A stretch of DNA of 64,000 nt, taken from an uncultured beta proteobacterium (GTDB lineage: Bacteria; Pseudomonadota; Gammaproteobacteria; Burkholderiales; SG8-39). The stretch spans positions 69,135 through 133,134 of the forward strand of contig CAWHBL010000008.1 of NCBI GenBank assembly GCA_963827555.1. Direction: 5' to 3'. The notes under the pieces were generated by a model that was given only the letters and a program-made list of their open reading frames with translations, had not been told where the DNA came from and did no database searches. Below, in pieces: positions 1 through 64,000 of this stretch. Numbering within the stretch: position 1 is the first letter of the stretch; every line of letters starts with the position of its first letter. The translations under genes and the position numbers were made by a program.

Positions 1-294
1 TGGAACTCGGGGCAGCTCAGCCGCTACGAGCCGAAGACCGGGCAATGGGCGCAGTGGAAGGCGCCGGGCGAGAACCCGCGCGTGTACGCGGTGTACGTCG
101 ACGAGACCGACCGGGTCTGGGCCTCGGAATGGACGTCGCAGACGATGCTGCGGTTCGACCCGGCGACGCAGAAATTCGAGTCGTTCAAGTCGTCGACGAG
201 CCTTGCGAACGTGCGCCAGATCCACGGCCGCAAGGGCGAGGTCTGGACGCCCGAGTCGGCCGCCGACAAGCTCGTCGTCTACCGTTACCGGTGA
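1..294 (+). CDS. C-terminal fragment of a Vgb (streptogramin lyase)-like beta-propeller protein; the gene starts upstream of the window
   Basis: Frame 1 is open from base 1 to TGA at 292-294. The tail VYVDETDRVWASEW...LRFDPATQKFESF...VRQIHGRKGEVWTPESAADKLVVYR resembles repeated propeller blades. Codons are GC3-rich. Confidence 0.5.
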   Translation, partial: WNSGQLSRYEPKTGQWAQWKAPGENPRVYAVYVDETDRVWASEWTSQTMLRFDPATQKFESFKSSTSLANVRQIHGRKGEVWTPESAADKLVVYRYR

Positions 295-298
295 TTCG

Positions 299-1171
299 CT
301 AGCGGTCGAAGCCGTAGAGCTTCGCGGCGTTGCCCGCAAACAGCGGTGCGCGCACCGCGTCGTTCGGCAGCCAGCCCTCGAGCAGATCGAGGAGGTCGGT
401 GTCGTTCGGCATGAACGCGGTGAGCCCCGGGTGCGGCCAGTTGGTGCCCCACACGCAGCGGTCCGGCCGCTCGGCGAGCAGCGTCTGCACGAACGGCCGC
501 ATGTCGTCGAAGTGCGGCGGCCCGCTGTCCGAGAGCCGGTAGAAGCTCGAGATCTTCGTCCAGCAGTCGTCGCGCTCCGCGAGCAGACGCCGGATCACCG
601 CGAACCCGGGCGCGTTCACCCCCTCGCCGCCGCGCACTCTGCCCATGTGATCGAACACGAGCGGCACCGGGCACCGGCGGAGCCGCGGCTCGAGCTCGAC
701 CCAGTCGGCGCTCTTTGCGATGTTGATCTCGATGTGCCAGCCGAGCGGCGCGACGCGGCGAGCGATGTCTTCCAGCATCGCGGTGGTCGCGCCCGTCGCG
801 AACTGGTCCATCAGCCGCGCCGCGCGGAAGCCGCCGGCGGCGAGGCGCTTCAGCTCGGCGTCGCCCGTCTCCGGGCCGATCGCCGCGACGCCGACGAAGC
901 GCCCCGGATGCTCGCGCAGGAAATCGTACGTGATCGAGTTGTCGTAGCCGTACGGGCTGCCGTGCACCTGCACGCCGCGCGCGACGCCGAGCCGCGCGTG
1001 GAGAGCGAGCCACGCCTCGCGCGCGCAGAGCGGCGGCGAATACTTGCGCGCGGCGGCGAGCGGGTAGCGGTCGAAGCGGTCGAAGATGTGCGCGTGACAG
1101 TCGACGGTGCCGGGCGGCAGCGCGCGCTTCGGCGCGCGCGGGGCCGAGTCCGGCGGCAGGGTCGCCGTCAT
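299..1171 (-). CDS. Amidohydrolase-2 family metal-dependent hydrolase (LigI/ACMSD-like lactonase or decarboxylase family)
   Basis: ORF 299..1210 carries VDCHAHIFD (D-x-H-x-H metal motif), FDHMGR and WGTNWPHP. Start placed at ATG 1169-1171 (MTATLPP), which forms an ATGA overlap with the stop of the upstream TctC gene. Confidence 0.8.
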   Translation of the reverse strand: MTATLPPDSAPRAPKRALPPGTVDCHAHIFDRFDRYPLAAARKYSPPLCAREAWLALHARLGVARGVQVHGSPYGYDNSITYDFLREHPGRFVGVAAIGPETGDAELKRLAAGGFRAARLMDQFATGATTAMLEDIARRVAPLGWHIEINIAKSADWVELEPRLRRCPVPLVFDHMGRVRGGEGVNAPGFAVIRRLLAERDDCWTKISSFYRLSDSGPPHFDDMRPFVQTLLAERPDRCVWGTNWPHPGLTAFMPNDTDLLDLLEGWLPNDAVRAPLFAGNAAKLYGFDR

Positions 1172-2130
1172 TCGACGACGATGTTGGCGTCGCGCGCGAC
1201 CGTGCGCCACTTCTCGAAATCGGTGCGCACGTAGGCGGCGAACTCAGCCTGGCTGAGCTCGGCGATGTCCACGCCCATCGAGCGGAAGCGCTCGCGCACG
1301 GCGTCGTTCGCGAGCGCCCTGCGCAGCGCGCCGTACAGCTTCTCCGCGACCGCGGGCGGAATGCCGGCCGGGCCGAAGAGGCCGGTGAAGGTGCTCGCCT
1401 CGTAGCCCGCGACGCCCAGCTCGTCGAGCGTGGGCACGTTCGGGAGCGACGGCGAGCGGCTGCGCGACGTGACCGCGAGCGCCTTCATGCGCCCGTCCCG
1501 GATGTGCCCGATCGAGGCGTTCAGCTGGTCCATCATGGTCTCGACCTGGCTGCCGAGGAGGTCGGTGATCGCCGGGCCGCTGCCCTTGTACGGGACGTGG
1601 ACGAGCTGGAGCTTCGCCTGGCGCATCAGCAGCTCGATCGCGAGGTGGTTCGACGAGCCGTTGCCGGCCGAGGCGATGCTCACCTGGCCGGGCTTCGTGC
1701 GCGAGTAGGCGACGAACTCCGCGAAGGTCGCGACCGGTGTCTTGGTCGCGGCGGTGAGCACCAGCGGCACGAACTGGATCGCGCCGATCGTCGTCAGGTC
1801 CTTGAGCGGGTCGTAGGCGATCGTCTTGAACACGGCCGGCGCGACCGTGACCGTGCCGCTGGAGCCGAGCAGCAGCGTGTAGCCGTCGGCTGGCGACTTC
1901 ACGACGGCGGTGCTGCCGATCGTCCCGCCGGCGCCGGCCCGGTTCTCCACGATCACCTGCTGGCCGAGCGCCTCGCCGAGCGCCGGGGCGATCGTGCGCG
2001 CGGTGATGTCGACATTTCCGCTCGGCGGCCAGGGGACGACGATCCGGACCGCGCGGTTCGGGAATTCCTGAGCTGTGACAGTTGTTGACAGCAGCGCGAG
2101 TGCGAGGACGGGCACGAAGCGTTGCATCAT
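1168..2130 (-). CDS. Bug/TctC-family periplasmic solute receptor of the tripartite tricarboxylate transporter family; orphan, no TctAB partner adjacent
   Basis: Signal peptide MMQRFVPVLALALLSTTVTAQ. Motifs RIVVPWPPSG, ENRAGAGGTIG, PADGYTLLL, VPYKGSGPA. Start at the internal MMQRF rather than the ORF-track start. Confidence 0.85.
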   Translation of the reverse strand: MMQRFVPVLALALLSTTVTAQEFPNRAVRIVVPWPPSGNVDITARTIAPALGEALGQQVIVENRAGAGGTIGSTAVVKSPADGYTLLLGSSGTVTVAPAVFKTIAYDPLKDLTTIGAIQFVPLVLTAATKTPVATFAEFVAYSRTKPGQVSIASAGNGSSNHLAIELLMRQAKLQLVHVPYKGSGPAITDLLGSQVETMMDQLNASIGHIRDGRMKALAVTSRSRSPSLPNVPTLDELGVAGYEASTFTGLFGPAGIPPAVAEKLYGALRRALANDAVRERFRSMGVDIAELSQAEFAAYVRTDFEKWRTVARDANIVVE

Positions 2131-2266
2131 CTCTCCTCCCGGTTGGCGGCGGCGCCGACGATACCGCATCTCGCGGGGGGGGCGCCGGCATCGCGAAAAT
2201 CGAGCGGCTCGTGTTCGAGCGGCTGCTGCCGCCGGTCGCCGGCGTCGCGGCGCGCAAGCCGCCGGA

Positions 2267-2878
2267 TCAGGCGACCGGAACCGTCGCGCGCATCGACTCG
2301 CGCTTGGAAAACGCTTCGTACCAGCGCGCGAGCGCCGGGCGCGAGGGGCGCCAGTCGTCGTCGCCGTAGCGGAAGTCGAGCCAGCCGAGCGCGCACCCGG
2401 CGGTGATGCTGCCGATCGTCGGCTCGCCGGCGAGAGCGGCGCTCTCGCGCTCGAGGAGATCGAGCCCGGCCTGCCACTTCTCGCGCTGGCCGCTCTTCCA
2501 GTCCGCCCACCGCAGCTCCTGCGGCCGGAGGATCGTCTCGTAGCGCGTCAGGATCCCGGCGTCGAGGATGCCGTCGCCGACCGCCTGCAGCTTGAGCGCC
2601 GTCCAGCGCGCCTCGCCCGGCGGCGGGAAGAGCTTCCGCCCCGCGTGCAGGCTGTCGAGGTACTCGCAGATCACCGGCGAATCGAACAGCGCCGAGCCGT
2701 CGTCGAGCACGAGCGTCGGCACTTTCATGAGCGGGTTCGCGCGGCCGACCTCGGCGTTCGCCTTGACCGGCGACACGGTGGCCGGGACTTCCTCGACCCG
2801 CGCGGCGAGCCCGGTCTCGCGGGCGACGACGCGCGCCTTGCGGGCGAAGGGGGATTGGGGGCTGATGTAGAGCTTCAT
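2267..2878 (-). CDS. Glutathione S-transferase
   Basis: 203-aa ORF. Thioredoxin-like G-site: MKLYISPQSPFARKARV, KVPTLVLDDGSALFDSPVICEYL. Helical C-terminal domain. Confidence 0.85.
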   Translation of the reverse strand: MKLYISPQSPFARKARVVARETGLAARVEEVPATVSPVKANAEVGRANPLMKVPTLVLDDGSALFDSPVICEYLDSLHAGRKLFPPPGEARWTALKLQAVGDGILDAGILTRYETILRPQELRWADWKSGQREKWQAGLDLLERESAALAGEPTIGSITAGCALGWLDFRYGDDDWRPSRPALARWYEAFSKRESMRATVPVA

Positions 2879-2890
2879 CGACGTTGTCCT

Positions 2891-3844
2891 CTAGTTCTTG
2901 ATCATGCCTATGCGCTTCAGGATCTCGGTATGCAGCTTGTATTCCCGCCACAGGTCCGCGCGGAGCTGGGTTCCCGGGCGGTAGTCGACCTCGATGCCGC
3001 GGGCCGCCATCGCCTCGCGGAACGCGGGCTCTTCCATCGCCGCGCGCGCGGCGTCGTGCAGGTACGCGAGCACCGGCGCCGGCGTGCCCTTGGGCGCGGC
3101 GAGCAGGAACCAGACGCCGTTCGCCACGTCCCAGCCGAGCTCCTTCGCCGTCGGCGTGTCCGGGAAGAGGGGATGCCGCTTCTCCTGGAAGACCATCAGC
3201 AGCCGCATGCGCTTGCCGTCGACCTGCGGCTTCACTTCGCCCGGCTGGGCGACGACCGCCTCGATGTGCCCGCCGAGCAGCGCCGGGGACGATTGTCCCC
3301 AGCCGCCGAACGGCACGTGCGTCACCTGGATCCCGGCCTTGGACATCAGCTCCTCCAGGTTCAAGTGGCTCGAGGTGCCTTCGCCGGGCGAACCGACCCG
3401 GAGCTTGCCCGGGTTCGCCTTCGCCTCGGCGACGAAGTCCGGCCCGTTCTTCAACGGCGATTCGCTGCGCACGGCGAGCATCGGGTAGTACGACACGAGG
3501 TTGATGAAGGGCTCGTAGTCGTCGGGCGTCTTGTACGCGACCTCGGTCACCTGCGGCACGATCACGAGCGCGGAGAGCGGCGTGAGGATGATGGTGTAGC
3601 CGTCGGGCTTCGCGCGGACCGTTTCGGCCATGCCGACGCCGCCGCCGGCCCCCGGCCGGTTCACCACGACGACCCCGGCGGGATAGCGCTTCTTCATCCC
3701 CTCGGCCATCACGCGCGCGACGATGTCCACCATCCCGCCGGCGGGGTAGCCCGCGATGATGGTAAGCGGACGGTCCGGGTACTGCGCCAGCGCGGGCAGG
3801 GCGACGAAGAGCGCGAGAGCGGCGAGCATCAAGCTGCGGATCAT
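2891..3844 (-). CDS. Bug/TctC-family periplasmic solute receptor (orphan)
   Basis: C-terminal 317 aa of ORF 2891..4747: MIRSLMLAALALFVALPALAQYPDRPLTIIAGYPAGG..., NRPGAGGGVG, KPDGYTIIL. The ATG at 3842-3844 overlaps the stop of the upstream gene as ATGA. Confidence 0.85.
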   Translation of the reverse strand: MIRSLMLAALALFVALPALAQYPDRPLTIIAGYPAGGMVDIVARVMAEGMKKRYPAGVVVVNRPGAGGGVGMAETVRAKPDGYTIILTPLSALVIVPQVTEVAYKTPDDYEPFINLVSYYPMLAVRSESPLKNGPDFVAEAKANPGKLRVGSPGEGTSSHLNLEELMSKAGIQVTHVPFGGWGQSSPALLGGHIEAVVAQPGEVKPQVDGKRMRLLMVFQEKRHPLFPDTPTAKELGWDVANGVWFLLAAPKGTPAPVLAYLHDAARAAMEEPAFREAMAARGIEVDYRPGTQLRADLWREYKLHTEILKRIGMIKN

Positions 3845-4986
3845 GACGTTTCCTCCTCGGTAAGCGGCACGTTCCAGGCATCGTAGCCGTAGAGCCACGC
3901 CGTGTCGCCCTCGGCGCGGTGCAGCCAGGTGTTGGCGCTCGAGATCGCCTGGATCCGCGACGTGCGCGGCTTGCGGTGCCCCTCGTAGCGTGCGAACGCG
4001 CCTTCGATGCCCGCGCCGCCCGACTCCGCGAGGCAGCGCGCGAGGACCGCGGCGTCCTCGATCGCGGTGGCCGCGCCCTGCGCCATGTACGGCGTCATCG
4101 GATGGCAGGCGTCGCCGAGCAGCACGACCCGGCCGTCGCTCCAGCGCGCGAGCGGCTCGCGCTCGAGGATCGCCCACTTGTGGCAGTCGGGACACGCGTC
4201 GAGCACAGCGCGCACGTCGGCGTGGAATCCGGCGTACGCCGCGCGCACCTCCCGCACGTCGCCCTTCGCCGACCACGACTCGCGCGTCAGCCACTCCACC
4301 GGCTCGGGGACGCTGGTGACGAAATACACCTCGTCGCGCGCGGCGGTGGTGTAGTAGATGACGATGTGGCGGTCGGTTCCCCACCACTTGGTGCGGGACG
4401 GCCCGATGTCGCGTCCGACCAGCGCCGCGGGGAAGACCGCGCGATAGGCGATGCGGCCCTTCCACTGCGGGTCGTCGCGGCCGAGCAGGAGCTCGCGCAC
4501 GGTCGAGTGGACGCCGTCCGCGCCGACCACCGCGTCGGCGGTGGCGCGCGTGCCGTCGGCGAAGGCGAGCGTCACCCCGTTCGCGCGCGGCTCGAGGCCG
4601 ACGAGCTTCTTCCCCAGCTCGACGAGCTCCGGCCGCACCGCCGACGCGAGCGCGTCGTGCAGCGTCGCCCGGTGCATGCAGAGATACGGCGCCCCGTAGA
4701 GGCTCTCGGGCATCGGCAGCTCGTTGGTCACCTCGCCGGTGTCCCACGTGCGGTTGAGGTGCGAGCGCGGCGCGAACGCAATCCCGCGCAGCCGCTCCTC
4801 CAGGCCGAGGCCGCGCAGCACCTTCATCGAGTTCGGCATCATCTGGATGCCCGCGCCGACGCGCGCGAAGCGGCTCGCCTGCTCGTAGACGCGTACCCGG
4901 AAGCCGGCGCGCGCGAGCGTCGCCGCGGCGGCAAGACCGCCCATGCCGGCGCCGACGACCGCGATCGACAGTCCGCCTGCCGCCAT
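3841..4986 (-). CDS. FAD-dependent aromatic-ring monooxygenase (salicylate hydroxylase / 3-hydroxybenzoate 6-hydroxylase / NicC-like family)
   Basis: MAAGGLSIAVVGAGMGGLAAAATLARAGFRVRVYEQ (GxGxxG), ADGVHSTVR, LLGDACHPMTPYMAQGAATAIEDA. Its start shares one base with the stop of the upstream TctC gene. Confidence 0.85.
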   Translation of the reverse strand: MAAGGLSIAVVGAGMGGLAAAATLARAGFRVRVYEQASRFARVGAGIQMMPNSMKVLRGLGLEERLRGIAFAPRSHLNRTWDTGEVTNELPMPESLYGAPYLCMHRATLHDALASAVRPELVELGKKLVGLEPRANGVTLAFADGTRATADAVVGADGVHSTVRELLLGRDDPQWKGRIAYRAVFPAALVGRDIGPSRTKWWGTDRHIVIYYTTAARDEVYFVTSVPEPVEWLTRESWSAKGDVREVRAAYAGFHADVRAVLDACPDCHKWAILEREPLARWSDGRVVLLGDACHPMTPYMAQGAATAIEDAAVLARCLAESGGAGIEGAFARYEGHRKPRTSRIQAISSANTWLHRAEGDTAWLYGYDAWNVPLTEEETS

Positions 4987-5966
4987 CAATCGATCCTGAA
5001 GCCGCTCGCCTTGACGATCGGCGTCCAGCGCGCGATCTCGTCGCGGATGAACCGTGCCGCCTGGTCGGGGCTCGAGCCGGCGACCATCTCGGCGCCGGCC
5101 CGCTCGAGGTCCTGGGCGAACGACGGTTCGGCCTTGGCTTTCACCGTCGCCTGATGCAGGGCGTCGACGATCGGCGGCGGCGTGCCGGCCGGCGCGAAGA
5201 TCGCGTTGAAGACGACCACCTTGAGCTCCGGCATTCCCGACTCGATCGCCGTCGGGAGCTCGGGCGCCGCCTTGAGGCGCGTTTCGCCGTTCACCGCGAG
5301 GATGCGGATGCGTCCCGCGCGATGGTGCGCGAGCACCGACGAGCTGAGGATCAGCGTCGCGACCGCGATGTGCCCGGCGATGAGGTCCTGCACCGCCGGC
5401 CCGCCGCCCTTGTACGGAACGTGCGTCAGGTCGAGACCGCCGGCGGCGAGCTTGAAGAGCTCCCCGGTCATGTTGGTGATCGTGCCGGCGCCGGCCGAGC
5501 CGTACGAATACTTGCCGGGATTGGCCTTCACCAGCGCCACGAGCTCCTGCACGTTCCGCGCCGGAACCGACGGGTGCACCAGGATGGAGGTCGGCGTCGT
5601 GCTGACGATCCCGATCGGCACGAAGTCCCGCACCGGGTCGTACGACGGGTTCGCCATCGCCGCCGGGTTGATCACGTGCGTCGTCGTGGTGCCGCTCAGG
5701 AGGGTGTAGCCGTCGGGCTTCGCGCGGGCGACCTCGGCCGTCGCCACCGCGCCGCCGCCGCCCGGCCGGTTCTCCACGACGAAACCGCCACCGAGCTGCG
5801 GCGCGACCTTCTGCGCCCAGAGGCGCCCGATGATGTCGGTCTCGCCGCCAGGCGCGAACGGCACGACGAGCCGCACTGGCCGGTCGGGGTACTTCTCCTG
5901 TCCATGGGCGACGAGCGGCATGGCGAGCGCCGCCGCTGCGAAGCGCAACAAGTCGCGTCTCTTCAT
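4986..5966 (-). CDS. Bug/TctC-family periplasmic solute receptor (orphan)
   Basis: [73 protein letters not shown]. Start at the internal MKRRDLL (Tat/Sec-like leader). Confidence 0.85.
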   Translation of the reverse strand: MKRRDLLRFAAAALAMPLVAHGQEKYPDRPVRLVVPFAPGGETDIIGRLWAQKVAPQLGGGFVVENRPGGGGAVATAEVARAKPDGYTLLSGTTTTHVINPAAMANPSYDPVRDFVPIGIVSTTPTSILVHPSVPARNVQELVALVKANPGKYSYGSAGAGTITNMTGELFKLAAGGLDLTHVPYKGGGPAVQDLIAGHIAVATLILSSSVLAHHRAGRIRILAVNGETRLKAAPELPTAIESGMPELKVVVFNAIFAPAGTPPPIVDALHQATVKAKAEPSFAQDLERAGAEMVAGSSPDQAARFIRDEIARWTPIVKASGFRID

Positions 5967-6100
5967 TGCGGCCTGCCGGTCGAAACCCGCGGCATCGTAC
6001 CAAGCCGTCCGCGGCCGGGATAGCGGCGGCGAGGTGGTGCGTCGCAACCGCCGGAAAGCCCCTACACTAGGCGCAAAGACCCAGGACGGAGGAAGAGGCC

Positions 6101-7061
6101 ATGAGGAGACTGCTGCTCGCCGCGGTCGCGCTCGTCGCGACGGAAGCGATGGCGCAGACCGCGTTTCCGACGCGCCCGGTCACGCTCATCGTCGGGTTCG
6201 CGCCCGGCGGCGGGACCGACATCGCGGCGCGCATCGTGGCGAAGCAGCTCGCCGCCGATCTCGGGCAGCAGGTGATCGTCGAGAACCGCCCCGGCGCCGG
6301 CGGGAACATCGCGACCGACGATGGTTGCCCGCGCCACGCCGGACGGCCACACGATCGCGCTCGCCTCGATCGGCTCGCTTTCCGTCGCGCCGTACCTCGT
6401 CGCGAAGCTGCCCTACGACCCGCGGCGCGACCTCGCGCCGCTCACCAAGGGCGTGAGCTTCGCGAACGTCCTGGTCGTGCATCCGTCGGTCCCGGCGACG
6501 ACCATCGCCGAGTTCGTCGCCCTCGCGCGCGCGAAGCCGGGCACGATCGGCTACGCCACCTCGGGCATCGGCAGCGCCGGGCATCTCTCCGGCGAGCTGT
6601 TCCGGCAGCTGGCGAAGATCGACATCGTGCACGTGCCCTACAAGGGCGGCGGGCCGGCGATGACCGACCTCCTCGGGGGACAGGTGCTCGCGAGCTTCGC
6701 GTCGGCGCCGTCCGCGCTCCCGCACGTCAAGTCGGGGAAGATCCGGGCGCTCGCGACCACCGGCGCGACGCGCTCTGCGTTCCTGCCCGACGTGCCGACG
6801 ATCGCCGAATCGGGCTTTCCCGGCTACGACTCGACCAACTGGTACGCGTTCGTCGCTCCGGGCAGGACCCCGCGGGAGCTCGTCGACCGCCTCAACCGCG
6901 ACCTCGTCAAGGCGCTCGGCGCGCCGGAGGTGAGGGAGCAGCTGCTGAACAACGGCATGGAGCCCGAGCCCTCGACGCCCGAGGCGCTCGCGCAGCACAT
7001 CGACAGCCAGCTCGTGCTGTGGGGCCGGGTGGTAAAGGAGGCGGGGATCCAGGCGCAGTGA
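6101..7061 (+). CDS. Bug/TctC-family solute receptor, interrupted by one frame change as read
   Basis: Two ORF pieces make one full-length receptor. Piece 1 from 6101: [41 protein letters not shown]...[13 protein letters not shown]. Piece 2 is 6321..7061: [14 protein letters not shown]...[16 protein letters not shown]. The frame changes near 6312-6320. Confidence 0.75.
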
Positions 7062-7067
7062 GCGCCG

Positions 7068-8050
7068 TTACCCCGCCGTGACGACGATCTTTCCGACCTG
7101 CGCGTCCGACTCCATGTAGGCCTTCGCCGCCGGCAGGTCGGCGAGGGTGAACGCCTTGTCCACGACCGGGCGGATCCGGCCGTCGGCGAGCGCGGGCAGG
7201 ACGTCGCGAACGAAGCCGGCGACCGTCTCCGCGCGCTGCGGCGCGGTGCGCAGCTTGTTCGACACGCCGAAGAGCCGCAGCCGCTTCGAGTGCAGCGCCT
7301 CGAGGTCGATCTCGCTCCGCATCACGCCGTCGACGTAGCCGACGGTCGCGAGCCGGCCGCGGAAAGCGAGCGCGCGGACGCACTCCGCGAAGACCGTGCC
7401 GCCGACCGCGTTAACCGCGAGGTCGGCGCCTTTGCCGTCCGTCGCCTTCAGCACCGCGTCGAGAAACCCGCCGCCGCGGGCCTGGATGCCGACGTCGAGC
7501 CCGAGCGGCCGCAGCCGGTCGAGCTTCGCCGCCGACCCCGACGTGCCGATGACGCTCGCGCCGACGAGCTTGCCGAGCTGCACCGAAGCGACGCCGACGC
7601 CCGAGGAGGCGCCCATGACGAGCAGCCACTCGCCGGCCGCGAGGTTGCCGCCCGGGTAGAGCATGTCGTAGCCCACGAGGTAGACGAGCGGCGTCGCCGC
7701 CGCTTCCTCCCAGGACAGCCGACTCCGGCACCGCCATCGCCTCGCGCGCGTCGAGGAGCGCCTGCTCGGCGAAGCCGCCGGGGGCCCGGCCCATCACGCG
7801 ATCGCCGGGCCGGAAGGCGGTGACGCCGTCGCCGACCTCGATCACCTCGCCGGCGCACTCCTGGCCAGCCGGCTTCGCCGCGGCGCCCGGGGCGTGCAGG
7901 CCGAGCGCGGCGATGAACTCGCCGCGGTTCAGCGCCGGCTGCGCGCACTCGCACCAGGATCTGTCCCGCGGCGGGCTTTGGCGCCGCAACATCGCGCTGC
8001 TCGAGAACTGTCGTTCGCCGCGCGTCGGAGCGGATCCACCAGGATTTCAT
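7068..8050 (-). CDS. NADPH:quinone oxidoreductase (MDR superfamily), interrupted by two frame changes as read
   Basis: Three frame pieces. First MKSWWIRS...[12 protein letters not shown]. Then [16 protein letters not shown]...[28 protein letters not shown]. Then [25 protein letters not shown]...[22 protein letters not shown]. Frame changes near 7932 and near 7719 (an extra C in a CC run). Confidence 0.75.
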
Positions 8051-8151
8051 CGTCCCACCTCCCACGCCGCGCATCCTAACGCGAGTGGGCTACAATCGAT
8101 TGCATAGCCCCCGCGGCGCGGGGGCAGACGAAAACACCAAAGGAGGAACTC

Positions 8152-9387
8152 ATGCGGCACACGTCCGTCCCGACCCGCGCCTCGCTCGCTATCCTGACCG
8201 CGCTCGCGCTCGCGGGTCCGCATACGCCCAGGACAAGAAGCCGGCGCCGCCGCCGGCGTGGCACCAGGGCAAGCCGCCAGCCATGTCGGACTCCAAGCTC
8301 GCGCCGCACGCGGGCAAGATGACCGAGACTTCGCGCGGCGAGGTCCCGGTCGACAAGATCAACCTGCCGCCGGGGTTCTCGGTCCAGATCTGGGCGACCG
8401 GCCTGCCGGGCGGGCGCGCGATGGCCCGCGGCGACCAGGGCAAGATCTACGTCGGCACGCGGATCATCGGCCGGGTGTACGAGGTCACCGACAACGGCGA
8501 CCGGCGGTCGGTGCGGGTCGTCGCCGACAAGCTCACCCAGCCCGCGGGCGTCGCGTTCGCGAACGGCTCGCTCTACGTGATGGCGATCAACCGGGTGCTG
8601 CGCTACGACGGCATCGAGAGCAACCCGAACGTCCAGCCGGTCGACCTCACCGACAAGTTCCAGCTGCCGCCCGAGCAGCACCACAACTGGAAGTACATCC
8701 GGTTCGGCCCCGACAAGAAGCTCTACGTCCCGTTCGGCGCGCCGTGCAACATCTGCGAGCCGCCGCCGCAGTACGCGCAGATCCGGCGCTACAACCCCGA
8801 CGGCTCCGGCATGGAGGTCATCGCGCGCGGGATCCGCAACTCGGTCGGCTTCGACTGGCATCCGAAGACCGGCGAGCTGTGGTTCACCGACCACGGCCGC
8901 GACTGGATGGGCGACGACGGCCCGCAGGACGAGCTGAACCGGCTGTCGAAGCCCGGCGCGTTCTTCGGCTTCCCGTACTGCCACGCGCAGGGCGTGCCCG
9001 ACGCGGACTTCAAGAAGGCCGACGCGTGCAAGGACGTCACCAAGCCGGTGGCGCTGATGGGACCGCACGCGGCCGCGATGGGCGTGCTAGTTCTACACCG
9101 GCAACATGTTCCCGGCCGAGTACAAGGACACGCTGTTCGTCGCGCGCAGGGGCTCGTGGAACCGCTCGAAGCCGTTCGGGTTCGACGTCGTGAACATCAG
9201 GGTCGGCGCCGACGGCAAGAACCCGAAGATCACGCCGTTCATGACCGGCTTCATCGATGCCAAGGACGGCAAGTACGACTTCTGGGGCCGGCCGGCGTAC
9301 CTGCTGCAGATGCCCGACGGCGCGCTGCTCGTGTCCGACGAGCAGAACGGGACGATCTTCCGGGTGAGCTACTCGGCCAAGAACTAC
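8152..9387 (+). CDS. PQQ-dependent soluble sugar (glucose/sorbosone) dehydrogenase, at least two frame changes as read; 3' end unresolved
   Basis: RBS AGGAGG at 8141-8146 and ATG at 8152. Signal peptide MRHTSVPTRASLAILTALALAG, then a frame change in a GGG run near 8214 into AYAQDKKPAPPP. Body motifs: HNWKYIRFGPDKKLYVPFGAPCN, GIRNSVGFDWHPKTGELWFTDHGRDWMGDDGPQDELN. Second frame change near 9087 into FYTGNMFPAEYKDTLFVARRGSWNRS. No in-frame stop occurs before the cytochrome c region. Confidence 0.65.
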
Positions 9388-9958
9388 GTGGCGGCAAGGC
9401 TTCACCGCGGGGCGGTGGGCGCTCGCCACCGCCCTTTTTGTTTCCGTCGCGTCGGCCCAGGACCGCCTCGCGCTCTGCGACGCCTGCCACGGCGCCGGCG
9501 GCGTCTCGCAGACCGCCGGGACGCCGTCGATCGCCGGGCAGCCGAAGGTCTTCCTCGAGACGCAGCTCGTCCTGTTCCGCGAGGGGCTGCGCGTCTCGCC
9601 GCCGATGCAGGCGGCGGTGAACGGCCTGACCGACAAGGAGATCGTGCGTCTCGCCGACCACTACACGGCGCAGCCGGCGCGGCCGGTCGCCGACGGACCG
9701 GCCGACGCGGCGCAGGTCAAGCAGGGGGTGGCGTACGCGCAGAAGCAGCATTGCGGGAGCTGCCACCTGCCGGACTACCGCGGGCGCCAGCAGATCCCGC
9801 GCCTCGCCGGCCAGCGCGAGGAGTATCTCGTCGAATCGATGCTCGCCTACCGCGACAACCGACGCACCGGCGGCGACACCATCATGGCGGCGGCGCTCTA
9901 CGGCGCGTCTGACGCCGAGATCCGGGCACTGGCCCATTACCTGGCGCGCCTGCCTTAG
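9388..9958 (+). CDS. Dihaem c-type cytochrome (c4-like); either a separate gene with one frame change near its 5' end or a C-terminal domain of the dehydrogenase
   Basis: The frame from about 9419 reads ALATALFVSVASAQDRLALCDACHGAGG (CxxCH 1) ... QKQHCGSCHLPDYRG (CxxCH 2), with the stop at 9956-9958. That frame has no start codon. A plausible GTG at 9388 lies in another frame. Confidence 0.55.
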
Positions 9959-9997
9959 CGGACCGGGGTCGGGGGCTCGGGCGAGTAAACTCGCACG

Positions 9998-10441
9998 ATG
10001 CTCCGGCTGCTCCTCGTCCTCGCCGCCGCGCCGGCGTTCGCCGCCGAGCCGTTCGCCTACGCCGGCATCGGGCTCGACGCAACGGCGGGGAACCTGCGGC
10101 CGAAGTTTCCCAACTCCAAGGTGACCGGCGACTACGTGTACGTCGCCGACAAGGACAGCCGCGACCACGTCTACGGCGTTCAGCTGCCGGGGGCGAAGAA
10201 GCCGCGCAGCGTCCGGGTGAGCTTCGAGCGGCCGGGCGGCCCGCGGCCGGGCTATCCCAAGTGCAAGGTGGTCGAGGCGCGGCTGCGGGCGGGCTTCGGC
10301 GCGCCGCACGAGATCCGCAAGCTCGCCGCGGAGCGCGCCGACCGGATCTGGAAGGGCGCGGGCGAGACGATGACGCTCGTCTGCTTCGCCGGCCCGGGCG
10401 GCGAGCTCCTCGCGGAGGCGGTTGTCATCGCCGAGCGATGA
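9998..10441 (+). CDS. Hypothetical secreted protein (147 aa)
   Basis: Signal peptide MLRLLLVLAAAPAFAAEP. GC3-biased codons. No family recognised. Confidence 0.5.
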   Translation: MLRLLLVLAAAPAFAAEPFAYAGIGLDATAGNLRPKFPNSKVTGDYVYVADKDSRDHVYGVQLPGAKKPRSVRVSFERPGGPRPGYPKCKVVEARLRAGFGAPHEIRKLAAERADRIWKGAGETMTLVCFAGPGGELLAEAVVIAER

Positions 10442-10459
10442 TCGCGCGTTAACGGCGCC

Positions 10460-10723
10460 ATGCCCCGCGACGAGCTCGAGATCTGGTGCCCGAAGTGCCG
10501 CTGGCGGCCGGCGCCGGAGGACCGCTGGGCGTGCGAGCCGAAGTGCGGGACGGTCTGGAACACGTTCTGGACGCGCGGGCTCTGCCCGGGGTGCCGGAAG
10601 GTCTGGTCGGTGACCCAGTGCCTCGCGTGCAAGCAGTTTTCGCCGCACCGGCAGTGGTACCACCCGCCGAGCCGCGAGCAGGCGGCGCGGCGGCGCAAGC
10701 GCGTGGCCGATACCGTCGCCTGA
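10460..10723 (+). CDS. Small Cys/Trp-rich protein (87 aa) with four CxxC-type pairs, probably a double zinc ribbon, and a basic tail
   Basis: WCPKCRW, WACEPKCGTVW, LCPGCRKVW, QCLACKQF, then RRRKR. Nearly every codon ends in G or C, which supports real coding. Confidence 0.55.
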   Translation: MPRDELEIWCPKCRWRPAPEDRWACEPKCGTVWNTFWTRGLCPGCRKVWSVTQCLACKQFSPHRQWYHPPSREQAARRRKRVADTVA

Positions 10724-10750
10724 CGCGCTCCGGCCGCGTAGGCCCCGGCG

Positions 10751-12805
10751 CTACTCCTCTTCCTGCTGCCCCCGCGACGCGCGGTACTCGTTCGCGAGCT
10801 GCGCCTGCACGTTCGGCGGCACCGGCTCGTAGTGCGAGAGCTCCATCGAGTACGAGCCCTGGCCGCCGGTGACCGATTTCAGGCGGTTCGCGTAGCCGTT
10901 CAGCTCGGAGAGCGGCACCAGCCCCTGCACCGTCACCACGCCCGGTGAAAGCGAGTTGGTGCCGGTGATCTGCCCGCGCTTGCCGGAGATGTCGCCGGTG
11001 ATGTCGCCCATGTTGCCCTCGGGGCAGATGATCTCGACGTTCACGATCGGCTCGAGCACGATCGGCCGCGCCTTCTCGAGCGCGTCGAGGAACGCCTTGC
11101 GGCCGGCCGAGACGAACGCCACCTCCTTCGAGTCGACCGCGTGGTGCTTGCCGTCGTACACGGTGACCCGCAGGTCCTGCATCGGGTAGCCCGCGACCGC
11201 GCCGGAGGCGAGCACCTGCTGCACGCCTTTCTCCACCGCCGGGATGAACTGGTTCGGGATCACGCCGCCCTTCACCGCGTCGACGAACTCGAAGCCGTCG
11301 CCGCGCGCGAGCGGCTCGACGCGGAGGTACACCTCGCCGAACTGGCCGGCGCCACCGGTCTGCTTCTTGTGCCGGGCGTGGCCTTCCGCCTTCGCCGTGA
11401 TCGTCTCGCGGAACGGGATGCGCGGCGGGCGGGTGTTCAGCTCGACCTTGAACTGCGTGTTCATGCGCTCGAGCACCGAGCGCACGTGCAGGTCGCCCAG
11501 ACCCCGGATCACCGTCTCGTGCGTGGTCGCGTCGTGATCGACGCGGAACGTCGGGTCCTCCGCGGCGATCTTGTGCATCGCCTCCGAGATCCGCTGCTCG
11601 TCGCCGCGCTTCTTCGGCTCGATCGCGAGCCCGTACATCGGGGTCGGGAACTCGAGCGGGCGCATGTGGAGGTGGTCCTCGTCGTGCGAGTCGTGCAGCA
11701 CGCAGTCGAACTCGATCTCGTCGATCTTCGCCACCGCGGCGATGTCGCCCGGCACCGCTTCCGGCGTCTCGACGTGATCCTTGCCCTGGAGGAGGAACAG
11801 GTGCCCGACCTTGAAGGGCTTCCGCTCCTCGCCGATGTAGAGCTGGGTGTCCTTGGTGACCGTGCCCTGGTGGACGCGGAAGATCCCGAGCTTCCCGACG
11901 TACGGATCGTTGACCACCTTGAACACGTGCGCGAGGACGTGCTTCCTGGGATCCGGCGCCGAGCGGAACTCCTCGGCCTTCTCGCCCTCGCCCTTGTAGA
12001 AGAGCGGCGGGTTGCCCTCGCTCGGGTTCGGCAGCAGCTTGACGAACACGTCGAGCAGCTCCTTCACGCCGGCGCCGTTGCGCGCCGAGACGAAGCACAC
12101 CGGGACGAGATGGCCTTCGCGCAGCGCCTTCTCGAACGGCGCGTGCAGCTGCTCGGGCTCGACCTCGCCCTTGTCGAGGTAGATCGCCATCAGCTCCTCG
12201 TCGACCTCGACGACCTGGTCGACGAGCGCGCGGTGCGCCTGCTCGACCGAGGAGAAATCCGACTCGCCCGACGGGTTGAAGAAGCAGTCGACGACCCGCT
12301 TCCCGCCGTCCGCCGGCAGGTTGATCGGCAGGCACTCCTTGCCGAAGGCCTCCTGCAGGTTGGCGAGCACCTGCGGCAGGTTCACGTTCTCGGCGTCGAT
12401 CTTGTTGACGATCAGGATGCGGCAGAGCTTGCGCTTCGCCGCCCAGTTCATCATCCGGTTGGCGATCATCTCGACGCCGGTCTGGGCGTTGATCACCACC
12501 GCGGCGGTCTCGACCGCGTCGAGCGCGCCGATCGCCTGGCCGATGAAGTCGGGGTAGCCGGGCGTGTCGAGGAGATGGGTGCGGGTGCCGCCGTAGTCGA
12601 GGTGGACGACCGCCGAACGCAGGCTGTGGAGGTACTGCTTCTCGATCGGATCGAAGTCGCAGACGGTGGACCCGCGCTCGACCGAGCCGACCGCCTGGAT
12701 CATGCCGGCGGTTTTCAGCAGCGCCTCGGTTAGTGTGGTCTTGCCCGACGCGCCGTGACCCACGAGCGCGACGGTGCGAAGGGCCTCCGTGCTGAACTTC
12801 GGCAT
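10751..12805 (-). CDS. Elongation factor G-like translational GTPase (EF-G paralogue, stand-alone)
   Basis: RBS GGAGGAA, ATG at 12803-12805. G1 GHGASGKTTLTEAL, G3 DTPGYPDF, G4 NKID. Full domain II-V body with GGAGQFGEVYLRVEP and YSMELSHYEPVP. Not in a str-operon context. Confidence 0.9.
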   Translation of the reverse strand: MPKFSTEALRTVALVGHGASGKTTLTEALLKTAGMIQAVGSVERGSTVCDFDPIEKQYLHSLRSAVVHLDYGGTRTHLLDTPGYPDFIGQAIGALDAVETAAVVINAQTGVEMIANRMMNWAAKRKLCRILIVNKIDAENVNLPQVLANLQEAFGKECLPINLPADGGKRVVDCFFNPSGESDFSSVEQAHRALVDQVVEVDEELMAIYLDKGEVEPEQLHAPFEKALREGHLVPVCFVSARNGAGVKELLDVFVKLLPNPSEGNPPLFYKGEGEKAEEFRSAPDPRKHVLAHVFKVVNDPYVGKLGIFRVHQGTVTKDTQLYIGEERKPFKVGHLFLLQGKDHVETPEAVPGDIAAVAKIDEIEFDCVLHDSHDEDHLHMRPLEFPTPMYGLAIEPKKRGDEQRISEAMHKIAAEDPTFRVDHDATTHETVIRGLGDLHVRSVLERMNTQFKVELNTRPPRIPFRETITAKAEGHARHKKQTGGAGQFGEVYLRVEPLARGDGFEFVDAVKGGVIPNQFIPAVEKGVQQVLASGAVAGYPMQDLRVTVYDGKHHAVDSKEVAFVSAGRKAFLDALEKARPIVLEPIVNVEIICPEGNMGDITGDISGKRGQITGTNSLSPGVVTVQGLVPLSELNGYANRLKSVTGGQGSYSMELSHYEPVPPNVQAQLANEYRASRGQQEEE

Positions 12806-13094
12806 GGTTCCTCCTTTTACGGTCGGTGACTTGCGTGCGCACGCTCCCGGGACCGGGGCGGGCAATCTTCGGCGATCGGCACTCGGACGAATCTTATGCC
12901 AAGCGCGCCGCGGCGTGTCCAGCGGACGGCGCGGCCCTCGCGCCGGCGCGCCGCGGCCCGGCCGGCCACTTGACGATCTTTGCGGGTCGAGCGAATAATC
13001 CCCCGCCTCTCGAGCGAGCACGCCGGCCTTTCCGCTCGGCGCCGGTGCCGAGATTTCCCAAAGGCGTGATCGACCCCGGATTACTCACCTTCGA

Positions 13095-13643
13095 GTGCCG
13101 CTTGGGCAGGGCCGGGGGCCGGCCGTGAAGCGGAAGCGACGCGTGGACGCGACTCTCATCATCCTGTTGGTGCTGGTCGTGGTCGCCCTGGTCGTGGCGT
13201 TCCTGCGGGACGCCGCGCTCCCGATGCGCGGGCTCGAGGCGAGCGGTCGCCTGTTCCGCGGCGTATGGGTCGAGCTGGCGCTCGGCTTCATCCTCGCCGG
13301 CCTGATCGAGGTCCTGATCCCGCAAGCGCTCCTCACGCGCTGGCTCGGCGGCGAGCGGCTGGGTCAGGGGATTCTCGTCGGCTGGGCCGCCGGCCTGGTG
13401 CTGCCCGGCGGGCCGTACGTGTTCTTTCCCGTCGTCGCCAACCTGTTCCGCAACGGCGCGGAGCCCGGCCCGCTGATCGCGCTCCTGACCGCGAAGACGC
13501 TGGTGAGCCCGATCCGCACGCTGACCTACGAGGCGCCGCTCCTCGGCTGGCCGCTGACGCTCGCCCGGTTCATCCCGGCCGTGCTGCTGCCGCCGGTGCT
13601 CGGGCTCCTCGGTCAGTGGCTGTTCGGCCTCTTCAAGCGTTGA
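13095..13643 (+). CDS. Integral membrane protein, putative permease (function tentative)
   Basis: 182-aa hydrophobic ORF with about 5 TM segments. GTG start at 13095, or the in-frame GTG at 13125. Weak resemblance to UPF0718/ArsP-type permeases only. Confidence 0.5.
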   Translation: MPLGQGRGPAVKRKRRVDATLIILLVLVVVALVVAFLRDAALPMRGLEASGRLFRGVWVELALGFILAGLIEVLIPQALLTRWLGGERLGQGILVGWAAGLVLPGGPYVFFPVVANLFRNGAEPGPLIALLTAKTLVSPIRTLTYEAPLLGWPLTLARFIPAVLLPPVLGLLGQWLFGLFKR

Positions 13644-13649
13644 CAGGAG

Positions 13650-13671
13650 GAAGGGGGACACATCCCCCTTC
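13650..13671. terminator. Bidirectional stem-loop between convergent genes
   Basis: GAAGGGGGA-CACA-TCCCCCTTC, a perfect 9-bp stem, lies between the permease stop (13643) and the tartrate dehydrogenase stop (13697). A second, weaker hairpin GCAGTC-GCA-GACTGC follows. Confidence 0.5.
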
Positions 13672-13696
13672 GACCCCCTAGAGCAGTCGCAGACTG

Positions 13697-14764
13697 CTAG
13701 AGGCTCTCGGCGATCGCCTTCCCGAGATCGGCCGTGCCCGCCTTTCCGCCGACGTCCGGCGTGCGCGGCGCGCCGGATCCGGGCGCGAGCGTCTTCTCGA
13801 TCGCCCGCATGATCGCGTCGTGCGCGTCCCGGTGGCCGAGGAAGTCGAGCATCATCGCTCCCGACCAGATCTGCGCGATCGGATTCGCGATGCGCTTCCC
13901 CGCGATGTCCGGCGCCGAGCCGTGCACCGGTTCGAAGAGCGACGGGAACTCGCGCTCGGGGTTCATGTTGGCCGACGGCGCGATGCCGATCGTGCCGGCG
14001 GTGGCCGGGCCGAGGTCGGAGAGGATGTCGCCGAACAGGTTGGAAGCGACGATCACGTCGAAGCGCTGCGGGTTCAGCACCATCTGGATCGTCAGGCCGT
14101 CGATGTGATACTGGCTCGTCTGCACCTGGGGATACCGCTTCGCCATCGCCGCGAACCGCTCGTCCCAGTAGGGCATGGTGATCGAGATGCCGTTCGATTT
14201 CGTCGCCGAGGTCACGTGCCGGCGCGGCCGCTGGAGGGCGAGCTCGAACGCGAACTTCATGATGCGGTCGACCCCCTTGCGGGTGAAGGTCGACGTCTGC
14301 ACCACCGTCTCGCGGTCGGTGCCTTCGAACATCCGGCCGCCGACCGACGAGTACTCGCCCTCGGTGTTCTCGCGGACGACGTAGTAGTCGATGTCGCCCG
14401 GGGAGCGGTCGGCGAGGGGCGAGCGGATCCCGGGCACGAGCCGCACCGGTCGCAGGTTCACGTACTGGTCGAACTCGCGCCGGAACTTGATCAGCGAGTC
14501 CCACAGCGACACGTGGTCGGGCGCGATCGCGGGCCAGCCGGTCGCGCCGAAGAAGATCGCGTCCTGGCCGCCGATCCGGTCCTTCCAGTCGGGCGGCATC
14601 CAATAGCCGTGCCGCGGATAGTTCTCGCAGCTCCAGTCGAAATGGTCGAGCACGAGCTCGAAGCCGAACTTGCGCGCGGCCGCGTCGAGCACGCGCAAGC
14701 CCTCCGGCATGACTTCCCTGCCGATCCCGTCGCCCGGGATCACGGCGATGCGGTGCGTTGCCAT
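13697..14764 (-). CDS. Tartrate dehydrogenase/decarboxylase (D-malate dehydrogenase, isopropylmalate dehydrogenase family)
   Basis: MATHRIAVIPGDGIGREV, FDWSCENY..HGYWMP, VRENTEGEYS, NPEREFPSLFEPVHGSAPDIAGKRIANPIA. Close to my memory of Pseudomonas tartrate dehydrogenase. Confidence 0.88.
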   Translation of the reverse strand: MATHRIAVIPGDGIGREVMPEGLRVLDAAARKFGFELVLDHFDWSCENYPRHGYWMPPDWKDRIGGQDAIFFGATGWPAIAPDHVSLWDSLIKFRREFDQYVNLRPVRLVPGIRSPLADRSPGDIDYYVVRENTEGEYSSVGGRMFEGTDRETVVQTSTFTRKGVDRIMKFAFELALQRPRRHVTSATKSNGISITMPYWDERFAAMAKRYPQVQTSQYHIDGLTIQMVLNPQRFDVIVASNLFGDILSDLGPATAGTIGIAPSANMNPEREFPSLFEPVHGSAPDIAGKRIANPIAQIWSGAMMLDFLGHRDAHDAIMRAIEKTLAPGSGAPRTPDVGGKAGTADLGKAIAESL

Positions 14765-14916
14765 GTCTGGTCCTTCGCGAAGAAAGCGGTGAGCTCGGCG
14801 GGATCAGGCGCCCGTGGAACGTCGCGGCGATTGTACGCGCAGGCGCTACGCGGGACGGCGGTGCCCCTGAAGCACGTGCCGGCGCCCGCGGCGCCCGTCT
14901 ACCTCTACGCCCGAGT

Positions 14917-16407
<1,491 letters not shown>

Positions 16408-16497
16408 GGCGGCGACGATTATGAACGCCATGACGCCCGGGGAGAGGTTTCGCGGCAGCCTGCTAGAATCGCCGCACCGCAACATCACTCACTTCCC

Positions 16498-17063
16498 ATG
16501 CCACTGACGCCGCCGTCGATCTCCCGCACGCTCGCGCACACGCGCCGGGTCCGCTTCGAGGCTTACAAGCGGGACGACGGCTTGTGGGATCTCGAAGCCC
16601 ATCTCACCGACATCAAGCCGTTCGACTACCGCCTGTCGAGCGGGGTCCGCGCGGCCGGCCAGCCGGTGCACGACATGTGGATCAGGCTGACGGTGGACCG
16701 GCGGCTAGCGGTAGTCGACGCGCTCGTCCTGACCGAGGCGATGCCGTACCCCGGCGCGTGCCAGGCGATCACACCCGACTACGGGCGCCAGCTCGTCGGC
16801 CTCAACCTCGGGCGCGGCTTCCGGAAGGCGGTGCAGGAACGCTTCGCGAACGTCGCCGGCTGCACGCATCTGAACGAGGTGCTCGTCCAGTTCCCGACCG
16901 CGGCGATCCAGGCGCTGGCCGGCGAGCGGGTCGACAACGAGGACGACGGCGCGAAGCCGTTCCAGCTCGATCACTGCCACGCGCTGGACACGCGGGGCGA
17001 GACGGTGCGGCGCTACTATCCACGCTGGCATCGGCGCCAACCGGTTCGCTCCGGAGAAACGCA

Positions 17064-17067
<4 letters not shown>
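16498..17067 (+). CDS. Conserved hypothetical protein (DUF2889-like, tentative), translationally coupled to sucC
   Basis: [41 protein letters not shown]...GCTHLNE. Its stop forms an ATGA overlap with the sucC start at 17064-17067. Confidence 0.6.
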
Positions 17068-18230
<1,163 letters not shown>

Positions 18231-18241
18231 CGGGGACCGGC

Positions 18242-19123
18242 ATGTCGATTCTGATCAATCGCAACACCAGGGTCGTTACCCAGGGCATCACCGGGAAGAC
18301 CGGCCAGTTCCACACCCGGATGTCCCGCGACTACGCGAACGGCAAGAGCTGCTACGTCGCCGGCGTGAACCCGAAGAAGGCGGGCGAGGACTTCGAGGGC
18401 ATCCCGATCTTCGCCAGCGTGGCGGAGGCGAAGGCGAAGACCGGCGTCAACACCTCGGTGATCTACGTGCCGCCGCCGGGCGCGGCCGCGGCGATCTGGG
18501 AGGCGGTGGAGGCCGACCTCGATCTCGTCATCTGCATCACCGAGGGCATCCCGGTGCGCGACATGATCGAGGTGCGCGACCGGATGCGCAAAGGCGGCCG
18601 GCGGACGCTGCTGGTCGGGCCGAACTGTCCGGGCGTGATCACGCCGGACGAGATCAAGATCGGGATCATGCCGGGCCACATCCACAAGAAGGGACGCATC
18701 GGCGTCGTCTCGCGCTCGGGCACGCTGACCTACGAGGCGGTGGGCCAGCTGAGCGCGCTCGGCCTCGGACAGTCGAGCGCGGTCGGGATCGGCGGCGACC
18801 CGGTGAACGGCATGAAGCACGTCGACGTCCTGCAGCGCTTCAACGACGACCCCGAGACCGACGCGGTGATCATGATCGGCGAGATCGGCGGGTCGGACGA
18901 GGAGGACGCGGCGCGCTGGGTGAAGGCCAACATGAAGAAGCCGGTGGTCGGCTTCATCGCCGGCGTGACCGCGCCGCCGGGCAAGCGCATGGGCCACGCG
19001 GGCGCAATCATCTCGGGCGGGAAGGGCACCGCGCAGGAGAAGCTGGAAGTCATGGAAGCATGCGGGATCAAGGTGACCCGCAATCCCGCCGAGATGGGCA
19101 AGCTGCTCAGGTCGGTCCTGTAA
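18242..19123 (+). CDS. sucD: Succinyl-CoA ligase alpha subunit
   Basis: [64 protein letters not shown]. Confidence 0.96.
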
Positions 19124-19128
19124 GCGCA

Positions 19129-19795
19129 GTGACGGCGCGCATCGCGCTCATCCACGCCGTCCGGGTCGCGATGGACCCGATCGCCGCGGCGTTCCGGCAC
19201 GGCTGGCCCGAAGCCGAGACGGTCAATCTCCTCGACGACGGCCTGAGCCGGGACCTCGAGCGCAGCGGCACGCTCGAAGGACCGATGACCGAGCGGATCG
19301 GCGCGCTCGCGGGCTACGCGGCGGGCCTCGGCGCCGACGGCATCCTCTACACGTGCTCGGCGTTCGGCGCGGCGATCGACAGGGCGCGGGCGGCGAGCCG
19401 CATTCCCGTGCTGAAGCCCAATGAAGCGATGCTCGAGGCTGCCCTCGACGCGGGCCGCCGCATCGCGCTCGTCGCCACCTTCGCGCCGACGATCCCGTCG
19501 ATGACCGGCGAGCTGGAGGCGCTCGCGCGCAGCCGCGCGGTCGCGGCGGCTATCACGCCGCTCTTCGTGCCCGGGGCGATGAAGGCGCTCGACGCCGGCG
19601 ACGGCGCCGAGCACGATCGCCTGATCGCCGAAGCGGTGCGGCCGCTCGCGGGGCACGACGCCGTCTTGCTCGCCCAGTTCTCGATGGCGCGCGCGGCGGC
19701 CGGCGGTCGAAGGGGCGATCGGCGGCAAAGTCCTCACCAGCCCCGCAACCGCGGTTGCGAAGCTGCGGCGTCTGGTGGAGGCTCGCGCGTCATGA
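19129..19795 (+). CDS. Asp/Glu/hydantoin racemase family protein, one frame change as read
   Basis: GTG at 19129. IALIHAV...ILYTCSAFG...RIALVATFAPT...VLLAQFSMA. The frame changes near 19700-19705. The true C-terminus AVEGAIGGKVLTSPATAVAKLRRLVEARAS ends in TGA at 19793-19795 and overlaps the next ATG as ATGA. Confidence 0.65.
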
Positions 19796-20668
19796 ACCGC
19801 CGCCGCTTCCTCGCCGCCGGTCCGGCGCTCGCGCTCGCGGCGTGCGCAGGGCAGGGCATTGCGCCGGCCCGCACCGCCGGCACCGCCGAGGTGAACGGCA
19901 CGCGGCTTTACTACGAGGTCGCGGGCAGCGGCGAGCCGGTGGTGCTCGTCCACGCGTTCACGCTCGACACCCGGATGTGGGACGACCAGTTCGAGGTGCT
20001 CGCGCGCGACTTCCGGGTGATCCGCTACGACGCGCGCGGGTTCGGGAAGTCGCCGCCGCCGAAACCGGGCGAGCCGTACTCGAACGCCGACGACCTCGCC
20101 GCGCTGCTCGACCGCCTCGACGCGCGCAAGGCGCACGTCGTCGGTCTGTCGATGGGCGGCAGGTTCGCGCTCGATTACGCGGTCACCTATCCCGACGGCC
20201 TGCGCTCGCTGGTGGTCATCGACGGCGTGATCGGCGGCTGGCAGTGGTCGCGGGAGTGGATCGGCGCCTACGCGCCGATCGTCGATGCCGGGCGCAAGCG
20301 CGACGTGGCGCAGGCGAAGTCGCTGTGGCTGGGGCATCCGCTCTTCGCGCCCGCGCGCGCGAAGCCGGAGGTCGGCGCACGGCTGAAACAGATGGTCGAC
20401 GACTACTCGGGCTGGCACTTCGTCAACCAGAACCCCGAGAAGGCGGTCGTCCCCGCCCGCGGTGGGGCGGCTGGGCGCGATCCGCGCGCCGACGCTCGTG
20501 CTCGTCGGCGAGCGCGATCTCCCCGACTTCCAGCGCATGTCCGAGCGGCTGGAGCGGGACATCCCCGGCGCACGCCGCGCGACGATCGCCGGCGCCGGGC
20601 ACATGGCGAACATGGAAGCGCCGGAACCGGTCAACAAGGCGCTCGGCGGCTTCCTCAACCGCGGCTGA
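19792..20668 (+). CDS. Alpha/beta-fold hydrolase with a lipoprotein/Tat-like leader, one frame change as read
   Basis: MNRRRFLAAGPALALAACAG, VVLVHAFTLD, GLSMGG (nucleophile elbow). The frame changes in a C run near 20451-20460 into VGRLGAIRAPTLVLVGERD...AGHMANME. Confidence 0.72.
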
Positions 20669-20699
20669 TTCCGCGCCGCAACGTCCGCCCGATCGACGC

Positions 20700-20713
20700 T
20701 TGACGAGGGTCAA
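20700..20713. promoter_or_regulatory. Crp/Fnr-type palindrome TTGAC-GAGG-GTCAA upstream of the formate dehydrogenase genes
   Basis: Perfect inverted half-sites with a 4-nt spacer, 53 nt upstream of the first possible fds start (TTG at 20766). Same half-sites as the box at 34420. Confidence 0.45.
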
Positions 20714-20765
20714 TGTCGCCGTGGCAAGCGCGCGTGATACGCTAGACCGTTCAATGATCTAGCGC

Positions 20766-22558
<1,793 letters not shown>

Positions 22559-22573
22559 CGGAACGGGCATGAA

Positions 22574-25382
22574 ATGACGGCGATCACCAAGGAAGAAGTC
22601 GCGGCGCTGCCGGTCGAGTTCAAGCTGAACGGCCGCACGGTCGTCGGCCGCGCGGACGAGCCGATCATCGAGACCGCGCGCAAGAACGGCATCGTCATCC
22701 CGCATCTCTGCTACGGCGGCCGGATCCGATCCGACGGCAACTGCCGCGCGTGCATGGTCGAGATCAAGGGCGAGCGCGTCCTCGCCCCGTCCTGCTGCCG
22801 CTTCCCCAAGGACGGGATGGAGGTCTCGACCGAGAGCGAGCGCGCGCTGAAGTCGCAGAAGATGGTGCTCGAGCTGCTGCTCTCCGACATGCCGGAGAAG
22901 CGCTATACCAAGCGCAACAAGGTGGATTCCTGGGCGCGGCGCCTCGGCGTCGGACTGCCGCGGTTCCCGGCCCGCCAGCAGCCGCGCGCCGACCTCTCGC
23001 ACCCCGCAATCGCGGTCAACCTCGACGCCTGCATCCAGTGCACGCGCTGCGTGCGCGCCTGCCGCGAGGAGCAGGTGAACGACGTGATCGGCTACGCGTT
23101 CCGCGGCGACCACTCGAAGATCGTGTTCGATCTCGACGATCCGATGGGCGCCTCGACCTGCGTCGCCTGCGGCGAGTGCGTGCAGGTGTGCCCGACCGGT
23201 GCGCTCATGCCGGCGCGCGAGGTGGGGCTGGTCGAAGTGGACAGGAAAGTCGACTCGGTCTGCCCGTACTGCGGCGTCGGGTGCCTGCTGACCTATCACA
23301 TCAAGGACAACCGGATCCTCCACGTCGAGGGCGCCAACGGCCCCGCGAACGGCGGGCGGCTGTGCGTGAAGGGCCGCTACGGCTTCGACTACGTCAATCA
23401 CCGGCAGCGGCTGACGAAGCCGCTCGTGCGCAAACGGGGCGTACCGAAAACAAAGGATTTCGTCGTCGATCCCGACCGCTGGCAGGAGGCGTTCCGCGAG
23501 GCGACCTGGGAAGAGGCGCTCGACCTGGCGGCGAACGGCCTCAAGACGATCCGCGACCGGGACGGTTCCCGAGCGCTCGCCGGCTTCGGCTCGGCGAAGG
23601 GCACGAACGAGGAGGCCTATCTCTTCCAGAAGCTGGTCCGCACCGGCTTCCGCACGAACAACGTCGACCACTGCACGCGGCTCTGCCACGCGTCGAGCGT
23701 CGCGGCGCTGATGGAGGGCATCAATTCGGGCGCCGTCTCCAACCAGGTGCGCGACGTGGCGAAAGCCGAGGTCATTTTCGTCATCGGGGCGAACCCGACC
23801 GGCAACCACCCGGTCGCCGCGACCTGGATGAAGAACGCCGCGAAGCGCGGCGTGAAGCTGATCGTCGCCGACCCGCGCCGAACCGACCTCGCGCGGCACG
23901 CGACCCATGTCCTGCAGTTCAACCCCGACACCGACGTCGCGCTGCTCAACGCGATGCTGTACACGATCGTCGAGGAGGGGCTGGTCAACGAGGCGTTCGT
24001 GCGCGATCGCACGGCGAACTTCGAAGCCCTGCGCGAGAACGTCAAGAAGTACGCGCCCGAGACGATGGCGCCGATCTGCGGCATCCCGGCCGAGAAGATC
24101 CGCGAAGTCGCGCGGCTCTACGCGACGTCGAAGGGTTCGATGATCCTCTGGGGCATGGGAATCTCGCAGCACATCCACGGCACCGACAACGCGCGCTGCC
24201 TGATCGCGCTCACGCTCGTCACCGGCCAGATCGGCCGTCCCGGCAGCGGACTCCACCCGCTGCGCGGCCAGAACAACGTGCAGGGAGCCTCCGACTCCGG
24301 CCTCATCCCGATGGTGTATCCGGACTACCAGCGCGTGGACAACCCCGAGGCGAAGCAGCGCTTCGAGCGGCTCTGGGGCCAGGAGCTCGACCCGAAGCCG
24401 GGGCTCACCGTGGTCGAGATCATGAACGCGGCGAAGAAGGGCGAGATCCGCGGCATGTACGTGATGGGCGAGAACCCGGCGATGTCCGACCCGGACGTCG
24501 ACCACGCGCGCGAAGCGCTCGCGGCTGCTCGAGCACCTCGTCGTGCAGGACATCTTCCTCACCGAGACGGCCTATCTCGCCGACGTCGTGCTGCCCGCGA
24601 CGGCCTGGCCGGAGAAGGTCGGAACGGTGACCAACACCGACCGCATGGTGCAGCTCGGGCGCAAGGCGGTCGAGCCGCCGGGCGACGCCCGCGAGGACCT
24701 GTGGATCATCCAGGAGCTCGCGCGCCGGATGGGGCTCCGCTGGGAGTATGCGCATCCGCGCGACGTCTTCAACGAGATGCGCAAGGGGATGGACTCGATC
24801 GCCGGCATCACCTACGAGCGCCTCGAGCGCGATTCGTCAGTGACCTATCCGTGCGAGAACGAGGGCGATCCCGGGCAGCCGGTGGTGTTCACCGAGCACT
24901 TCCCGACCGCGACCGGGCGCGGCAAGTTCGTCCCGGCGGACATCATCTCCGCCGCCGAGCGCCCCGACGACGAATACCCGCTGGTGCTGATCACCGGCCG
25001 GCAGCTCGAGCACTGGCACACCGGCGCGATCACGCGCCGCGCCGGCGTGCTCGACGCGATCGAGCCTGAGCCGGTCGCGAGCATCCATCCGCTCGACCTC
25101 GAGCGCCTGCGGGTCAAACCCGGGGAGATCGTCACCGTCGAATCGCGGCGCGGCGCGATCTCGCTCTATGCGCGCGTCGACGAGGGCACGCCGCAAGGGG
25201 CGGTGTTCATCCCGTTCTGCTACTACGAGGCTGCCGCCAACAAGCTCACCAACCCGGTGCTCGACCCGTTCGGGAAGATTCCGGAGTTCAAGTACTGCGC
25301 GGTGCGCGTGCGGCGCGGCGGCGAGCTACCGCGGCAGCTGACCTACGGCGGCGGGCAGGCGCCGCTGCCCTCGGCGGCGTAA
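22574..25382 (+). CDS. fdsA: NAD-dependent formate dehydrogenase catalytic (molybdopterin) alpha subunit, Cys-type, one frame change as read
   Basis: N-terminal ferredoxin clusters (CRACMVEI, CIQCTRCVRAC, CVACGECVQVCP, CPYCGVGC). Mo-bisPGD body with HCTRLCHASSV, where TGC at 23684-23686 sits at the Sec/Cys position. The frame changes near 24515-24525 between DVDHAREALA and LEHLVVQDIFLTETA. Confidence 0.9.
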
Positions 25383-25431
25383 CGGTCGCGCTGCGAGCGC
25401 GGCAGCAACGGGTTCGTGGTCAAATCGGCGC

Positions 25432-26445
25432 ATGACGCCGGCGCCGACGTCCGAGCACCTCCTCGACGCGCTCCACCGTCTGGATCTGATCCCGCCCGGT
25501 GCCCACGCCGAGGTCACGCCGCTTGCCGGCGGCGTGTCCTCGGACATCGTGCGGGTCGACGTCGCCGGCCGCAGCTTCTGCGTCAAGCAGGCGCTGGCGA
25601 AGCTCAAGGTCGCCGCCGAATGGCGGGCGCCGGTCGCGCGCAACCACAGCGAGGCGGAATGGATCCGCGTCGCCGGCGAGATCGTCCCCGAGGCCGTGCC
25701 GCGGCTGATCGGCGAGGACCGCGCCGCAGGCCTCTTCGCGATGGGATGGCTCGCGCCGGAATCGCACCCGGTGTGGAAGGAAGAGCTGCGCGACGGCCGG
25801 ATCGATCCGGCGGTGGCGGTCGAGGTCGGGCGCCGGATCGCGCTGATCCACGCCGCGACCGCCGGGCGCGTGGACGTCGCCACCCGCTTCGCGAACGACG
25901 AGATCTTCCACCAGATCCGGATCGAGCCCTACCTGCTCGCGACCGCCGAGCGGCATCCCGACTGCGCGAACGCGCTGCGCCGGCTCGCGGAAACGACCGC
26001 CCGGACCAAGCTCGCGCTGGTGCACGGCGACGTCAGCCCGAAGAACATCCTCGTCGGCCCGGGCGGCCCGGTCTTCCTCGATGCCGAGTGCGCGTGGTAC
26101 GGCGACCCGGCGTTCGACCTCGCGTTCCTGCTCAACCACCTGCTGCTCAAGTGCGCGTGGCGGCCGCAGTGGCGCGCGCGCTACCTCGCGGCGTTCCGCG
26201 CCGCCGCCGAGGCCTACCTCGCCGGCGTCGCGTGGGAGCCGCGCGACGTGTTCGAAGGGCGCTCGGCATGGCTGCTCCCGGGGCTTCTGCTGGCGCGCGT
26301 CGACGGGAAGTCGCCGGTCGAGTACGTCACCGAGGAAGCCGATCGCGAGCGGATACGCGCGTGCGCGAAGCCGCTCCTCCTCGCCCCGCGTACCCGGCTC
26401 GCCGAGGTGGCCGAGGCGTGGCGGCAGTCGACGGAGGACTGTTGA
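25432..26445 (+). CDS. APH/choline-kinase-fold small-molecule kinase (methylthioribose-kinase-like phosphotransferase family)
   Basis: LAGGVSSDIVRV, FCVKQAL, Brenner motif LVHGDVSPKNILV, DAECAWYGDPAFDLAF. The stop overlaps the TTG start of the enolase-like gene as TTGA. Confidence 0.75.
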   Translation: MTPAPTSEHLLDALHRLDLIPPGAHAEVTPLAGGVSSDIVRVDVAGRSFCVKQALAKLKVAAEWRAPVARNHSEAEWIRVAGEIVPEAVPRLIGEDRAAGLFAMGWLAPESHPVWKEELRDGRIDPAVAVEVGRRIALIHAATAGRVDVATRFANDEIFHQIRIEPYLLATAERHPDCANALRRLAETTARTKLALVHGDVSPKNILVGPGGPVFLDAECAWYGDPAFDLAFLLNHLLLKCAWRPQWRARYLAAFRAAAEAYLAGVAWEPRDVFEGRSAWLLPGLLLARVDGKSPVEYVTEEADRERIRACAKPLLLAPRTRLAEVAEAWRQSTEDC

Positions 26446-27779
26446 GCGGCGCGGCGATCGCCAGCGTCAGGGGCCGCCGGGTCTGGGACTCGCGCGGCCG
26501 GCCGACGGTCGAAGCGGAGGTCGGGCTCGCCTCGGGCGCGCACGGCCGGGCGATCGCGCCTGCGGGCGCCTCGCGCGGCGCGCACGAGGCGGTCGATCTG
26601 CGCGACGGCGGGGCGCGGCTCGGCGGAATGGACGTCGGCGCCGCGGTGGCGAACGTGAACGTCGCGATCGCGCGTGCGCTCGCCGGCATGGACGCGCACG
26701 ATCAGGCGGCGGTCGACGCGGCGCTCGCCGCCCTCGACGGCACGCCCGACCGGTCGCGGCTCGGCGGCAACGCGACGACCGCAGTGTCGCTCGCGGTGCT
26801 GCACGCCGCCGCCTCGCACGCGGGACTGCCGGTGTACCGCCAGCTCGCCGGGCCGGGTCCGATCCGGCTGCCGTTGCCGGAGATCCAGATCTTCGGCGGC
26901 GGCGCGCACGCCGGCCGCCGCGTCGACGTGCAGGACTTCATGGTGATGGCGCTCGGGGCGGCGAGCTTCGCGCAAGCGCTGGAGATGACCGCCGAGGTCT
27001 ATCGCGCGGCCGGCGAGCTGATGCGCGGTGCGGGGAAGCTCGCCGGCGTCGCCGACGAGGGCGGCTGGTGGCCGGCGTTCGACACCAACGACGAGGCGCT
27101 CGAGTGGCTGGTGCGGGCGATCGAGCGCGCCGGCTTCACGCCCGGCGACGAAATGGCGATCTCGCTCGACATCGCCGCCTCCGAACTGGTGGTGCCGGGG
27201 GATCCCTTTCGTTCCCCCGGCAGCGGCCGGCCCGTCCGCTACCGCCTCGGCCTCGAGGGGCGCGAGCTCGACTCGGATGCGATGGGCGAGATGCTCGAGC
27301 GCTGGCTCGGGCGGTACCCGATCGTCTCGATCGAGGACCCGTTCGGCGAGGACGATCCCGAGGCGCTCGCGCGGTTCACGCGGGCGGTGGGGGAACGCGT
27401 GCAGGTCATCGGCGACGACTTCCTGGTGACGAACGCCGCGCGGGTCGCCGCCGCGGCCGCGCGCGGCGCGTGCAACGCCGTCCTGGTGAAGCCGAACCAG
27501 GCGGGCACCGTGACCGACGCACGCGCCGCGCTCGAGGCGGGCAAGCGGGCGCGGTGGGGCACGATCGTGTCCGCGCGGTCCGGCGAGACCGAGGACGTCT
27601 CGATCGCGCATCTTGCCGTCGGCTGGGACGCGGGCCAGCTCAAGGTCGGGTCGTTCGCCCGGTCCGAGCGGATGGCGAAGTGGAACGAGTGCCTCCGGAT
27701 CGAGGAGGCGGAGGGGGCGAACGCGCGCTTCGCCGGGCGCGCCGCGCTGCCGCAATTGCTCGCGGCGAGCCGCGGTTAG
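26442..27779 (+). CDS. Enolase-family protein; atypical paralogue with Ala at the catalytic His373-equivalent position and an insertion
   Basis: [115 protein letters not shown] replaces the canonical SHRSGETED (GCG at 27573-27575). Confidence 0.85.
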
Positions 27780-27781
27780 AC

Positions 27782-27795
27782 TTGATTGCAATCAA
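27782..27795. promoter_or_regulatory. Perfect FNR/CRP-family consensus palindrome TTGAT-TGCA-ATCAA upstream of fhs
   Basis: Seen directly in the sequence. The centre is about 70 nt upstream of the fhs ATG (27859). A possible -10 TAACCT at 27819-27824 would put the box near -41.5. Confidence 0.5.
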
Positions 27796-27858
27796 TGTCC
27801 GCCCGCGGGGCGGCCACCTAACCTAGCGCCGCCACGCCGAGAACAGGGGACCCACACC

Positions 27859-29531
27859 ATGCCGTCCGACATCGAGATTGCCCAGGCCGCGAAGCTCCAG
27901 CGCATCTCCAAGGTAGCGCTCGAGAAGCTCGGCATCGCCGAGGACCATCTCGAGCCCTACGGCCACTACAAGGCGAAGGTCTCGCTCAAGTACCTCGATT
28001 CGCTGAAATCGAAGCCCGACGGCAAGCTGATCCTCGTCACCGCGATGACGCCGACCCCCGCGGGCGAGGGCAAGACGACGACCACGGTGGGTCTCGGCGA
28101 CGCGCTGAACCAGATCGGCAGGAAGGCGATGATCTGCCTGCGCGAGCCCTCGCTCGGGCCGGTGTTCGGCATGAAGGGCGGCGCGGCCGGCGGCGGGTAC
28201 GCGCAGGTGGTGCCGATGGAGGACATCAACCTCCACTTCACCGGCGACTTCAGCGCGATCGCGCTCGCGAACAACCTGCTCGCGGCGCTGCTCGACAACC
28301 ACATCAACCACGGCAACGAGCTCGGGATCGACCTCCGGCGCATCCAGTGGAAGCGCGTGGTCGACATGAACGACCGGGCGCTCCGCGACATCGTCGTCGC
28401 GCTCGGCGGGACGGCGAACGGCTACCCGCGCGAGGACGGGTTCGACATCGTGGTCGCCTCCGAGGTGATGGCGATCTTCTGCCTCTCGACCTCGGTCGAG
28501 GACCTGAAAGCAGCGGCTCGGCAACATCGTCGTCGGCTACACCAAGGACCAGAAACCGGTGACCGCGCGCGACCTGAAAGCGCACGGCGCGATGACCGTG
28601 CTGCTGAAGGACGCGCTCGCGCCGAACCTGGTGCAGACGCTCGAGAACAACCCGGCGTTCATCCACGGCGGTCCGTTCGCGAACATCGCCCACGGCTGCA
28701 ACTCGGTGATCGCGACCCGGTCGGCGCTCAAGCTCGTCGACTACGTGGTGACCGAGGCCGGGTTCGGCGCCGACCTCGGCGCCGAGAAGTTCATCGACAT
28801 CAAATGCCGCAAGACCGGCCTCCGCCCGAACGCCACGGTGATCGTCGCGACCGTGCGCGCCCTCAAGTACCACGGCGGACAGGATCTCAAGACGATCGGC
28901 CAGGAGAATCTGGCGGCGCTCGAGAAGGGGCTCGCGAACCTGGAGCGGCACGTGGAGAACGTGCAAAAGAACTACGGCATCCCGTGCGTCGTCTCGATCA
29001 ACCGCTTCAACCAGGACACGCCGGCGGAGCTCGAGCTCCTGAAGAGCCGGATGGCCAAGTACGGCGTGCCGGTGGTGCTCGCCACCCACTGGGGTGACGG
29101 CGGCAAGGGCGCGGCCGAGCTCGCGCGCGTCGTCGTCGGGCCTGTGCGACCAGAAATCGAGCTTCCGCTTCGTCTACGAGGACGCGGATCCGCTCTGGGA
29201 CAAGATCAACAAGATCGCGAAGACGATCTACCGCGCGGGCGACGTCACCGCCGACGCGAAGGTGCGCGCGCAGATCAAGAAGCTCCAGGACGACGGCTAC
29301 GGCCACTACCCCGTCTGCGTCGCCAAGACCCAGTACTCGTTCGCGACCGACGCGCAGGTGCGCGCCGCGCCGAGCGGGCACGTCGTCAACGTGCGCGAGG
29401 TGCGGCTCGCGGCCGGCGCCGAGTTCATCGTCATGATCTGCGGCGACGTGATGACCATGCCGGGGCTGCCGAAGGTGCCGTCGGCGGAAAAGATCGACAT
29501 CGTCGACGGCAAGGTCGTCGGGCTGTTCTAG
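27859..29531 (+). CDS. fhs: Formate--tetrahydrofolate ligase, two frame changes as read
   Basis: [52 protein letters not shown], then [21 protein letters not shown]...[16 protein letters not shown]...[14 protein letters not shown], then [13 protein letters not shown]...[11 protein letters not shown]. Frame changes near 28511-28516 and in the GGG run at 29138-29140. Confidence 0.9.
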
Positions 29532-29626
29532 ACGGCGGCGCCGGCGTCGCGGGAGCCGGTGAGCTCGGCCGGGGTAGAATCCCGGCCCGTTGCGCCGCGT
29601 CCGCCGACCAGGAGGAGATCCGCTGC

Positions 29627-30518
29627 GTGGAAGAAGTCTTCACCCACGCCTTCTGGGTCGGGCTCGCCAAGATCATCGGCGTCAACATCGTCCTGTCCGG
29701 CGACAACGCCGTCGTGATCGCGCTCGCCGCGCGGTCGCTGCCCGCCGAAGCAGCAGAAGCAGGCGATCATCTGGGGTTCGGCCGCCGCGATCATCATGCG
29801 GGTCATCCTGACCGTGTTCGCGGTCGCGCTGCTGACCCTGCCCTGGCTCAAGCTGATCGGCGCGGCGCTGCTGCTGTGGATCGGCGTGAAGCTGCTGATC
29901 CCCGAGCACGGCGGCGAGAACATCAGCGCGAGCGACAGCCTGATGGCGGCGATCAAGACCATTCTGATCGCCGACCTGGTGATGAGCCTCGACAACGTGA
30001 TCGCCGTGGCCGCCGCGGCCGGCGGCAGCCTTGTGCTGCTGATCCTCGGCCTCGCGATCTCGATCCCGCTCGTGGTCTTCGGCGCGACGATGCTGATCAA
30101 GGTCATGGAGCGCTGGCCGATCATCATCACCATCGGCGCGGCGCTGCTCGGCTTCGTCGCCGGCGAGATGGCGATCACCGATCCGGCGATCGGCGGCTGG
30201 GTCCGGGCCACGTTCGCGCACGTGAACGAGAAGCCGGTGCTCGCCGGGCTGAGCCTGGAGATCCTCTGCGGCCTGATCGGGGCGGCCTTCGTCGTGATCG
30301 TCGGGCTGTGGCTCGCGAAACGGAAGGAAGCGGTCACTGCCGCCGCCGGCCCGCACGAGGCGCCGGTCCCGGACTCCGGCGCACGAGCGGTAGCGGGCCT
30401 TTTCTTGACTCCGATCAAGCGCGTCGCGGACAATCTCACGCCAGAATCGAGCACGAGACCGAGACTGCCGCTGGAGCGCCCGGCACGGGGCGAACGGAGG
30501 CAAGCGGCGGCGAAATGA
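29627..30518 (+). CDS. TerC-family integral membrane protein (YjbE/Alx-like), one frame change as read
   Basis: RBS GGAGGA, GTG at 29627. [26 protein letters not shown], then a frame change in the CCC run at 29741-29743, then [22 protein letters not shown]...[15 protein letters not shown]. Confidence 0.75.
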
Positions 30519-30542
30519 GCGGGAGTCCGATCGGAGGAGCGT

Positions 30543-31559
30543 ATGAAATCGATGAATGCACTTTCTTTCCGCGCTGCGGCGATCGCATGCGCATCGACCC
30601 TTGCGCTCACCGCGGGCCCGGCGCAGGGGCAGGCCTGGGAGCCGACCAAGACGGTGGAGTTCATCGTCCCGGCCGGAACCGGCGGCGGCGCCGACCAGAT
30701 GGCGCGCCTCAGCCAGGCGATCATCACCAAGCACAAGCTGATGAACCAGCCGATGGTCGTCATCAACAAGGCCGGCGGCGCCGGCGCCGAGGGGTTCCTC
30801 GACGTGAAGGGCGCCAAGGGCGATCCGCACAAGATCATCATCACGCTGTCGAACCTGTTCACGACGCCGCTCGCGACCGGCGTGCCGTTCAACTGGCGCG
30901 ACCTGACGCCGGTGACGATGCTCGCGCTCGACCAGTTCGTGCTGTGGGTGAACGCCGAGTCGCCGTACAAGTCGGCCAAGGACTACGTCGAGGCGGCCAA
31001 GAAAGCCGGCCCGAGCAAGTTCAAGATGGCGGGCACCGGGTCGAAGCAGGAGGACGAGATCATCACCGTCGCGCTGCAGAAGCAGACCGGCACGAAGTTC
31101 ATCTACATCCCGTTCAAGGGCGGCGGCGACGTCGCGACCCAGCTCGTCGGCAAGCACGTCGATTCGACGGTGAACAACCCGATCGAGGCGGTGGCGCAGT
31201 GGCGCGGCGGGAAGCTGCGGCCGCTGTGCGTGTTCGACGACAAGCGGCTGACGTACAAGACGAAGGTCACCGACTCGATGGCCTGGAGCGACATCCCGAC
31301 CTGCAAGGAGGCGGGTGTCGACATGAGCTACCTGATGCTGCGCGGCATCTTCATGCCGAGCGGGGTCACCGACGCGCAGCGCGACTACTACGTCGAGCTC
31401 TTCAAGAAGGTCCGCGCGACGCCCGAGTGGAAGGAGTTCATGGAGCGCGGCGCGTTCAACCAGACCGCCCTGACCGGCAAGGAGTACTCCGACTGGGTGG
31501 CGAAGGAGGAGCAGCGCCACCGCGAGCTCATGAAGGAAGCCGGCTTCATCGCGAAGTAG
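30543..31559 (+). CDS. tctC: Tripartite tricarboxylate transporter substrate-binding protein
   Basis: Signal peptide, [41 protein letters not shown]. First gene of a tctCBA operon. Confidence 0.9.
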
Positions 31560-31639
31560 GATCAAGTCCCGCCGGCCGGCGCTTCAGCGGCGACCGGGGG
31601 TCGCCGCCGTCGGCCCGCGTTTCTCCGCACGGTCTTCAC

Positions 31640-32143
31640 ATGGACGATAACAACGACCGTCCCGCCGCTCGCACCCGCACGCTGGAAATCGTCGTCGCCG
31701 GCCTGCTCTTCCTGCTCGGGGCGCTGGTGATCGCGGACAGCGTGCGCCTCGGCGCCCGCTGGGCCGAGGACGGGCCGCAGGCCGGCTACTTTCCGTTCTA
31801 CATCGGGCTGCTGATCTGCTTCTCCACCGCGGTGGTGATCTTCCGCGCGGCGGGCGACAAGGCGAAAGCGGCCAAGACCTTCGTCACGCACGGCGCCTTC
31901 AGGCAGGTGCTGTGGATGCTCGTGCCGTCGATCGTCTACGTGGTGCTGATCAAGCCGCTCGGCCTCTACGTGGCCTCGACGGTCTTCATCGCGTTCTTCA
32001 TGCGGCGGCTGGGCAACTATCCGTGGCCGCAGACCATCCTGGTCGCGGTCGGCGTCAGCGTCGCGTTCTTCCTGCTGTTCGAGGTGTGGTTCACGCTGCC
32101 GCTGCCGAAGGGACCGCTCGAGGCGTGGCTCAAGCTCGACTAG
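31640..32143 (+). CDS. tctB: Tripartite tricarboxylate transporter small membrane subunit
   Basis: 167-aa, 4-TM protein ([31 protein letters not shown]...) between tctC and tctA. It is the C-terminal part of the long ORF 28559..32143. Confidence 0.85.
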
Positions 32144-32174
32144 CGCGCAAAGCGCTCATTCGTTAGGGGGGTCG

Positions 32175-33668
32175 TTGGAGGAGATCAGCTCGCTCATCCA
32201 GGGGTTCGGCGTCGCGCTGACGCCGTTCAACCTGATGCTGATGTTCGTCGGCGTGGTGCTCGGCGTGATCATCGGCGTGCTGCCGGGGCTCGGCGGCGCC
32301 AACGGCGTCGCCATCCTGCTGCCGCTCACGTTCACGATGCCGCCGACCTCGGCGATCATCATGCTGTCGTGCATCTACTGGGGGGCGCTCTTCGGCGGCG
32401 CGATCACGTCGATCCTGTTCAACATTCCCGGCGAGCCGTGGTCGGTGGCGACGACCTTCGACGGCTACCCGCTCGGCCAGAAGGGCCGCGCCGGCGCCGC
32501 GCTCACCACCGCCTTCACGTCGTCGTTCATCGGCGCGCTGGTCGCGGTGATCGTGATCACGTTCCTCTCGCCGATCGTCGCGAACTTCGCGCTCGCGTTC
32601 GGCCCGCCGGAGTTCTTTGCCGTCTATCTGCTCACGTTCTGCGCCTTCGTCGGCATGAGCAAGGGCCAGGCGCTGAAGACGATCGCCTCGATGATGGTCG
32701 GCTTCGCGCTCGCCGCCGTCGGGCTCGACACGGTGACCGGGTCGCTGCGCCTCACGTTCGGTTCGACGGCGCTGCTGCAGGGCTTCGACTTCCTGATCGC
32801 GGTGATCGGTCTCTTCGGGATCGGCGAGATCCTGCTCACGCTCGAGGAGGGACTCGCGTTCAAGGGCGCGCGGGCGAAGATCAACCTGAAGGTGGTGCTG
32901 GAAACCTGGCGCGAGCTGCCGCGCTACTGGCTGACCAGCCTCCGCAGCTCGGCGGTCGGCTGCTTCATGGGCATCGTCCCGGGCGGCGCCACGCCGGCCT
33001 CGTTCATGGCCTACGGCGTGGCGAAGCGGTTCTCGAAGGACGGCGAGAAGTTCGGCACCGGCGTGGTCGAGGGCGTGGTGGCGCCGGAGACGGCGGCGCA
33101 CGCCGCGGGCACCTCGGCGCTGCTGCCGATGCTCACCCTCGGCGTGCCGGGATCGCCGACGGCGGCGGTGCTGCTCGGCGGGCTGCTGATCTGGGGTCTG
33201 CAGCCGGGACCGCTCCTCTTCCAGGAGCAGAAGGAGTTCGTCTGGGGCCTGATCGCGAGCATGTACCTCGGCAACATCGCCGGGCTCATCGTCGTGCTCA
33301 CGTGCGTGCCGCTGTTCGCCGCGATCCTGCGCATACCGTTCTCGATCATCGCGCCGATCATCATCGTCATCTGCGCGATCGGCGCGTACACCGTGCACAA
33401 CTCGATGTTCGACGTCTATCTGATGGTGCTGTTCGGCGTCGCGGGCTACGTGCTGCGCAAGCTCGACTACCCGCTCGCGCCGCTCGTGCTCGCGCTCGTG
33501 CTGGGCGACCGGGCCGAGAGCGCGTTCCGGCAGGCGATGCTCGTGTCGCAGGGGGACATGTCGATCTTCTTCTCGAAACCGCTCGTCGGCGGCATGACGA
33601 CGCTCGCGCTGGTGCTGCTCTTCTGGCCGCTCATCCAGGGCGGCCTGCGCAAGGCGAAGGCCGCCTGA
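32175..33668 (+). CDS. tctA: Tripartite tricarboxylate transporter large permease subunit
   Basis: 497-aa polytopic protein, TTG start. LIQGFGVALTPFNL, GVLPGLGGANGVAILLP, GIVPGGATPASFMAYG. Confidence 0.92.
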   Translation: MEEISSLIQGFGVALTPFNLMLMFVGVVLGVIIGVLPGLGGANGVAILLPLTFTMPPTSAIIMLSCIYWGALFGGAITSILFNIPGEPWSVATTFDGYPLGQKGRAGAALTTAFTSSFIGALVAVIVITFLSPIVANFALAFGPPEFFAVYLLTFCAFVGMSKGQALKTIASMMVGFALAAVGLDTVTGSLRLTFGSTALLQGFDFLIAVIGLFGIGEILLTLEEGLAFKGARAKINLKVVLETWRELPRYWLTSLRSSAVGCFMGIVPGGATPASFMAYGVAKRFSKDGEKFGTGVVEGVVAPETAAHAAGTSALLPMLTLGVPGSPTAAVLLGGLLIWGLQPGPLLFQEQKEFVWGLIASMYLGNIAGLIVVLTCVPLFAAILRIPFSIIAPIIIVICAIGAYTVHNSMFDVYLMVLFGVAGYVLRKLDYPLAPLVLALVLGDRAESAFRQAMLVSQGDMSIFFSKPLVGGMTTLALVLLFWPLIQGGLRKAKAA

Positions 33669-33693
33669 CCGCGCGGGGCGCGCAGCAACCTGT

Positions 33694-33721
33694 GCAAGAC
33701 CTCGCCGTGGCGAGGTCTTGC
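33694..33721. terminator. Strong stem-loop between convergent tctA and the Crp/Fnr regulator gene
   Basis: GCAAGACCTCGC-CGTG-GCGAGGTCTTGC, a perfect 12-bp stem. A second hairpin AAAGGGG-GTGTGG-CCCCTTT plus a T-run lies at 33742-33765. Confidence 0.6.
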
Positions 33722-33774
33722 AACTGGAATTGGGGATTCGCAAAGGGGGTGTGGCCCCTTTTTGCAGCGTTACT

Positions 33775-34380
33775 CTACGGCGCGCGGTGCTTGAGGCGCG
33801 AGAGCGTCTCGGGCGTGAGGTTGAGGTAGGAGGCGAGCTCCTTGCTCGGAATCCGGCCGAGCAGCGCCTGGTGCTTGCGTTCGAACCGCGCGAGCCGGCC
33901 GGGCGCGTCGAGCAGGTGCAGCGTGATGGTGTGGGCCATCACCTCGCTCATCAGCTTCATCACCTCGTACTCGAACCGCGCCTTGACGTCGCCCTGGCGT
34001 TCGAGGAACGCGACCCACTGCGGCATCGACAGCTTCGCCGCGCGCACCCGGGTCACCGCGACGATGCTGTACGGGACCGGCGTCTTCAGCCGCCAGGCCG
34101 CGTACGACGTGTCCATGTCCGTCTCCGCCGCGAAGCGCAGGATCATTTCCTTGCCCTCCGCGTTGGCCACGACGCGCTTCAGGATTCCCTCGAGGATGAA
34201 GAACTGCTCCATCTCGGTGGAGCCCTGGTGCACGAGCTGCTCGCCCTTGCGGTATTCGCCGATCTCCAGGCGCGGCTCGAGCTCCCCCCAGGCATCCGCG
34301 CTCATGCCCCCGAGGATCAGGTTCTGCTTGAGCTCGAGGCGCAGGGTGTTGCGCTGCGGGTGGGAGGCGATGTGCGACAT
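33775..34380 (-). CDS. Crp/Fnr-family transcriptional regulator (cNMP-binding-like domain plus C-terminal HTH; no FNR-type N-terminal Cys cluster)
   Basis: 201 aa. Beta-roll [46 protein letters not shown]. Divergent from oxc. Confidence 0.85.
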
Positions 34381-34419
34381 CGGGAGGCGGGGCGCGCGGC
34401 CTCAAGTTAGCTGGAATGA

Positions 34420-34433
34420 TTGACCCCAGTCAA
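34420..34433. promoter_or_regulatory. Crp/Fnr-type palindrome TTGAC-CCCA-GTCAA in the regulator/oxc divergent intergenic region
   Basis: Perfect inverted half-sites identical to the fds box. The centre is about 46 nt upstream of the regulator start and about 121 nt upstream of the oxc ATG. Confidence 0.5.
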
Positions 34434-34547
34434 GGTGGTAGGCGGGTCCGTTTGCCTATCCTAACGTCCCGTTTGAACGCAGGTTTTTCGCCCTGCAGCC
34501 CCCGCGCCGGCGAGCGGCGCGCTCGATCCCCAGAGGAGGGTACCCGG

Positions 34548-36299
34548 ATGGGCACCGTAGAACCTCAAGTCTCCACTGCCCAGGACGTGCCGCAATCGCA
34601 ATCGACCGACGGCTTTCAGCTCGTCATCGATGCGCTCAAGCTGAACGGCCTCGACACGATCTACGGCCTGCCGGGCATTCCGATCACCGACCTGACCCGC
34701 CGCGCGCAGGCCGCCGGCCTGCGGGTGCTTTCGTTCCGCCACGAGCAGAACGCCGGCTACGCCGCCTCGATCGCCGGCTTCCTCACGCAGAAGCCCGGCA
34801 TCTGCCTGACCGTTTCCGCGCCCGGCTTCCTGAACGGCCTCAACGCGCTCGCCCATGCCACCGTCAACTGCTTCCCGATGATCCTCATCAGCGGCTCGAG
34901 CGAGCGCGAGATCGTCGACCTGCAGCAGGGCGACTACGAGGAGATGGACCAGCTCGCCATCGCCAAGCCGGTCGCCAAGGCCGCCTTCCGCGTGCTGCAC
35001 GCCGAGGACATCGGCGTCGGCGTCGCGCGCGCCATCCGCGCCGCCGTGTCGGGCCGCCCGGGAGGCGTCTACCTCGACCTGCCCGCGAAGCTCTTCGCCC
35101 AGAGCATCGACGCCGCGGCCGGGAAGAATTCCCTGATCAAGGTCGTGGACCCCGCGCCGCGCCAGATCCCGGCGCCGGAAGCGGTGAGGCGCGCGCTCGA
35201 CCTGCTCAAGGGCGCGAAGAAGCCGCTGATCATCCTCGGCAAGGGCGCGGCGTATGCCCAGGCCGACGCCGACATCCGCGCGCTGGTCGAAAAGACCGGC
35301 ATCCCCTACCTGCCGATGTCGATGGCAAAGGGCCTGCTGCCCGACACGCACGAGCAGTCCGCCTCCGCGGCGCGCTCCTACGTGCTGCCCGAGGCGGATG
35401 TGGTGATGCTCATCGGGGCGCGCCTCAACTGGCTGCTCTCGCACGGCAAGGGCAAGACCTGGGGCGGGAAGGACCACAAGAGCTGGGGCGGCCAGAAATT
35501 CATCCAGGTCGACATCTCGCCGCAGGAAGCGGACAGCAACGTGCGCATCGACGCGCCGGTGGTCGGCGATATCGGCTCGTGCGTCGCGGCGTTCCTGGCC
35601 GGCATCGGCTCGACCTGGCCCAAGCCGCCGGCGGACTGGATCGATGCGATCACGGAGCGCAAGACCAAGAACGTCGCCAAGATGGCCGAGACGCTGGCGA
35701 AGGATCCCTCGCCGATGAATTTCCACAGCGCGCTGAACGTGGTGCGCGACATCGTCAAGGCGAACCCGGACGCGATGTTCGTCAACGAGGGTGCGAATGC
35801 GCTCGATTTCACGCGCAGCATCGTCGACATGTACAAGCCGAGGAAGCGCATCGACGTCGGGACCTGGGGCATCATGGGCATCGGCATGGGCTATTGCGTC
35901 GCCGCCGCCGTGGCCACCAAGCAGCAGGTGATCGCGATCGAGGGCGACAGCGCCTTCGGCTTCTCCGGCATGGAAGTGGAGACCATCTGCCGCTACAACC
36001 TGCCGGTCTGCGTGGTCGTCTTCAACAACAACGGCGTCTACCGTGGCACCGACGTCAATCCGACCGGCGGCCCCGACGTGGCGCCCACCGTGTTCGTCAA
36101 GGGCGCGCGCTACGACAAGCTGATCGAGGCCTTCGGCGGCGTGGGCGCGAACGCCACGACCCCGGCCGAGCTGCGCAAGGCGATGGAAGAAGCCATCCGC
36201 TCGCGCAAGCCCACGCTCATCAACGCCGTCATCGACGAGACCGCCGGCACCGAAAGCGGCCGCATTACGAGCCTGAATCCGAGCGCGAAGAAGAAATAG
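34548..36299 (+). CDS. oxc: Oxalyl-CoA decarboxylase (ThDP-dependent)
   Basis: RBS GAGGAGG, ATG at 34548. [87 protein letters not shown]. Confidence 0.92.
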
Positions 36300-36353
36300 C
36301 CGCGGGCAAGCGATCGGGGACGGGATCGGACGATGCACGAATCAGGTTAGTGC

Positions 36354-36386
36354 GATTAAGCGGCGCGTGGAACGCGCCGCTTAATC
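36354..36386 (+). other. Perfect 14-bp intercistronic stem-loop between oxc and frc, with no T-tract
   Basis: GATTAAGCGGCGCG-TGGAA-CGCGCCGCTTAATC, 55 nt after the oxc stop and 60 nt before the frc start. Confidence 0.6.
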
Positions 36387-36445
36387 GGCCGCGGGGCCCG
36401 TGGCTATACTCGGCCCCAGGAACGTTTTGGAGTCAGGAGCGGGGG

Positions 36446-37732
36446 ATGGAAGACAAGGCACTTTCCGGGGTTCGGATCCTGGACATGACCCACGTGCAGG
36501 CGGGGCCGACGTGCTCGCAGCTGCTCGCGTGGCTGGGGGCGGACGTCATCAAGTTCGAGCCGCCGCAGGGCGACGCGACGCGCGGGCAGCTCCGCGACGT
36601 GCCCAACGCGGACAGCCTCTACTTCACGATGCTCAACTGCAACAAGCGGTCGATCACCGTGAACATGAAGTCGGCCGAGGGCAAGCAGGTGTTCGTCGAC
36701 CTGCTGAAGAAGTGCGACATCATGATGGAGAACTTCGGCCCCGGCGTGCTCGAGCGGCTCGGGTTCACCTGGGAGAAGATCCACGAGATCAACCCGAGGA
36801 TCGTGGTCGGGTCGATCAAGGGCTTCGGCTCGAGCGGCCCCTACGCCGACTTCAAGGCGTACGAGAACGTCGCGCAGGCGATGGGCGGCGCGATGAGCAC
36901 GACCGGCGTTCCCGAGGGCCCGCCGTTCGTGACCGGGGCGCAAATCGGCGACACCGGCACCGGGCTGCACCTCGCGATCGGGCTGCTCGCGGCGCTGCGT
37001 CACGCCGACCGCACCGGGCAGGGCCAGTACGTGGAAGTGGCGATGATGGACGGGGTGATGAACCTCTGCCGCGTGAAGTTCCGCGACCACCAGCGGCTCA
37101 CGCCGCCAGCCGCTCGCCGAGTACTCGGTGCCGACCTAGCCAGGGCATGGGCGACGGTGCCCGCGGGCCGGGAACGACTCGGGCGGCGGGCAGCTCGGCA
37201 ACGCGATCCACTGCAAGCCGCACGGCCCGAACGACTGGCTGTACGTCGTCGTGCAGGAGGCGGTGTGGGACGCGCTCGCGAAGCGCATCGGGCCCGGACG
37301 TCGGGGTGCCGGACCTCGCGGCCGACCCGCGCCTCGCGAAGATCGCCGAGCGGCGCAAGAACCAGAGCGAGATGTGGCACGCTGATCAACAAGTTCGCCG
37401 AGAAGCACACCAAGCGCGAGTTCATGGCGATCCTCAATCCGCTCGACGTGCCGTGCGGCCCGATCATGTCGACCGAGGACCTGGCGAACGACGAGCACGT
37501 GAAGGGGCGCGACATGTGGGTCGAGCTCGATCACCCGCAGCGCGGCAAGTGGTACAACGTCGGCATGCCGATCAAGCTCTCGGCGTCGCCGGCGAAGATC
37601 GAACGCAGCCCGCTGCTCGGCGAGCACACCGAGGAGATCCTGAAGGAGGTGCTCGGGTACGACGACGCCAGGGTCGCGGCGCTCAAGTCGGCCGGCGCGT
37701 TCAGCGCGCCGGCAAAGGCCAAAGCCGCTTAG
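36446..37732 (+). CDS. frc: Formyl-CoA:oxalate CoA-transferase, with a cluster of about 6 frame changes between 37.10 and 37.39 kb as read
   Basis: MEDKALSGVRILDMTHVQAGPTCSQLLAWLGADVIKFEPP, ENFGPGVLERLGF, MMDGVMNLCRVKFRDHQRL. Pieces in the other frames: QPLAEYSVPT, SQGMGD, VP, RAGNDSGGGQLGNAIHCKPHGPNDWLYVVVQEAVWDALAKRIG, PDLAADPRLAKIAERRKNQSEMW. It then returns to the first frame: LINKFAEKHTKREFMAILNPLDVPCGPIMS...SPLLGEHTEEIL. Confidence 0.85.
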   Translation: MEDKALSGVRILDMTHVQAGPTCSQLLAWLGADVIKFEPPQGDATRGQLRDVPNADSLYFTMLNCNKRSITVNMKSAEGKQVFVDLLKKCDIMMENFGPGVLERLGFTWEKIHEINPRIVVGSIKGFGSSGPYADFKAYENVAQAMGGAMSTTGVPEGPPFVTGAQIGDTGTGLHLAIGLLAALRHADRTGQGQYVEVAMMDGVMNLCRVKFRDHQRLTPPAARRVLGADLARAWATVPAGRERLGRRAARQRDPLQAARPERLAVRRRAGGGVGRAREAHRARTSGCRTSRPTRASRRSPSGARTRARCGTLINKFAEKHTKREFMAILNPLDVPCGPIMSTEDLANDEHVKGRDMWVELDHPQRGKWYNVGMPIKLSASPAKIERSPLLGEHTEEILKEVLGYDDARVAALKSAGAFSAPAKAKAA

Positions 37733-37819
37733 TCCGTCACGCAGGCGTGACGCACTGAAGTCGGCGCGTTGGAGCGGACGGCAAGCCGCCGCTCAACGCA
37801 CCGGAGTCTGGAGAAAATC

Positions 37820-38752
37820 ATGCGTGTTGCGATCATTGGGCAGCAGGATTTCGGCAAAGCGGTGCTCGACGCGTTCCTCGCCCGCGGTGACGACGTCGCC
37901 GGCGTCTTCTGCGCGCCGGAGAAGGCGGGCGCGAAAGCCGACCCGCTGCGCACCGCGGCGGAGGAGAAGGGCCTGAAGGTGTTCCAGTTCGCGTCCCTCC
38001 GCGCACCGGAGGCGCACGCGGCGCTGGAGGGGCTGAAGCCGGACATCGGCATCATGGCGTACGTGCTCCAGTTCGCCCCCGACAGCCTGGTGAAGATCCC
38101 GAAGAACGGGACGCTGCAGTACCACCCGTCGCTGCTCCCGAAGTACCGCGGCCCGAGCTCGATCAACTGGCCGATCATCAAGGGCGAGAAAAAGACCGGC
38201 CTCACGATCTTCCGGCCGAACGAGGGGCTCGACGAAGGGCCCGTCGTGCTGCAGAAGGAGACCCCGATCGGGCCGGACGACACGCTCGGCTCGGTCTACT
38301 TCGAGCGCCTCTTCCCGATGGGCGTGCAGGCGATGATCGAAGCCGCCGACCTCGTCATCGCCGGGAAGCACAAGGAGGTCGTCCAGGACGAGGCCGCGGC
38401 GTCGTACGAGGGCTGGTGCCGGGCGGCCGAGGCGAAGATCGGCTGGGCGACGCACGTCGACTTCGTCTACGACCTCATCCGGGGCACCAACCCCGCCCCG
38501 GGCGCCTGGACCACCCTGAACGGCAAGAAGGTCCAGATCTTCGACGCGCGGAAGCACCTCTTCCGCACCTTCGGCGCGGTGAAGGGCAAGCCGGGCGAAG
38601 TGTCCGAGGTGACCGCCACGAGTTTCTTCGTCACCGCGCAGGGCGGCCGGATCGAGGTGCTCAAGGCGAAGACGGAGGACGGCAAGAAGGCGTCGGGCCC
38701 GGAGGTCGCCGCCGCCGCGGGCATCACCGCGGGCACGCTGCTCGGCACCTGA
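37820..38752 (+). CDS. Formyltransferase-fold protein resembling the N-terminal hydrolase domain of 10-formyl-THF dehydrogenase or Fmt-like enzymes; last gene of the oxc-frc unit
   Basis: MRVAIIGQQDFGKAVLDAF, YHPSLLPKYRGPSSINWPII, GLDEGPVV. C-terminal Fmt-like beta-barrel (NPAPGAWT...GKKVQIF). A terminator follows. Confidence 0.8.
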   Translation: MRVAIIGQQDFGKAVLDAFLARGDDVAGVFCAPEKAGAKADPLRTAAEEKGLKVFQFASLRAPEAHAALEGLKPDIGIMAYVLQFAPDSLVKIPKNGTLQYHPSLLPKYRGPSSINWPIIKGEKKTGLTIFRPNEGLDEGPVVLQKETPIGPDDTLGSVYFERLFPMGVQAMIEAADLVIAGKHKEVVQDEAAASYEGWCRAAEAKIGWATHVDFVYDLIRGTNPAPGAWTTLNGKKVQIFDARKHLFRTFGAVKGKPGEVSEVTATSFFVTAQGGRIEVLKAKTEDGKKASGPEVAAAAGITAGTLLGT

Positions 38753-38777
38753 CCGGCCTGCTCACCGTCAAGCGAAG

Positions 38778-38797
38778 GCCCCCGAAAGGGGGCTTTT
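38778..38797 (+). terminator. Rho-independent terminator after the oxc-frc-formyltransferase unit
   Basis: GCCCCC-GAAA-GGGGGC followed by TTTT, 26 nt after the stop codon. Confidence 0.7.
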
Positions 38798-39190
38798 GCA
38801 TTTGGTCGGGCCGTTGCGAGAGGGCGAGCCGCTTCAAGGGCGCCGCTCCCGCGCTCGGCAGGTCACCGCTCGTTCGCACGCGGCGTCCGCTCGTCACGCG
38901 GGTGACGAGATCCCGGCAAAAAAGTTGACGGATTTCATATCCGACTGCAAGAATGGGGATTATGCTGCTGTTTCTACAGCAACTTAGGGCTGTAGCAGGG
39001 GAGGTGGGCGTGCCCCGAGGGCCGCGCGCGGACGTTCGCCACGCGTGGCCTTCGCCGTCGAGGACTTCTTGCCGCTTGCAGTTCGCGTCGATCGGGGCGC
39101 GAGAAGCGCGAGCGTAGAATCCCCCCGCACGCGCGCCCGAGAAGAATCCGAGCCGAAGAACAACGACAAGAACACACGGGGACGCCTCAG

Positions 39191-41737
39191 GTGAAGACGG
39201 CAGGTTTCTGGCGGAAGGACTGGTTTCTCGGCCTCGCGGTCGCGGTCGTCCTGTTCCTCTTCGCCGGCTCCGACCTGATCCAGAGCCTCGAGCGCAAGGC
39301 CTACGACCTCGGCGTACGCGCCACCGACCGCACGCCGTCCGACCGCATCGCGGTCGTCGCGATCGACGACGCGAGCATCCAGAACATCGGTCGCTGGCCG
39401 TGGCCGCGCGACGTGCACGCCAAGGTCACCGATCTCCTCGCCGGCGGGAAGGCGAAGGCGGTCGGCAACCTCGTGTTCTTCACCGAGCCGCAGCTCGATC
39501 CCGGCCTCGCGTACGTCAACAAGCTCGTGGCCGAGTACCAGAAGGCGGTGCCCGATCCGAACGCGGTCGAGCAGGGTTCCCCGCTCGCGATGATTGGCCA
39601 GCTGCTCGGCGAGGCGGAAAGCGCCCTCAACACCGACCGCAAGCTGGCGGCGAGCTACGAGAAGGCGGGCAACGTGCTGCTGCCGATGCTCTTCGAGCTC
39701 GGCGAGCCGCGCGGCAAACCCGACCGACCGCTGCCGGACTACGTCACGCGGAACGCGCTTGGCGCGGTCGAGACCGCTTCGCCCGAGCTGCCCTTCCCGA
39801 CGTCGGCGAACGTGACCTACCCGATCGACCTGGTGGGCAGGCACACCGCCGGAATCGGCCATTTAAACGCGCGCATCGACGTCGACGGCGCAGTCCGGTC
39901 GGAGCCGCTGGTGCTCGCCCACTTCGACCGGTTCTACCCGTCGCTCGCGACGCTGATCGCGGCGAAGAGCCTCAACCTCGGCGTCGGCGACATCAAGGTC
40001 GGCCTGGGCGAGGGCGTCAGCGTCGGCAACCTTCGGATCAAGACCGATCCGCAGTTGCAGATGTATACGTACTTCTACAAGGACCGCGACGGGCGGCCGG
40101 CGTTCGCGATCGATTCGTTCTTCGACCTGTACTCGGGCAAGGTGCCGGCCGACAAGTACCGCGACAAGATCGTGCTGATCGGCCCGACCGCCGCGGGCCT
40201 CGGCTTCGCCTCGGCGACGCCGGTGTCGCCCGCCATGGCGCCGGTGCTGACGCTCGCCCACGGCGTCTCGTCGATCCTGCTGGAGCACTTCTTCGTCGTG
40301 CCGAGCTGGGGCGTGTGGGCCGAGTACGCCGCGTACCTCGCGGTCGCACTGTATCTGATGATGATGCTGCCGCGGCTCAAGGCGGGGATGGCGGCGGCGG
40401 TGACCGGAACGCTGCTCGTCGCGCTCATCGCCGCCCATTTCGGGCTGATGACGGCGAAGGGCATGTGGCTGCAGCTGATGCTGCCGGCGGTGCTGCTCGT
40501 CCTCGGGCACGTCCTGCTCACGACCAAGCGCTTCCTCATGACCGAGCGCGGGAAGGAGCGGTCGGAGGCGGAGTCGGCGGCATCGAACCGGATGCTCGGG
40601 CTCGCCTATCAGGGCCAGGGCCAGCTCGACATGGCGCTCGACTACTTCCGCAGGTGCCCGGTCGACGACACGGTGCTCGACAACCTCTACAACCTCGCGC
40701 TCGACTTCGAGCGCAAGCGCCAGTTCAACAAGGCCGAAAACGTGTTCCGCTACATGGTGGAGCACAATCCGAAGTTCCGCGACCTCGGCGAGCGGCTCTC
40801 GCGCGCGAAGCAGCTCTCCGAGACGGTGATCTTCGGCGGCGGCGGACCGAAGGGCCACACCCGGATCCTCACCGGCGGGCAGGTGGAAAAGCCGATGCTC
40901 GGCCGCTACCAGGTCGAGAAGGAACTGGGCAAGGGTGCGATGGGCGTCGTCTACCGGGGCAAGGATCCGAAGATCGGCCGCGTGGTGGCGATCAAAACCA
41001 TGGCGCTCGCCCAGGAGTTCGAGGCCGACGAGCTCGAGGACGTGAAGGCGCGCTTCTTCCGCGAGGCGGAGACCGCCGGCCGGCTCAACCACCCCAACAT
41101 CGTCACCATCTTCGACGCCGGCGAGGAGCACGACCTCGCGTACATCGCGATGGAATTCCTGAAGGGCCGCGACCTCGTGCAGTACACGAAGCCGGGGGCG
41201 CTGCTGCCGGTGGAGAAGGTCGTGTCGATCACCGCCCGCGTCGCCAACGCACTCGGCTACGCCCACCGCCAGAACGTCGTCCACCGCGACGTGAAGCCGG
41301 CCAACGTCATGTACGAGCCGGAGTCGGACACCGTGAAGGTCACCGACTTCGGCATCGCCCGCATCACCGACTCGTCGAAGACCAAGACCGGCATGGTGCT
41401 CGGGACGCCGTCCTACATGTCGCCCGAGCAGCTTGCCGGCAAGAAGATCGACGGGCGCTCGGACCTCTTCTCGCTGTCGGTGAGCCTGTATCAGCTGCTC
41501 TGCGGCCGGCTGCCGTTCGACGGCGAGTCGATGGCGCAGCTCATGTTCAAGATCGCGAACGAGCCGGCGCCGGACATCCTGCAGTTCAACCCGAAGCTCC
41601 CGCCGGCGCTGGTGGCGTTCCTCGACCGGGCGATGGCGAAGGAGACGGAGGCGCGCTTCCAGACCGGGGACGAGTTCTCGCAGGCGCTGCGCGCGTCCGT
41701 GGGCACCCAGAAGCCGCAGGTCGACATCACGATATAA
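39191..41737 (+). CDS. CHASE2 sensor-domain transmembrane Ser/Thr protein kinase (Hanks type)
   Basis: GTG start. CHASE2 hallmark IAVVAIDDASIQNIGRWPWPRDVHA. TM cluster at roughly residues 360-450. TPR-like linker. Kinase motifs LGKGAMGVVY, VAIKTM, HRDVKPANVM, DFGIA, GTPSYMSPEQ. Confidence 0.9.
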   Translation: MKTAGFWRKDWFLGLAVAVVLFLFAGSDLIQSLERKAYDLGVRATDRTPSDRIAVVAIDDASIQNIGRWPWPRDVHAKVTDLLAGGKAKAVGNLVFFTEPQLDPGLAYVNKLVAEYQKAVPDPNAVEQGSPLAMIGQLLGEAESALNTDRKLAASYEKAGNVLLPMLFELGEPRGKPDRPLPDYVTRNALGAVETASPELPFPTSANVTYPIDLVGRHTAGIGHLNARIDVDGAVRSEPLVLAHFDRFYPSLATLIAAKSLNLGVGDIKVGLGEGVSVGNLRIKTDPQLQMYTYFYKDRDGRPAFAIDSFFDLYSGKVPADKYRDKIVLIGPTAAGLGFASATPVSPAMAPVLTLAHGVSSILLEHFFVVPSWGVWAEYAAYLAVALYLMMMLPRLKAGMAAAVTGTLLVALIAAHFGLMTAKGMWLQLMLPAVLLVLGHVLLTTKRFLMTERGKERSEAESAASNRMLGLAYQGQGQLDMALDYFRRCPVDDTVLDNLYNLALDFERKRQFNKAENVFRYMVEHNPKFRDLGERLSRAKQLSETVIFGGGGPKGHTRILTGGQVEKPMLGRYQVEKELGKGAMGVVYRGKDPKIGRVVAIKTMALAQEFEADELEDVKARFFREAETAGRLNHPNIVTIFDAGEEHDLAYIAMEFLKGRDLVQYTKPGALLPVEKVVSITARVANALGYAHRQNVVHRDVKPANVMYEPESDTVKVTDFGIARITDSSKTKTGMVLGTPSYMSPEQLAGKKIDGRSDLFSLSVSLYQLLCGRLPFDGESMAQLMFKIANEPAPDILQFNPKLPPALVAFLDRAMAKETEARFQTGDEFSQALRASVGTQKPQVDITI

Positions 41738-41739
41738 GA

Positions 41740-42564
41740 ATGAATTTGAGCCAGGCCCTCGAAATCGCCAGTTGCACCGACCCCGGCATCGTGCGCTCGC
41801 ACAATGAGGACTCGATCGCGGCCGACGCCTCGAAGGGTCTGGTCGTGCTCGCCGACGGCATGGGCGGCTACAACGCGGGCGAGGTCGCGAGCGGCATGGC
41901 GACCACCGTCATCACCACCGAGCTGCAGCACCTGCTCGAGGACACCCCGCCGTACAAGATCGAGCCGGCGACCGGCAAGCCGTTCGCCGACCGGCTGCTG
42001 CGCGAGCAGATCGCCAAGGCGAACACGTCGATTTTCCAGGCCGCGCAGAGCCAGCCGCAGTACTCGGGCATGGGCACCACCCTGGTAGCGGCCATGTTCT
42101 ACGACAACAAGGTGACGCTCGCGCACATCGGCGACTCCCGCGCCTACCGCCTGCGCGGCGAGGCGTTCGAGCAGCTCACCCGCGACCATTCGCTGCTCCA
42201 GGAGCAGATCGACAGCGGGATGATCACGCCGGAGCAGGCGAAGTTCTCGCAGAACAAGAACCTGGTGACGCGCGCGCTCGGGATCGACCCGACGGTCGAG
42301 CCGGAGATCCAGGTCTACCCGACCCAGACCGGCGACGTCTACCTGCTCTGTTCGGACGGGCTGAACGACATGGTCACCGACGAGGACATCGGCATGACGC
42401 TCCAGACGCTGTCGGCGAACCTCCGGCTCGCCGCGCAGCAGCTGGTGCAGATGGCGAACGACAACGGCGGGCGCGACAACGTGTCCGTGATTCTGGTACG
42501 GGTGGTGAAGGACTACGCCGCACCGCGCGGCTGGGTCGCGAGGTTCTTCAGCTGGCTGCGATAG
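41740..42564 (+). CDS. PP2C-family Ser/Thr protein phosphatase
   Basis: Starts 2 nt after the kinase stop. RSHNEDS, VLADGMGG, GTTLVAA, HIGDSRAY, LCSDGL, DNVSVILV. Confidence 0.9.
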   Translation: MNLSQALEIASCTDPGIVRSHNEDSIAADASKGLVVLADGMGGYNAGEVASGMATTVITTELQHLLEDTPPYKIEPATGKPFADRLLREQIAKANTSIFQAAQSQPQYSGMGTTLVAAMFYDNKVTLAHIGDSRAYRLRGEAFEQLTRDHSLLQEQIDSGMITPEQAKFSQNKNLVTRALGIDPTVEPEIQVYPTQTGDVYLLCSDGLNDMVTDEDIGMTLQTLSANLRLAAQQLVQMANDNGGRDNVSVILVRVVKDYAAPRGWVARFFSWLR

Positions 42565-42586
42565 GAACTCGCGCTTTTTTGGGGAA

Positions 42587-43456
42587 ATGGCTATGCCTGC
42601 AAAGTTGATACTCAGTATGGACGGGTTGGTGCTCAAGGAGATCACGCTCGGGAAGGAGCGCACCACCATCGGGCGCAAGCCGCACAACGACATCCAGATC
42701 GACAATCTGGCGGTGTCCGGCGAGCACGCGGTGATCGTGACGATCCTCAACGATTCGTTCCTCGAGGACCTCGGCTCGACCAACGGCACGCTGGTGAACG
42801 GCCAGCCGATCAAGAAGCACTTCCTGCAGTCGAACGACGTGATCGAGCTCGGCAAGTACAAGCTGAAGTACATCAACGACCAGGCCGGGAAGACGACCGC
42901 GCCGCAGGACTTCGAGAAGACCATGGTCCTGCGACCCGGCGCCGCGCCCAAGCCCGGCGGCGCACCGGCCCCCGCCGCCGCGACGTCGCAGGCCATGCCG
43001 ACCATGTCGACCTCGCAACCCTCCCCGGCGATGTCGACCTCGCAGCCGATGAGGTCGGCGGGGCCCGCGACCCTGCCGCCCGCGCCACCGCCCGCGCCGT
43101 CGGCGTCGCAGCCGATGGCTACTTCGCAGGGGATGCCGACGATGGGCACCTCGCAGCCGCTGTCCGCGTCGCAGCCGATCGCGGCCGGGGGCAAGGTGGC
43201 GGCGATCCAGATCCTCTCCGGCGCGAACGCCGGCAAGGAGATGGAGCTCACCAAGGCGCTCACCACCCTCGGCAAGCCGGGCGTGCAGGTCGCGGTCATC
43301 ACCAAGCGGCCGCAGGGGTACTTCATCACCCACGTCGAGGGCGCGAACTTCCCGATCCTCAACGGCAAGCTGCTCGACGCGCAGGCGCATCCGCTCGGCG
43401 ACCACGACATCGTCGAGCTCGCCGGCGTGAAGATGGAGTTCTTCTACAAGACCTGA
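42587..43456 (+). CDS. FHA-domain protein: canonical N-terminal FHA, low-complexity linker with seven [ST]SQ repeats, degenerate FHA-like C-terminal domain
   Basis: N-terminal TTIGRKPHNDIQIDNLAVSGEHAVI...GSTNGTLVNG carries the conserved G-R, S-x-x-H and N-G positions. The C-terminal domain (LGKPGVQVAVI...ILNGKLL) lacks the Arg/Ser/His set. Confidence 0.88.
   Translation: MAMPAKLILSMDGLVLKEITLGKERTTIGRKPHNDIQIDNLAVSGEHAVIVTILNDSFLEDLGSTNGTLVNGQPIKKHFLQSNDVIELGKYKLKYINDQAGKTTAPQDFEKTMVLRPGAAPKPGGAPAPAAATSQAMPTMSTSQPSPAMSTSQPMRSAGPATLPPAPPPAPSASQPMATSQGMPTMGTSQPLSASQPIAAGGKVAAIQILSGANAGKEMELTKALTTLGKPGVQVAVITKRPQGYFITHVEGANFPILNGKLLDAQAHPLGDHDIVELAGVKMEFFYKT
42980..43177 (+). repeat. Imperfect in-frame coding repeats giving seven [AST][ST]SQ[PAG] motifs
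   Basis: ATSQA, STSQP, STSQP, SASQP, ATSQG, GTSQP, SASQP. The recurring DNA core is TCGCAGCC(G). Confidence 0.8.
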
Positions 43457-43544
43457 GCCGGGCGCCGCGACCCCCGGCCGAGCCGAACGCTGAAGCGCCG
43501 ATGACCGTCGCTCATCGCGCATCCTTCGTCGTCGACCGCGGCCG

Positions 43545-45767
43545 GTGAAGCAGTACGCCGTCCGGATCGCGCTTGGCCTCGCGGTCCTCGCCGCGTTCCT
43601 CGGCCACGCCGCGAAGTTCTACCGCATCCCGTTCGTCGACCAGCTCGACCGCATCATCTACGACACGCGGCTCCGCCTGACGATGCCGCGCGACCTCGAC
43701 GAGCGCATCGTCATCCTCGACATCGACGAGAAGAGTGTGGCGGCGCCCGAGCTCGGGCAGTGGCCGTGGAGCCGCGACGTCGTCGCCGGCCTGGTCGAGA
43801 AGCTGTTCGACAGGTACGGCGTCCTGATCCTCGGCTTCGACGTGGTGTTCGCCGAGCCCGACCGCTCGAGCGGGCTGCGCGTCCTCGACGGCCTGGCGAA
43901 GGGTCCGCTGAAGGACGTCCCCGACTTCCAGGCCGCGCTGGCGGAGCTGCGGCCGCGGCTCGACCACGACGCGCAGTTCGTGCGGACGATCAAGGGGCGG
44001 CCGGTGGTGCTCGGCTACTACCTTACGAGCGATCGCGACGCGCGCACGAGCGGGGTACTGCCGCCGCCGGTGCTCGCGCCCGGGACGTTCGCGAACCGGC
44101 CGATCGCGTTCACGTCGTGGACCGGGTACGGCGCCAATCTCGCCGACTTCCAGGCCGCGGCGGCGAGCACCGGGCATTTCAACCCGATCGCGGACGAGGA
44201 CGGGATCAACCGGCGGGTGCCGATGCTCGCCGAATACAAGGGCGCGTACTACGAGCCGCTGTCGCTCGCGGTGATGCGCACGCTGCTCGGGTTTCCCCCG
44301 GTGGAGCCCGGCTACCCGCCGGGGAGCGTGCTCAACCGCAACTATGCCGGCCTGGAGTGGCTCGACGTGGGGAAGCTGCGCATCCCGGTCGACGAGAACG
44401 CGTGCGCGCTCGTGCCCTATCGCGGCCCCAAGGGCAGCTTCCGCTACGTTTCGCTCGCCGACGTGTACCACGACCGGGTCCCGGTCGAGGCGCTCAAGGG
44501 CCGGATCGCGCTCGTGGGCACGACTGCGCCGGGGCTCTTCGACCTGCGCGCGACGCCGGTGGGGGCCGCGTATCCCGGCGTCGAGGTCCATGCCAACCTG
44601 ATCGCCGGCATGCTCGACGGCAACATCAAGGCAAGACCGGCCTACGTGCTCGGCGCGGAAGTCATCCTGCTGCTCGTCGGCGGCCTGACGCTCGCGATCT
44701 GGCTGCCGTTTCTCAGCCCGTTCCTCGCCACGGCAGTGTCCGTCGCCGCGCTCGTGCTGATCATCGGCCTCAGCACCAGCGTGTGGCTGCACGCCGACCT
44801 CGTCCTGCCGCTCGCCGCGAGCCTGCTGATGACGATCGGCCTCTTCGGGCTCAACATGTCGTACGGCTACTTCGTGGAAACCCGATCCAAGCGCGAGCTG
44901 ACCGAGCGCTTCGGCGAGTACGTGCCGCCCGAGCTGGTCGACGAGATGGCGCGCGATCCGGCGAAGTACAGCATGGAGGGCAGGGACGAGGTCCTCACGG
45001 TGCTCTTCACCGACATCCGCGCGTTCACCTCGATCGCCGAGGGCCTCGACCCGAAGGCGCTGTCGGCGTTCATGAACGAGTTTCTCACCGCGATGAGCCT
45101 CGTCATCCGCACTCGCCGCGGCACGCTCGACAAGTACGTCGGCGACCAGATCATGGCCTTCTGGGGCGCGCCGGTCGCCGACGGGCAGCACGCGCGCCAG
45201 GCGGTCAGCGCCGCGCTCGCGATGCAGGCCGAGCTCGTGCGGCTGAACGAGCGCTTCAGGGCGCGCGGCTGGCGCCCGATCGAGATCGGGGTCGGCGCCA
45301 ACACCGGCCCGATGCGCGTCGGCGACATGGGCTCGAAGCTGCGCAAGGCCTACACTGTGATGGGCGACGCGGTGAACCTCGCCTCCCGCCTGGAAGGGCT
45401 GACCAAACAGTACGGCGTCGGGATCCTCGTCGGCCAGGCGACGCGCGACGCCGCGGCGGACGTGGTGTTCCGCGAGGTCGACCGCGTGCGCGTGAAGGGC
45501 AAGGGCGAACCGGTGGCGGTCTATGAGCCGCTCGGGCTGGAGGCCGAGGTAGGCAAGGCGCGGGCCGAGGAGCTTAAGCTCTGGGCGCAGGCACTCAAGG
45601 CCTACCGCAGCCAGGCGTGGGAGCAGGCGGAACTTGTGCTCTTCAACCTGCAGCGGCTCTACCCCGGGGCGCCACTTTATTCCTTTTACGCTCAGCGGGT
45701 TGCGCGGTATCGTGCCGATCCTCCGCCGCCCGGATGGGACGGCGTGACGACGTTCGAGACGAAGTGA
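43545..45767 (+). CDS. CHASE2 sensor-domain transmembrane class III nucleotidyl (adenylate/guanylate) cyclase
   Basis: GTG start. CHASE2 hallmark IVILDIDEKSVAAPELGQWPWSRDV. TM cluster. Cyclase core LTVLFTDIRAFTS, LDKYVGDQIMAFWGAP, IGVGANTGPMRVGDMG, VMGDAVNLASRLE. Confidence 0.9.
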   Translation: MKQYAVRIALGLAVLAAFLGHAAKFYRIPFVDQLDRIIYDTRLRLTMPRDLDERIVILDIDEKSVAAPELGQWPWSRDVVAGLVEKLFDRYGVLILGFDVVFAEPDRSSGLRVLDGLAKGPLKDVPDFQAALAELRPRLDHDAQFVRTIKGRPVVLGYYLTSDRDARTSGVLPPPVLAPGTFANRPIAFTSWTGYGANLADFQAAAASTGHFNPIADEDGINRRVPMLAEYKGAYYEPLSLAVMRTLLGFPPVEPGYPPGSVLNRNYAGLEWLDVGKLRIPVDENACALVPYRGPKGSFRYVSLADVYHDRVPVEALKGRIALVGTTAPGLFDLRATPVGAAYPGVEVHANLIAGMLDGNIKARPAYVLGAEVILLLVGGLTLAIWLPFLSPFLATAVSVAALVLIIGLSTSVWLHADLVLPLAASLLMTIGLFGLNMSYGYFVETRSKRELTERFGEYVPPELVDEMARDPAKYSMEGRDEVLTVLFTDIRAFTSIAEGLDPKALSAFMNEFLTAMSLVIRTRRGTLDKYVGDQIMAFWGAPVADGQHARQAVSAALAMQAELVRLNERFRARGWRPIEIGVGANTGPMRVGDMGSKLRKAYTVMGDAVNLASRLEGLTKQYGVGILVGQATRDAAADVVFREVDRVRVKGKGEPVAVYEPLGLEAEVGKARAEELKLWAQALKAYRSQAWEQAELVLFNLQRLYPGAPLYSFYAQRVARYRADPPPPGWDGVTTFETK

Positions 45768-45827
45768 CTACCCGACACACCACCGGGCATTGCGACCGGG
45801 GCTGACCGGCCTCAGCTACCAAGAATC

Positions 45828-46598
45828 ATGCGGATCCGGGTCCTCGGCTGCAGCGGCGGGATCGGTGGGCGCCACCTGCGCACCACCTCGATGCTGCTCG
45901 ACCGCGACATCCTGATCGACGCCGGCACCGGCGTCTGCGACCTCACGCTCGCCGAGCTCACACCGATCGACCACGTGTTCCTCACCCACTCGCACCTCGA
46001 CCACGTCGCGGCGATCCCGTTCATGGTCGACACCGTCGGCCAGATGCGCGACGAGCCGCTGACCGTGCACGCGATCCCGGCGACGATCGAGATCCTGAAG
46101 AACCACGTCTTCAACTGGTCGATCTGGCCGGATTTCACCCAGATCCCGAGCGCCGACCGCCCGTTCCTGCGCTACGAGACGATCGAGCTCGGCGCGTCGG
46201 CGGACCTCGGCGGCGGGCGCACGATCACCGCGCTCCCGGCCAACCACGTGGTGCCCGCGATCGGCTACCAGCTCGACAGCGGGAAGGGCAGCCTCGTCTT
46301 CACCGGCGACACCACCACCAACGACGAGCTGTGGGCGATCGTCAACAAGATCGCGAACCTCAAGCATCTCATCATCGAGTGCGCGTTCTGCAATCGCGAG
46401 AAGCAGCTCGCGATCATGTCGAAGCACCTGTGCCCGAGCATGCTCGCCGAGGAGCTCGCCAAGCTCGAGCGGAGCTGCGACATCTTCATCACTCATCTCA
46501 AGCCGGGCGAGATCGAGCTGACGATGGAGGAGATCGAGGAGTACGCGGGCCAGTACCGGCCGCGGATGCTCCAGAACAACCAGGTCCTCGAGTTCTAG
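45828..46598 (+). CDS. Class II 3',5'-cyclic-nucleotide phosphodiesterase (metallo-beta-lactamase fold)
   Basis: MRIRVLGCSGG, LIDAGTG, FLTHSHLDH, FTGDT, ITHLKP. Confidence 0.85.
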   Translation: MRIRVLGCSGGIGGRHLRTTSMLLDRDILIDAGTGVCDLTLAELTPIDHVFLTHSHLDHVAAIPFMVDTVGQMRDEPLTVHAIPATIEILKNHVFNWSIWPDFTQIPSADRPFLRYETIELGASADLGGGRTITALPANHVVPAIGYQLDSGKGSLVFTGDTTTNDELWAIVNKIANLKHLIIECAFCNREKQLAIMSKHLCPSMLAEELAKLERSCDIFITHLKPGEIELTMEEIEEYAGQYRPRMLQNNQVLEF

Positions 46599-46607
46599 GC
46601 GCCGGCC

Positions 46608-47681
46608 ATGGCCACCGAAAACGTAAGCATCCGGATCCTCAAGGCACTCGAACCCCTCTCGGCCCTGTCGGAGCAGCGGCTCACCGAGCTCGGCGAGCTC
46701 TGCGTCGTCGAGCGCGTCAGCAAGACGCTCGACCCGTTCCGCGTGAAAGGGGTGGCCGGCCAGCTCGTCTTCCTGCTGAAGGGCGAGCTCGCGCTCATCC
46801 TCGGCAACGGCAGCTCCGAGGTGTTGGTGGGCACGACCTCCGAGGCGCGCCACCCGCTCGGGCGCAAGACCCCGTTCGCCTACGCCAAGGCGATCACCGA
46901 CATCGAGCTCGTCCGCATCGACGAGGACCTGCTCGACATCATGGTCACCTGGGACCAGCTCGCCGCCGCCGACAAGACCGGTGCGCGCGCGTCCGAGAGC
47001 GGCGTGCCGTCGATGGCGAACTGGGCGATCCTGTCCGGCGTGTTCAGCATCAACAACCTCAAGTCGGGCGCGTTCGCGCAGCTCCCGACCGCGCACATCA
47101 ACGAGATGCTCAAGCGCTTCCAGCGGGTCGGAGCGAAGCGCGGGCAGGTCGTGATCCGCGAGGGCGACGCCGGCGACTACTACTACGTGCTCGAGGCCGG
47201 CAAGTGCCTGGTCGAGCGCAACGTCGGCGGCGTGTCGATGAAGCTCGCCGAGCTGAAGGGCGGCGACGCCTTCGGCGAGGAGGCGCTGGTCGCGAACGCG
47301 AAGCGCAACGCCACGGTAACGATGCTCGCGGAAGGCTCGCTCTTCAGGCTGGCGAAAGAGGATTTCAACGAGCTCCTCAAGAAGCCGCTGCTCCAGAGCG
47401 TGACGATGGAGCAGGCGCGGGCGAAGGTCGCCGGCGGCGGGCAGTGGATCGACACGCGCTACCCGTCCGAGTACCAGTACGACAAGCTCCAGGGCGCGAT
47501 CAACATCCCGCTCTCGGAGGTCAGGAACGCGGTCAAGGTGCTCGACCGGAGCCGGGAGTACGTCCTCTACTGCCAGAGCGGCCGCCGCAGCTCCGCGGCC
47601 GCGTTTCTGCTCGCGCAGCGCGGCTTCCGGGCGTTCGTCCTGGAGGGCGGGCTGCGGGGCGGCGCGGCGGGCGCGGGCTGA
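46608..47681 (+). CDS. Two cyclic-nucleotide-binding domains (first degenerate, second canonical) fused to a C-terminal rhodanese domain
   Basis: The second CNB domain has the phosphate-binding cassette GDAFGEEALVANAKRNATV. Rhodanese part: WIDTRYPSEY...VLYCQSGRRSSAAA with an active-site-loop Cys. Confidence 0.85.
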   Translation: MATENVSIRILKALEPLSALSEQRLTELGELCVVERVSKTLDPFRVKGVAGQLVFLLKGELALILGNGSSEVLVGTTSEARHPLGRKTPFAYAKAITDIELVRIDEDLLDIMVTWDQLAAADKTGARASESGVPSMANWAILSGVFSINNLKSGAFAQLPTAHINEMLKRFQRVGAKRGQVVIREGDAGDYYYVLEAGKCLVERNVGGVSMKLAELKGGDAFGEEALVANAKRNATVTMLAEGSLFRLAKEDFNELLKKPLLQSVTMEQARAKVAGGGQWIDTRYPSEYQYDKLQGAINIPLSEVRNAVKVLDRSREYVLYCQSGRRSSAAAFLLAQRGFRAFVLEGGLRGGAAGAG

Positions 47682-47958
47682 CCGCCGCGGGCGGATTCCT
47701 CCCGGCCCGGGTCTTGCATACTCGGCCCGATGGCGGGCGCGAAGGGTGCGCTCCAGGGTTACGACAGCATGCTCGGGGGTCGTTGTTTCGCTTGAAAAAA
47801 GCCGCAAGGAGCGGTGCCGCGCGGTTGCCCGGGCGCCGGGCGGACGCTAAATTTCGTGTTTGCCTCTCCGGGCGCAGTGGCGGCCGGAGCGGCGTTTCGC
47901 CGTGCGCGCCCGCCGGCGCGGCGACGGTATCGACGGCCATCCGACAGGACGTGACGCT

Positions 47959-50323
47959 ATGAGCGCAGTGCTTAGCCCCCATTCCGCCGCCGCCGGCGAC
48001 GTCAACACCCGGCTCGCGTTCCAGAAGTCCCTGCAGACCGTCACGAACCGGATCCACGCCACCAGCAACGTCGACGAGATCATGCTGGAGGTGTCGAGCG
48101 AGATCTGCAGCCTGTTCAACGCCGACCGGCTCACGATCTACGTCACGGCCGAGGACAAGGCGTCGATCATCTCCAAGGTCAAGACCGGCCTCAACTCGTT
48201 TCGCGACCTGAAGCTCCCGCTCGCCGAGCACTCGCTCGCCGGCTACGCCGGGATGTCGCGGAAGATGATGAACCTCCGCGACGTCTACGACGACGCCGAG
48301 CTGAAGAGCCACAACGCCAACCTGCGCTTCCTGCAGGAGGTGGACAAGCGCACCGGCTACCGCACCAAGCAGATGCTGGTGGCGCCGATCCTCGACGCGC
48401 CCGCGGGCGACCTGCTCGGCGTGGTCCAGCTGATCAACAGCAAGGCCGGCGGGCCGTTCAGCCCGCTCGCCGAAGAGGGCATGGTCGAGCTGTGCAAGAC
48501 GCTCGCGATCGCGCTCAAGCAGCGCGCGAAGCTCGCGATGCCGAAGTCGAAGTACGACTTCCTCGTCGCCGACGCGGAGATCTCGGCCGCCGAGCTCGAG
48601 ACCGCCGCGCGCAACGCGCGCAAGAAGGCGATCGACATCGAGACGGTGCTGGTCGAGGAGTGCAACGTCAAGCCGGCCTCGATCGGCGAAGCGCTCGCCA
48701 AGTTCTTCGGCGTCAAGTACGAGCCGTCACAAGCCGGACCGCGTCAAGCCGATGGATCTGCTCAAGAACCTCAAGCGCGAGTACGTCGCCGAGCACCAGT
48801 GGTGCCCGCTCGAGGAGAACCCGCAGGGGCTGCTGGTGATGTGCCTCGACCCGGAGCGGGTCAAGGCGTCGAGGGTCGTCAACAACATCTTCCCGAAGGC
48901 GCGGATCAAGTACGTCGTCACCACGCTCAAGGAGTTCAAGGATACGCTCGACCCGTTCTTCGGCGCCGCCGCCGACCTCGGCGACATCGGCGACCTGCTC
49001 GAGGGCCTGACCCCCGAGGAGGAAGGCGACCCGAACGCGACCGACGACCTCTCGGCGGCGGCCGACAACGAGCTGGTGAAGCTCGTGAACAAGATCATCG
49101 TCGACGCCTACAACCAGGGCGCCTCCGACATCCACATCGAGTCCTACCCGGGCAAGGCGAAGACCGAGATCCGGTTCCGCCGGGACGGGACGCTCGCGCC
49201 CTACATCGAGGTGCCGGCCTCCTACCGGAGCGCCCTCTGCGCGCGCCTCAAGATCATGTGCGACCTCGACATCTCCGAGCGCCGCAAGCCGCAGGACGGC
49301 AAGATCAAGTTCAAGAAGTTCGGTCCGCTCGACATCGAGCTGCGCGTGGCCACGATCCCGGTGCAGGGCGGCGTCGAGGACATCGTGATGCGTATCCTCG
49401 CCGCCGGCGAGCCGATCCCGCTCGACAAGCTGGGTCTCACGCCGCACAACCTGCCGCGGCTGAAAGCGGTCATCGAGAACCCGTACGGGTTGTTCTTCTG
49501 CTGCGGGCCGACCGGCTCGGGCAAGACGACCACGCTCCACTCGGTGCTCGGCCACCTCAACACGCCCGACACCAAGATCTGGACCGCGGAGGACCCGGTC
49601 GAGATCACGCAGAAGGGCCTGCGCCAGGTGCAGATCAACCGCAAGGCGGGGATGGACTTCCCGACGATCATGAAGGCGTTCCTGCGCGCCGACCCGGACA
49701 TCATCATGGTCGGCGAGATGCGCGACAAGGAGACGACCTCGATCGGCATCGAGGCCTCGCTCACCGGCCACCTCGTGTTCGCCACCCTGCACACGAACAG
49801 CGCGCCGGAATCGATCGTCCGACTGCTCGACATGGGCATGGACCCGTTCAACTTCGCCGATGCGCTGGTCGGCATCCTGGCGCAGCGACTCGCGAAGCGC
49901 CTGTGCGGGAAGTGCAAGCAGCCGTACAACCCGGGACAGGACGAGATCAAGGGACTGCTCCAGGAGTACTGCCAGGAGCTGCTCCACACGCCCGAGTTCA
50001 AGAAGGACGCGAAGGCCGGGTTCGAGCGCGTGTACAAGGACCTCGTCAAGACCTACGGCGACGACAAGGGCCAGTTCACGTTCTACCGCAAGGCCGGCTG
50101 CGACGCGTGCGGCAACTCCGGCTACAAGGGCCGGCTCGGCCTGCACGAGCTGCTGGTCGGCACCGACGCGATCAAGAAGAACATCCAGGAGCACGCGCGG
50201 GTCGCCGAGATGCTCGCGACCGCGCTCGAGGAAGGCATGCGCACGCTGAAGATGGACGGCATCGAGAAGGTCATGCAGGGCGTCACCGACATGGCCCAGG
50301 TCCGCGCGGTTTGCATCAAATAG
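47959..50323 (+). CDS. GAF - T2SSE_N - GspE/PilB-family hexameric secretion ATPase (orphan), one frame change as read
   Basis: GAF: NVDEIMLEVSSEICSLFNADRLTIYV...TGYRTKQMLVAPI...GVVQLINS. The frame changes near 48727-48730 between FFGVKYEP and KPDRVKPMDLLKNLKREY. ATPase: Walker A GPTGSGKTTT, Walker B DPDIIMVGEMRD, His box TGHLVFATLHTN, tetra-Cys CGKC...CDACG. Confidence 0.88.
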
Positions 50324-50368
50324 CTGCGGTGGTGAGCGATGACGCGCAGCACAGAAGCTATCGTACGA

Positions 50369-50428
50369 ACAAGGGGAGACTCCCCTTGTATATCCCCCAT
50401 GCTGGAACAAGGGGCTCCGCCCCTTGTT
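50369..50428 (+). terminator. Two tandem, related stem-loops after the ATPase gene
   Basis: ACAAGGGGA-GAC-TCCCCTTGT at 50369-50389 and AACAAGGGGC-TCC-GCCCCTTGTT at 50406-50428. Both are perfect stems sharing the ACAAGGGG/CCCCTTGT arms. Confidence 0.55.
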
Positions 50429-50475
50429 GATCCCCGGACTGCCGGGTTCGATTGAACTGATCAGGTGACTTTTCC

Positions 50476-52183
50476 ATGAGCACGGTACCCAGCCTGGTCG
50501 CGGTCGGCCGCGAAGTCGAGCGCGGCGACGACGGAACGCCGGCCGACCTCTTCCGGCGGCTCGAGCAGCTGAACGAGATCGGCGCGGCGCTGTCGCTCGA
50601 GAGGAACCTCAACGCGCTGCTCGAGAAGATCCTGCTCGCGGTCAAGGCGATCACCCGCGCCGACGGCGGCACGCTGTACCTGGTCGAAGGCGAGGGCGCC
50701 GAGCAGGTGCTGCGGTTCGAGATCGTCCGCACCGCCTCGCTCGACGTCGCGATGGGCGGCACCACCGGCAACCCGATCCCGTTCTACCCGATCCACCTGT
50801 TCAAGAACGGCGACCCGAACACCTCCATGGTGGCGGCGTTCGCGGCGCTCACCGGCCAGACGGTGAACATCGCCGACGCCTACACCGAGGAGGGGTTCGA
50901 CTTCTCCGGCACGCGCGCGTTCGACGCCAAGACCGGCTACCGCTCGCAGTCGTTCCTGACCGTGCCGATGAAGAACCACGAGGCCGAGATCATCGGCGTC
51001 CTGCAGCTGATCAACTGCCAGGACCCGGACACCGGGGCGATCGCCCCGTTCTCGCCGTCGGATCAGCGGCTCGCCGAGTCGCTCGCCTCGCAGGCGGCGA
51101 TCGCGCTCACCAACCGCGCGCTGATCAACCAGCTCGAGCACCTGTTCGAGTCGTTCATCAACATGATCAACGAGGCGATCGACGAGAAATCGCCCTACAC
51201 CGGCGGCCACTGCCAGCGGGTGCCGACAGCTGACGATGATGCTCGCCGAGGCGGTGAACGACACGTTGGACGGCCCGCTGTCCGAGTTCACCATGACCGA
51301 GAAGGACCGCTACGAGCTCCGGATCGCGGGCCTGCTCCACGACTGCGGCAAGATCACCACCCCGGTCCACGTCGTCGACAAGGCGACCAAGCTCGAGACG
51401 ATCTTCGACCGCATCAACCTGATCGACACCCGGTTCGAAGTGCTCAAGCGCGACGCCGAGATCGACGCGCTCAACAAGAAACTCGAGCTCGCGCGCGGGG
51501 CGGGGGTGGACGAGATCACCCGGCGCGACCGCACCTACGCGATCGACGAGGAGCTGCGTGACACCGTGCGCCAGATCGAGGAGGACCGCAAGTTCCTCCG
51601 CCGCTGCAACATCGGCAGCGAGTCGATGTCGAAGGAGGAGCAGGACCGCGCCACCCAGATCGGGCTCGGCTACAAATGGCGCGACCCGATCGGCAACACC
51701 GCCGACTTCCTCACCGACGACGAGCTGAAGAACCTCACCATCTCGCGCGGTACCCTCACCCAGGAGGAGCGCGAGATCATCAACCACCACATCGTCTCGA
51801 CGATCAAGATGCTCGAGGCGCTGCCGTGGCCGAAGCACCTGCGCAACGTGCCGGAGTACGCCGGCGGCCACCACGAGCGCATGGACGGCAAGGGCTACCC
51901 GCGCGGGCTCACGCGCGACCAGATGTCGGTGCAGGCGCGGGTGATGGGCATCGCCGACATCTTCGAGGCGCTGACCGCCAAGGACCGTCCGTACAAGAAG
52001 GGCAAGACCCTGTCCGAGTCGCTGCACATCCTCGGGAAGTTCAAGCTGAACGGCCACATCGACCCGGACCTCTTCGACGTGTTCATCCGCCGGCGCGTCT
52101 ACCTCAAGTACGCGGAGCAGTTCCTCGACGCGGAGCAGATCGACCGCGTCGACGAGTCGAAGATCCCGGGGTACGTGCCGTAA
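50476..52183 (+). CDS. GAF - HD-GYP cyclic-dinucleotide phosphodiesterase-type protein, one frame change as read
   Basis: GAF: LNALLEKILLAVKAITRADGGTLYLV...TGYRSQSFLTVPM...GVLQLINC. The frame changes near 51226 between GGHCQRVP and QLTMMLAEAV. HD-GYP: AGLLHDCGKI ... GGHHERMDGKGYPRGL. Confidence 0.88.
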
Positions 52184-52274
52184 CCGCCGCTCGGCGCGCA
52201 CCGCCTCGCGATCGCCGCACGATGCCGTCCCAGGCGCCCGCTGACCTGCGCGCGCGACCGCCGGTCCTGCGCTG

Positions 52275-53966
52275 ATGCTCGCCAGCCTGTTCCGATCGCT
52301 TCGCTCCGGGCGGGCGGCGAAGCTGCATGACGAAGCGATCAGCCACTGGCATCGCAACGACATCGGTGGCGCCGAGCAGATCTTCCGCCGCGCCCTCGCG
52401 CTCAATCCCGGCCTCATGGCCGCATGGTCCAACCTCGGCCTAGTGCTGCGCGAGCAGGGTCGGGCGGAGGAGGCGATCGACTGCCTTGGCCGCGCGGTCG
52501 AGATCGCGCCGCGGAGCGCCGTCGCGCGCTTCAATCTGGCTGCCGCGCTGATGACTTCGGCGCGCACCGACGAGGCGCTTGTGCATTTTCGCGAGTCGAT
52601 CCGGCTCGATCCGGCGCTCGCACAGGCGCGGGCGACGATCGTCAAGCCGCTGCTCGACCGCTGCGACTGGGACGAGGCCGACGAGCAGGTCGCCGGCCTG
52701 GTCGAGCTGTGCCGCCGCGACCCGCGGGCGGCCGCCGCCGTCCCGCCATTCCTGTCGCTGCTTGTCGCCCTCGGGCCCGAGCTGCGGCTGACGATCGCCC
52801 GCGCGAACGCCGCGACGGTGGGCGCGAAGGTGCGATCGCTTCCGCGTCCGACGCGCGCCCGCGCGTCGAAAGGGGGCCGCCTGCGCATCGGCTACGTGTC
52901 GGCCGATCTGCACCAGCACGCCGTGGCGTTGACCGCGGTGCGCCTCTTCGAGCTTCACGATCGCGACCGCTTCGAGACCTTCGCCTATTCGTTCGACGCC
53001 GCGCCAGACAGCGCGATCCGGCGCCGTCTGCGGGGGGCATTCGAGCACTTTGTCGACGTGCAGGGGGAGGCGTTCGACGCGACCGCGCAGCGCATTGCGG
53101 CGGACGGCATCGACCTGCTCATCGACCTGATGGGCTACACCGCCGCGGCGCGCCCCGAGCTCTTCGCCCTCCGGCCCGCGCCGGTCCAGGCGGCTTTCCT
53201 CGGCTTCGCCGGGACCACCGGGGCCGACTACATGGACGCGATCATCGCCGATGCCGTGGCGATCCCGCCGACCGACGAGCGCTGGTATTCGGAACAGGTG
53301 GTGCGGATGCCGGCCACGTTCTTTCCGGTCGACGACCTGCGGGTGCTGCCCCGGCCGGCGGAGCGCGCGGCGTTCGGCCTGCCCGACGACGCCTTCGTGT
53401 TCGCCTCGTTCGGCCTGCACTGCAAGATCGAGCGCGACGTATTCGTCCGCTGGCTCGAGATCCTGAAGCGCGTGCCGGGCAGTCTGCTGTGGCTCTCGCG
53501 CGGTCCGGGCGAGGCGCGCCTGCAGCGCGCCGCCGCCGATGGCGGGGTCGATCCTGCGCGGCTGCGCTTCGCGTCGCGGCTGCCCGACGAGGCCGATTAC
53601 CTCGCGCGGCTACGGAGCGCTGATCTCTTCCTCGACACGCGGACCTACAACGCGCATTCGACCGGGGCCGACTCGCTGTGGGCGGGCCTTCCCGTGCTCA
53701 CGGTGCAGGGCGATGGGTTTGGAGGCCGGGTGGGCGCGAGCCTGGTCCAGGCGGCCGGGCTGCCCGAGCTGGTGGCGAACGATCTGGACGACTACGAGGC
53801 GCGTGCCGTCGGCCTTGCCGCCCATGGGCGCCTGCGGGCCATGCGTGCAGCCCTCGACGCCGATCGCGCGCGCGTCCGGCTGTTCGACTCGGCGCGGTTT
53901 GCGCGCGAACTGGAAGCGGTGTTCGAGGAAGCCGTCGTGCGGGCCGGGGCTGGGCGTCCCGCGTAG
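52275..53966 (+). CDS. TPR-repeat protein with a C-terminal GT41 (O-GlcNAc transferase / SPINDLY-like) glycosyltransferase domain
   Basis: TPRs: AEQIFRRALALNPG, GRAEEAIDCLGRAVEIAP. GT41 body: RLRIGYVSADLHQHAV, HDRDRFETFAYS, IDLLIDLMGYTAAARPELFALRPAPVQAAFLGFAGTTGADYMD, NAHSTGADSLWAGLPVLT. Confidence 0.85.
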   Translation: MLASLFRSLRSGRAAKLHDEAISHWHRNDIGGAEQIFRRALALNPGLMAAWSNLGLVLREQGRAEEAIDCLGRAVEIAPRSAVARFNLAAALMTSARTDEALVHFRESIRLDPALAQARATIVKPLLDRCDWDEADEQVAGLVELCRRDPRAAAAVPPFLSLLVALGPELRLTIARANAATVGAKVRSLPRPTRARASKGGRLRIGYVSADLHQHAVALTAVRLFELHDRDRFETFAYSFDAAPDSAIRRRLRGAFEHFVDVQGEAFDATAQRIAADGIDLLIDLMGYTAAARPELFALRPAPVQAAFLGFAGTTGADYMDAIIADAVAIPPTDERWYSEQVVRMPATFFPVDDLRVLPRPAERAAFGLPDDAFVFASFGLHCKIERDVFVRWLEILKRVPGSLLWLSRGPGEARLQRAAADGGVDPARLRFASRLPDEADYLARLRSADLFLDTRTYNAHSTGADSLWAGLPVLTVQGDGFGGRVGASLVQAAGLPELVANDLDDYEARAVGLAAHGRLRAMRAALDADRARVRLFDSARFARELEAVFEEAVVRAGAGRPA

Positions 53967-53989
53967 GCGCTCCGCGCCCGCGGCCGCGT

Positions 53990-56104
53990 TCAGCGTGGAA
54001 CGACGATGTGCTCCGGCGGCAGGCCGGCGACCGCGCGGTCCCGCATTGCGGCGTACGCCCACTCCAGCGCGCGGGTGTAGCCAGCACTGTCGAAGAGTGG
54101 CGCAGCCGGCGCCTGCGCGGCCAGGCGGGCGCGCAGCGCCGCGCGCCGCGGCGGCGTCTTCACCAGGTCGAGCACCAACGCGCGGTACTCGTCGAGCGAC
54201 CACGTCGCGAGCTCCCCGAGTCCGACCGCGCGCAGCAGGCTGGCCGCCACCCGCGAGGCGAACGTCTCGCCGGCGAGGGTGACCACCGGCACGCCGGCCC
54301 ATAGTGCGTCGCTGCAGGTGGTGTGCGCGCCGTACGGGAACGTGTCGAGGAACAGGTCGGCGCAGCGCATGCGGGCGATGTGGTCCTCGAGTCGCGGCAC
54401 GTACCCCGCGACGACCAGGCGCCCGCCGTCGATGCCACGCCGGGCGAGCTCGGCGCGCAGGTTCGCGATCGCCGCCCGATGCGACTCCACCATCCACAGC
54501 ACGGCACCCGGCGCGGCCGCGAGCGCTTCGCACCACACGTCGAGCACCGGCGGGGTCACCTTGTGCGCCTGATGGAAGCAGCACAGGACGAGGCCTTGCG
54601 CCGGCAGCCCGTACGCTTCGCGCGTCTGCGTGATGCCGACGGTCCGCTGACGGTCGTTCGGCTGGAAGCAGTGCGGGAGCTGCACGATCTTCTCGGCGTA
54701 GTGCGGCTCGAGCTCGAGCGGGGTGACCGTGGCGTCGCCGACGAGGTAGTCCATGAGCCCGGTTCCGAGCGTACCCGGAAAGCCGAGGTAGCCGACGAGC
54801 ACCGCCGCCGGTCGGCGGGCGAACACGCCGTGGCGCGCCCCGTTCGTGTATCCGTTGAGGTCGACCAGGATGTCGATCTCGTCGGCGTGGATCCTCGCCG
54901 CCGCGGCGGCGTCGCTCTCCGCCGCGATGTCGACGAAATCGTCGAACGCGCCCTCGAGGCGTCGCCGCATACCCCCGGACCGGGTCGCCGCGGTCGAGTA
55001 GGCGAGCACCTGGAAGGCGGCGCGATCATGCAGCTCGATCACTTCGGCGAGGAGCCGGGACACGGCGTGATCGCGGAAATCCGAGGAGACGTAACCCAGC
55101 CGGAGCCACTGGCGACGCGCCGGGTGTCGGACCGGGCAACGGGCGCTCCCGACGCGCCGGAGCGTGTGCGCTGCCCAGCGGTCGGCGACGCGGCGCAGCT
55201 CCGCCGCGCTGGCGGAGAACGAGCACCACACGAGCGGGTGCAGCACCGGGCCGCCGGAGTCGAGGGCGGCGCGCATCAGTGCCTGCTCGCGCTCGAGCCC
55301 GTTCCAGTCACAGGCCTGCAGCTTCTCGCGCAGCAGCCAGCCGAGCGCGTCGGCGTTGCCGGGCTCGAGCGCGAGCGCCGCCTCGAGCGCCGCGATGGCC
55401 TCGGGGCCGCGGCCGGCAAGGGCGAGGACGTTGCCGAGCGTGGCGTGCAGCGCGACCGAGCGGGGCGCGGCCGCGACGCCGGCGGTCAGCGCCGCGACGG
55501 ACTCCTCCAGCGCGCCCGCGTCGCGCAACGCCTCCCCGAGGCGGCAGTGCAGCGCCGCGTCGGCGGGGTCGAGCGCGACGGCGCGTCGCAGGACGTCTGC
55601 CGCCTGTCGCGGCCGGTGCGCCGCGAGGAGAGCAAGGCCGAGGTGGCCGAGCGCGGCGCTTGAGCCCGGTTCGGCGGCGACCGCCCGCTCCAGCGACGCG
55701 ATCGCGTCGTCCTCGCGCCCCTGCGCGACCAGCAGCGCGCCGAGCTCCGCGTGCGCCGCCGCGTTCACCGGCGCGTTGACCGGCGCGAGACGGATGGCTT
55801 CGCGATAGCACTGCACGGCGTCGTCAACCCGCTCGAGCCGCGCGTAGGCGCGGGCGAGGAAAAGTCGCGCTTCGGGGTCGCCGGGTGCCAGCGCGATCGC
55901 GCGTTCCAGCCTGGCTGCGGCGGCGTCGAACCGCCCGCGGTTGCCTTCCAGGAATCCGAGCAGGAACCAGGCGCGCGCGAAGGCCGGCGCTTCGGCAGTG
56001 ACGGCCTCGAGCAGGCTGGCGGCGGCGTCGAGCTGGCCCGCGCGGAAGCGTTCGCCAGCGGTCTTGAACCGCTCGGCGATGTCGGCCGGCAGGGAATCTC
56101 CCAC
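53990..56104 (-). CDS. TPR-repeat protein with a C-terminal GT41 (O-GlcNAc transferase-like) domain
   Basis: C-terminal 704 aa of ORF 53990..57910, with GTG at 56102-56104 as the first plausible start. At least 7 TPRs. LRLGYVSSDFRDHAV, HDRAAFQVLAYS, IDILVDLNGYTNGARHGVFARRPAAVLVGYLGFPGTLG, GAHTTCSDALWAGVPVVT. Confidence 0.82.
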   Translation of the reverse strand: MGDSLPADIAERFKTAGERFRAGQLDAAASLLEAVTAEAPAFARAWFLLGFLEGNRGRFDAAAARLERAIALAPGDPEARLFLARAYARLERVDDAVQCYREAIRLAPVNAPVNAAAHAELGALLVAQGREDDAIASLERAVAAEPGSSAALGHLGLALLAAHRPRQAADVLRRAVALDPADAALHCRLGEALRDAGALEESVAALTAGVAAAPRSVALHATLGNVLALAGRGPEAIAALEAALALEPGNADALGWLLREKLQACDWNGLEREQALMRAALDSGGPVLHPLVWCSFSASAAELRRVADRWAAHTLRRVGSARCPVRHPARRQWLRLGYVSSDFRDHAVSRLLAEVIELHDRAAFQVLAYSTAATRSGGMRRRLEGAFDDFVDIAAESDAAAAARIHADEIDILVDLNGYTNGARHGVFARRPAAVLVGYLGFPGTLGTGLMDYLVGDATVTPLELEPHYAEKIVQLPHCFQPNDRQRTVGITQTREAYGLPAQGLVLCCFHQAHKVTPPVLDVWCEALAAAPGAVLWMVESHRAAIANLRAELARRGIDGGRLVVAGYVPRLEDHIARMRCADLFLDTFPYGAHTTCSDALWAGVPVVTLAGETFASRVAASLLRAVGLGELATWSLDEYRALVLDLVKTPPRRAALRARLAAQAPAAPLFDSAGYTRALEWAYAAMRDRAVAGLPPEHIVVPR

Positions 56105-56139
56105 GGCGGTGAGGGCCGCGTGCGGCCCCTGGCGCGCGC

Positions 56140-56490
56140 CTAGTTCTTCTCGGCCGGCGTCGACTCGGTCGACGTCGGTGCGCCCCGAGTGATGTACACC
56201 ATCAGACCCTCGGTCGCGACCTCGATGAACTTTTCCGTGTACCCGAGTTCCTTCAACTGCCACTTGAATTCGTTGCCGAGCTTCGCCTTGCCGAACAGAC
56301 CGAGGCGGTTCGCCCGCTGGAACTCGGCGGCCTGCGCGAGCGTCTCCTCGAGCACCTTCGTGAGGCGGGCGGCCGAGATCTTCTTTTCCGGGCTCATGTC
56401 GAGCGCGGGTGGGTAGCGCTTCGCGAGCTGGCCAGCGAGCGCCTGCGCGAACTCGGTGACGTGCTTGGTCGAAAAGGGCCAGAACGGCAT
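56140..56490 (-). CDS. Hypothetical protein (116 aa)
   Basis: MPFWPFSTKHVTEFAQALAGQLAKRY.... Lies between the 2OG-oxygenase-like gene and the GT41 gene on the same strand. No family recognised. Slightly lower GC. Confidence 0.5.
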   Translation of the reverse strand: MPFWPFSTKHVTEFAQALAGQLAKRYPPALDMSPEKKISAARLTKVLEETLAQAAEFQRANRLGLFGKAKLGNEFKWQLKELGYTEKFIEVATEGLMVYITRGAPTSTESTPAEKN

Positions 56491-56531
56491 GTTGGTTGGT
56501 CTCCTGCGGCTTCGTTTCGCCTGCGCGTCTC

Positions 56532-57308
56532 TCAGGCCTTCTGCCAGAGTCGCGCGAGGCCGACCTTCTCCGGCGCCGGAGGCCGATTCCCCACCAGCTT
56601 CGTGACGTAGATGTTGTACAGCAGCAGATCGCGCGCGACGCCGGGGTCGGCGATCTGATCGACGCCGTGGAAGGCGCGGTCGGTCTTGAAGAACGCGAAC
56701 AGCGAGTTCGGCAGGAACGGCATCGTCGCCGCCTTGTGGAACCCTTCGAACGGATGGTGCGCGGCACCTTCGCAGCGCCGCGACGCGTCCTTCGGCACGT
56801 AGATGGACGTCCCCAGGTGACGCATCCTCTCGTCGCCGGGAAGATAGAAGAGCAGGGACACGAGCTTCCGCGGCATGTCGGTATGCGGCGTGATCGCGTA
56901 GTTGGTGAAGTCGCGCACCAGGCGGGAGTCGGTCTCGAACCGCGGCTCGACCCCAGCACCGAATCGTTCGTCCACTCCCTGTCGGAACTTGGCGATGAGC
57001 GCCTGCGCGAACGCGTCGGCCGACAGCCAGGAGTTGAGCGCGGCCCAGAAATTGCCCTGCCCGGCGGCGAACTCCTCCTCCTCGAGGTCGGAGAGCGAGC
57101 ACACGAAGCGCTCCTTGTATGCGCCCTTGGCCACCGTCCCGGTCTCGTCGAGGCGCTTGTACGTCGCGATCTCCGGCAGTCGCGCCCGCAGCTCGGCGTA
57201 GAAGTCCGCCGGGAAGACGTCGGTGACGTAGAAGTGCGGGAACGGATGCCGCAGCAGCGGGGCGTTCGCGATGCGGTACAGGACGTGGCTCTCAGCGTCG
57301 AAAGACAT
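56532..57308 (-). CDS. 2OG-Fe(II) oxygenase-like protein (putative hydroxylase)
   Basis: 258 aa. A possible facial triad H-x-D...H in AITPHTDMPRKLVSLLFYL and DRAFHGV. Assigned by motif only. Confidence 0.55.
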   Translation of the reverse strand: MSFDAESHVLYRIANAPLLRHPFPHFYVTDVFPADFYAELRARLPEIATYKRLDETGTVAKGAYKERFVCSLSDLEEEEFAAGQGNFWAALNSWLSADAFAQALIAKFRQGVDERFGAGVEPRFETDSRLVRDFTNYAITPHTDMPRKLVSLLFYLPGDERMRHLGTSIYVPKDASRRCEGAAHHPFEGFHKAATMPFLPNSLFAFFKTDRAFHGVDQIADPGVARDLLLYNIYVTKLVGNRPPAPEKVGLARLWQKA

Positions 57309-58068
57309 AGTTCCCCACTCCCTGGAATGCCCCGGCGGTACGCTGCGCGCGGTCGACCTGCCCTTGCGAGTAGTCGAAACCGAGCGCGAGCATCAGGTCC
57401 ACGATCTCCCAATGCTCGTCGAGCGTGGAGTTGATCTCGATCAGGACCGACCGCACGCGCCGGTCGGCGAGCGTCGAGCGCCCGCCCGCGATCACCTTCG
57501 GCTCGATCCCGTCGACGTCGACCTTCACGTGCGTCGGAACCGGGATCGCCCCGCTCGCCACCAGCCCGTCGAGCGTGGCCGACACGCTCCCCTGCGTGAA
57601 CGCGGACGCCCGCGGCCGGTTGTGATGGTCGAGCGACTCGCCGAAGCTGTGGCACGAGCCGCCGGCGCCAAGGTCGCTGAGATGGAGCGGCCCGAGGCCG
57701 GCCGAGTCGGACAGCGCGATGCAGTAGGCCCGCACGAGGCCGTCGAGGCCGTTCGCCTGGATGTTGCGGTTGAGCAGCGCGTAGTTCTGGCTCTCGGGCT
57801 CGAATGCGAACACGCGCACGCCGCGGGTCTTCGCCGCCCAGATCGCGTACATGCCGACGTTCGCGCCCACGTCCACGAGCACGTCGGCGGCGTCGAAACC
57901 GGCGATCCACTCGATCGTGTCCGGTTCCTTGGTGAAGAGCGTGTCGGCGCGCCAGAGCGTCTGGCGATTCGGCGTCGCGAACACGGCCCGCGCGCCGTCG
58001 CGCTCGACCACGCGGTGGGGGGCGAGGGCTTCGTACTCCGCGATGTCCAGGGTCGACGTGGCGTTCAT
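57292..58068 (-). CDS. FkbM-family SAM-dependent methyltransferase
   Basis: VLVDVGANVGMYAIWAA, VFAFEPESQNYALLNRNI, VKVDVDGIE. Its 3' end overlaps the next gene by 17 nt. Confidence 0.8.
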   Translation of the reverse strand: MNATSTLDIAEYEALAPHRVVERDGARAVFATPNRQTLWRADTLFTKEPDTIEWIAGFDAADVLVDVGANVGMYAIWAAKTRGVRVFAFEPESQNYALLNRNIQANGLDGLVRAYCIALSDSAGLGPLHLSDLGAGGSCHSFGESLDHHNRPRASAFTQGSVSATLDGLVASGAIPVPTHVKVDVDGIEPKVIAGGRSTLADRRVRSVLIEINSTLDEHWEIVDLMLALGFDYSQGQVDRAQRTAGAFQGVGNYVFRR

Positions 58069-58323
58069 CTTCCGCGCGGGGGGTGCCGGAGCTCGCTCGC
58101 AGCGGCGGCTAGTCTCAGCTCCGCTCGGCTCCGGCGAACTCAGCTAGTGTACCCAGCGTCCGCGCCGACTGTCCACGCTCAATCCGCCCGCGAGCGCACA
58201 ATTTCCTCGTCCGGCCGGGGCGCCGCTGGCGCCGATTGCGGATCCGCTGCGGTCGTGACCTATGCACGTCCGCACCGCGGACCGCGGCCTATAATTCGAG
58301 GTCGCACGCACGAGGACAACGTC

Positions 58324-58992
58324 ATGACTTTCAGCCGGGCGAACCCCAGCCCTCGCTACGAGGCGCTCGCCCGCCAGTACCGGCAGATGCATGTCGAGGG
58401 GGAGCGCTTCCTCGGCATCCCCGCGCAGAACACCTTTCCCGGTCAGAGCCTGCCGGCGCAGGCCGACCGCATCAAGCAGCTGATCGTCGCGACCGGGGCG
58501 CAGAACGTCCTCGACTACGGCTGCGGCAAGGGGCTGCAGTACGACCTGCGCGGCATCCGCGGCCCCGACGGCCGGAGCCACGAGTCGATCCAGGACTACT
58601 GGGACGTCGACTACATCCAGTGCTACGACCCGTGCTACGAGCCGTTCAGCCGGCTCCCGGCGGGTCGGTTCGACGGCGTCATCTGTACCGACGTGCTCGA
58701 GCACTGTCCCGAGGAAGATCTCGACTGGATCGTGGGCGAGCTGTTCGCTTACGCGCAGCGCTTCGTGTTCGCCAGCATCGCGTGCTACCCGGCGAGGAAG
58801 CGCCTGCCCTCCGGCGAGAACGCCCACACGACGATCCGGCCACCCGACTGGTGGCGCGCGCTGTTCGAACGCACGGCGGCCGCGCACCCGGGCCTCGTCT
58901 GGCAGGCCTGGATCGAGCAGCTGCAGGACACGACGACCGGGCCGAAGAAGGTGGAGGACTGCATCGGGTCGGCCGCGACGGGGCCGTCGTGA
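58324..58992 (+). CDS. Class I SAM-dependent methyltransferase-like protein
   Basis: Motif I VLDYGCGKG. Post-I/II FDGVICTDVLEHCPEEDL. The stop overlaps the GTG of the next gene as GTGA. Confidence 0.65.
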   Translation: MTFSRANPSPRYEALARQYRQMHVEGERFLGIPAQNTFPGQSLPAQADRIKQLIVATGAQNVLDYGCGKGLQYDLRGIRGPDGRSHESIQDYWDVDYIQCYDPCYEPFSRLPAGRFDGVICTDVLEHCPEEDLDWIVGELFAYAQRFVFASIACYPARKRLPSGENAHTTIRPPDWWRALFERTAAAHPGLVWQAWIEQLQDTTTGPKKVEDCIGSAATGPS

Positions 58993-59712
58993 TCCGGGTC
59001 TTCATCGGCTACGATCCGCGCGAGGCGGTCGCCTTCAGCGTGCTCGCGCACAGCATCCACCGCGCGCGCCAGCGCGCCGGTCGCCATCGCGCCGCTGATG
59101 CTGAGCCAGCTCGGCGCGGAGCTTACGCCGCGAGCGCCATCCGCTGCAGTCGACCGATTTCTCGTTCTCGCGCTTCCTCACGCCGTATGCTGTCGGGCTA
59201 TCGAGGGCTGGGCGCTGTTCATGGACTGCGACATGCTGATGCTGGACGACGTCGCGCGGCTCTGGGCGCTGCGCGACGAGCGCTACGCGGTGCATGGTGG
59301 TCAAGCACGACCACGTGCCGCAGCGAGACGGTCAAGTTCCTCGGCCAGCCGCAGACCAGCTACGCGAAGAAGAACTGGTCGAGCGTGATGCTGTTCAACA
59401 ACGCGCGCTGCCGCGCGCTCACGCCCGAGTACGTGAACACGGCCTCCGGCCTGGAGCTGCACCAGTTCAAGTGGCTCGACGGCGATGCACTGATCGGCGC
59501 GCTGCCGCACCGCTGGAACCACCTGGTGGGCTACGACCCGCCGCGCGCCGGACGTGGCGCTCGTGCACTACACGCTCGGCGGGCCATACTTCGCCGAGTA
59601 CCGCGACTGCGAGTACGCCGCGGAGTGGCGCGCGGAGCGCGAAGCGATGCTGTACGCCGAGGAGCGATCGCCGCGTGCGGCCGCGAAGTCGGCCTCCGGT
59701 CAGTCCGTCTAG
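58989..59712 (+). CDS. GT8-like (DxD) glycosyltransferase, about 7 frame changes as read
   Basis: Reassembled from three frames: VIRVFIGYDPREAVAFSVLAHSIH / RASAPVAIAPLMLSQLGAELT / RERHPLQSTDFSFSRFLTPY / LSGYR / GWALFMDCDMLMLDDVARLWALRDERYAV / MVVKHDHVPQ / ETVKFLGQPQTSYAKKNWSSVMLFNNARC...HRWNHLVGYDPPRA / DVALVHYTLGGPYF.... Stop TAG at 59710-59712. Confidence 0.65.
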
Positions 59713-59772
59713 GGTCGCGGCGGCGGCAACCGCCTCGGAGCGCGCTTCACTCTTCCCACCGGCCGGCCGGCG

Positions 59773-61635
59773 ATGCTCAAGAAGCTGTGGGGCGAACTCG
59801 GACGGCGTCCGCGCACGCCGTCCCGTGCGGCGCCCGCCGGGGACGCTCTGGGCGAGGTCTACGCCGCGCTCGGGCGCGGTGAGTTCGAACCGGCCGCCTC
59901 CCGCCTCGCCGACCTCGACCCTCGCGACCCTGCGCTCGCTCCCGGCGCGTGCCGCCTCGGCGAGGATCGTCTCGGCCGCGGCGAGGAGGCCACCGCCATC
60001 GACTGGTTCTTCCGGGCGCTCAGCGCGGATCCGCTCAGTGCCCGGGCGCGGGCGGGGCTGGGTGCCGCCTACCTCGCGGCCGGGGACCTCGAGGAAGCGA
60101 TGTTGCAGCTCACGCTCGCACGCCGCTTGCGTCCCGGCGACGCCCAGTCGGCCGTCCGCCAGGGGCAGATCCAGCTCGCGTGGGGCAATCTCGATCTCGC
60201 CGCCCAGGCGCTCGAGGAGGGGCTCGTGCTCGACCCCGGCCAGCCGTTCGGCTGGAACGATCTCGGCATCCTGCGTCAGCGCGGCGGACAGCTGGCGGAG
60301 GCCGCGCGGTGCTTCCGTCGCGCGGTGGCGCTGGATCCGGCGTTCGCGACGGCGCACGCGAACTTCGGGCTCGCGCTCCGCGAGCTCGAGCGTAGCGACG
60401 AAGCGCGCGCCGCGCTCGAGCGCGCCGTCGCCTTGCGGCCCGGCAGCGCGGACAACAACGTCAACCTCGGGACCGTGCTTCAGGATCTGGGCGACTCGGC
60501 GGGCGCCGAGCAGTGCTACGAGCGCGCGCGGGCGCTCGATGGCCGGCACCCGGAGGCGCTGCTCGGCCTCGGCACGACCTGCCAGCGTCGCGGCGAGCTG
60601 GCCGTCGCCGAAAGCTGGTTCGTTCGCGCCCTCGCCGCGCGACCGGGGTTCGCGGCGGCGCGAACCGCGCTCGGCGAGATCAGGCTGGCTCGCGGCGAGT
60701 TCGGGTCGGGGTGGGCAGACTACGAGTCCCGTCTCGCGGCCGGTGCGGGTCATCGGTTGCCGATCCCGCTGCCGGATTGGACCGGTGAGCCGATGCGGGC
60801 CGGGACGCTGCTCGTGTACTGGGAGCAGGGCCTCGGCGATATCGTCCTCTTCGCTTCCTGCGTGGCGGAGGCGGCTGCGCGGGTCGGGCGACTGGTGATC
60901 GAGGTCCCGCCGGCGCTCGAGCGCCTGTTCGCCCGATCGTTCCCGGAAGCGGTGCTCAGTTCGCGGCTGCGTGAGAACCCGGCGGCGGAGCTCGAGCGCG
61001 TGGGACGCGTCGACGCCGCCGTGGCGGTCGGTAGCCTGATGCGGATCTTCCGCTCCGCGCCGGGATCGTTTCCGCGACACCGCGGTTACCTGGCGGCGGA
61101 CCACGGCCGCGTGGCGGTGTGGCGCGAGCGCCTGCGCACGCTTGCCGCGGCGCGAGTGATCGCGCTCTCGTGGCGCGGCGGACTTGCGCGGACCGGGCGT
61201 GCGCAGCGGTCGCTCGGCCTGGAAGCGCTCCGACCGGCGCTGTCAGTGCCGGATATCGCCTGGGTCAGCGTGCAATACGGCGCGCCGGGGGCCGAGCTTG
61301 CGGAGTTGCAGGCCGCGACCGGCATCCGGGTGCACCACTGGGACGAGGTCGCCGGAGATCTCGACGAGGTGGCGGCGCTAATGACTGCGGCCGGCGGGGT
61401 GCTCACGGTGTGCAACACCAACGCCCACCTCGCGGGGGCACTCGGCGTCCCGGTCGGGGTGCTTGCGCCCCAAGGGGTTTCGTGGCGCTATCAGGCCACG
61501 GGCAGAACCATACCCTGGTATCCGTCCGCTACCGTGTTCCGCCAGACGCGGTCCGGCGACTGGCAGGCGCCGATCGCCGACGTCGAGCGCGCGCTTCGCG
61601 CGGGCGCCTTCCCCGGGCCGGCGAATGCCGATTGA
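59773..61635 (+). CDS. TPR-repeat protein with a C-terminal GT9 (heptosyltransferase-like) glycosyltransferase fold
   Basis: Multiple TPRs, for example AARCFRRAVALDPAFATAHANFGLAL. C-terminal LLVYWEQGLGDIVLFASC, VIALSWRGG, LDEVAALMTAAGGVLTVCNTNAHLAGALGVPVGVL. Confidence 0.78.
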   Translation: MLKKLWGELGRRPRTPSRAAPAGDALGEVYAALGRGEFEPAASRLADLDPRDPALAPGACRLGEDRLGRGEEATAIDWFFRALSADPLSARARAGLGAAYLAAGDLEEAMLQLTLARRLRPGDAQSAVRQGQIQLAWGNLDLAAQALEEGLVLDPGQPFGWNDLGILRQRGGQLAEAARCFRRAVALDPAFATAHANFGLALRELERSDEARAALERAVALRPGSADNNVNLGTVLQDLGDSAGAEQCYERARALDGRHPEALLGLGTTCQRRGELAVAESWFVRALAARPGFAAARTALGEIRLARGEFGSGWADYESRLAAGAGHRLPIPLPDWTGEPMRAGTLLVYWEQGLGDIVLFASCVAEAAARVGRLVIEVPPALERLFARSFPEAVLSSRLRENPAAELERVGRVDAAVAVGSLMRIFRSAPGSFPRHRGYLAADHGRVAVWRERLRTLAAARVIALSWRGGLARTGRAQRSLGLEALRPALSVPDIAWVSVQYGAPGAELAELQAATGIRVHHWDEVAGDLDEVAALMTAAGGVLTVCNTNAHLAGALGVPVGVLAPQGVSWRYQATGRTIPWYPSATVFRQTRSGDWQAPIADVERALRAGAFPGPANAD

Positions 61636-63304
61636 GCCGACGGCGGGCCCGCTCGCGCGCGGTGTGGAGCTGCTCGCGGCGGGCGACCTGGACGGCGCGG
61701 AGCGCGCGCTCGCCTCGGCGCTCGCGGCCGGCGACGGGGTGGCGGCCGCGATGAGGGGGCTCGCGCGCATCGCGGTCGAGCGCGGCGCGGGGGCCGCGGC
61801 GATCGACTGGTTCGAGCGGGTGATGGCCGAGGATCCGGCCGACGCCGCTACCGGCGTCGAGCTCGCGCGGCTGCTCTCCCAATCGGGTCGCGGCGAGGAT
61901 GCGCGCGACACGCTCCTGGTCGCGGTTCATCACCGGCCGGATCACGCCGAGGCGTGGCACCAGCTCGGCCTGCTCGACGTCGCGGCCGGCAGGTTCGACG
62001 AGGCGGCGGAGCACTTCGGAACGGCCGCCGCGGCGGCGCCGTCACGGCCCGATGCGAGGATCGAGCTTGCCCGGCTCGCCGTGCGCCGGACCCGCTGGGA
62101 GGACGCGGTGGCGCACTACCGCTCCGCGCTCGCCCTCGGACCGTGCAGTGCGCAGGTGTACGGCGAGCTGGCGAACGCGCTGATCCCGCTCCAGCGCAAC
62201 GCGGAGGCCCTCGAGATCTTCGCCGGCCTGCGTGCGCAGTACCCCTGGTCGAACGTCCCGCGCATCGGCTACGCCAACGTGCTGCTGCAGGTGGGACGAT
62301 TCGACGAGGCGCTGGCCGAGTACGACGCGGCGCTCGAGGGTGAGCCGAACAACTACTTCGCGCGCTGGCACCGCTCGCAGCTGCTGCTCATGCGTCACCG
62401 ATTCGCCGAAGGCTGGCCCGGCTACGAGAGCCGGCTGCTCGGGCAGGTTGAGAACCTGCCGCGACCGTTTCCGCTGCCACGGTGGCGCGGCGAGCCGCTC
62501 GACGGCAAGTCGATCCTCGTGTACGGGGAGCAGGGCGTCGGGGACGAGATCATGTTCGCGTCCTGCTTCGCCGACCTGATCGCCCGCGCGCGCCGAGTGG
62601 TGATCGAGTGCCGGCCGAAGCTCCAGCGCCTGTTCGCACGGTCGTTCCCCGCGGCGTCGATCCTCGTCACCGAGGGCGTTCCGATCGAGCAGACGCTCAC
62701 CGCCCTCGAAGGCGTCGACTGTCATGTGCCCGCCGGCAGCCTGCCCCCGCACTTTCGTCTCGCCGCCGACCGGTTCCCCGGCACGCCGTACCTGCGCGCC
62801 GATCCGGCTCGCGTCGCGCACTGGCGAGCGGCCCTCGCCTCGCTCGGACCGGGGCTCAAGGTCGGGATCTCGTGGCGCGGCGGTTCGGTCCGGACGCGGC
62901 GGGATGCGCGCTCGGTCCCGCTGGTCGGATGGTCACCGGTGCTCGACCTGCCGGGGTGTCGCTTCGTCAGTCTGCAGTACGACGCCGCGGCCGGCGACTT
63001 CGCTGCCGTCGGCGACCGGGTGACGCACTGGTCGGAGGCGATCGACGACTACGACGAGACCGCGGCGCTCGTGGCCGCCCTCGACGTAGTCGTCACCGTG
63101 TGCACGTCGCTGGTCCATCTTTCTGGCGCGCTCGGGCAGCGCACCTGGGTGCTGGTGCCGACCGTTCCCGAATGGCGGTACGGGTTGAGCGGGTCCCGCA
63201 TGCCCTGGTACGCGAGCGCGGAGCTCGAGCGCCAGGGCCCGGCCGAGGACTGGCCAGCGGTGCTTGGTCGCATCGCACACCGGCTCGTCGGCCTCGCGTC
63301 CTAG
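61625..63304 (+). CDS. TPR-repeat protein with a C-terminal GT9-like fold; paralogue of the preceding gene
   Basis: ATG at 61625 overlaps the previous gene by 11 nt. [63 protein letters not shown]. Confidence 0.78.
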
Positions 63305-63492
63305 CCTGGCGGGACCCGGGCGACGAGCGCGGGTCCACCGGCGTTGGCGGCGAGCGTGATCTGTTTCACACCCGCTGGGGGCGCGACGTGGAGCGGCACC
63401 CCGTGACGAGGACCGGCACTCGCCGCCCTTCGCGCGGTCGTTCCTTCCGGGAGGAGTTGGCATTCGGGACTCTCGTTGCGGTCAAATTTCCA

Positions 63493-63509
63493 GTGGCACG
63501 GTTAGTGCT
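63493..63509 (+). promoter_or_regulatory. Sigma-54 (-24/-12) type promoter upstream of the pilin gene
   Basis: gTGGCACGgttaGTGCt against the consensus TGGCACG-N4-TTGCW, with correct GG/GC spacing. It lies about 47 nt upstream of the ATG at 63556. Confidence 0.55.
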
Positions 63510-63555
63510 GATACTGCTGGCGGCAACTTTGCCAAGAGCGAAGGGAGCATTTGAA

Positions 63556-63969
63556 ATGAAGTCGATTCAGAAGGGTTTCACCCTGATCGAACTGATGATC
63601 GTGGTTGCGATCATCGGGATTCTGGCGGCGGTCGCGCTGCCGGCGTATCAGGACTACACGATTCGCGCCCGCACTTCGGAACTGATGCTTGCCGCGAGCT
63701 CCGCGCGCACGGCGGTCACCGAAGCGGCACAAGGGCTCAACAGCATGACCGGGTCGGGGTCGGGTCTGACCATCGGCGTGGGCGGCCTGCTTTCGGGCGC
63801 CACGGTGAGCACAGCCGGTCTGATCACGATCGCCGGCAACAGCTCGATGGGCACCACCGGCATCACGGTGACGCTGACTCCGTCGTGGAACGGGACGGCG
63901 AACACGGTGACCTGGTCGTGCGAGGTTGCGCCGATCAAGTACGCGTCGTCGGCCTGCCGGACCGACTAA
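63556..63969 (+). CDS. pilA: Type IVa major pilin
   Basis: RBS AAGGGAG. Prepilin leader MKSIQKG followed by [32 protein letters not shown]-terminal disulfide loop C...C ([15 protein letters not shown]). Confidence 0.9.
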
Positions 63970-64000
63970 GGCATTCGGTTAGCTTCAGGGGAAGGCCGCC

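Follow-up and report, generated by a model that had tools for sequence, protein, structure and literature searches.

The window, which designates here the whole stretch of 64,000 nucleotides that was analysed, contains a gene coding for a small-molecule kinase followed by a gene coding for a variant enolase (Table 1). In this lineage, the pair closes the fdsGBA formate dehydrogenase unit and precedes fhs and tctCBA. Sequence and translations confirmed that, as described in an earlier note on this DNA, the TGA stop codon of the kinase (26443-26445) and the TTG start codon of the enolase (26442-26444) overlap as TTGA. Four-base overlaps of the two genes were also found in other loci (e.g. L028, L029, L063, L082 and L036) and in annotated database records.

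Table 1. Coordinates of the gene pair and of the associated features in the window.
Feature	Positions	Strand	Basis
Kinase, APH-fold, MtnK-like small-molecule, 337 aa	25432-26445	+	Pfam APH match
Coupling signals: GGAGG (26433-26437) and TTGA stop/start overlap (26442-26445)	26433-26445	+	Sequence reading
Variant enolase paralog, 445 aa, TTG start	26442-27779	+	TIGR01060 match
Arg159-Arg160, catalytic loop 2 (GGAHAGRR)	26916-26921	+	Alignment
Asp165 codon GAC (QDF), at the position of Glu168 (yeast)/Glu167 (E. coli)	26934-26936	+	Alignment
Lineage-specific insertion, ~12 residues	27189-27227	+	Present in ~9 of 121 closest proteins
Ala378 codon GCG, at the position of His373 (yeast)/His369 (E. 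coli)	27573-27575	+	Alignment
Palindrome TTGATTGCAATCAA, 3 nt past the enolase stop, upstream of fhs	27782-27795		Sequence reading
Tripartite carboxylate transporter tctCBA, a possible associate of the pair	30543-33668	+	Pfam TctC, TctA

A scan of the interval from the fds genes to fhs detected no promoter or terminator on the + strand, and the hairpin located after the enolase does not fold better than shuffled sequences (z = -0.8). The palindrome at 27782-27795 had been labelled as a Crp/Fnr-type box at the first reading of the sequence. Upstream, sucCD score as succinyl-CoA ligase and not as malate thiokinase: sucC reaches 593 bits, above its cut-off, and the malate-CoA ligase model 526 bits for a cut-off of 604. 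A serine-cycle island was rejected on this basis. A TctC homolog is located 6-9 kb or less from the pair in 6/81 loci. In plasmids of Paracoccus seriniphilus and Roseibium aggregatum, tctCBA is directly upstream of LacI and kinase-eno, and no oxalate gene is annotated in the stretches viewed. The link of the pair to the C1/oxalate island, in which it had been placed, is valid for this narrow lineage (L006, L007 and partly L017) and does not hold beyond it.

The kinase and the active site of the enolase

The kinase matches APH-type families only (PF01636, 63.5 bits for a gathering cut-off of 23.2) and is outside the glycerate kinase folds PF02595 and MOFRL PF05161 in Pfam. The motifs HGDVSPKN (residue 198) and LDAECA (residue 216) are present in its translation. 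Among 79 homologs, conservation extends to the ATP-binding lysine K52, to HGD198-200, N205, the metal-binding aspartate D217 and E219, and to six basic residues, R70, K116, R163, K240, R277 and R289. These six residues are outside the ATP site and suggest an acidic substrate. The nearest solved structure, in a profile search against the PDB covering residues 10-268 only, is the B. subtilis MTR kinase (E 9e-20). The MtnK enzymes (TIGR01767; PDB 2olc, 2pyw) are the closest solved kinase relatives; in both, the fold is of the APH type, the catalytic loop reads HGDxxxxN and YGDPxFD comes after a metal motif of the DxE type. However, the kinase is about 60 residues shorter than MtnK, its C-terminal substrate lobe is unaligned, it has no methionine-salvage neighbours and it scores 55.5 bits in a partial alignment with the MtnK equivalog, the cut-off of which is 275. 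The APH(3') aminoglycoside O-phosphotransferase equivalog (NF033068) gave 17.2 bits for a cut-off of 205, and a protein atlas search returned generic "phosphotransferase" clusters only.

The downstream gene product is recognized as an enolase by TIGR01060 (456.4 bits, cut-off 300) and by the Enolase_N (150 bits) and Enolase_C (283 bits) models. It has the two-domain fold and the length of canonical enolases (EC 4.2.1.11; TIGR01060; PF03952 and PF00113; E. coli, yeast, PDB 4mks), with an identity of about 46% estimated by eye from alignments and not computed. The translation bore out the earlier statement that the metal ligands and both catalytic lysines are kept. Residues D243 (DIAASE), E298 (SIEDPF) and D325 (GDDF) correspond to yeast Asp246, Glu295 and Asp320, and K350 (KPNQ), K401 (LKVG) and E206 to yeast Lys345, Lys396 and Glu211. 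E298, D325, K350, E206 and K401 are invariant in 80 paralogs, in a residue table from which D243 was left out. The residues of the phosphate site, H156, R379 and S380, and S44 of the lid (yeast His159, Arg374, Ser375 and Ser39) are also invariant in the clade. The kept metal ligands, catalytic Lys and Glu residues and phosphate site are compatible with a 2-phospho acid bound as in enolase. In LvaA/LvaC and in ACAD10/11, an APH-fold kinase is likewise fused or coupled to an elimination enzyme, and the kinase weakly matches the kinase domain of ACAD11 in the profile search. In these systems the phosphate leaves from an acyl-CoA, whereas the variant enolase still has a site for the phosphate, which would remain on the product.

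The sequence SARSGETED (27570-27596), instead of SHRSGETED, was read correctly in the earlier note, including its GCG codon, and alanine occupies the His373 position in 80/80 loci and in 120/120 closest proteins. Aspartate is found at the Glu168 position in 80/80 paralogs and glutamate in 5/5 canonical enolases. The canonical enolases of carrier genomes have E and H at the aligned positions (5/5), and six further ones all possess the histidine of SHRSGETED, with the QE motif in five. When the C3-hydroxyl subsite composed of Glu168 and His373 was examined as a whole, it was lost in the clade, D165 and A378 being present together in all 80 paralogs. In E. coli enolase, Glu167 is hydrogen-bonded to the group that mimics the C3 hydroxyl of 2-PGA and His369 contacts the same mimic (PMC6863902).

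Basic residues are found at several other positions. Those of Arg159 and Arg160 are R in 73/80 and 78/80 paralogs, against N, then P, N or S, in canonical enolases; R20 is present in 77/80 paralogs and R45 in 46/80, together with H390. The motifs PSGAS, GDEGG, GGxAP, KTG and IADL are shifted to PAGAS, ADEGG, GGWWP (GGxWP for the clade), KVG and IAHL, the last four also distinguishing the clade from canonical enolases along with the loop-2 arginine pair and the fixed Glu168Asp and His373Ala substitutions. As the same changes, with Ala for His and Asp for Glu among them, occur in 120/120 closest proteins and 80/80 genome loci, they are not due to chance or to sequencing error. The "extra segment" noticed previously in the enolase was only partly an insertion: about 12 residues are truly inserted, in a surface region that is gapped in the alignment against solved enolases, and a 12-letter part is common to the clade. 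The insertion, rare in the closest proteins (Table 1), was rejected as a functional hallmark.

Distribution, fusions and gene contexts of the pair

In the enolase tree, a single branch (SH-aLRT 97) splits the paralog clade from 11 canonical enolases, and sequences from Streptomyces branch within those of Burkholderiales. From one phylum to another the variant residues stay the same, in homologs 64-97% identical and with intact frames. A second, canonical eno, the search for which had been proposed in the earlier note, was found as an SHRSGETED enolase in 10/10 other carrier genomes, namely the two closest relatives and 8 other carriers; there, the canonical enzyme (620-700 bits with TIGR01060) is present beside a paralog of 465-487 bits. 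Only the paralog was found in the window's own assembly, which is 66% complete. The presence of a canonical enolase in all 10 genomes tested indicates that the variant is an accessory paralog, in agreement with the earlier view that it is not a plain housekeeping enolase.

The distribution of the pair, unlike that of canonical enolase, is patchy: it is carried by 18/120 genomes of the order (about 15% of the good genomes sampled). It is also found in Alphaproteobacteria, in Actinomycetota and in MAGs of Chloroflexota and Acidobacteriota, and numerous bacteria from soil and water possess it, frequently as a fusion. Culturable carriers include Rhodococcus opacus PD630, Methylobacterium nodulans, Cupriavidus necator, Azospirillum brasilense and Ralstonia pickettii. 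No study of the kinase-enolase module was found in the literature searched.

In 63/80 loci, the kinase gene immediately precedes that of the enolase. Five genomes in which it was apparently lacking were checked and a single ortholog was detected in each of them, at about 7 kb or less from the enolase on the same contig in four and on another contig in the fifth. Fusions of the kinase to the enolase make up 81 protein clusters, all with SARSGE[TS]ED. These data support the proposal that the two proteins form a functional unit; a complex prediction from the two alignments returned a score of 0.00, without verdict.

2-Oxoacid reductases, lactonases and sugar-acid dehydratases are further partners of the kinase, either by fusion or as products of adjacent genes. 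Two 2-oxoacid reductase families that are unrelated to each other take part in the fusions, namely D-2HADH (659 aa) and a ketopantoate-reductase type (687 aa, found on dozens of contigs), as do lactonase and UxuA dehydratase. A D-2HADH gene is present at 6 kb or less from the pair in 24/81 loci, and the nearest solved relative of this neighbouring enzyme is a glycerate dehydrogenase/glyoxylate reductase. The gene order is ppc-D-2HADH-kinase in Rhizobium and kinase-eno-FAH-SDR-sugar ABC in Paracoccus and Roseibium, and a B. pseudomallei plasmid carries the operon SDR-uxuA-GntR-uxuA-SDR-lactonase-FAH-kinase-eno-sugar ABC. Some contexts are of the aromatic type (HpaD-like dioxygenase, CMD, cupin). 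In L020, L028 and L068, the gene that immediately precedes the kinase (261 aa) gave no Pfam, NCBIfam or PDB sequence match.

An SDR with an FAH hydrolase constitutes "Route III", by which 2-keto-3-deoxy acids are cleaved to pyruvate and a short hydroxy acid (PMC6336799). This route, with its KD-acid 4-dehydrogenase and FAH hydrolase, is described for L-fucose, L-rhamnose and pentoses (PMC6336799). It shares with the operons of the pair the families of aldose dehydrogenase, lactonase, acid-sugar dehydratase, SDR, FAH hydrolase and sugar ABC transporter. As described, it ends in pyruvate and lactate or glycolate, without kinase or enolase (PMC6336799). If it acted on a hexonate, we would expect glycerate as the short hydroxy acid. 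No description of a hexonate Route III ending in glycerate to PEP was found in the literature searched.

The reaction of the pair and its alternatives

For the pair, we infer a substrate, a phosphorylated position and a product as follows. The most probable starting compound is glycerate or one closely related to it, converted to phosphoenolpyruvate, and the pair would then act as a two-step accessory funnel from a hydroxy acid to a phosphoenol acid. The MtnK-like kinase would phosphorylate the 2-hydroxyl of a (2R)-2,3-dihydroxy acid, D-glycerate being the likeliest, which could be supplied by reduction of hydroxypyruvate with an associated 2-oxoacid reductase, or be the three-carbon product of oxidative routes for sugar acids. 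The variant enolase would then take the proton from C2 and expel the leaving group from C3, which would give phosphoenolpyruvate. In the lineage of the window, the pair would thus feed hydroxypyruvate- or glycerate-level carbon into PEP. The precise sequence glycerate to 2-phosphoglycerate to PEP, which is favoured by the reductase, lactonase and dehydratase fusions and by the operons with FAH/SDR or ppc, has in our opinion an even chance of being correct, the ppc neighbour indicating PEP as the product. The kinase would then share its reaction (D-glycerate 2-kinase, EC 2.7.1.165) and its place in the pathway, after reduction of hydroxypyruvate or tartronate semialdehyde or at the end of sugar-acid routes, with the known glycerate kinases (class I GlxK/GarK PF02595; class II MOFRL/TtuD/GckA PF05161; class III plant GLYK), to which it is unrelated in fold. 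To our knowledge, none of these classes is accompanied by its own enolase. Pantoate, considered on account of the fusions with ketopantoate reductase and lactonase, was dropped on chemical grounds, its C3 having no leaving group.

The glycerate to PEP proposal of the earlier note survives in part: it fits the 2-oxoacid reductases, the "Route III" operons and ppc, but its non-orthologous replacement of a glycerate kinase was not upheld. A MOFRL glycerate kinase is present in 17/18 carriers of the order sample, versus 51/102 non-carriers, and in 5/5 of the named carriers, elsewhere in the genome; PF02595 was not found in these five, and in the nearest relative gcl and the MOFRL kinase gene are 2 kb apart. 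This co-occurrence, which led us to reject a replacement of the known enzymes, makes a second glycerate kinase with its own enolase look redundant. The mixed gene contexts also argue against glycerate, as do the E-to-D and H-to-A changes and the two loop-2 arginines, for which a plain 2-phosphoglycerate enolase has no obvious need. The remodelled C3-hydroxyl pocket and the MOFRL co-occurrence together make a different 3-substituted hydroxy acid a serious rival, in line with the alternative of another phospho-hydroxy acid given in the earlier note. It is possible, although short of likely, that the substrate is another (2R)-2-hydroxy acid bearing a different C3 group, with a non-hydroxide leaving group or a 3-substituted PEP analogue as product. 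The candidates are (R)-sulfolactate (via phosphosulfolactate to PEP and sulfite), 3-phosphoglycerate (via 2,3-bisphosphoglycerate to PEP and phosphate), tartrate or tetronate, and L-glycerate. The only fixed losses (E168D and H373A) affect precisely the C3-hydroxyl subsite, new basic residues lie nearby or in the lid (R159, R160, R20, R45 and H390), and such changes fit a bulkier, anionic or better leaving group that departs without acid catalysis. A substrate of this kind would explain why an enolase is dedicated to the kinase while the MOFRL kinase and the canonical enolase are kept, and would suit the conserved basic residues of the kinase family outside the ATP site. Route III would moreover turn the C6 group of the sugar into the C3 group of the hydroxy acid, so that a 6-sulfo or 6-phospho sugar would yield such substrates. 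However, no sulfite exporter, sulfite dehydrogenase or sulfoquinovosidase appears among the product names of seven annotated loci or among the 25 most frequent neighbour families. It is not clear what would be gained by an ATP-spending bypass from 3-phosphoglycerate, the associated reductases yield (R)-acids, which disfavours L-glycerate, and the ppc neighbour and the convergent, varied contexts better suit a central metabolite such as glycerate. The stronger statement that the whole clade is a non-2-phosphoglycerate enolase, for which the kinase makes a new 2-phospho acid and which yields PEP through a non-hydroxide leaving group or a 3-substituted PEP analogue, is judged rather unlikely; such an enzyme might, for example, expel phosphate from 2,3-bisphosphoglycerate, or sulfite from phosphosulfolactate by what would be a novel desulfonation.

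Two other explanations were considered. In a resistance pair, an enolase made insensitive by its changed C3 pocket would replace the housekeeping one in the presence of a natural enolase inhibitor, an SF2312-like phosphonate or tartronate semialdehyde phosphate, and the kinase would inactivate that inhibitor. Both changed positions, Glu167 and His369 in E. coli enolase, bind the SF2312 hydroxyl (PMC6863902), the APH fold includes antibiotic kinases, with corramycin phosphotransferase as a weak match, and the patchy distribution and the nested Streptomyces sequences are compatible with this role. It is nevertheless very improbable, as the fusions and operons with reductases, lactonases, dehydratases, FAH hydrolases, transporters and ppc point to catabolism, single kinase-enolase polypeptides better suit consecutive metabolic steps and the carrier plasmids are mostly non-mobilizable chromid-like replicons. 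That the gene encodes an ordinary glycolytic enolase beside an unrelated kinase, or a decaying duplicate, is scarcely credible: the canonical enolase missing from the window's own assembly and the frameshifts in neighbouring genes of that assembly could be put forward for it, but the assembly is incomplete, the other carriers have the canonical enzyme, the variant residues are fixed in intact frames, and pairing and fusions are conserved.

In databases, the enolase is named "enolase" or "phosphopyruvate hydratase" and the kinase "aminoglycoside phosphotransferase family protein"; with ordinary-enolase labels, metabolic reconstructions miscount glycolytic enzymes and miss a pathway step. If glycerate is the substrate, the kinase would define a fourth class of glycerate kinases, with the APH fold and served by a channelled enolase of its own, and oxidative sugar-acid and hydroxypyruvate routes would close directly at PEP. 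If another substrate is used, a second function would exist in an enolase subgroup that has long been regarded as isofunctional, and, with a clade acting on a compound other than 2-phosphoglycerate, the "true enolase" subgroup would for the first time contain a branch of divergent function.

The kinase-enolase pair and its genomic setting

Both open reading frames of the pair (table), in a window of 70% G+C, were confirmed by translation. As the earlier note had read them, the kinase stop overlaps the TTG start of the enolase as TTGA, in agreement with translational coupling, and Ala378 of the SARSGETED motif is encoded by GCG at 27573-27575; a GGAGG lies 4 nt 5' of the TTG. Pfam places the first protein among the APH-fold phosphotransferases (63.5 bits). 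Its sole weak specific resemblance was to the 5-methylthioribose (MTR) kinase model (55 bits, cut-off 275), and a profile of 79 kinase homologs matched the B. subtilis MTR kinase at E 9e-20. The second protein scored 456 bits with the curated enolase model, above its cut-off of 300.

Location of the features discussed (window coordinates unless a locus or contig is named)
Feature	Position	Strand	Remarks
Kinase	25432-26445	+	337 aa
Variant enolase	26442-27779	+	445 aa, TTG start
Tartrate dehydrogenase	13697-14764	-	TIGR02089, 544 bits, over cut-off
Glycerol kinase GlpK	14917-16488	-	
547-aa ORF	19060-20703		Asp/Glu racemase-type domain (84-211), alpha/beta hydrolase domain (293-501)
fdsA region	22574-25382		frame change between 24505 and 24528
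fhs region	27859-29531		frame changes near 28508 and near 29137-29142
tctCBA	30543-33668		
Enolase-family gene, genome G011	C1:347168-348415 (L113)		
Divergent kinase + enolase-like pair, genome G000	C27:77539-79800 (L101:8575-11801)	-	EamA/DMT transporter next
261-aa ORF directly upstream of kinase	L020:4201-4986, L028:4216-5001, L068:4432-4953		three Burkholderiales sugar-transporter operons

The window has the gene order fdsG/B-fdsA-kinase-enolase-fhs-terC-tctCBA-(crp/fnr)-oxc-frc in common with loci L007 and L006 (in the latter, the enolase is 89% identical) and, in part, with L017, whereas the context is entirely different at all other loci. The C1/oxalate setting is therefore lineage-specific, and the island described in the earlier note exists in these loci but not elsewhere. 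A scan of the window found no terminator-like site between fdsA and the pair. Upstream lie sucCD, glpK and the tartrate dehydrogenase gene, the last two 9-12 kb away; malate thiokinase was rejected as an assignment for the CoA ligase. Compared with the intact L007 genes, fdsA and fhs carry frame changes which are probably assembly indel errors rather than marks of pseudogenes; fhs is also split in L006. The 547-aa ORF may represent a genuine fusion, or else a further artefact of this kind.

In unrelated plasmid loci of Paracoccus seriniphilus and Roseibium aggregatum (L120, L121), the annotated order is tctCBA, then LacI / kinase-eno-FAH-SDR-sugar ABC (LacI set off by the bar), and the annotation of the stretches viewed lists no oxalate genes. 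Since tctCBA adjoins the pair in these plasmids and TctC is found near it in 6/81 loci, the TTT system of the window may serve the substrate of the pair rather than oxalate.

Conservation of the pair and residues of the variant enolase

The nearest 120 database proteins (74-100% identity) all contain SARSGE[TS]. When one genome per species was scanned, 80 loci were obtained, from Burkholderiales, many Alphaproteobacteria, Streptomyces, one Dehalococcoidia MAG and one Vicinamibacterales MAG, and SARSGE[TS]ED was found in all 80. In 63 of these loci, the gene immediately 5' of the enolase is a kinase ortholog (47-90% identity). Five genomes without a kinase within 6 kb each hold exactly one ortholog elsewhere, on the same contig at up to about 7 kb in four and on another contig in the fifth. 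A search for longer kinase relatives revealed 81 clusters of single polypeptides (700-1010 aa) joining the two proteins, with the kinase ahead in 80/81, SARSGE[TS]ED in 81/81 and QD in 80/81. Of 120 good genomes sampled evenly from the same order, 18 possess the kinase, each in a single copy. The variant residues and the pairing are thus not a local accident.

The canonical SHRSGETED enolase was not found in the window's own assembly (3.1 Mb, 66% complete), most likely because of missing sequence, since the other carrier genomes tested, including the two closest relatives, all possess it (10/10), at 620-700 bits where the variant scores 465-487 bits. This check upholds the view that the variant is not the housekeeping enzyme. 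In a maximum-likelihood tree, a single branch (SH-aLRT 97) separates 80 variants from 11 canonical enolases of carrier genomes, and the Streptomyces variants are nested among those of Burkholderiales. The Dehalococcoidia MAG (G011) has three enolase-family genes: canonical (641 bits), kinase-coupled (470 bits) and a third (332 bits) reading LQDVM and AAPGETED. A third, far more divergent kinase and enolase-like pair was observed in genome G000. In its enolase-like protein P0123 (159 bits), Arg stands in place of Lys345 and Asn in place of Asp320, and the SxRSGE phosphate motif is missing; the kinase of this pair has one break in its reading frame. The two closest relatives carry comparable genes (159 and 128 bits). 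At 6 other loci, an EamA transporter is likewise found 3' of a pair of the main type.

Alignment with solved enolases and with canonical enolases of related genomes indicated that the metal ligands, Lys345, Glu211, Lys396 and the phosphate site (His159, Arg374, Ser375) are all retained. The variant has Asp165 at the Glu168 position (yeast numbering), PAGAS where the canonical enzyme has PSGAS, GGAHAG followed by two arginines in catalytic loop 2, ADEGG for GDEGG, GGWWP for GGxAP, KVG for KTG and IAHL for IADL. In E. coli enolase, the SF2312 hydroxyl, a mimic of the 2-PGA C3-OH, is hydrogen-bonded by Glu167 and His369 (PMC6863902), so that the fixed losses fall at the leaving-group subsite. Of the extra segment pointed out earlier, about 12 residues are an insertion, which is restricted to the closest relatives.

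Fusion partners, neighbours and candidate substrates

The kinase is also fused to D-2-hydroxyacid dehydrogenases (D-2HADH; 659 aa, a cluster of 14 member sequences from several contigs), to ketopantoate-reductase-type 2-oxoacid reductases (687 aa, dozens of contigs), to UxuA-type dehydratases (four clusters), and to SMP-30 lactonase, amidohydrolase, alpha/beta hydrolase and PEP-hydrolase-like domains. In Ramlibacter, a gene of the ketopantoate-reductase-type family also stands next to the pair, in divergent orientation. Of 81 loci, 24 have a D-2HADH no more than about 6 kb from the pair, 17 an FAH-family hydrolase, 16 an HpaD-like VOC dioxygenase with CMD and 15 a related SDR. Among solved structures, a glycerate dehydrogenase/glyoxylate reductase is nearest to the D-2HADH.

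Annotated records read SDR-uxuA-GntR-uxuA-SDR-lactonase-FAH-kinase-eno-sugar ABC-RraA on a B. pseudomallei plasmid, LysR-ppc-D-2HADH-kinase opposite cupin-eno-VOC-...-ADH on two Rhizobium plasmids, and FAH-D-2HADH-eno-kinase-FAH-3HCDH in R. opacus PD630. Streptomyces, Rhodococcus, Rhizobium, Trinickia and Ralstonia share a larger conserved cluster (L084, L021, L040, L117, L119, L123); it comprises HpaD-like VOC dioxygenase, CMD-family protein, Zn-ADH, one or two FAH hydrolases, cupin, 3-hydroxyacyl-CoA-type dehydrogenase, D-2HADH, kinase and variant enolase, with ppc in Rhizobium. An FGGY kinase is the divergent neighbour in about 10 Burkholderiales loci, and sequence searches with the 261-aa ORF against Pfam, NCBIfam and PDB gave no hit.

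SDR and FAH hydrolase constitute the published 'Route III', in which 2-keto-3-deoxy acids are cleaved to pyruvate and a short hydroxy acid (PMC6336799); on a hexonate, this second product would be glycerate. The ppc gene beside reductase and kinase suggests PEP as the end product. The earlier proposal of glycerate to 2-phosphoglycerate to PEP is close to this, but some observations do not fit it. The MOFRL (class II) glycerate kinase is present in 5/5 named carriers and, in the order sample, in 17/18 carriers vs 51/102 non-carriers; relatives are not independent, although the direction, a positive association, is clear. The pair as a non-orthologous replacement of known glycerate kinases was consequently rejected. 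In the nearest relative, oxalate/glyoxylate assimilation already has its own kinase, since the MOFRL and glyoxylate carboligase genes are 2 kb apart and share a strand. Moreover, the loss of both C3-OH ligands and the addition of two loop arginines, seen in all members, have no apparent use in a plain 2-phosphoglycerate enolase.

These same observations keep alive a different 3-substituted hydroxy acid, bearing a sulfonate, phosphate, carboxylate or carbon chain at C3, from which the enolase would expel another leaving group or make a PEP analogue; we regard this as a serious, though less likely, possibility. Its sulfonate version is disfavoured, as no sulfite exporter, sulfite dehydrogenase or sulfoquinovosidase appears among the product names of seven annotated loci or the 25 commonest neighbour families. 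The changed enolase residues would also suit a resistance pair, an inhibitor-insensitive enolase with an inhibitor kinase, which the metabolic fusions and operons render highly improbable.

Full-text literature searches found no study of the module. Kinase and variant enolase form a real, widespread and uncharacterised unit. Fusions, neighbours and operons taken together are most simply read as a path in which hydroxypyruvate or a sugar acid would yield D-glycerate, then 2-phosphoglycerate and PEP; that the pair itself carries glycerate to PEP stands, in our judgement, at about an even chance.

Follow-up and report, generated by a model that had tools for sequence, protein, structure and literature searches.

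A conserved betaproteobacterial signalling cluster probably places a PilB-type hexameric ATPase, of the class that extends type IVa pili, under direct cyclic-nucleotide control. In our best reading, in which we infer the steps from cAMP onward from sequence, the ATPase would be a cAMP-gated PilB paralogue, with cross-talk from cAMP to c-di-GMP; this points to a direct route, not yet described, by which cAMP reaches a pilus motor. We studied the cluster in a 64,000-nt stretch of DNA from an uncultured beta proteobacterium (hereafter the window). An earlier note on this DNA had stated that no characterised system of this composition was known to its author, and our literature search likewise found no published description of the cluster.

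The cluster consists of eight co-directional genes on the + strand, separated by gaps of 2, 22, 88, 60, 9, 277 and 152 nt. In order, they encode a CHASE2-Ser/Thr kinase, a PP2C phosphatase, an FHA protein, a CHASE2-class III cyclase, a class II cyclic-nucleotide phosphodiesterase (PDE), a CNB-CNB-rhodanese protein, a GAF-MshEN-T2SSE ATPase and a GAF-HD-GYP protein. Pfam searches and open reading frame coordinates bore out the genes, positions, gaps and domain calls of the earlier note. Its observation was nevertheless confirmed only in part, as the run it described as uninterrupted contains one break each in the reading frames of the ATPase and HD-GYP genes, and its interpretation found partial support. 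The terminator that it had placed upstream is real and marks the 5' boundary of the cluster: this intrinsic terminator of the preceding formyltransferase gene (38772–38799, + strand) folds into a 12-bp GC-rich stem with a GAAA loop, followed by UUUUGCAUUU, with a minimum free energy of -24.5 kcal/mol (z-score -4.1). A sigma-70-like promoter candidate, identified by consensus match only (38925–38954, + strand; TTGACG, an 18-nt spacer and AAGAAT, with TG upstream; 9/12 matches), lies in the leader of ~390 nt.

The ATPase gene (47959–50323, + strand; 787 aa after removal of one extra base) encodes GAF, MshEN and T2SSE domains (Pfam) and a complete catalytic core, with Walker A and B motifs, a His box and the CxxC...CxxC pairs; in 80 relatives it is a single open reading frame of ~790 aa. 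PGAP labels the protein only as "GspE/PulE family protein". Its top NCBIfam match is PilB (TIGR02538, 472.7 bits, below the cut-off of 675.65), with GspE at 432.4, and its best PDB match is Myxococcus xanthus PilB (3jc8, E 1.5e-108). The ATPase therefore resembles PilB in its best family and structure matches, but differs in scoring below the PilB equivalog cut-off and in never adjoining pilC or pilD in 81 loci.

A second connection to pili comes from a gene for a type IVa major-pilin-like protein of 137 aa, found by motif scan at 63556–63969 on the + strand (Pfam N_methyl 7.1e-10, Pilin 1.8e-8). The cluster usually sits shortly before such a gene: 40/62 relatives, from several families, have one further downstream in the same orientation, and in 30/62 it lies no more than 1.5 kb past the HD-GYP gene. 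Upstream of the pilin gene in the window is a motif match to a sigma-54-type -24/-12 promoter, TGGCACGGTTAGTGCT (63494–63509, + strand). This motif occurred in 26 of the 45 pilin genes examined, against a background expectation of 0.007 per 220 nt; relative to the conserved Gly codon, 25 of these genes have it 80–104 nt upstream and the other has it at -198. The earlier note had reported no GspF/PilC, secretin, prepilin peptidase, PilMNOPQ or T6SS structural gene in the window. Indeed, GspF/PilC, secretin, PilD, PilMNOPQ and T6SS gave no Pfam match in the coding-like stretches scanned (most of the window, all but a few short or low-scoring stretches), but the pilin gene is there. The PilB matches and the pilin gene do not support its description of the ATPase as an orphan whose output is unknown.

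We consider it unlikely that the ATPase is truly an orphan that does not drive type IV pili, and that it instead energises some other machine, for a fibre, secretion or uptake, or acts as a nucleotide-regulated signalling ATPase, with the pilin adjacency being inherited synteny without a functional link. Such a reading would fit the scores, which reach neither the PilB nor the GspE equivalog cut-off, the insertion that this family alone has between its two CxxC pairs, and the lack of pilC, pilD, pilM-Q and gspF nearby in 81 loci. It would also fit the independent sigma-54 promoter of the pilin gene and the absence of this gene beside the Oxalobacteraceae and Nitrosomonas variants, owing to which the pilin link is one of synteny, seen in some members of the family. 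However, PilB proteins are the best family and structure matches, the downstream pilin gene recurs in several families, no alternative machine genes are conserved near the ATPase, and there is a report from Burkholderiales of several PilB paralogues that serve a single pilus machinery (PMC3164672).

If the ATPase is a PilB paralogue, how might it be controlled? Gating through the MshEN domain, as the earlier note had suggested, is unlikely: the c-di-GMP-binding motif is not conserved in this domain, which leaves the GAF domain as the probable sensor. This GAF domain is highly conserved among 80 orthologues, matches the cAMP-binding GAF domain of CyaB2 (1ykd, E 1.9e-24) and is predicted to belong to the cNMP-binding subfamily. 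The pattern TGYR...P...GV.QLIN..PFSP is common to it and to the GAF domain of the HD-GYP protein (50476–52183, + strand; 568 aa after removal of one extra base; Pfam GAF, HD/HD_5). The latter protein carries the motifs HDCGK and HHERMDGKGYP, and its HD-GYP domain, which contains an insertion of ~115 aa, is predicted to be catalytically complete. In the PDB it is matched best by PmGH (4mcw) and by the GAF-A domain of PDE5, and its gene is retained in 42/46 loci. Tlr0485 is cited in a preprint as a cAMP-activated GAF-HD-GYP c-di-GMP phosphodiesterase (bioRxiv 10.1101/2021.11.05.467447).

The cyclase and the PDE could supply and remove the ligand. The class III (IIIb-like) cyclase (43545–45767, + strand; 740 aa; Pfam CHASE2 1.1e-55, Guanylate_cyc 9.9e-20) has P. 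aeruginosa CyaB (3r5g) among its best PDB matches. It has the same Lys (LDKYVGD) and Thr (YTVMGD) as CyaB, and its specificity residues are thus of the adenylate type; in the guanylate cyclase Cya2 (2w01), by contrast, Glu takes the place of this Lys. Together with the cNMP-type GAF domains and the Tlr0485 precedent, these residues narrow what the earlier note had left as an unknown signalling currency of the GAF/HD-GYP pair. The PDE (45828–46598, + strand; 256 aa; MBL fold; Pfam PDEase_II 5.6e-17, Lactamase_B_2) bears the HSHLDH signature, and its gene is the most frequently retained neighbour of the ATPase gene (41/46 loci). The CNB-rhodanese protein (46608–47681, + strand; 357 aa) comprises a degenerate CNB, a canonical CNB (Pfam cNMP_binding, residues 177–259) with the phosphate-binding cassette FGEEAL...RNAT, and a rhodanese domain (residues 268–351) with the active-site loop CQSGRR. 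Its first CNB had no Pfam match, but its AlphaFold model (pLDDT ~70–90 in the N-terminal part) matches the tandem-CNB regulatory subunits of PKA/PKG over 260–290 columns (Foldseek E ~1e-14), a predicted fold that upholds the earlier call of two CNB domains.

The first three genes encode a phosphorylation set. The CHASE2-TM-TPR-Ser/Thr kinase (39191–41737, + strand; 848 aa; Pfam CHASE2 1.3e-48, TPR, Pkinase 5.4e-53) has all of the VAIK, HRD and DFG motifs and shares 26% identity with the cyclase in the CHASE2 domain, and its gene is present in 24/46 fully flanked relatives. The ATG of the PP2C phosphatase gene (41740–42564, + strand; 274 aa; Pfam PP2C_2 and PP2C) lies 2 nt past the kinase stop codon, and its product matches NCBIfam Stp1/IreP at 252.9 bits, above the cut-off of 230. 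The FHA protein (42587–43456, + strand; Pfam FHA 9.6e-22) has an N-terminal FHA domain, a Pro/Ser/Thr-rich linker and an FHA-like C-terminal region, with the FHA domain alone conserved in most relatives.

We propose that the CHASE2 cyclase would sense a cue in the envelope or outside the cell and raise cAMP, which the class II PDE would reset. Binding of cAMP to the GAF domain of the ATPase may switch motor activity, or docking onto a PilC/PilM platform encoded elsewhere. The same cAMP would activate the GAF-HD-GYP enzyme and lower c-di-GMP, as described for Tlr0485, and could also occupy the CNB-rhodanese protein. The paralogous CHASE2 kinase, with the PP2C phosphatase and the FHA reader, might add a phospho-threonine layer on one of these components. 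The output would be the extension of pili made from the adjacent pilin.

Both frame breaks, which the earlier note had missed, bear on whether this pathway is intact in the window. The reading frame of the ATPase gene breaks near 48727–48728, inside MshEN, leaving GAF in frame 0 and MshEN and T2SSE in frame 1; that of the HD-GYP gene breaks near 51226–51228, where the change is likewise from frame 0, which holds GAF, to frame 1, which holds HD/HD_5. Neither gene has a length that is a multiple of 3, and each carries a 1-nt insertion compared to relatives (L001–L003, L082 and P0001 for the ATPase). These breaks are most likely single-base assembly errors rather than biology, because the window has other genes, of housekeeping type, with this kind of damage: at least five further breaks occur in the same 64 kb, in genes for FTHFS (twice, giving three pieces), FDH-alpha, TctC and Zn-ADH, with series of 1-nt insertions at 37104–37378 and 59061–59541. 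It is improbable that the breaks are real, in which case both genes would be pseudogenes and the module would be losing its output arm, even though both insertions lie in non-homopolymer contexts (ccgTcacaag, ccgAcagctg), unlike the classic long-read error pattern, two neighbouring genes of one module are affected, and the nearest relatives have undergone real gene loss within the cluster. Past each break, the GC3 coding signal is undiminished (0.95–1.0) with no additional lesions, the close relative L082 has intact ATPase (787 aa) and HD-GYP (568 aa) genes, and sister assemblies of the same clade bear random breaks of their own.

The earlier note had proposed gene-neighbourhood conservation as a check, and the cluster passed it. 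Among 46 species-level loci with full flanks, 22 contain the kinase, PP2C, FHA, cyclase, PDE, GAF-ATPase and GAF-HD-GYP genes, and 10 of these also have the CNB-rhodanese gene exactly as in the window. Carriers of the cluster include many soil and water Betaproteobacteria. Gallionellaceae, Rhodocyclaceae, Sulfuricellaceae and further lineages of Burkholderiales have kept the order and orientation of the genes, and gaps in relatives are short, with medians of 4–13 nt at most junctions. In Oxalobacteraceae, the cyclase, PDE and HD-GYP genes lie on the opposite strand yet still abut the ATPase gene. These findings support the eight genes as a genuine cluster, kept in evolution, with the ATPase at its centre, and such linkage, which survives rearrangement, argues against the view that independent signalling genes came together by chance or through history alone and share no pathway. 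So does the matching domain logic of a cyclase, a PDE and three types of cyclic-nucleotide receiver. We therefore hold a mere signalling island to be quite improbable, despite variable content (~40% of clusters have the CNB-rhodanese gene, both CHASE2 proteins are lost in the nearest relatives, L001 and L003, and Nitrosomonas keeps only PDE and ATPase) and the 277- and 152-nt gaps in the window, which leave room for internal promoters. The CHASE2 losses indicate that the cluster-encoded cyclase is dispensable in some lineages.

Anti-phage signalling, whether kinase-based or by a Pycsar-type system that pairs a cyclase with a CNB effector, is highly improbable. PADLOC gave matches to PD-T4-6 and mad6 for the kinase, to PycC (E 2e-26) for the cyclase and to Pycsar effectors (E ~1e-5) for the CNB, and the PDE has a weak Anti-Pycsar_Apyc1 Pfam match, but the PADLOC matches are confined to generic Pkinase, class III cyclase and CNB domains. 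The cluster lacks any effector of the TIR, transmembrane or nuclease kind, and its cyclase sits in the membrane, with CHASE2 as the sensor and residues of the adenylate type. The locus is chromosomal, stably syntenic across families and beside housekeeping and pilin genes, which sets it apart from mobile defence islands.

Between the cluster and the pilin gene lies a likely glycosylation or modification island (52275–63304; Pfam), with an FkbM methyltransferase, two TPR-GT41 glycosyltransferases and further TPR proteins; among the latter, one gave a weak match to Wzy_C_2 (20.4 bits, below the Pfam cut-off of 28.5). In eight relatives, a Wzy_C O-antigen-ligase-like gene lies directly 3' of the pilin gene. 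The window also encodes a conserved protein of ~117 aa that had no Pfam match (56140–56496, - strand); members of its family are present in L082 and lie convergently, directly past the HD-GYP gene, in 15 loci.

Because the window is ~70% G+C, six-frame ORF lists were flooded with spurious ORFs; genes in the window were defined by third-position GC (GC3). An ORF and GC3 check found all eight + strand genes between 39191 and 52183, with the gaps between them that an earlier note had read from the sequence, and Pfam confirmed that note's domain assignments: CHASE2-TPR-Pkinase, PP2C, FHA and CHASE2-Guanylate_cyc for genes 1–4, and PDEase_II on an MBL fold, cNMP_binding-Rhodanese, GAF + MshEN + T2SSE and GAF + HD/HD_5 for genes 5–8. 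The kinase has VAIK, HRD and DFG motifs, the PP2C protein scores above the NCBIfam Stp1 cut-off, and the CNB-rhodanese protein carries a CQSGRR active-site loop in its rhodanese domain and an FGEEAL...RNAT cassette in its second CNB domain. Pfam detected this second CNB domain but not the first, for which aligning a profile of the first 125 residues to that of the CNB region gave a weak match (E 0.0097 over 93 columns). An AlphaFold model of the protein, made with 30 homologues (N-terminal pLDDT ~70–90), resembled the tandem-CNB regulatory subunits of PKA/PKG over 260–290 columns (Foldseek E ~1e-14). The call of two CNB domains thus holds at the level of the predicted fold, with a first domain that appears degenerate. 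An exact-sequence look-up with the window's CNB-rhodanese protein returned no match. Among the matches listed, the nearest relatives are MAGs of uncultured Burkholderiales (betaproteobacteria); the ATPase core has 93% amino-acid identity with that of one relative, L001, and a JGI metagenome contig, L082, has ~90–93% nucleotide identity over the whole cluster.

The seventh gene (47959–50323) encodes a motor ATPase of 787 aa once a single-base frame break, described below, is repaired. The repaired protein matched PilB best among NCBIfam models (TIGR02538; 472.7 bits), followed by GspE (TIGR02533; 432.4 bits) and TfpB (377 bits), with the first two scores under their equivalog cut-offs of 675.65 and 630.25. 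M. xanthus PilB (3jc8) was the best PDB match, ahead of Thermus PilF, Geobacter PilB and GspE, and orthologues carry the PGAP names 'GspE/PulE family protein' or 'ATPase, T2SS/T4P/T4SS family'. Together, these scores, ranks and names indicate a distinct PilB-like family rather than a PilB equivalog. Walker A (GPTGSGKT), the Walker B/Asp box, the His box and a CxxC...CxxC Zn motif are all present in the repaired ATPase, whose T2SSE core matches Pfam at 7.5e-114, and the catalytic motifs and Cys pairs are conserved in the 80 orthologues listed. With PilB of M. xanthus, P. aeruginosa and Geobacter the protein shares the MshEN/T2SSE_N plus T2SSE core, the tetracysteine motif and linkage to a sigma-54-driven type IVa pilin gene. 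Unlike PilB, it has an extra N-terminal cNMP-type GAF domain of ~195 aa, a longer insert between the CxxC pairs and a sub-equivalog score, never adjoins pilC/pilD in the loci listed, and is embedded in a cAMP/c-di-GMP/phospho-threonine signalling cluster.

The earlier note had called this ATPase an orphan, a description at odds with its best match, PilB, and with its neighbours. A type IVa pilin of ~150 aa was the commonest extra family in the relatives listed. Among the loci listed, 62 have at least 1.5 kb of downstream flank, and a downstream, same-strand type IVa pilin gene was found in 40 of them, lying no more than 1.5 kb from the HD-GYP stop codon in 30 of the 62 (typically 200–350 nt). 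An O-antigen-ligase (Wzy_C) gene directly follows the pilin gene in eight loci, as in pilin-glycosylation loci. The window itself has one type IVa pilin gene (63556–63969, + strand; N_methyl and Pilin Pfam matches), preceded by a sigma-54 -24/-12 motif, TGGCACGGTTAGTGCT, at 63494–63509. It lies upstream of 26 of the 45 pilin genes of this kind, where the background expectation is 0.007 per 220 nt. This is the classical major-pilin arrangement and makes the pilin gene a separate transcription unit.

About 11 kb separate the HD-GYP and pilin genes in the window, a stretch that encodes two TPR-GT41 glycosyltransferases and an FkbM methyltransferase together with TPR proteins; one of the latter gave a weak Wzy_C_2 match under the Pfam cut-off. 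The two TPR + GT41 (O-GlcNAc-transferase-like) genes are convergent and are followed by the FkbM methyltransferase gene (together 52275–56098); similar TPR-GT41/FkbM-like genes occupy the corresponding position in 12–13 relatives, and the genes may serve pilin or surface glycosylation. A ~117-aa protein without a Pfam match is encoded on the minus strand at 56140–56496. Its homologue lies convergent and directly 3' of the HD-GYP gene in 15 relatives and in L082, so this could be a further component of the module that has escaped notice. Within the ORF of a TPR protein (61463–63304), ARAGORN called a 94-nt tRNA-Pro(CGG) at 62808–62901; Rfam reported no tRNA there at gathering thresholds, and the call is probably a false positive.

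In agreement with the earlier note, the window stretches scanned gave no Pfam match to PilC/GspF, secretin, PilD, PilMNOPQ or T6SS genes. No pilC or pilD gene is conserved within ±10 kb in the 80 loci listed, no second ATPase was found within the ±10 kb flanks of the loci, and T2SS genes (gspF, gspD or a pseudopilin) were found neither in the scanned stretches of the window nor in the relatives listed. These absences would suit an orphan ATPase, or a motor that drives something other than a pilus, but the recurrent pilin gene and the PilB-first ranking make such a role unlikely in our view. A single pilus machinery served by several PilB paralogues has been reported in Burkholderiales (PMC3164672).

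The cluster had been read as one uninterrupted run, which overlooked two frame breaks that the GC3 plot and alignments revealed in the ATPase gene and in the HD-GYP gene (50476–52183; 568 aa when repaired). In the GC3 frame plot, coding signal leaves frame 0 for frame 1 at about 48700 in the former and about 51200 in the latter. Across its break, the ATPase reads ...EALAKFFGVKYEP in frame 0 and ...KPDRVKPMDLLKNLKREYVAEHQW in frame 1, which places the break inside the MshEN domain; the long frame-0 ORF at 47860–50430 is a read-through, not a gene. Nucleotide alignments with four relatives (L001, L002, L003 and L082) showed exactly one surplus window base per site, in the contexts ccgTcacaag at 48727/8 and ccgAcagctg at 51226–8. 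A 91% identical relative, P0001, reads EPHKPD over the first site, and the window has the P0001 sequence plus one T. In the 80 relatives listed, the ATPase (median ~795 aa) and the HD-GYP protein (~550 aa) are each encoded by a single ORF, and the genes called in L082 encode 787 and 568 aa, the lengths of the repaired window genes. Programmed frameshifting was rejected, since the reading frame runs through both sites in L082 and in all 80 relatives listed.

Other genes in the window are broken in the same manner with continuous Pfam profile coverage: the FTHFS gene (27841–29531) runs through three frames, and the genes for FDH-alpha (formate dehydrogenase alpha subunit, molybdopterin; 22571–25382), TctC (6095–7061) and a Zn-dependent alcohol dehydrogenase (7068–8001, minus strand) run through two frames each. 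These split housekeeping-type genes indicate window-wide single-base indel errors. Runs of 1-nt insertions at 37104–37378 and 59061–59541, compared with four independent relatives (L001, L003, L081 and L082), look like local low-quality assembly stretches, the first of them with seven insertions and one deletion in 275 nt of an frc/CoA_transf_3 gene. Sister assemblies have breaks of their own, with the kinase split in L081 and out-of-frame stretches in another relative, P0002. The breaks in the ATPase and HD-GYP genes, although their contexts are not homopolymers, are most probably assembly indels. Real breaks would make both genes pseudogenes in this strain, a reading compatible with the others but one that we hold to be improbable.

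The earlier note had proposed gene-order conservation as a test of the cluster, and the order was conserved in relatives. When a single genome from each GTDB species was scanned, at least 80 loci had an ATPase at 68–93% identity. Carriers among the matches listed include Rhodocyclaceae, Azonexaceae, Sterolibacteriaceae, Gallionella/Sideroxydans, Sulfuricellaceae, Nitrosomonas, Methyloversatilis and Propionivibrio, as well as the Oxalobacteraceae Undibacterium, Noviherbaspirillum, Janthinobacterium and Rugamonas. We assessed synteny by tblastn with each window protein and by all-against-all ORF clustering in the 46 loci listed that have at least 9 kb of upstream and at least 2.5 kb of downstream flank. 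The genes for the kinase, PP2C, FHA protein, cyclase, PDE, GAF-ATPase and GAF-HD-GYP protein occur in window order in 22 of these 46, with the CNB-rhodanese gene also present in 10 of the 22; the HD-GYP gene is kept in 42 and the PDE gene in 41 of the 46. Intergenic gaps in relatives have medians of 4–13 nt at most junctions and 74–97 nt before the ATPase gene.

Oxalobacteraceae have their cyclase, HD-GYP and PDE genes on the opposite strand, divergent from the ATPase gene, and Nitrosomonas retains the PDE and ATPase genes. That genes stay together through rearrangement argues most strongly for cooperation between cNMP metabolism and the GAF-ATPase. A signalling island of unrelated genes is, we think, quite improbable. 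L001 (4681–7100) and L003, the two nearest relatives among the matches listed, have each undergone a clean deletion of both CHASE2 genes, for kinase and cyclase, leaving short 5'/3' remnants and retaining the PP2C, FHA, PDE, CNB-rhodanese, ATPase and HD-GYP genes. This joint loss hints that the two CHASE2 sensors, whose CHASE2 domains are 26% identical, function as a pair.

Which nucleotide might the ATPase sense? Like MshE of V. cholerae (PMC5013675), it has an MshEN fold and is a GspE-family motor that would be regulated by a nucleotide-sensing module at its N terminus. Wang et al. defined the c-di-GMP-binding MshEN motif as two tandem 24-residue stretches of RLGxx(L/V/I)(L/V/I)xxG(L/V/I)(L/V/I)xxxxLxxxLxxQ (PMC5013675). 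Unlike in MshE, these 24-residue motifs are not conserved in the cluster ATPase: the family consensus reads TKYDYLVADAVLSAAEFELATRSA and DIEDVLIDEFQVKLPAIGAALSKF (TKYDYLV..., DIEDVLI...), and neither motif retains the RLG, the central Gly or the terminal Gln. We therefore rejected c-di-GMP sensing by MshEN on motif grounds. The GAF domain (residues 1–195) is strongly conserved in the 80 orthologues listed. Its matches are the two GAF domains of Anabaena CyaB2, which binds cAMP (1ykd; E 1.9e-24), and those of PDE2A, PDE10A and PDE5. The GAF domain of the HD-GYP protein (residues 25–215) matches PDE5 GAF-A (E 8.5e-19) and PmGH. By sequence, both belong to the cNMP-binding subfamily (PDE2/5/10, CyaB1/2), including its D..TGY.T....P and (Q/E)hhN...F region, and they have in common the pocket-half signature TGYR..L..P...GV.QLIN...PFSP. 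The sensor of the ATPase is thus likely its GAF domain, with cAMP or cGMP as the predicted ligand.

The cluster also encodes a candidate source and sink for cAMP. The cyclase catalytic domain is closest to P. aeruginosa CyaB (3r5g; E 2.3e-34). LDKYVGD contains the adenine-specifying Lys of CyaB, at a position that is Glu in the guanylate cyclase Cya2 (2w01), and YTVMGD contains the partner Thr, again as in CyaB. Metal-binding Asp residues are present in FTDI and GD, and the transition-state Asn and Arg in AVNLASR; the predicted product is therefore cAMP, and the residues that characterise a class III adenylate cyclase (IIIb) are all found. The PDE has the HSHLDH class II signature and scores 62.3 bits against PDEase_II (PF02112; Pfam cut-off 23.7). 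As in the CyaB/CpdA/Vfr/Pil-Chp system of P. aeruginosa, the cluster combines a class IIIb cyclase with a dedicated PDE and a putative pilus output. In Pseudomonas, cAMP works transcriptionally, via Vfr. The cluster differs in that its cAMP-type receiver is fused to the motor ATPase, its cyclase sensor is CHASE2 rather than MASE2, and its PDE is of class II rather than the CpdA type.

The HD-GYP protein has both catalytic motifs, HDCGK and GGHHERMDGKGYP (HHERMDGKGYP), with a Pfam HD_5 match of 1.4e-42, and its HD-GYP domain aligns to PmGH and V-cGAP3. The best PDB match of the protein is PmGH (4mcw). An insertion of ~115 aa (51390–51740; residues ~306–422) splits the domain into two matched stretches and resembles the helical insertion of GAF-associated HD-GYP proteins of the LIC_11189 type (PMC12943098). 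The GAF-HD-GYP architecture and the complete HD and HHExxDGxGYP motifs are shared with PmGH and with Tlr0485 of Thermosynechococcus, whose c-di-GMP phosphodiesterase activity, as cited in a preprint (bioRxiv 10.1101/2021.11.05.467447), needs cAMP on the GAF domain. Unlike Tlr0485 and PmGH, the cluster gene is fixed beside a presumed cAMP source and sink and a pilus-motor ATPase.

The first three genes recall the Thr-phosphorylation switch PpkA-PppA-Fha1 of the H1-T6SS, where genes for a Ser/Thr kinase of the membrane, a PP2C phosphatase and an FHA protein likewise sit together beside that of a machine ATPase. Unlike that system, the kinase sensor is CHASE2 and no T6SS genes were found in the scanned stretches of the window or in the relatives listed; the FHA protein scores 49.7 bits against TagH (TIGR03354), far under the cut-off of 120.25. 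A Pycsar-like defence function could draw on the PADLOC matches, but these are to generic domains only, for which we rejected a defence-system reading, and with CNB domains fused to rhodanese rather than to a TIR or transmembrane effector, adenylate-type residues in the cyclase, and stable chromosomal synteny instead of a mobile defence context, it is hardly credible.

Type IV pilus extension motors are known to be controlled by c-di-GMP via MshEN, by FimX-PilZ adaptors, by polarity GTPases and by transcriptional cAMP-Vfr. For the cluster we propose the following mechanism, which we hold to be somewhat more likely than not. A cue at the CHASE2 cyclase would raise cAMP, and the class II PDE would reset it. 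Three receivers would respond. Through its GAF domain, the PilB-like motor would change in activity, hexamer state or docking; through its own GAF domain, the HD-GYP enzyme would lower c-di-GMP; the third receiver would be the CNB-rhodanese protein. The paralogous CHASE2 kinase, with the PP2C and FHA proteins, would add a phospho-threonine input, and the output would be the extension of pili built of the nearby pilin, with the platform supplied by genes in another part of the genome. A bolder reading, possible but some way from probable, makes the GAF-PilB protein a second extension motor, gated by cAMP, that either takes the place of canonical PilB on the type IVa pilus platform or competes with it there. 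An extracellular cue to the two paralogous CHASE2 receptors, one a cyclase and one a kinase, would then turn on extension in seconds and need no transcription, and the same cAMP pulse would at once lower c-di-GMP by way of the GAF-HD-GYP enzyme.

Full-text literature searches (GAF with PilB/GspE; CHASE2 with cyclase, HD-GYP and pilus; FHA/PP2C; pilBCD) turned up neither a GAF-fused PilB/GspE nor the cluster itself. All the parts belong to established families, and their logic is similar to that of pilus-motor regulation already described, so the cluster is not categorically new. A cAMP-type GAF domain on a PilB-class ATPase with its own cyclase and PDE would be a direct, post-translational route from cAMP to the motor. 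If the second-motor reading were true, it would be the first direct link from cAMP to a pilus motor, within a hard-wired cAMP, c-di-GMP and phospho-threonine node common to nitrifier, iron-oxidiser and Rhodocyclaceae lineages. It would bear on surface colonisation and on biofilm or floc behaviour of nitrifying, iron-oxidising and wastewater bacteria. With an HD-GYP enzyme of a cAMP-responsive type built in, the cluster is a compact, genetically tractable candidate for cAMP/c-di-GMP cross-talk with Ser/Thr phosphorylation added. It occurs in at least 80 species-level genomes, including Nitrosomonas, Gallionella/Sideroxydans, Rhodocyclaceae and Oxalobacteraceae, and because some carriers are cultured isolates, the hypothesis can be tested now.

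Across the whole window, Rfam at gathering thresholds reported no RNA family; the 390-nt, 277-nt and 152-nt spacers thus contain no riboswitch or leader of a known type. A hairpin at 38772–38799 was missed by the terminator scan because its T-run is short, and was confirmed by folding. Twin hairpins with identical 8-nt stem arms, ACAAGGGG/CCCCTTGT, lie in the ATPase-to-HD-GYP spacer (50369–50389 and 50407–50427); whole-stem folding gave -14.2 and -17.5 kcal/mol, and neither has a T-tract. They have no other copy in the window and no counterpart in the 80 relatives listed, and we therefore rejected them as a conserved regulatory element. Upstream of the cluster lie genes for a TPP enzyme (oxalyl-CoA-decarboxylase-like; 34416–36299), a family III CoA-transferase (36452–37732) and a formyltransferase (37769–38752), with a divergent single-CNB protein on the minus strand (33775–34401). 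Elsewhere the window carries genes for C1/oxalate metabolism, for Tct transporters, for EF-G and for functions of that kind. The upstream neighbours (33775–38752) look like an oxalate/formate set, and the three metabolic genes are syntenic in close relatives only.

Follow-up and report, generated by a model that had tools for sequence, protein, structure and literature searches.

At positions 47959..50323 of the window (the whole 64,000-nt stretch of DNA analyzed here) lies a gene for a GspE/PilB-family ATPase with an N-terminal GAF domain, divided between two reading frames. It follows a series of putative signaling genes and precedes a GAF-HD-GYP gene and, at a distance, a pilin gene. The features are listed below; fractions give the number of loci with the corresponding gene, out of those with enough flanking sequence to judge, in a set of 81 loci compared for synteny.

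39191..41737, + strand: CHASE2-TPR-Ser/Thr protein kinase (CHASE2 1.6e-48, Pkinase 6e-53); 35/55 loci
41740..42564, + strand: PP2C-type protein phosphatase; 46/60 loci
42587..43456, + strand: FHA-domain protein (FHA 1.2e-21); 42/63 loci
43545..45767, + strand: CHASE2 class III nucleotidyl cyclase; 52/66 loci
45828..46598, + strand: metallo-beta-lactamase-fold, class II-like cyclic-nucleotide phosphodiesterase (HxHxDH); 68/77 loci
46608..47681, + strand: cNMP-binding and rhodanese-domain protein; 30/75 loci
47959..48726, + strand: N-terminal part of the ATPase gene, frame 1, aa 1-256 (GAF and four-helix N-terminal half of MshEN)
48727..48727, + strand: single extra T, frame-shifting, with no counterpart in the aligned contig L001
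48728..50323, + strand: C-terminal remainder of the ATPase gene, read in frame 2, aa 257-787 and the stop codon (second part of MshEN, then T2SSE ATPase)
50476..52183, + strand: GAF-HD-GYP phosphodiesterase gene, its frame broken by one added A at 51226; 67/72 loci
63556..63969, + strand: type IVa pilin (MKSIQKG|FTLIELMIV...), the only pilin found, 13.2 kb downstream of the ATPase

The interrupted ATPase gene

A preliminary description of this region had treated 47959..50323 as one gene, overlooking the frameshifts here and in the HD-GYP gene. Its 2365 nt are not a multiple of three, and they do not form one ORF; ORF analysis places the start codon (47959) in frame 1 and the stop (50323) in frame 2. 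No frame runs unbroken from start to stop in the window's copy of the gene, which a single inserted base at 48727 splits within the MshEN domain. The extra T (GAGCCG-T-CACAAG) was recognized by comparison with L001, a contig 97-98% identical to the window and treated as belonging to the same species: the alignment has a gap at L001 10868 / window 48727, and the L001 ATPase gene is intact, reading EPHKPDRVKPM in a single frame. The repaired product has 787 aa, with the architecture GAF-MshEN-T2SSE, and is 97% identical to intact orthologs.

The frameshift is probably an assembly or sequencing error; this is favored over a real pseudogene because other single-base insertions hit conserved genes of the window. 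Both the HD-GYP gene and a CoA-transferase gene contain one, and the genes for formate dehydrogenase alpha and FTHFS are each split across frames, giving the look of an indel-prone assembly. It is less easy to believe that the two added bases, T at 48727 and A at 51226, are real mutations that have inactivated the output half of the module. That would account for two neighboring genes of one module both being broken, and the 48727 insertion does not fall within a homopolymer; the deposited sequence is itself frameshifted, since the protein collection has an exact entry for the C-terminal ORF of 523 aa; and L001 and two other close relatives (L002 and L004) have lost the kinase and cyclase, which would fit a module decaying in this lineage. 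Against it, the ATPase gene has no further lesions, its dN/dS relative to L001 is 0.27 for the whole gene and 0.19 for the part downstream of the frameshift, and the repaired product remains very close to its intact orthologs. For annotation, the lesson is that frame-breaking indels in this assembly can mimic pseudogenes or split "orphan" genes.

A programmed frameshift at 48727 was also considered, and rejected: no slippery sequence or stop codon was found at this position, there is no nearby zero-frame stop, and the base is missing from L001. A search for regulatory RNAs with Rfam gathering thresholds gave no match anywhere in the window; in 47600..48050 there was none even at E <= 1.

The ATPase core and its N-terminal domains

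The T2SSE domain (Pfam PF00437, E 1.1e-113) occupies aa 368-781 of the repaired product (49061..50302), matching profile positions 4-368 of 370. All the motifs of the full extension-type core that had been described for this gene could be located: Walker A (GPTGSGKT, 49505..49528), the Asp box (TAEDPVE, 49583..49603), Walker B (DPDIIMVGEMRD, 49691..49726), the His box (LTGHLVFATLHTN, 49760..49798), and two CxxC pairs (CGKC, 49904..49915, and CDAC, 50099..50110). Across 28 orthologs the core residues of the first four do not vary, and the tetracysteine zinc site (C649, C652, C714, C717) is invariant among the orthologs compared. Such a zinc site, and an MshEN/N1 domain at the N-terminus, are properties of extension-type (PilB/GspE) rather than retraction-type (PilT) ATPases, and the scores against solved relatives have the same order: 366 bits for Myxococcus xanthus PilB, about 335 for Thermus PilF and Geobacter PilB, about 308 for GspE, and about 105 for PilT. 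From its sequence, the protein is classed as a PilB-like, extension-type member of the GspE/PilB superfamily.

Within this superfamily it is not a typical PilB. As in PilB (M. xanthus, 3jc8; Geobacter, 5tsg; Thermus PilF), an MshEN/N1-like domain is followed by N2 and C-terminal ATPase domains, with the Walker, Asp and His boxes and the zinc site in common; unlike PilB, it has an additional N-terminal GAF domain and some 30 more residues between its two CxxC pairs, and its gene is not beside pilC or pilD. The best NCBIfam model is PilB TIGR02538, at 472.4 bits, below the equivalog cut-off of 675.65; GspE TIGR02533 gives 432.4 bits, likewise below its cut-off (630.25). The nearest 50%-identity clusters are mixed PilB/GspE-like proteins with long N-termini; of 10 that were scored, none attains the cut-off for PilB or for GspE. 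In a neighbor-joining tree of ATPase cores, which has no support values and is given little weight, GAF-bearing and GAF-less proteins are interleaved, and M. xanthus PilB is outside the clade holding the window's ATPase. A full-length AlphaFold model (pLDDT 48, shallow alignment) was not usable.

The two domains originally noted ahead of the core, GAF and T2SSE_N, are both matched by Pfam in the repaired product, the GAF at aa 38-186 (48070..48516, E 4e-9) and the MshEN/T2SSE_N at aa 261-337 (E 6e-8). The GAF is most similar in sequence to the cAMP-binding GAFs of Anabaena CyaB2 (1ykd; E 2e-24), then to the PmGH GAF and those of PDE2A, PDE10A, PDE5, and PDE6. An AF2 model of the N-terminal 256 aa (pLDDT 87.7), used as a Foldseek query, retrieves PmGH, CyaB2 and PDE GAFs, plus the cAMP-bound GAF of Leptospira Lcd1 (5w10). 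Its (S/T)G(F/Y)RT, IAG, and GV.QL.NK signatures are those of the cAMP/cGMP-binding GAFs; the stretch LRFLQEVDKRTGYRTKQML is invariant in 28 orthologs and mostly retained in distant GAF-ATPases, and the motif VDKRTGYRTKQ (48340..48372) is invariant. The classical NKFDE signature of cAMP/cGMP-binding GAFs is only partly kept: N160, K162, F167, and E172 are present, while the Asp position is Ala171. Judged by sequence and modeled fold, this GAF belongs to the cAMP/cGMP-binding subfamily, with a predicted capacity for ligand binding, and the invariance of its pocket motif argues for a ligand. At the positions that give PDE2A its selectivity for cGMP, the window's ATPase has other residues, so that its ligand may be cAMP, cGMP or something else. 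The known examples have a cyclase, phosphodiesterase or diguanylate cyclase as output domain; here it is a secretion-type ATPase.

The MshEN domain, with its four-helix N-terminal half at 48550..48726 and the remainder at 48740..48970, invites comparison with ATPases controlled by c-di-GMP. In these (e.g., Vibrio cholerae MshE and Pseudomonas aeruginosa PA14_29490), MshEN contains two copies of a 24-residue c-di-GMP motif, RLGxx(L/V/I)(L/V/I)xxG(L/V/I)(L/V/I)xxxxLxxxLxxQ, for which a relaxed form has also been defined (PMC5013675). Neither the strict nor the relaxed motif has a match in the repaired ATPase or in 120 orthologs; an artificial consensus, searched as a control, gave two matches. 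The MshEN of this ATPase has lost the c-di-GMP-binding motif. The likeness to MshE-type ATPases is therefore one of fold and of concept, a second-messenger nucleotide binding to an N-terminal domain of a GspE/PilB-family ATPase; the difference, besides the two missing motifs, is that the presumed sensor here is a cyclic-mononucleotide-type GAF.

A conserved gene cluster in Betaproteobacteria

Full-length orthologs of the ATPase occur in at least 598 betaproteobacterial species and are unusually conserved (65-97% identity). The usual cluster consists of the CHASE2 Ser/Thr kinase, PP2C, FHA protein, CHASE2 class III cyclase, class II-like phosphodiesterase, sometimes the cNMP-binding/rhodanese protein, the ATPase, GAF-HD-GYP, and often a type IVa pilin. 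Across the 81 loci, cyclase, phosphodiesterase and ATPase are linked; the phosphodiesterase, in which HxHxDH is conserved, is the neighbor most tightly linked to the ATPase. At the substrate-specifying positions, the cyclase has Lys (in DKYVGD) and Thr (in YTVMGD), with Asn and Arg in GDAVNLASR, and the Lys/Thr pair is conserved in those orthologs where the motif was located. This pair is presumably of the class IIIb adenylate-cyclase type. By its gene content and order, the ATPase appears to belong to a conserved betaproteobacterial cAMP-signaling gene cluster.

The adjacent GAF-HD-GYP gene, when repaired, encodes 568 aa; its HHERMDGKGYP motif is intact, its GAF is of the TGYRS type, and about 100 residues are unmatched by the Pfam HD_5 model. 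Its GAF has the same signature as that of the ATPase, and the two are 30% identical over 103 aa. The resemblance to known GAF-HD-GYP phosphodiesterases (PmGH, 4mcw; the cAMP-dependent Tlr0485) is in the architecture of this gene, not of the ATPase.

The preliminary description had called the ATPase an orphan, lacking adjacent platform and pilin-processing genes and with the sole pilin 13 kb away behind an unrelated island. As to machine genes this stands. The window's scanned ORFs (parts of 2.9-5, 7.8-9.3, 54-56, and 58.2-59.7 kb were outside the scan) have no Pfam match for pilC, pilD, or pilMNOPQ, and no pilC, pilD, or pilM-Q was found within 10 kb in the 81 loci, where recurrent clusters and isolate neighbors were inspected by sequence, without a pilC/pilD profile. 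The distance to the only pilin is also as described, but the word orphan fits only in part, going by the relatives. A pilin is nearby in 34 of 65 loci (and not in the other 31), and directly follows the HD-GYP gene in 20 of 50 with enough flank; such a same-strand type IVa pilin right after the module recurs in Burkholderiales, Rhodocyclaceae, and Gallionella MAGs. The island between HD-GYP and pilin in the window contains TPR-glycosyltransferase and methyltransferase genes, and related TPR-glycosyltransferase and O-antigen-ligase-like genes recur next to the pilin in other loci.

The cluster is not always complete. Most of the cyclase is absent from L001, L002, and L004, which retain the GAF-ATPase; in Nitrosomonas loci, only phosphodiesterase and ATPase remain of the module; and the distant GAF-ATPases of other lineages stand alone, with neither cyclase nor pilus genes nearby. 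How common the architecture is had been overlooked: besides its wide distribution among Betaproteobacteria, the nearest 150 clusters at 50% identity include 58 with a GAF.

Possible roles of the ATPase and its neighbors

The reading preferred here, to which we would give a probability of roughly 0.55, is that the locus encodes a PilB-like ATPase with a cyclic-mononucleotide-type GAF, set in a conserved module and acting as an accessory, cAMP-gated pilus extension motor. This role is the most likely one, although its ligand, allosteric gating and pilus output are what we infer; the last is conditional because no pilC, pilD, or pilM-Q was found within 10 kb in any of the 81 loci and nearly half (31/65) lack a nearby pilin. 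The CHASE2-coupled class III adenylate cyclase would supply cAMP and the class II-like phosphodiesterase would clear it. Candidate readers would be two GAFs, that of the ATPase and that of the neighboring HD-GYP c-di-GMP phosphodiesterase, joined in some genomes by the cNMP-binding/rhodanese protein. The ATPase might then dock on a type IVa pilus machine whose genes lie elsewhere, and polymerize the pilin often encoded just downstream.

It had been suggested earlier that the GAF might let a small molecule control the motor, either what the neighboring cyclase makes or, alternatively, the substrate of the neighboring HD-GYP. The first suggestion has gained from the type of GAF, the Lys/Thr cyclase and the linkage across 81 loci. 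The second, c-di-GMP, has not, as the MshEN motif is absent and the GAF is of a type that points to cyclic mononucleotides. More generally, a ligand other than cAMP (cGMP, c-di-GMP, or a metabolite) seems rather doubtful. Sequence is no reliable guide to GAF ligands, the closest structural match is the PmGH GAF, for which no ligand is known, a c-di-GMP enzyme adjoins the ATPase gene, and some close relatives have no cyclase. With the exception of PmGH, however, the strongest sequence and fold matches are all cAMP/cGMP-binding GAFs, the cyclase has an adenylate-type pair, and the most tightly linked gene encodes a phosphodiesterase of a class acting on cyclic mononucleotides.

Two other explanations concern what the ATPase drives, and each is considered unlikely. 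The protein might be the housekeeping PilB, with its partners pilC, pilD, and pilMNOPQ elsewhere in the genome and the GAF serving as a ligand-free structural or dimerization module; the core is indeed closest to PilB, the next gene downstream is often that of a type IVa pilin, and the conservation of orthologs is unusually high. It would then be surprising to find a score of 472 bits against a 675.65-bit equivalog cut-off, a gene never seen beside pilC or pilD in 81 loci, an invariant GAF pocket motif, and a linked cyclic-nucleotide phosphodiesterase gene in 68 of 77 loci. Conversely, the ATPase might drive no pilus at all, powering a different type IV filament or a type II-like export process, or acting mainly as a cAMP-dependent signaling scaffold. 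The lack of a linked platform gene in any locus, the heterogeneity of the nearest clusters (0/10 at either cut-off) and the stand-alone position of the distant GAF-ATPases are all compatible with this. Against it, every catalytic motif and the zinc site are intact and invariant, and the recurrent same-strand type IVa pilin right after the module, in several betaproteobacterial groups, points to pili.

Returning to the cAMP-gated motor, a fuller version of it can be put forward only tentatively: cAMP from the CHASE2-coupled cyclase would bind the GAF of a dedicated PilB paralog, turning pilus extension on or off at the level of the motor, and at the same time activate the GAF-HD-GYP protein, lowering c-di-GMP, with the kinase, PP2C and FHA proteins as a second input. 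There is a precedent for cAMP working through the GAF of a GAF-HD-GYP protein in Tlr0485, whose activity requires cAMP on its GAF (bioRxiv 10.1101/2021.11.05.467447). Built-in cross-talk from cAMP to c-di-GMP is suggested by the gene set itself. For the second input, the CHASE2 Ser/Thr kinase, PP2C phosphatase and FHA protein might form an added phospho-threonine switch. A comparison can be drawn with the threonine-phosphorylation switch of P. aeruginosa type VI secretion, PpkA-PppA-Fha1: there too a Ser/Thr kinase, a PP2C and an FHA protein are encoded beside a secretion or filament ATPase, although the machine is a different one, and the link here is one of gene neighborhood alone.

As far as is known, cAMP controls pili mainly at the level of transcription, by the cAMP-Vfr route, and nucleotides control pilus and secretion ATPases by way of c-di-GMP on the MshEN domain. 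A GAF-fused PilB paralog with no c-di-GMP motif, traveling with a cyclase, a phosphodiesterase, a GAF-HD-GYP and often pilA, suggests instead a cAMP input at the motor. If this is correct, a direct, post-translational cAMP-to-pilus pathway, distinct from both of these, would exist in at least about 600 betaproteobacterial species. No paper describing a GAF-PilB ATPase was found in the literature. The family is large and has cultured members, among them Noviherbaspirillum sp. Root189, Parachitinimonas caeni DQS-5, and Nitrosomonas sp. Nm51, so that the hypothesis is open to testing at the bench.

The interrupted ATPase gene

The preliminary description gave 47959..50323 (2365 nt, plus strand) for the ATPase gene; ORF translation of the window gives more than one reading frame there. 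Frame 1, from the ATG at 47959, encodes a plausible N-terminus as far as ...FFGVKYEP and nonsense thereafter as far as 50430; the stop at 50323 belongs to frame 2, which reads ...KPDRVKPMDLLKNL... and contains the entire ATPase. In L001, a JGI metagenome contig whose DNA is 97-98% identical to the window across ~17 kb, the gene is intact and its product reads ...VKYEPHKPDRVKPMDLL...; aligned with it, the window has a single surplus T, at 48727. The break falls within the MshEN domain and had been overlooked; deletion of the T gives a product of 787 aa.

Several other conserved genes in the window are also broken:

22559-25382, formate dehydrogenase alpha subunit, spread over two frames
27613-29531, formate-tetrahydrofolate ligase, spread over two frames
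36332-37757, CoA-transferase, seven single-base insertions relative to L001 (L001 copy intact)
45820-45823, phosphodiesterase start, two single-base insertions relative to L001
51226, GAF-HD-GYP gene, one insertion (extra A) relative to the intact L001 copy

The window assembly looks indel-prone. Given these further insertions and split genes, the dN/dS between window and L001 (0.27 for the ATPase gene, 0.19 for the portion downstream of the shift), and a site with neither a slippery sequence nor a zero-frame stop close by (grounds on which programmed frameshifting was also rejected), we favor assembly error, with a probability of about two in three. The gene may instead be a genuine pseudogene: the sequence was deposited with the frameshift, since its C-terminal ORF of 523 aa matches exactly a protein entry from a 143,842-bp contig. 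The window's own copy may be non-functional or mis-assembled.

In the repaired protein, Pfam matches a GAF domain (aa 38-186), MshEN (aa 261-337), and T2SSE (aa 368-781, E 1e-113), and each of the ATPase motifs previously listed could be mapped to window coordinates, so the original observation of domains and motifs holds. Compared with solved structures, the core scores highest with Myxococcus xanthus PilB (366 bits), followed by Thermus PilF and Geobacter PilB (~335), Vibrio cholerae GspE (~308), and PilT (~105), and by sequence it resembles pilus extension ATPases most closely. The top NCBIfam models are PilB (472 bits; equivalog cut-off 675.65) and GspE (432 bits; cut-off 630.25), both far under cut-off. 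From this closeness to PilB and the scores below both cut-offs, the protein is classified as a PilB-like paralogue, neither canonical PilB nor canonical GspE. Its CxxC pairs are 61 residues apart (aa 653-713 between; window 49916-50098), a spacing ~30 residues longer than that of M. xanthus PilB; a low-confidence model predicts a helical insert, which holds a conserved E...L..EY stretch present in distant GAF-ATPases too.

A conserved same-strand cluster

Full-length orthologs (787-790 aa, 76-97% identity) are plentiful in metagenomes. A scan of species-representative genomes gave at least 598 matches; the best 80 of these are nearly all labelled Betaproteobacteria, and include Burkholderiales MAGs, Rhodocyclaceae, Gallionella, Sideroxydans, Nitrosomonas, Noviherbaspirillum sp. 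Root189, and Parachitinimonas caeni. For 81 ortholog loci, gene order was compared by searching with the window's neighbor proteins and by clustering all ORFs, with counts restricted to loci with enough flank. The ATPase belongs to a conserved same-strand cluster, in this order:

CHASE2 Ser/Thr kinase, 35/55 loci
PP2C, 46/60 loci
FHA protein, 42/63 loci
CHASE2 class III cyclase, 52/66 loci
metallo-beta-lactamase-fold, class II-like phosphodiesterase, 68/77 loci
cNMP-binding/rhodanese protein (optional), 30/75 loci
ATPase
GAF-HD-GYP, 67/72 loci

A type IVa pilin gene is found in 34/65 loci; in 20 of 50 it immediately follows the gene for HD-GYP. The minimal pair, phosphodiesterase and ATPase, is retained even in Nitrosomonas and Noviherbaspirillum. 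The ATPase had been called an orphan; this is accurate insofar as no pilC, pilD, or pilMNOPQ was found within 10 kb in any of the 81 loci (from recurrent ORF clusters and isolate neighbors read by sequence), but not as regards the cluster and its frequent pilin.

L001 lacks 2064 bp (688 codons) within the kinase gene (window 39267-41330) and 1113 bp (371 codons) within the cyclase gene (44055-45167), and two other relatives' loci, L002 and L004, have the same shortened spacing. The two CHASE2 sensors seem to have been lost in some close lineages, with PP2C, FHA, phosphodiesterase, ATPase, and HD-GYP kept. Between the window and L001, the FHA-protein genes differ in one in-frame repeat unit of 12 nt (CCGCCCGCGCCA, window 43076). 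In the downstream HD-GYP domain (gene at 50476-52183), ~100 residues between the HD and HHE..GYP parts fall outside the Pfam HD_5 match, and resemble an insertion reported in GAF-linked HD-GYP proteins (PMC12943098).

In the window the pilin is indeed 13 kb from the module, as first described, separated from it by 52186-63555; the genes in that stretch, and then the pilin itself, are:

52245-53966, TPR-GT41 glycosyltransferase
57292-58143, minus strand, FkbM methyltransferase
59713-63304, two TPR proteins, one with a weak Wzy_C_2 match
63556-63969, type IVa pilin (MKSIQKG/FTLIELMIV...)

The intervening DNA was considered an unrelated island. Since related TPR-glycosyltransferase and O-antigen-ligase-like genes recur adjoining the pilin in 7-13 other loci, it looks more like pilin-modification cargo, and may be a pilin glycosylation cassette.

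Cyclic AMP as a candidate ligand

MshEN domains can bind c-di-GMP through a 24-residue motif (Wang et al., PMC5013675), and this nucleotide had been proposed as an alternative ligand. Neither the strict nor the relaxed form of the motif matches the N-terminal half of the MshEN domain here or in 120 orthologs, making MshE-type c-di-GMP gating unlikely and leaving that proposal unsupported.

The GAF domain is not a generic one. Among solved structures it best matches the tandem GAFs of Anabaena CyaB2, which bind cAMP (E 2e-24), followed by the GAF found in PmGH, an HD-GYP enzyme, and then by the cyclic-nucleotide-binding GAFs of PDE2A, PDE10A, PDE5, and PDE6; a fold search with an AlphaFold model of residues 1-256 (pLDDT 87.7) recovers the same set, and adds the cAMP-bound GAF of Leptospira Lcd1. 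The segment LRFLQEVDKRTGYRTKQML, invariant in 28 orthologs, aligns with one common to the CyaB2, PmGH, and PDE GAFs, which presumably contributes to the nucleotide pocket.

Both metal-binding aspartates are present in the neighboring cyclase, together with the Lys of DKYVGD and the Thr of YTVMGD; it also has Asn and Arg in GDAVNLASR. The Lys (KY[I/M]GD) is present in all 57 orthologs in which the motif could be located, and the Thr-containing motif matches by pattern in 35 of those; we take Lys/Thr to be the pair that specifies the substrate in class IIIb adenylate cyclases (e.g., Spirulina CyaC). The phosphodiesterase matches Pfam PDEase_II and retains HxHxDH, and the GAFs of the ATPase and the downstream HD-GYP protein have TGYR(S/T) and GV.QLIN signatures in common. 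Because of these cyclase residues, the phosphodiesterase, the common signatures, and the precedent of Tlr0485, a GAF-HD-GYP enzyme whose activity is reported to require cAMP on its GAF (bioRxiv 10.1101/2021.11.05.467447), cAMP is the leading candidate, although the ligand may be cGMP or something else. The main proposal of the preliminary description, small-molecule control by the cyclase product, gains support from the GAF class and the linkage to cyclase and phosphodiesterase.

With cAMP as the ligand, a periplasmic cue would act through the CHASE2 cyclase to raise cAMP, which would bind the ATPase GAF and alter the activity of the hexamer or the way it docks to a pilus platform whose genes lie elsewhere. 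The signal might pass from GAF to MshEN bundle via a long connecting helix (H169-193 in the AlphaFold model). The same cAMP would switch on the GAF-HD-GYP enzyme, lowering c-di-GMP, and the phosphodiesterase would reset the signal; the kinase, PP2C, and FHA proteins could add a phospho-threonine gate. Of this scheme, the component genes and their conservation are observed, whereas ligand, allostery, and pilus output are inferred. As in MshEN/c-di-GMP gating, a PilB-family motor would be gated by a second messenger, but via a cyclic-mononucleotide GAF instead.

Distribution and further cNMP-binding genes

When 1.84 billion cluster representatives were searched exhaustively, 13,667 proteins matched at E <= 1e-30, and 58 of the best 150 50%-identity clusters have a homologous N-terminal GAF; the architecture is therefore, by sequence, widespread. 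Three distant GAF-ATPases whose contexts were inspected, one from a Nitrospirota lineage, occur as stand-alone genes, with neither cyclase nor pilus genes seen beside them, and none of ten GAF-less nearest neighbors reaches the PilB or GspE cut-off. Automatic annotation calls GAF-ATPases “GspE/PulE family protein” or “GAF domain-containing protein.” A full-text literature search found no paper describing or testing a GAF-PilB-type ATPase, nor a published description of the conserved module.

In six loci, an apparent fusion of a Ser/Thr kinase to a cNMP-binding domain, by sequence reading, lies downstream of the module at a distance of a few kb (L019, 20652-22067; also in L033 and L054), and may be a further cAMP reader linked to the cluster. 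In the window, 14 kb upstream, there is also a second gene for a cNMP-binding protein, a small one (33775-34401, minus strand); the Pfam domains of the adjoining TPP enzyme, CoA-transferase, and formyltransferase genes suggest oxalate or formate metabolism.

Follow-up and report, generated by a model that had tools for sequence, protein, structure and literature searches.

Gene content of the island

The window analyzed here, meaning the whole stretch of 64,000 nucleotides from an uncultured beta proteobacterium, contains in its last part an island of glycosyltransferase, methyltransferase and oxygenase-like genes, flanked upstream by genes for a PilB-like ATPase and a GAF-HD-GYP protein, and downstream by a type IV pilin gene (Table 1). 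The gene map given in the original prediction was upheld overall by GC3 frame analysis and profile searches, but not with regard to the intactness of the GT8-like gene, the GT9 label of two genes, and the pilin gene, which it had missed.

Table 1. Features of the island and its immediate surroundings (positions within the window).
Feature	Position	Strand	Evidence
GAF + MshEN + T2SSE, PilB-like pilus extension ATPase	47860..50323	+	Pfam
GAF + HD-GYP, probable c-di-GMP phosphodiesterase	50476..52183	+	Pfam
TPR-GT41 'a', XcOGT type, 563 aa	52275..53966	+	PF13844 E 7e-84, plus TPRs
TPR-GT41 'b', 704 aa from GTG 56104	53990..56104	-	PF13844 E 2e-83, ~7 TPRs
Unknown protein, 116 aa	56140..56490	-	no Pfam/NCBIfam match even at E 10
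2OG/Fe(II)-oxygenase-fold protein, 258 aa	56532..57308	-	no Pfam/NCBIfam match
FkbM-family SAM methyltransferase, 258 aa	57292..58068	-	PF05050 E 3e-12; TIGR01444 E 5e-26, above cut-off
Class-I SAM-methyltransferase-like, 222 aa	58324..58992	+	Methyltransf_23 E 1e-4, sub-threshold
GT8-like (GT-A, DxD) glycosyltransferase, disrupted	58989..59712	+	at least 5 frame changes
FlmG-like 'a', 620 aa, N-terminal TPR + C-terminal GT-B (GT9-type fold)	59773..61635	+	TPRs found
FlmG-like 'b', 559 aa, pilin-proximal paralogue	61625..63304	+	start overlaps previous stop by 11 nt
Sigma-54-type -24/-12 promoter element TGGCACGGTTAGTGCT	63494..63509	+	sequence reading, upstream of pilin gene
Type IVa major pilin, 137 aa, candidate substrate	63556..63969	+	translation; TIGR02532 E 5e-10

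The two convergent TPR-GT41 genes are separated by 23 nt, four of the five glycosyltransferases do carry TPR arrays, and the overlapping stop and start codons are present as had been claimed; moreover, the FkbM gene and the oxygenase-fold gene that follows it share 17 nt. The FkbM assignment was confirmed, as was the lack of any Pfam or NCBIfam match for the 116-aa product. Homologues of the latter (354 representatives at E ≤ 1e-3) are all about 100-115 aa long, and its gene, found in 20 of 79 related loci, is the most widespread island component after the FlmG-like genes, lying beside the HD-GYP gene or at the island edge wherever gene order was mapped.

The oxygenase-like protein had been recognized correctly as far as its predicted fold and invariant residues go, even though profiles do not detect it: H142, D144, H214 and R226 are invariant among its homologues (approximately 918, labelled 'hypothetical'), and its AF2 model (pLDDT 90.7) has PasI (9ei6), PolD (9blq), PHD2, Tpa1 and P4H as best Foldseek matches. 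Similarly, the methyltransferase-like assignment of the first gene of the plus-strand unit is backed by the glycine-rich motif NVLDYGCGKG, with profile matches below threshold; alternative starts lie at 58147 or 58255, and orthologues in related islands are 51-65% identical. As for the GT8-like gene, its conserved pieces are readily found but fall in frames 2, 0, 1, 0, 2 and 0, so that no intact reading frame exists here. The reconstructed protein matches PF01501 below threshold (E 6e-4), and intact orthologues of ~235 aa with 70-81% identity are encoded in four other loci (L027, L013, L010 and L043).

Upstream, the PilB-like gene carries its GAF domain in 47860-48700 and its MshEN and T2SSE domains (the latter at E 5e-114) in 48728-50323, in two frames with a break near 48.70-48.73 kb in this assembly; in relatives it encodes a single protein (790 aa in locus L084), and 13 of the 79 loci have it as a conserved neighbour of the island. 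The GAF-HD-GYP gene, also a conserved neighbour, has GAF in 50476-51150 and HD_5 (E 1.5e-42) in 51236-52183, with a frameshift near 51.15-51.24 kb, the corresponding protein of L084 being fused (551 aa).

TPR-glycosyltransferases and their characterized relatives

From end to end, both GT41 proteins can be aligned with XcOGT, the OGT of Xanthomonas campestris (XCC0866; PDB 2jlb/2vsy), which is the closest solved bacterial structure and has the same size. Residues 29-553 of TPR-GT41 'a' align with 2jlb at E 5e-82, both sharing the motifs GYVS..H, CK(I/L) and LFLDT..YNAH(S/T)T..D.LW.G.PVLT, and the nucleotide-sugar-binding motifs are kept in the GT41 of the window. For TPR-GT41 'b', the E-values are 2e-76 against XcOGT and 4e-106 against human OGT, and its length of 704 aa is also that of the source contig's gene call. 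To our knowledge, the natural substrate of XcOGT has not been established, and we know of nothing that ties this enzyme to pilins.

A TPR-GT41 gene beside tandem pilA genes has been described in cyanobacteria (Ogt/OgtA of Synechococcus elongatus and Nostoc punctiforme). In 38% of 201 genomes, cyanobacterial Ogt is encoded beside pilA. Without Ogt, PilA lacks its GlcNAc modification and piliation is abnormal; since the enzyme has no secretion signal, it was proposed to act in the cytoplasm (PMC9306852). The comparison is one of description, and it concerns a single enzyme from another phylum, whereas the island, hosted by Beta- and Gammaproteobacteria, combines two GT41 genes (up to five in relatives) with FlmG-like, GT8-like, methyltransferase and oxygenase genes.

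The two genes first described as TPR-GT9-like do encode proteins with a GT9-type fold; their sequences, however, place them in the FlmG family of flagellin glycosyltransferases, FlmG being the closer named relative. When compared to P0255, a reference named FlmG by NCBI, FlmG-like 'a' is 32% identical over 590 aa (E 2e-58) and FlmG-like 'b' 31% identical over 581 aa (E 4e-50), while Pfam GT9 matches of the pair are faint (E ~0.2; cut-off 22 bits). The AF2 model of the C-terminal domain of FlmG-like 'a' (pLDDT 90.6) finds GT9 enzymes (3tov, WaaF and WaaC) and TibC as best Foldseek matches. Homologues of this domain exceed 1800, annotated only as TPR proteins, and 50 positions are invariant over 13 sequences, including EQGLGD and, at the C-terminal end, a PWYP..R.FRQ..GDW block.

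The FlmG of Caulobacter crescentus and Brevundimonas, which binds its flagellin acceptor with the TPR domain and chooses the donor with the GT-B domain (PMC7591256; bioRxiv 10.1101/2022.03.25.485807), resembles the island proteins in being soluble and cytoplasmic, with an N-terminal TPR and a C-terminal GT-B domain of ~320 aa, and in having tandem paralogous genes for a filament subunit beside its own gene; in the island, too, this subunit would be modified before export. The two systems differ in that the neighbour is a flagellin there and a type IV pilin here, that the pilin-linked proteins form a clade of their own, that island loci hold several paralogues (up to five), and that the substrate would exit by Sec and the inner membrane instead of flagellar type III export. 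FlmG uses CMP-pseudaminic or CMP-legionaminic acid as donor, and no genes for either sugar were seen in the island. The best structural matches of the C-terminal domain, namely the BAHT heptosyltransferases (TibC and AAH) and the LPS enzymes WaaC and WaaF, share only 11-16% sequence identity with it; in addition, BAHT enzymes, unlike the FlmG-like proteins, lack a TPR domain, and they assemble into iron-containing dodecamers; nothing points to ADP-heptose as donor in the island.

Pilin genes and related loci

It had been proposed to look for flagellin or another Ser/Thr-rich substrate nearby, and Ser/Thr-rich type IV pilins were found. The first of three tandem pilin genes, overlooked before, lies inside the window, 250 bp beyond the end of the last FlmG-like gene; the other two are beyond the window on the source contig, and are followed by two more FlmG-like genes. 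The pilin has the leader MKSIQKG|FTLIELM, a Ser/Thr-rich globular part and a C-terminal Cys-Cys loop, and the source contig gives N_methyl and Pilin Pfam domains in its gene. Among 31 aligned orthologous pilins, Ser and Thr make up 21-32% of the globular part. A sigma-54-type element like the one in front of the gene is also carried by 12 of 34 related pilin genes, at a distance of 77-101 nt before the codon for the Gly-Phe cleavage site; by chance, 0.006 would be expected per 220 nt.

To place the FlmG-like proteins, 79 genome loci encoding relatives of their C-terminal domain were compared, and a neighbour-joining tree of the domains was built. One clade of 65 takes in 44 of the 48 domains from pilin loci and none of the 12 from flagellin loci. 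A complete pilin gene was present within the fetched DNA in 17 of 30 clade loci and in none of the 49 others (Fisher p 1.5e-9, a value that overstates independence, as the loci are related by kinship); in two further clade loci, the pilin gene is cut by the contig end. Several relatives outside the clade adjoin flagellins, as do distant members of the family.

Overall, a recurrent set of genes surrounds the pilins, composed of the PilB-like, HD-GYP, 116-aa, 2OG oxygenase, FkbM, methyltransferase and GT8 genes, together with 1-5 FlmG-like and 0-5 GT41 genes. Its order across genomes runs from cyclic-nucleotide genes through GAF-PilB, GAF-HD-GYP and the glycosylation toolkit to the pilins, and the gene directly upstream of the pilin best matches FlmG-like 'b' (45-55% identity). 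The module was replicated in independent records, among them a clean MAG from the Burkholderiales and the complete genome of Methylococcus sp. Mc7, which is in culture.

Probable acceptor of the island enzymes

Based on these results, we propose, with a probability of roughly 0.6, that the locus supplies the enzymes of a conserved island for type IV pilin modification, in which pilins would be glycosylated and methylated in the cytoplasm, before export and independently of an oligosaccharyltransferase. The basis of this proposal is synteny and homology; both the GT41/OGT and the FlmG families include experimentally characterized protein-modifying members, and the comparative evidence agrees with the original prediction of a protein-directed toolkit rather than polysaccharide synthesis.

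It is unlikely that the enzymes act instead on other proteins, such as a flagellin encoded elsewhere, the PilB ATPase or its regulators, or a broad range of cytoplasmic proteins in the manner of eukaryotic OGT, pilin adjacency then reflecting co-regulation. GT41 enzymes can indeed take many substrates, characterized FlmG enzymes act on flagellins, and prepilin topology is awkward for cytoplasmic modification; moreover, the pilin has its own sigma-54-type promoter, and is thus not simply co-transcribed with the enzymes. However, no flagellin gene occurs in any of the 30 pilin-clade loci, most loci place the FlmG-like gene immediately next to the pilin and in the same orientation, the other side of the pilins is bordered by GT41 genes as well, and in cyanobacteria a GT41 beside pilA does affect pilin glycosylation (PMC9306852).

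A different question is whether the island still works in this organism, given that the GT8-like, GAF-PilB, GAF-HD-GYP and two downstream FlmG-like genes are frameshifted in this assembly, so that the locus could be partly inactive or the assembly error-prone. That the island is functional in the lineage but decaying here, with the broken genes as real pseudogenes, is compatible with a pilin-modifying role for this island type but seems quite unlikely. The accumulation of frame changes in the GT8-like gene, whose indels lie outside homopolymer runs, and the splitting of downstream FlmG-like genes and of GAF proteins that are fused in relatives would fit such decay. Nevertheless, truncations and frame splits occur window-wide, including in the housekeeping genes for EF-G, formate-THF ligase and a molybdopterin oxidoreductase, as is typical of indel-prone metagenome assembly; 32 of the 43 differences between the window and the ENA contig lie in the GT8-like gene, with indels differing precisely there, more like consensus noise than fixed mutations; and the intact genes keep a strong GC3 coding signal.

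That the island makes a lipid-linked glycan or a polysaccharide, as LPS core, EPS or pilus-associated matrix, and has no protein target is very improbable. The C-terminal domain does have the fold of GT9 LPS heptosyltransferases, and the GT8, GT2, FkbM and DegT/FdtA genes of some islands are common in O-antigen loci too, but none of the GT-B enzymes is without a protein-binding TPR array, and the sequence relatives of known function (FlmG and OGT) modify proteins. Furthermore, the absence of nucleotide-sugar, Wzx/Wzy, ABC-exporter, ligase and oligosaccharyltransferase genes, first noted for the island itself, extends to the 28-64 kb part of the window and to the 10 kb beyond its end; OPX and initiating phosphoglycosyl transferase genes are likewise missing here, beyond the window and in the related islands inspected, and lipid-carrier, flippase, polymerase, exporter and oligosaccharyltransferase genes are absent from the window, those 10 kb and the gaps of 17 related islands. 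Finally, it is hardly credible that the TPR proteins are mainly pilin-binding chaperones or assembly factors with catalytically inert glycosyltransferase-like domains: pilus assembly is known to involve TPR proteins such as PilF/PilW, and JGI labels many family members 'PilF' or 'TadD', but PilF/PilW are periplasmic lipoproteins and these proteins have no signal peptide, the C-terminal domain keeps its invariant positions, the GT41 motifs of solved OGT are retained, and methyltransferase and sugar-pathway genes co-occur with the TPR proteins.

In the proposed pilin modification pathway, all enzymes would be soluble and cytoplasmic, no signal peptide or transmembrane segment having been found in the island enzymes, TPR-GT41 'a' among them. 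The TPR arrays of the GT41/OGT-like and FlmG-like enzymes would bind newly made prepilin, and sugars would pass from nucleotide-sugar donors to Ser/Thr hydroxyls ahead of translocation of the globular domain. The GT8-like enzyme, intact in relatives and broken here, may extend the glycan, the FkbM and class-I methyltransferases may O-methylate sugars, and the 2OG/Fe(II) oxygenase may act on a sugar or pilin residue by hydroxylation or epimerisation; the 116-aa protein may have a part as well. The modified pilin would then be inserted, processed and polymerised by the pilus machine, for which a GAF-PilB ATPase and a GAF-HD-GYP regulator are encoded immediately before the island. It counts against this route that type IV prepilins are generally inserted co-translationally via SRP/Sec, which leaves little time for cytoplasmic modification of a domain destined for the periplasm, and that the island encodes no donor-sugar pathway. 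The autotransporters that TibC and AAH modify are exported by Sec after being glycosylated in the cytoplasm, so a cytoplasmically glycosylated protein can still cross the inner membrane.

The known pilin glycosylation systems PilO/TfpO, PglL and TfpW act on the same substrate class, type IVa major pilins, but are polytopic membrane proteins that transfer lipid-linked glycans in the periplasm, and no such gene is present in the island. The cytoplasmic route has been documented so far for flagellins and cyanobacterial pilins, Ogt-PilA being a precedent. Altogether, the location of the island directly beside tandem pilins in many Beta- and Gammaproteobacteria indicates that its enzymes most likely attach sugars to the pilus subunit, with a pay-off that is likely the same as for the periplasmic systems, i.e., an altered pilus surface and phage resistance (PMC11841053). 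Moreover, genomes differ in how many TPR-glycosyltransferase paralogues and tandem pilins they encode, which suggests diversification of the pilus surface, e.g., against pilus-specific phages.

Gene content and enzyme families of the island

As the window has a G+C content of about 70%, raw lists of its open reading frames are mostly shadow frames; the real frames were chosen by position-specific GC content (GC3), and then by profile searches. The resulting map (see table) is essentially the one given in the original prediction, including the convergent arrangement of the two genes encoding TPR-fused, OGT-like glycosyltransferases of family GT41.

Features of the island and of the remaining window, with window positions
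Feature	Position	Strand	Remarks
TctC ("Bug") receptor and tctCBA genes	299-7061 and 30603-33668
Truncated or split housekeeping genes	10751-13084, 22598-25382, 27800-29531, 29736-30518
CHASE2 Ser/Thr kinase to cNMP-binding/rhodanese genes	39227-47681
GAF-MshEN-PilB-type ATPase	47860-50323		split in two frames
GAF-HD-GYP	50476-52183		split in two frames
TPR-GT41 "a"	52275-53966	+	PF13844 E 7e-84
TPR-GT41 "b"	53990-56104	-	PF13844 E 2e-83
116-aa protein	56140-56490	-	no match in any profile library
258-aa protein	56532-57308	-	no Pfam or NCBIfam match
FkbM methyltransferase	57292-58068	-	TIGR01444 E 5e-26
Class-I methyltransferase-like	58324-58992	+	sub-threshold profile matches; VLDYGCGKG motif
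GT8-like, broken	58989-59712	+
TPR protein "a" (FlmG-like)	59773-61635	+	C-terminal 320 aa unseen by Pfam
TPR protein "b" (FlmG-like)	61625-63304	+	C-terminal 320 aa unseen by Pfam
Sigma54-type -24/-12 element	63494-63509		TGGCACGGTTAGTGCT
Type IVa pilin	63556-63969

Both GT41 proteins are of the XcOGT type and align end to end with the solved XcOGT structure 2jlb; in both, an N-terminal TPR array, recognized by multiple TPR families above threshold, is fused to the catalytic domain. PF13844 (Glyco_transf_41) scored 282.4 bits for the "a" protein and 280.8 bits for the open reading frame of the "b" protein (53990-56263), against a cut-off of 25 bits. Comparison with 2jlb showed that the "a" protein keeps the nucleotide-sugar motifs (the His after GYVS, the Lys in CK(I/L), and LDT..NAH(S/T)T), and the same motifs are visible in the "b" protein. 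The residues considered are those that we take to be catalytic in human OGT. Another source for such assignments is K445 of the S. elongatus Ogt (PMC9306852). By profile, architecture and motifs, the two are predicted protein glycosyltransferases. Elsewhere, an extreme expansion of OGT-like paralogues was observed in a Burkholderiales MAG (locus L084, 12377-19617), where five tandem TPR-GT41 genes stand straight after two pilin genes.

The two proteins first described as "TPR-GT9-like" align over their full length with P0255, which carries the NCBI name "flagellin modification protein FlmG" (32% identity over 590 aa, E 2e-58, for TPR protein "a"; 31% over 581 aa, E 4e-50, for "b"). This reference is not the C. 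crescentus FlmG; it is 68% identical to a Phenylobacterium protein (593 aa) encoded beside three FljK-like flagellins. The TPRs are N-terminal and are followed by a C-terminal GT-B domain, for which a model (pLDDT 90.6) shows two Rossmann-like lobes. Its best Foldseek matches were 3tov, 1psw (WaaF), 2gt1/2h1h (WaaC) and 4rb4 (TibC), with E from 3e-7 to 1e-4 and TM of 0.5-0.58. Hence, the GT9 likeness stood as a statement on fold, while membership of the GT9 family was rejected, because the profiles scored far under their cut-offs (PF01075, E 0.22 and 0.25, 11 bits vs 22; TIGR02193, E 0.011, 15 vs 185) and a PDB sequence search with the domain gave no match. The domain family has more than 1800 matches at E<=1e-5, nearly all annotated just as "tetratricopeptide repeat protein", and shows sharply conserved motifs, including PWYPS.RLFRQ..GDW. 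In nine loci, more distant members adjoin flagellin genes; the MAGs concerned bear the labels Chromatiaceae, Planctomycetota, Acidobacteriaceae, Chloroflexota, Phenylobacterium and, in one case, Bifidobacterium.

Regarding the remaining enzymes, neither the 116-aa nor the 258-aa protein gave anything useful in Pfam or NCBIfam, even at E 10. The latter has approximately 918 homologues, all "hypothetical", and in 25 of them H142, D144, H214 and R226 (an HxD...H iron triad and a 2OG-binding Arg) are invariant. Its model (pLDDT 90.7), a double-stranded beta-helix, had 348 Foldseek matches at E<=1e-3, led by PasI, PolD, PHD2, Tpa1 and P4H, and with OGFOD1 among the 2OG/Fe(II) oxygenases matched, so that fold and motif bear out the predicted 2OG-Fe(II)-oxygenase-like gene. 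Locus L020 has an additional 2OG/Fe(II) oxygenase of a different kind (PF13640, prolyl-4-hydroxylase type; 13590-14312) between its FlmG-like genes. The GT8-like gene has a DxD-like motif (FMDCDML), and its stitched protein matches Pfam Glyco_transf_8 only below the threshold (20.0 bits, cut-off 24.3; E 6e-4). An intact gene is not present, as at least five frame changes place the conserved pieces in frames 2, 0, 1, 0, 2 and 0; in related loci, intact orthologues of approximately 235 aa share 70-81% identity.

A type IVa pilin beside the island and its conservation

The original prediction had advised looking just past the window for flagellin or other Ser/Thr-rich substrates, and a Ser/Thr-rich type IVa pilin gene, which it had missed, was found still inside the window. 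The encoded protein has the leader MKSIQKG, followed by the cleavage site, FTLIELM with Glu5, and a hydrophobic alpha1-N helix; its globular part is 30% Ser+Thr, with two Cys near the C-terminus (Cys-Cys loop). Matches were obtained with Pfam N_methyl and Pilin, and with TIGR02532 (E 5e-10, above cut-off). It is thus a textbook type IVa major pilin as predicted from sequence, showing every feature of the class that was tested. Upstream of the gene lies the sigma54-type element; of 34 related pilin genes, 12 likewise have one at a fixed distance ahead of the cleavage-site codon (77-101 nt; >60-fold over background). Downstream DNA was read from a 123-kb ENA metagenome contig (ERZ25039531; locus L001), found by exact-sequence look-up of the pilin protein. 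Past the window end, this contig carries two more near-identical tandem pilins, after which come another two genes for FlmG-like TPR-glycosyltransferases, on the opposite strand and both frameshifted. Enzyme genes thus stand on either side of an array of three pilins. Beyond the island, approximately 4.5 kb (15200-19900 of the contig) have almost no GC3 signal, with short open reading frames lacking Pfam matches before soxZ/soxY.

To survey this arrangement, 79 loci (one genome per species) encoding relatives of the FlmG-like C-terminal domain were scanned with a regular expression for prepilin N-termini and by tblastn with all island proteins. Pilins were detected in 19 of them (two cut by a contig end), each with one to four tandem type IVa genes; in most of the order-mapped loci, these follow a FlmG-like family member and share its strand. 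Also recurring around these pilins, in varying numbers, are genes for the 116-aa protein, the oxygenase, FkbM, the methyltransferase and an intact GT8, together with one to five FlmG-like paralogues and zero to three GT41 genes per island. When 153 C-terminal domains were placed in a neighbour-joining tree, one clade of 65 took in 44 of the 48 that come from pilin loci, and all 12 that come from flagellin loci fell elsewhere. A complete pilin gene was present in the fetched DNA of 17 of 30 clade loci and in 0 of 49 outside it (Fisher p 1.5e-9, which is only indicative because the loci are related); most of the other clade loci are short contigs, or they show further island markers on DNA that ends before the pilin side. 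Three independent records repeat the synteny: the complete genome of Methylococcus sp. Mc7, with the island at about 3.178-3.192 Mb of CP079095.1, a 621-kb JGI contig and the clean Burkholderiales MAG (L084), in which a single FlmG-like gene is accompanied by two pilins and five tandem GT41 genes.

Based on the full-length alignment and on this clade, the two FlmG-like genes of the window are assigned to the FlmG family, within a pilin-associated clade. FlmG is the Caulobacter flagellin O-glycosyltransferase, in which the TPR domain binds flagellin and the GT-B domain selects pseudaminic/legionaminic acid (PMC7591256; bioRxiv 10.1101/2022.03.25.485807). In contrast, the neighbour here is a type IV pilin, and neither the window nor any of the 30 pilin-clade loci yielded a flagellin gene. 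By sequence the proteins thus belong to the family, but they are probably not functional equivalents of FlmG. Genes for a nonulosonic-acid synthase or CMP-transferase were seen neither in the window nor in the inspected island gaps. The window island encodes no sugar pathway, and DegT, FdtA and acetyltransferase genes, as well as a GT2 gene, are found in some related islands. In that of Methylococcus sp. Mc7 (L081, CP079095.1, 14264-17430), genes for GT2, a DegT aminotransferase, an FdtA ketoisomerase and a GNAT acetyltransferase form a dTDP-3-acetamido-3,6-dideoxyhexose-type pathway, which suggests that, in at least some islands, an unusual donor sugar is made with the island's own genes.

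The upstream order is conserved as well: a CHASE2 adenylate/guanylate cyclase, a class-II cAMP phosphodiesterase, a cNMP-binding/rhodanese protein, a GAF-MshEN-PilB-type ATPase and GAF-HD-GYP. In the window, the first three follow a CHASE2 Ser/Thr kinase, a PP2C phosphatase and an FHA protein, and they are kept upstream of GAF-PilB in L007, L011, L015, L016, L021, L022, L043 and L084. Given this neighbourhood, we place the island in a cyclic-nucleotide-regulated type IV pilus module, with a hint of cAMP/c-di-GMP control of the pilus. Elsewhere, the window encodes five TctC ("Bug") periplasmic receptors and a tctCBA transporter set; many such receptors are typical of Burkholderiales, which fits the betaproteobacterial relatives of the island. 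The remainder is ordinary metabolism.

Candidate substrate of the island enzymes

Altogether, we consider the pilins to be the likely substrate of the island enzymes (probability about 0.6), by a cytoplasmic route independent of an oligosaccharyltransferase. The prepilin would be O-glycosylated stepwise in the cytoplasm, with sugars attached by the TPR-guided GT41 and FlmG-like enzymes; the glycan might then be extended by the GT8-like enzyme and methylated by the two methyltransferases, and the sugar or a residue might be oxidised or epimerised by the 2OG oxygenase, with membrane insertion and polymerisation of the pilin afterwards. Hydroxylation of the pilin "LTPS" proline by the oxygenase was considered and dropped, since this proline is kept in nearly all of 31 pilins, whether or not the locus has the oxygenase. 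No signal peptide or TM segment was detected in the island enzymes. The main difficulty of the proposal is that prepilins are generally inserted co-translationally via SRP/Sec. Cytoplasmic glycosylation of Sec-exported adhesins is known for HMW1C and TibC/AAH, and these precedents, together with FlmG on flagellins and cyanobacterial Ogt on PilA, make cytoplasmic pilin glycosylation plausible. In 38% of 201 genomes, the cyanobacterial Ogt gene adjoins pilA, and both piliation and the GlcNAc modification of PilA require it (PMC9306852), whereas the GT41 genes of the window are near pilins alongside FlmG-like, GT8-like, methyltransferase and oxygenase genes.

Another protein as the true substrate is unlikely; flagellin was rejected, as no flagellin gene was found in the 28-64 kb part of the window or in the pilin-clade loci. 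Somewhat less likely still, and compatible with the pilin proposal, is that the island is decaying in this genome, as its broken GT8-like gene might indicate. Between the window and the ENA contig, 43 differences were counted in 10.3 kb, 32 of them (8 being single-base indels not in homopolymer runs) in approximately 680 bp of this gene (window 59037-59713; contig 5488-6158). The gene carries frameshifts in the two versions alike, and outside this stretch the overlap reaches about 99.9% identity. Consensus noise, strain mixture or recombination could lie behind the hotspot. GAF-MshEN-PilB and GAF-HD-GYP, both split here, are each encoded in L084 by one unbroken gene (790 and 551 aa). Among housekeeping genes of the window, the coding frame of EF-G is missing the N-terminal part, formate-THF ligase is in frame for just its C-terminal 130 residues, the molybdopterin oxidoreductase gene is split and TerC is partial, suggesting an indel-prone, possibly long-read, metagenome assembly. 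As such genes elsewhere are also split, we regard most of the frame splits as products of the assembly and not of biology.

That the island makes a polysaccharide or lipid-linked product is improbable. An LPS/EPS locus was rejected, since annotation of all sizeable open reading frames of the window and of 10 kb beyond revealed no flippase, polymerase, exporter, ligase or oligosaccharyltransferase gene, in accordance with the original prediction. Lastly, non-catalytic chaperones, conceivable for TPR proteins, are very improbable next to the nucleotide-sugar motifs kept in GT41.

Implications for pilin glycosylation in Proteobacteria

Pilin glycosylation in Proteobacteria has so far been described as periplasmic, via oligosaccharyltransferases such as PilO/TfpO, PglL and TfpW. 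In a 2025 review on O-glycosylation in bacteria, GT41/OGT and a cytoplasmic pilin route are both absent, and FlmG is cited for flagellin alone. In the literature, of which our coverage is incomplete, so that its silence is weak evidence, the cyanobacterial Ogt paper and the FlmG papers were the only ones retrieved, and nothing linking FlmG-like or GT41 enzymes to proteobacterial pilins was found.

Beyond this genome, we give even odds to a widespread, modular, oligosaccharyltransferase-independent system of cytoplasmic pilin glycosylation in Beta- and Gammaproteobacteria, in which FlmG-type enzymes would have been re-targeted from flagellins and would act with GT41, GT8-like enzymes, methyltransferases, the oxygenase and the 116-aa factor. 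Diverse methylated glycans would be built on the prepilin ahead of its membrane passage, and the numbers of enzymes (one to five per family) and pilins (one to four) would set strain-specific pilus surfaces. With Methylococcus sp. Mc7 as a cultured carrier, the question is directly testable. If true, the FlmG flagellin-glycosyltransferase family would have a large pilin-associated clade, the cyanobacterial Ogt-PilA link would reach Proteobacteria in an enzymatically much richer form, and the prepilin insertion pathway would accept heavily modified proteins. Moreover, modular acceptor-binding and donor-selecting domains would become available for glyco-engineering, and a function would be gained for more than 1800 "tetratricopeptide repeat protein" entries and for two "hypothetical" families, the 258-aa oxygenase and the 116-aa protein.
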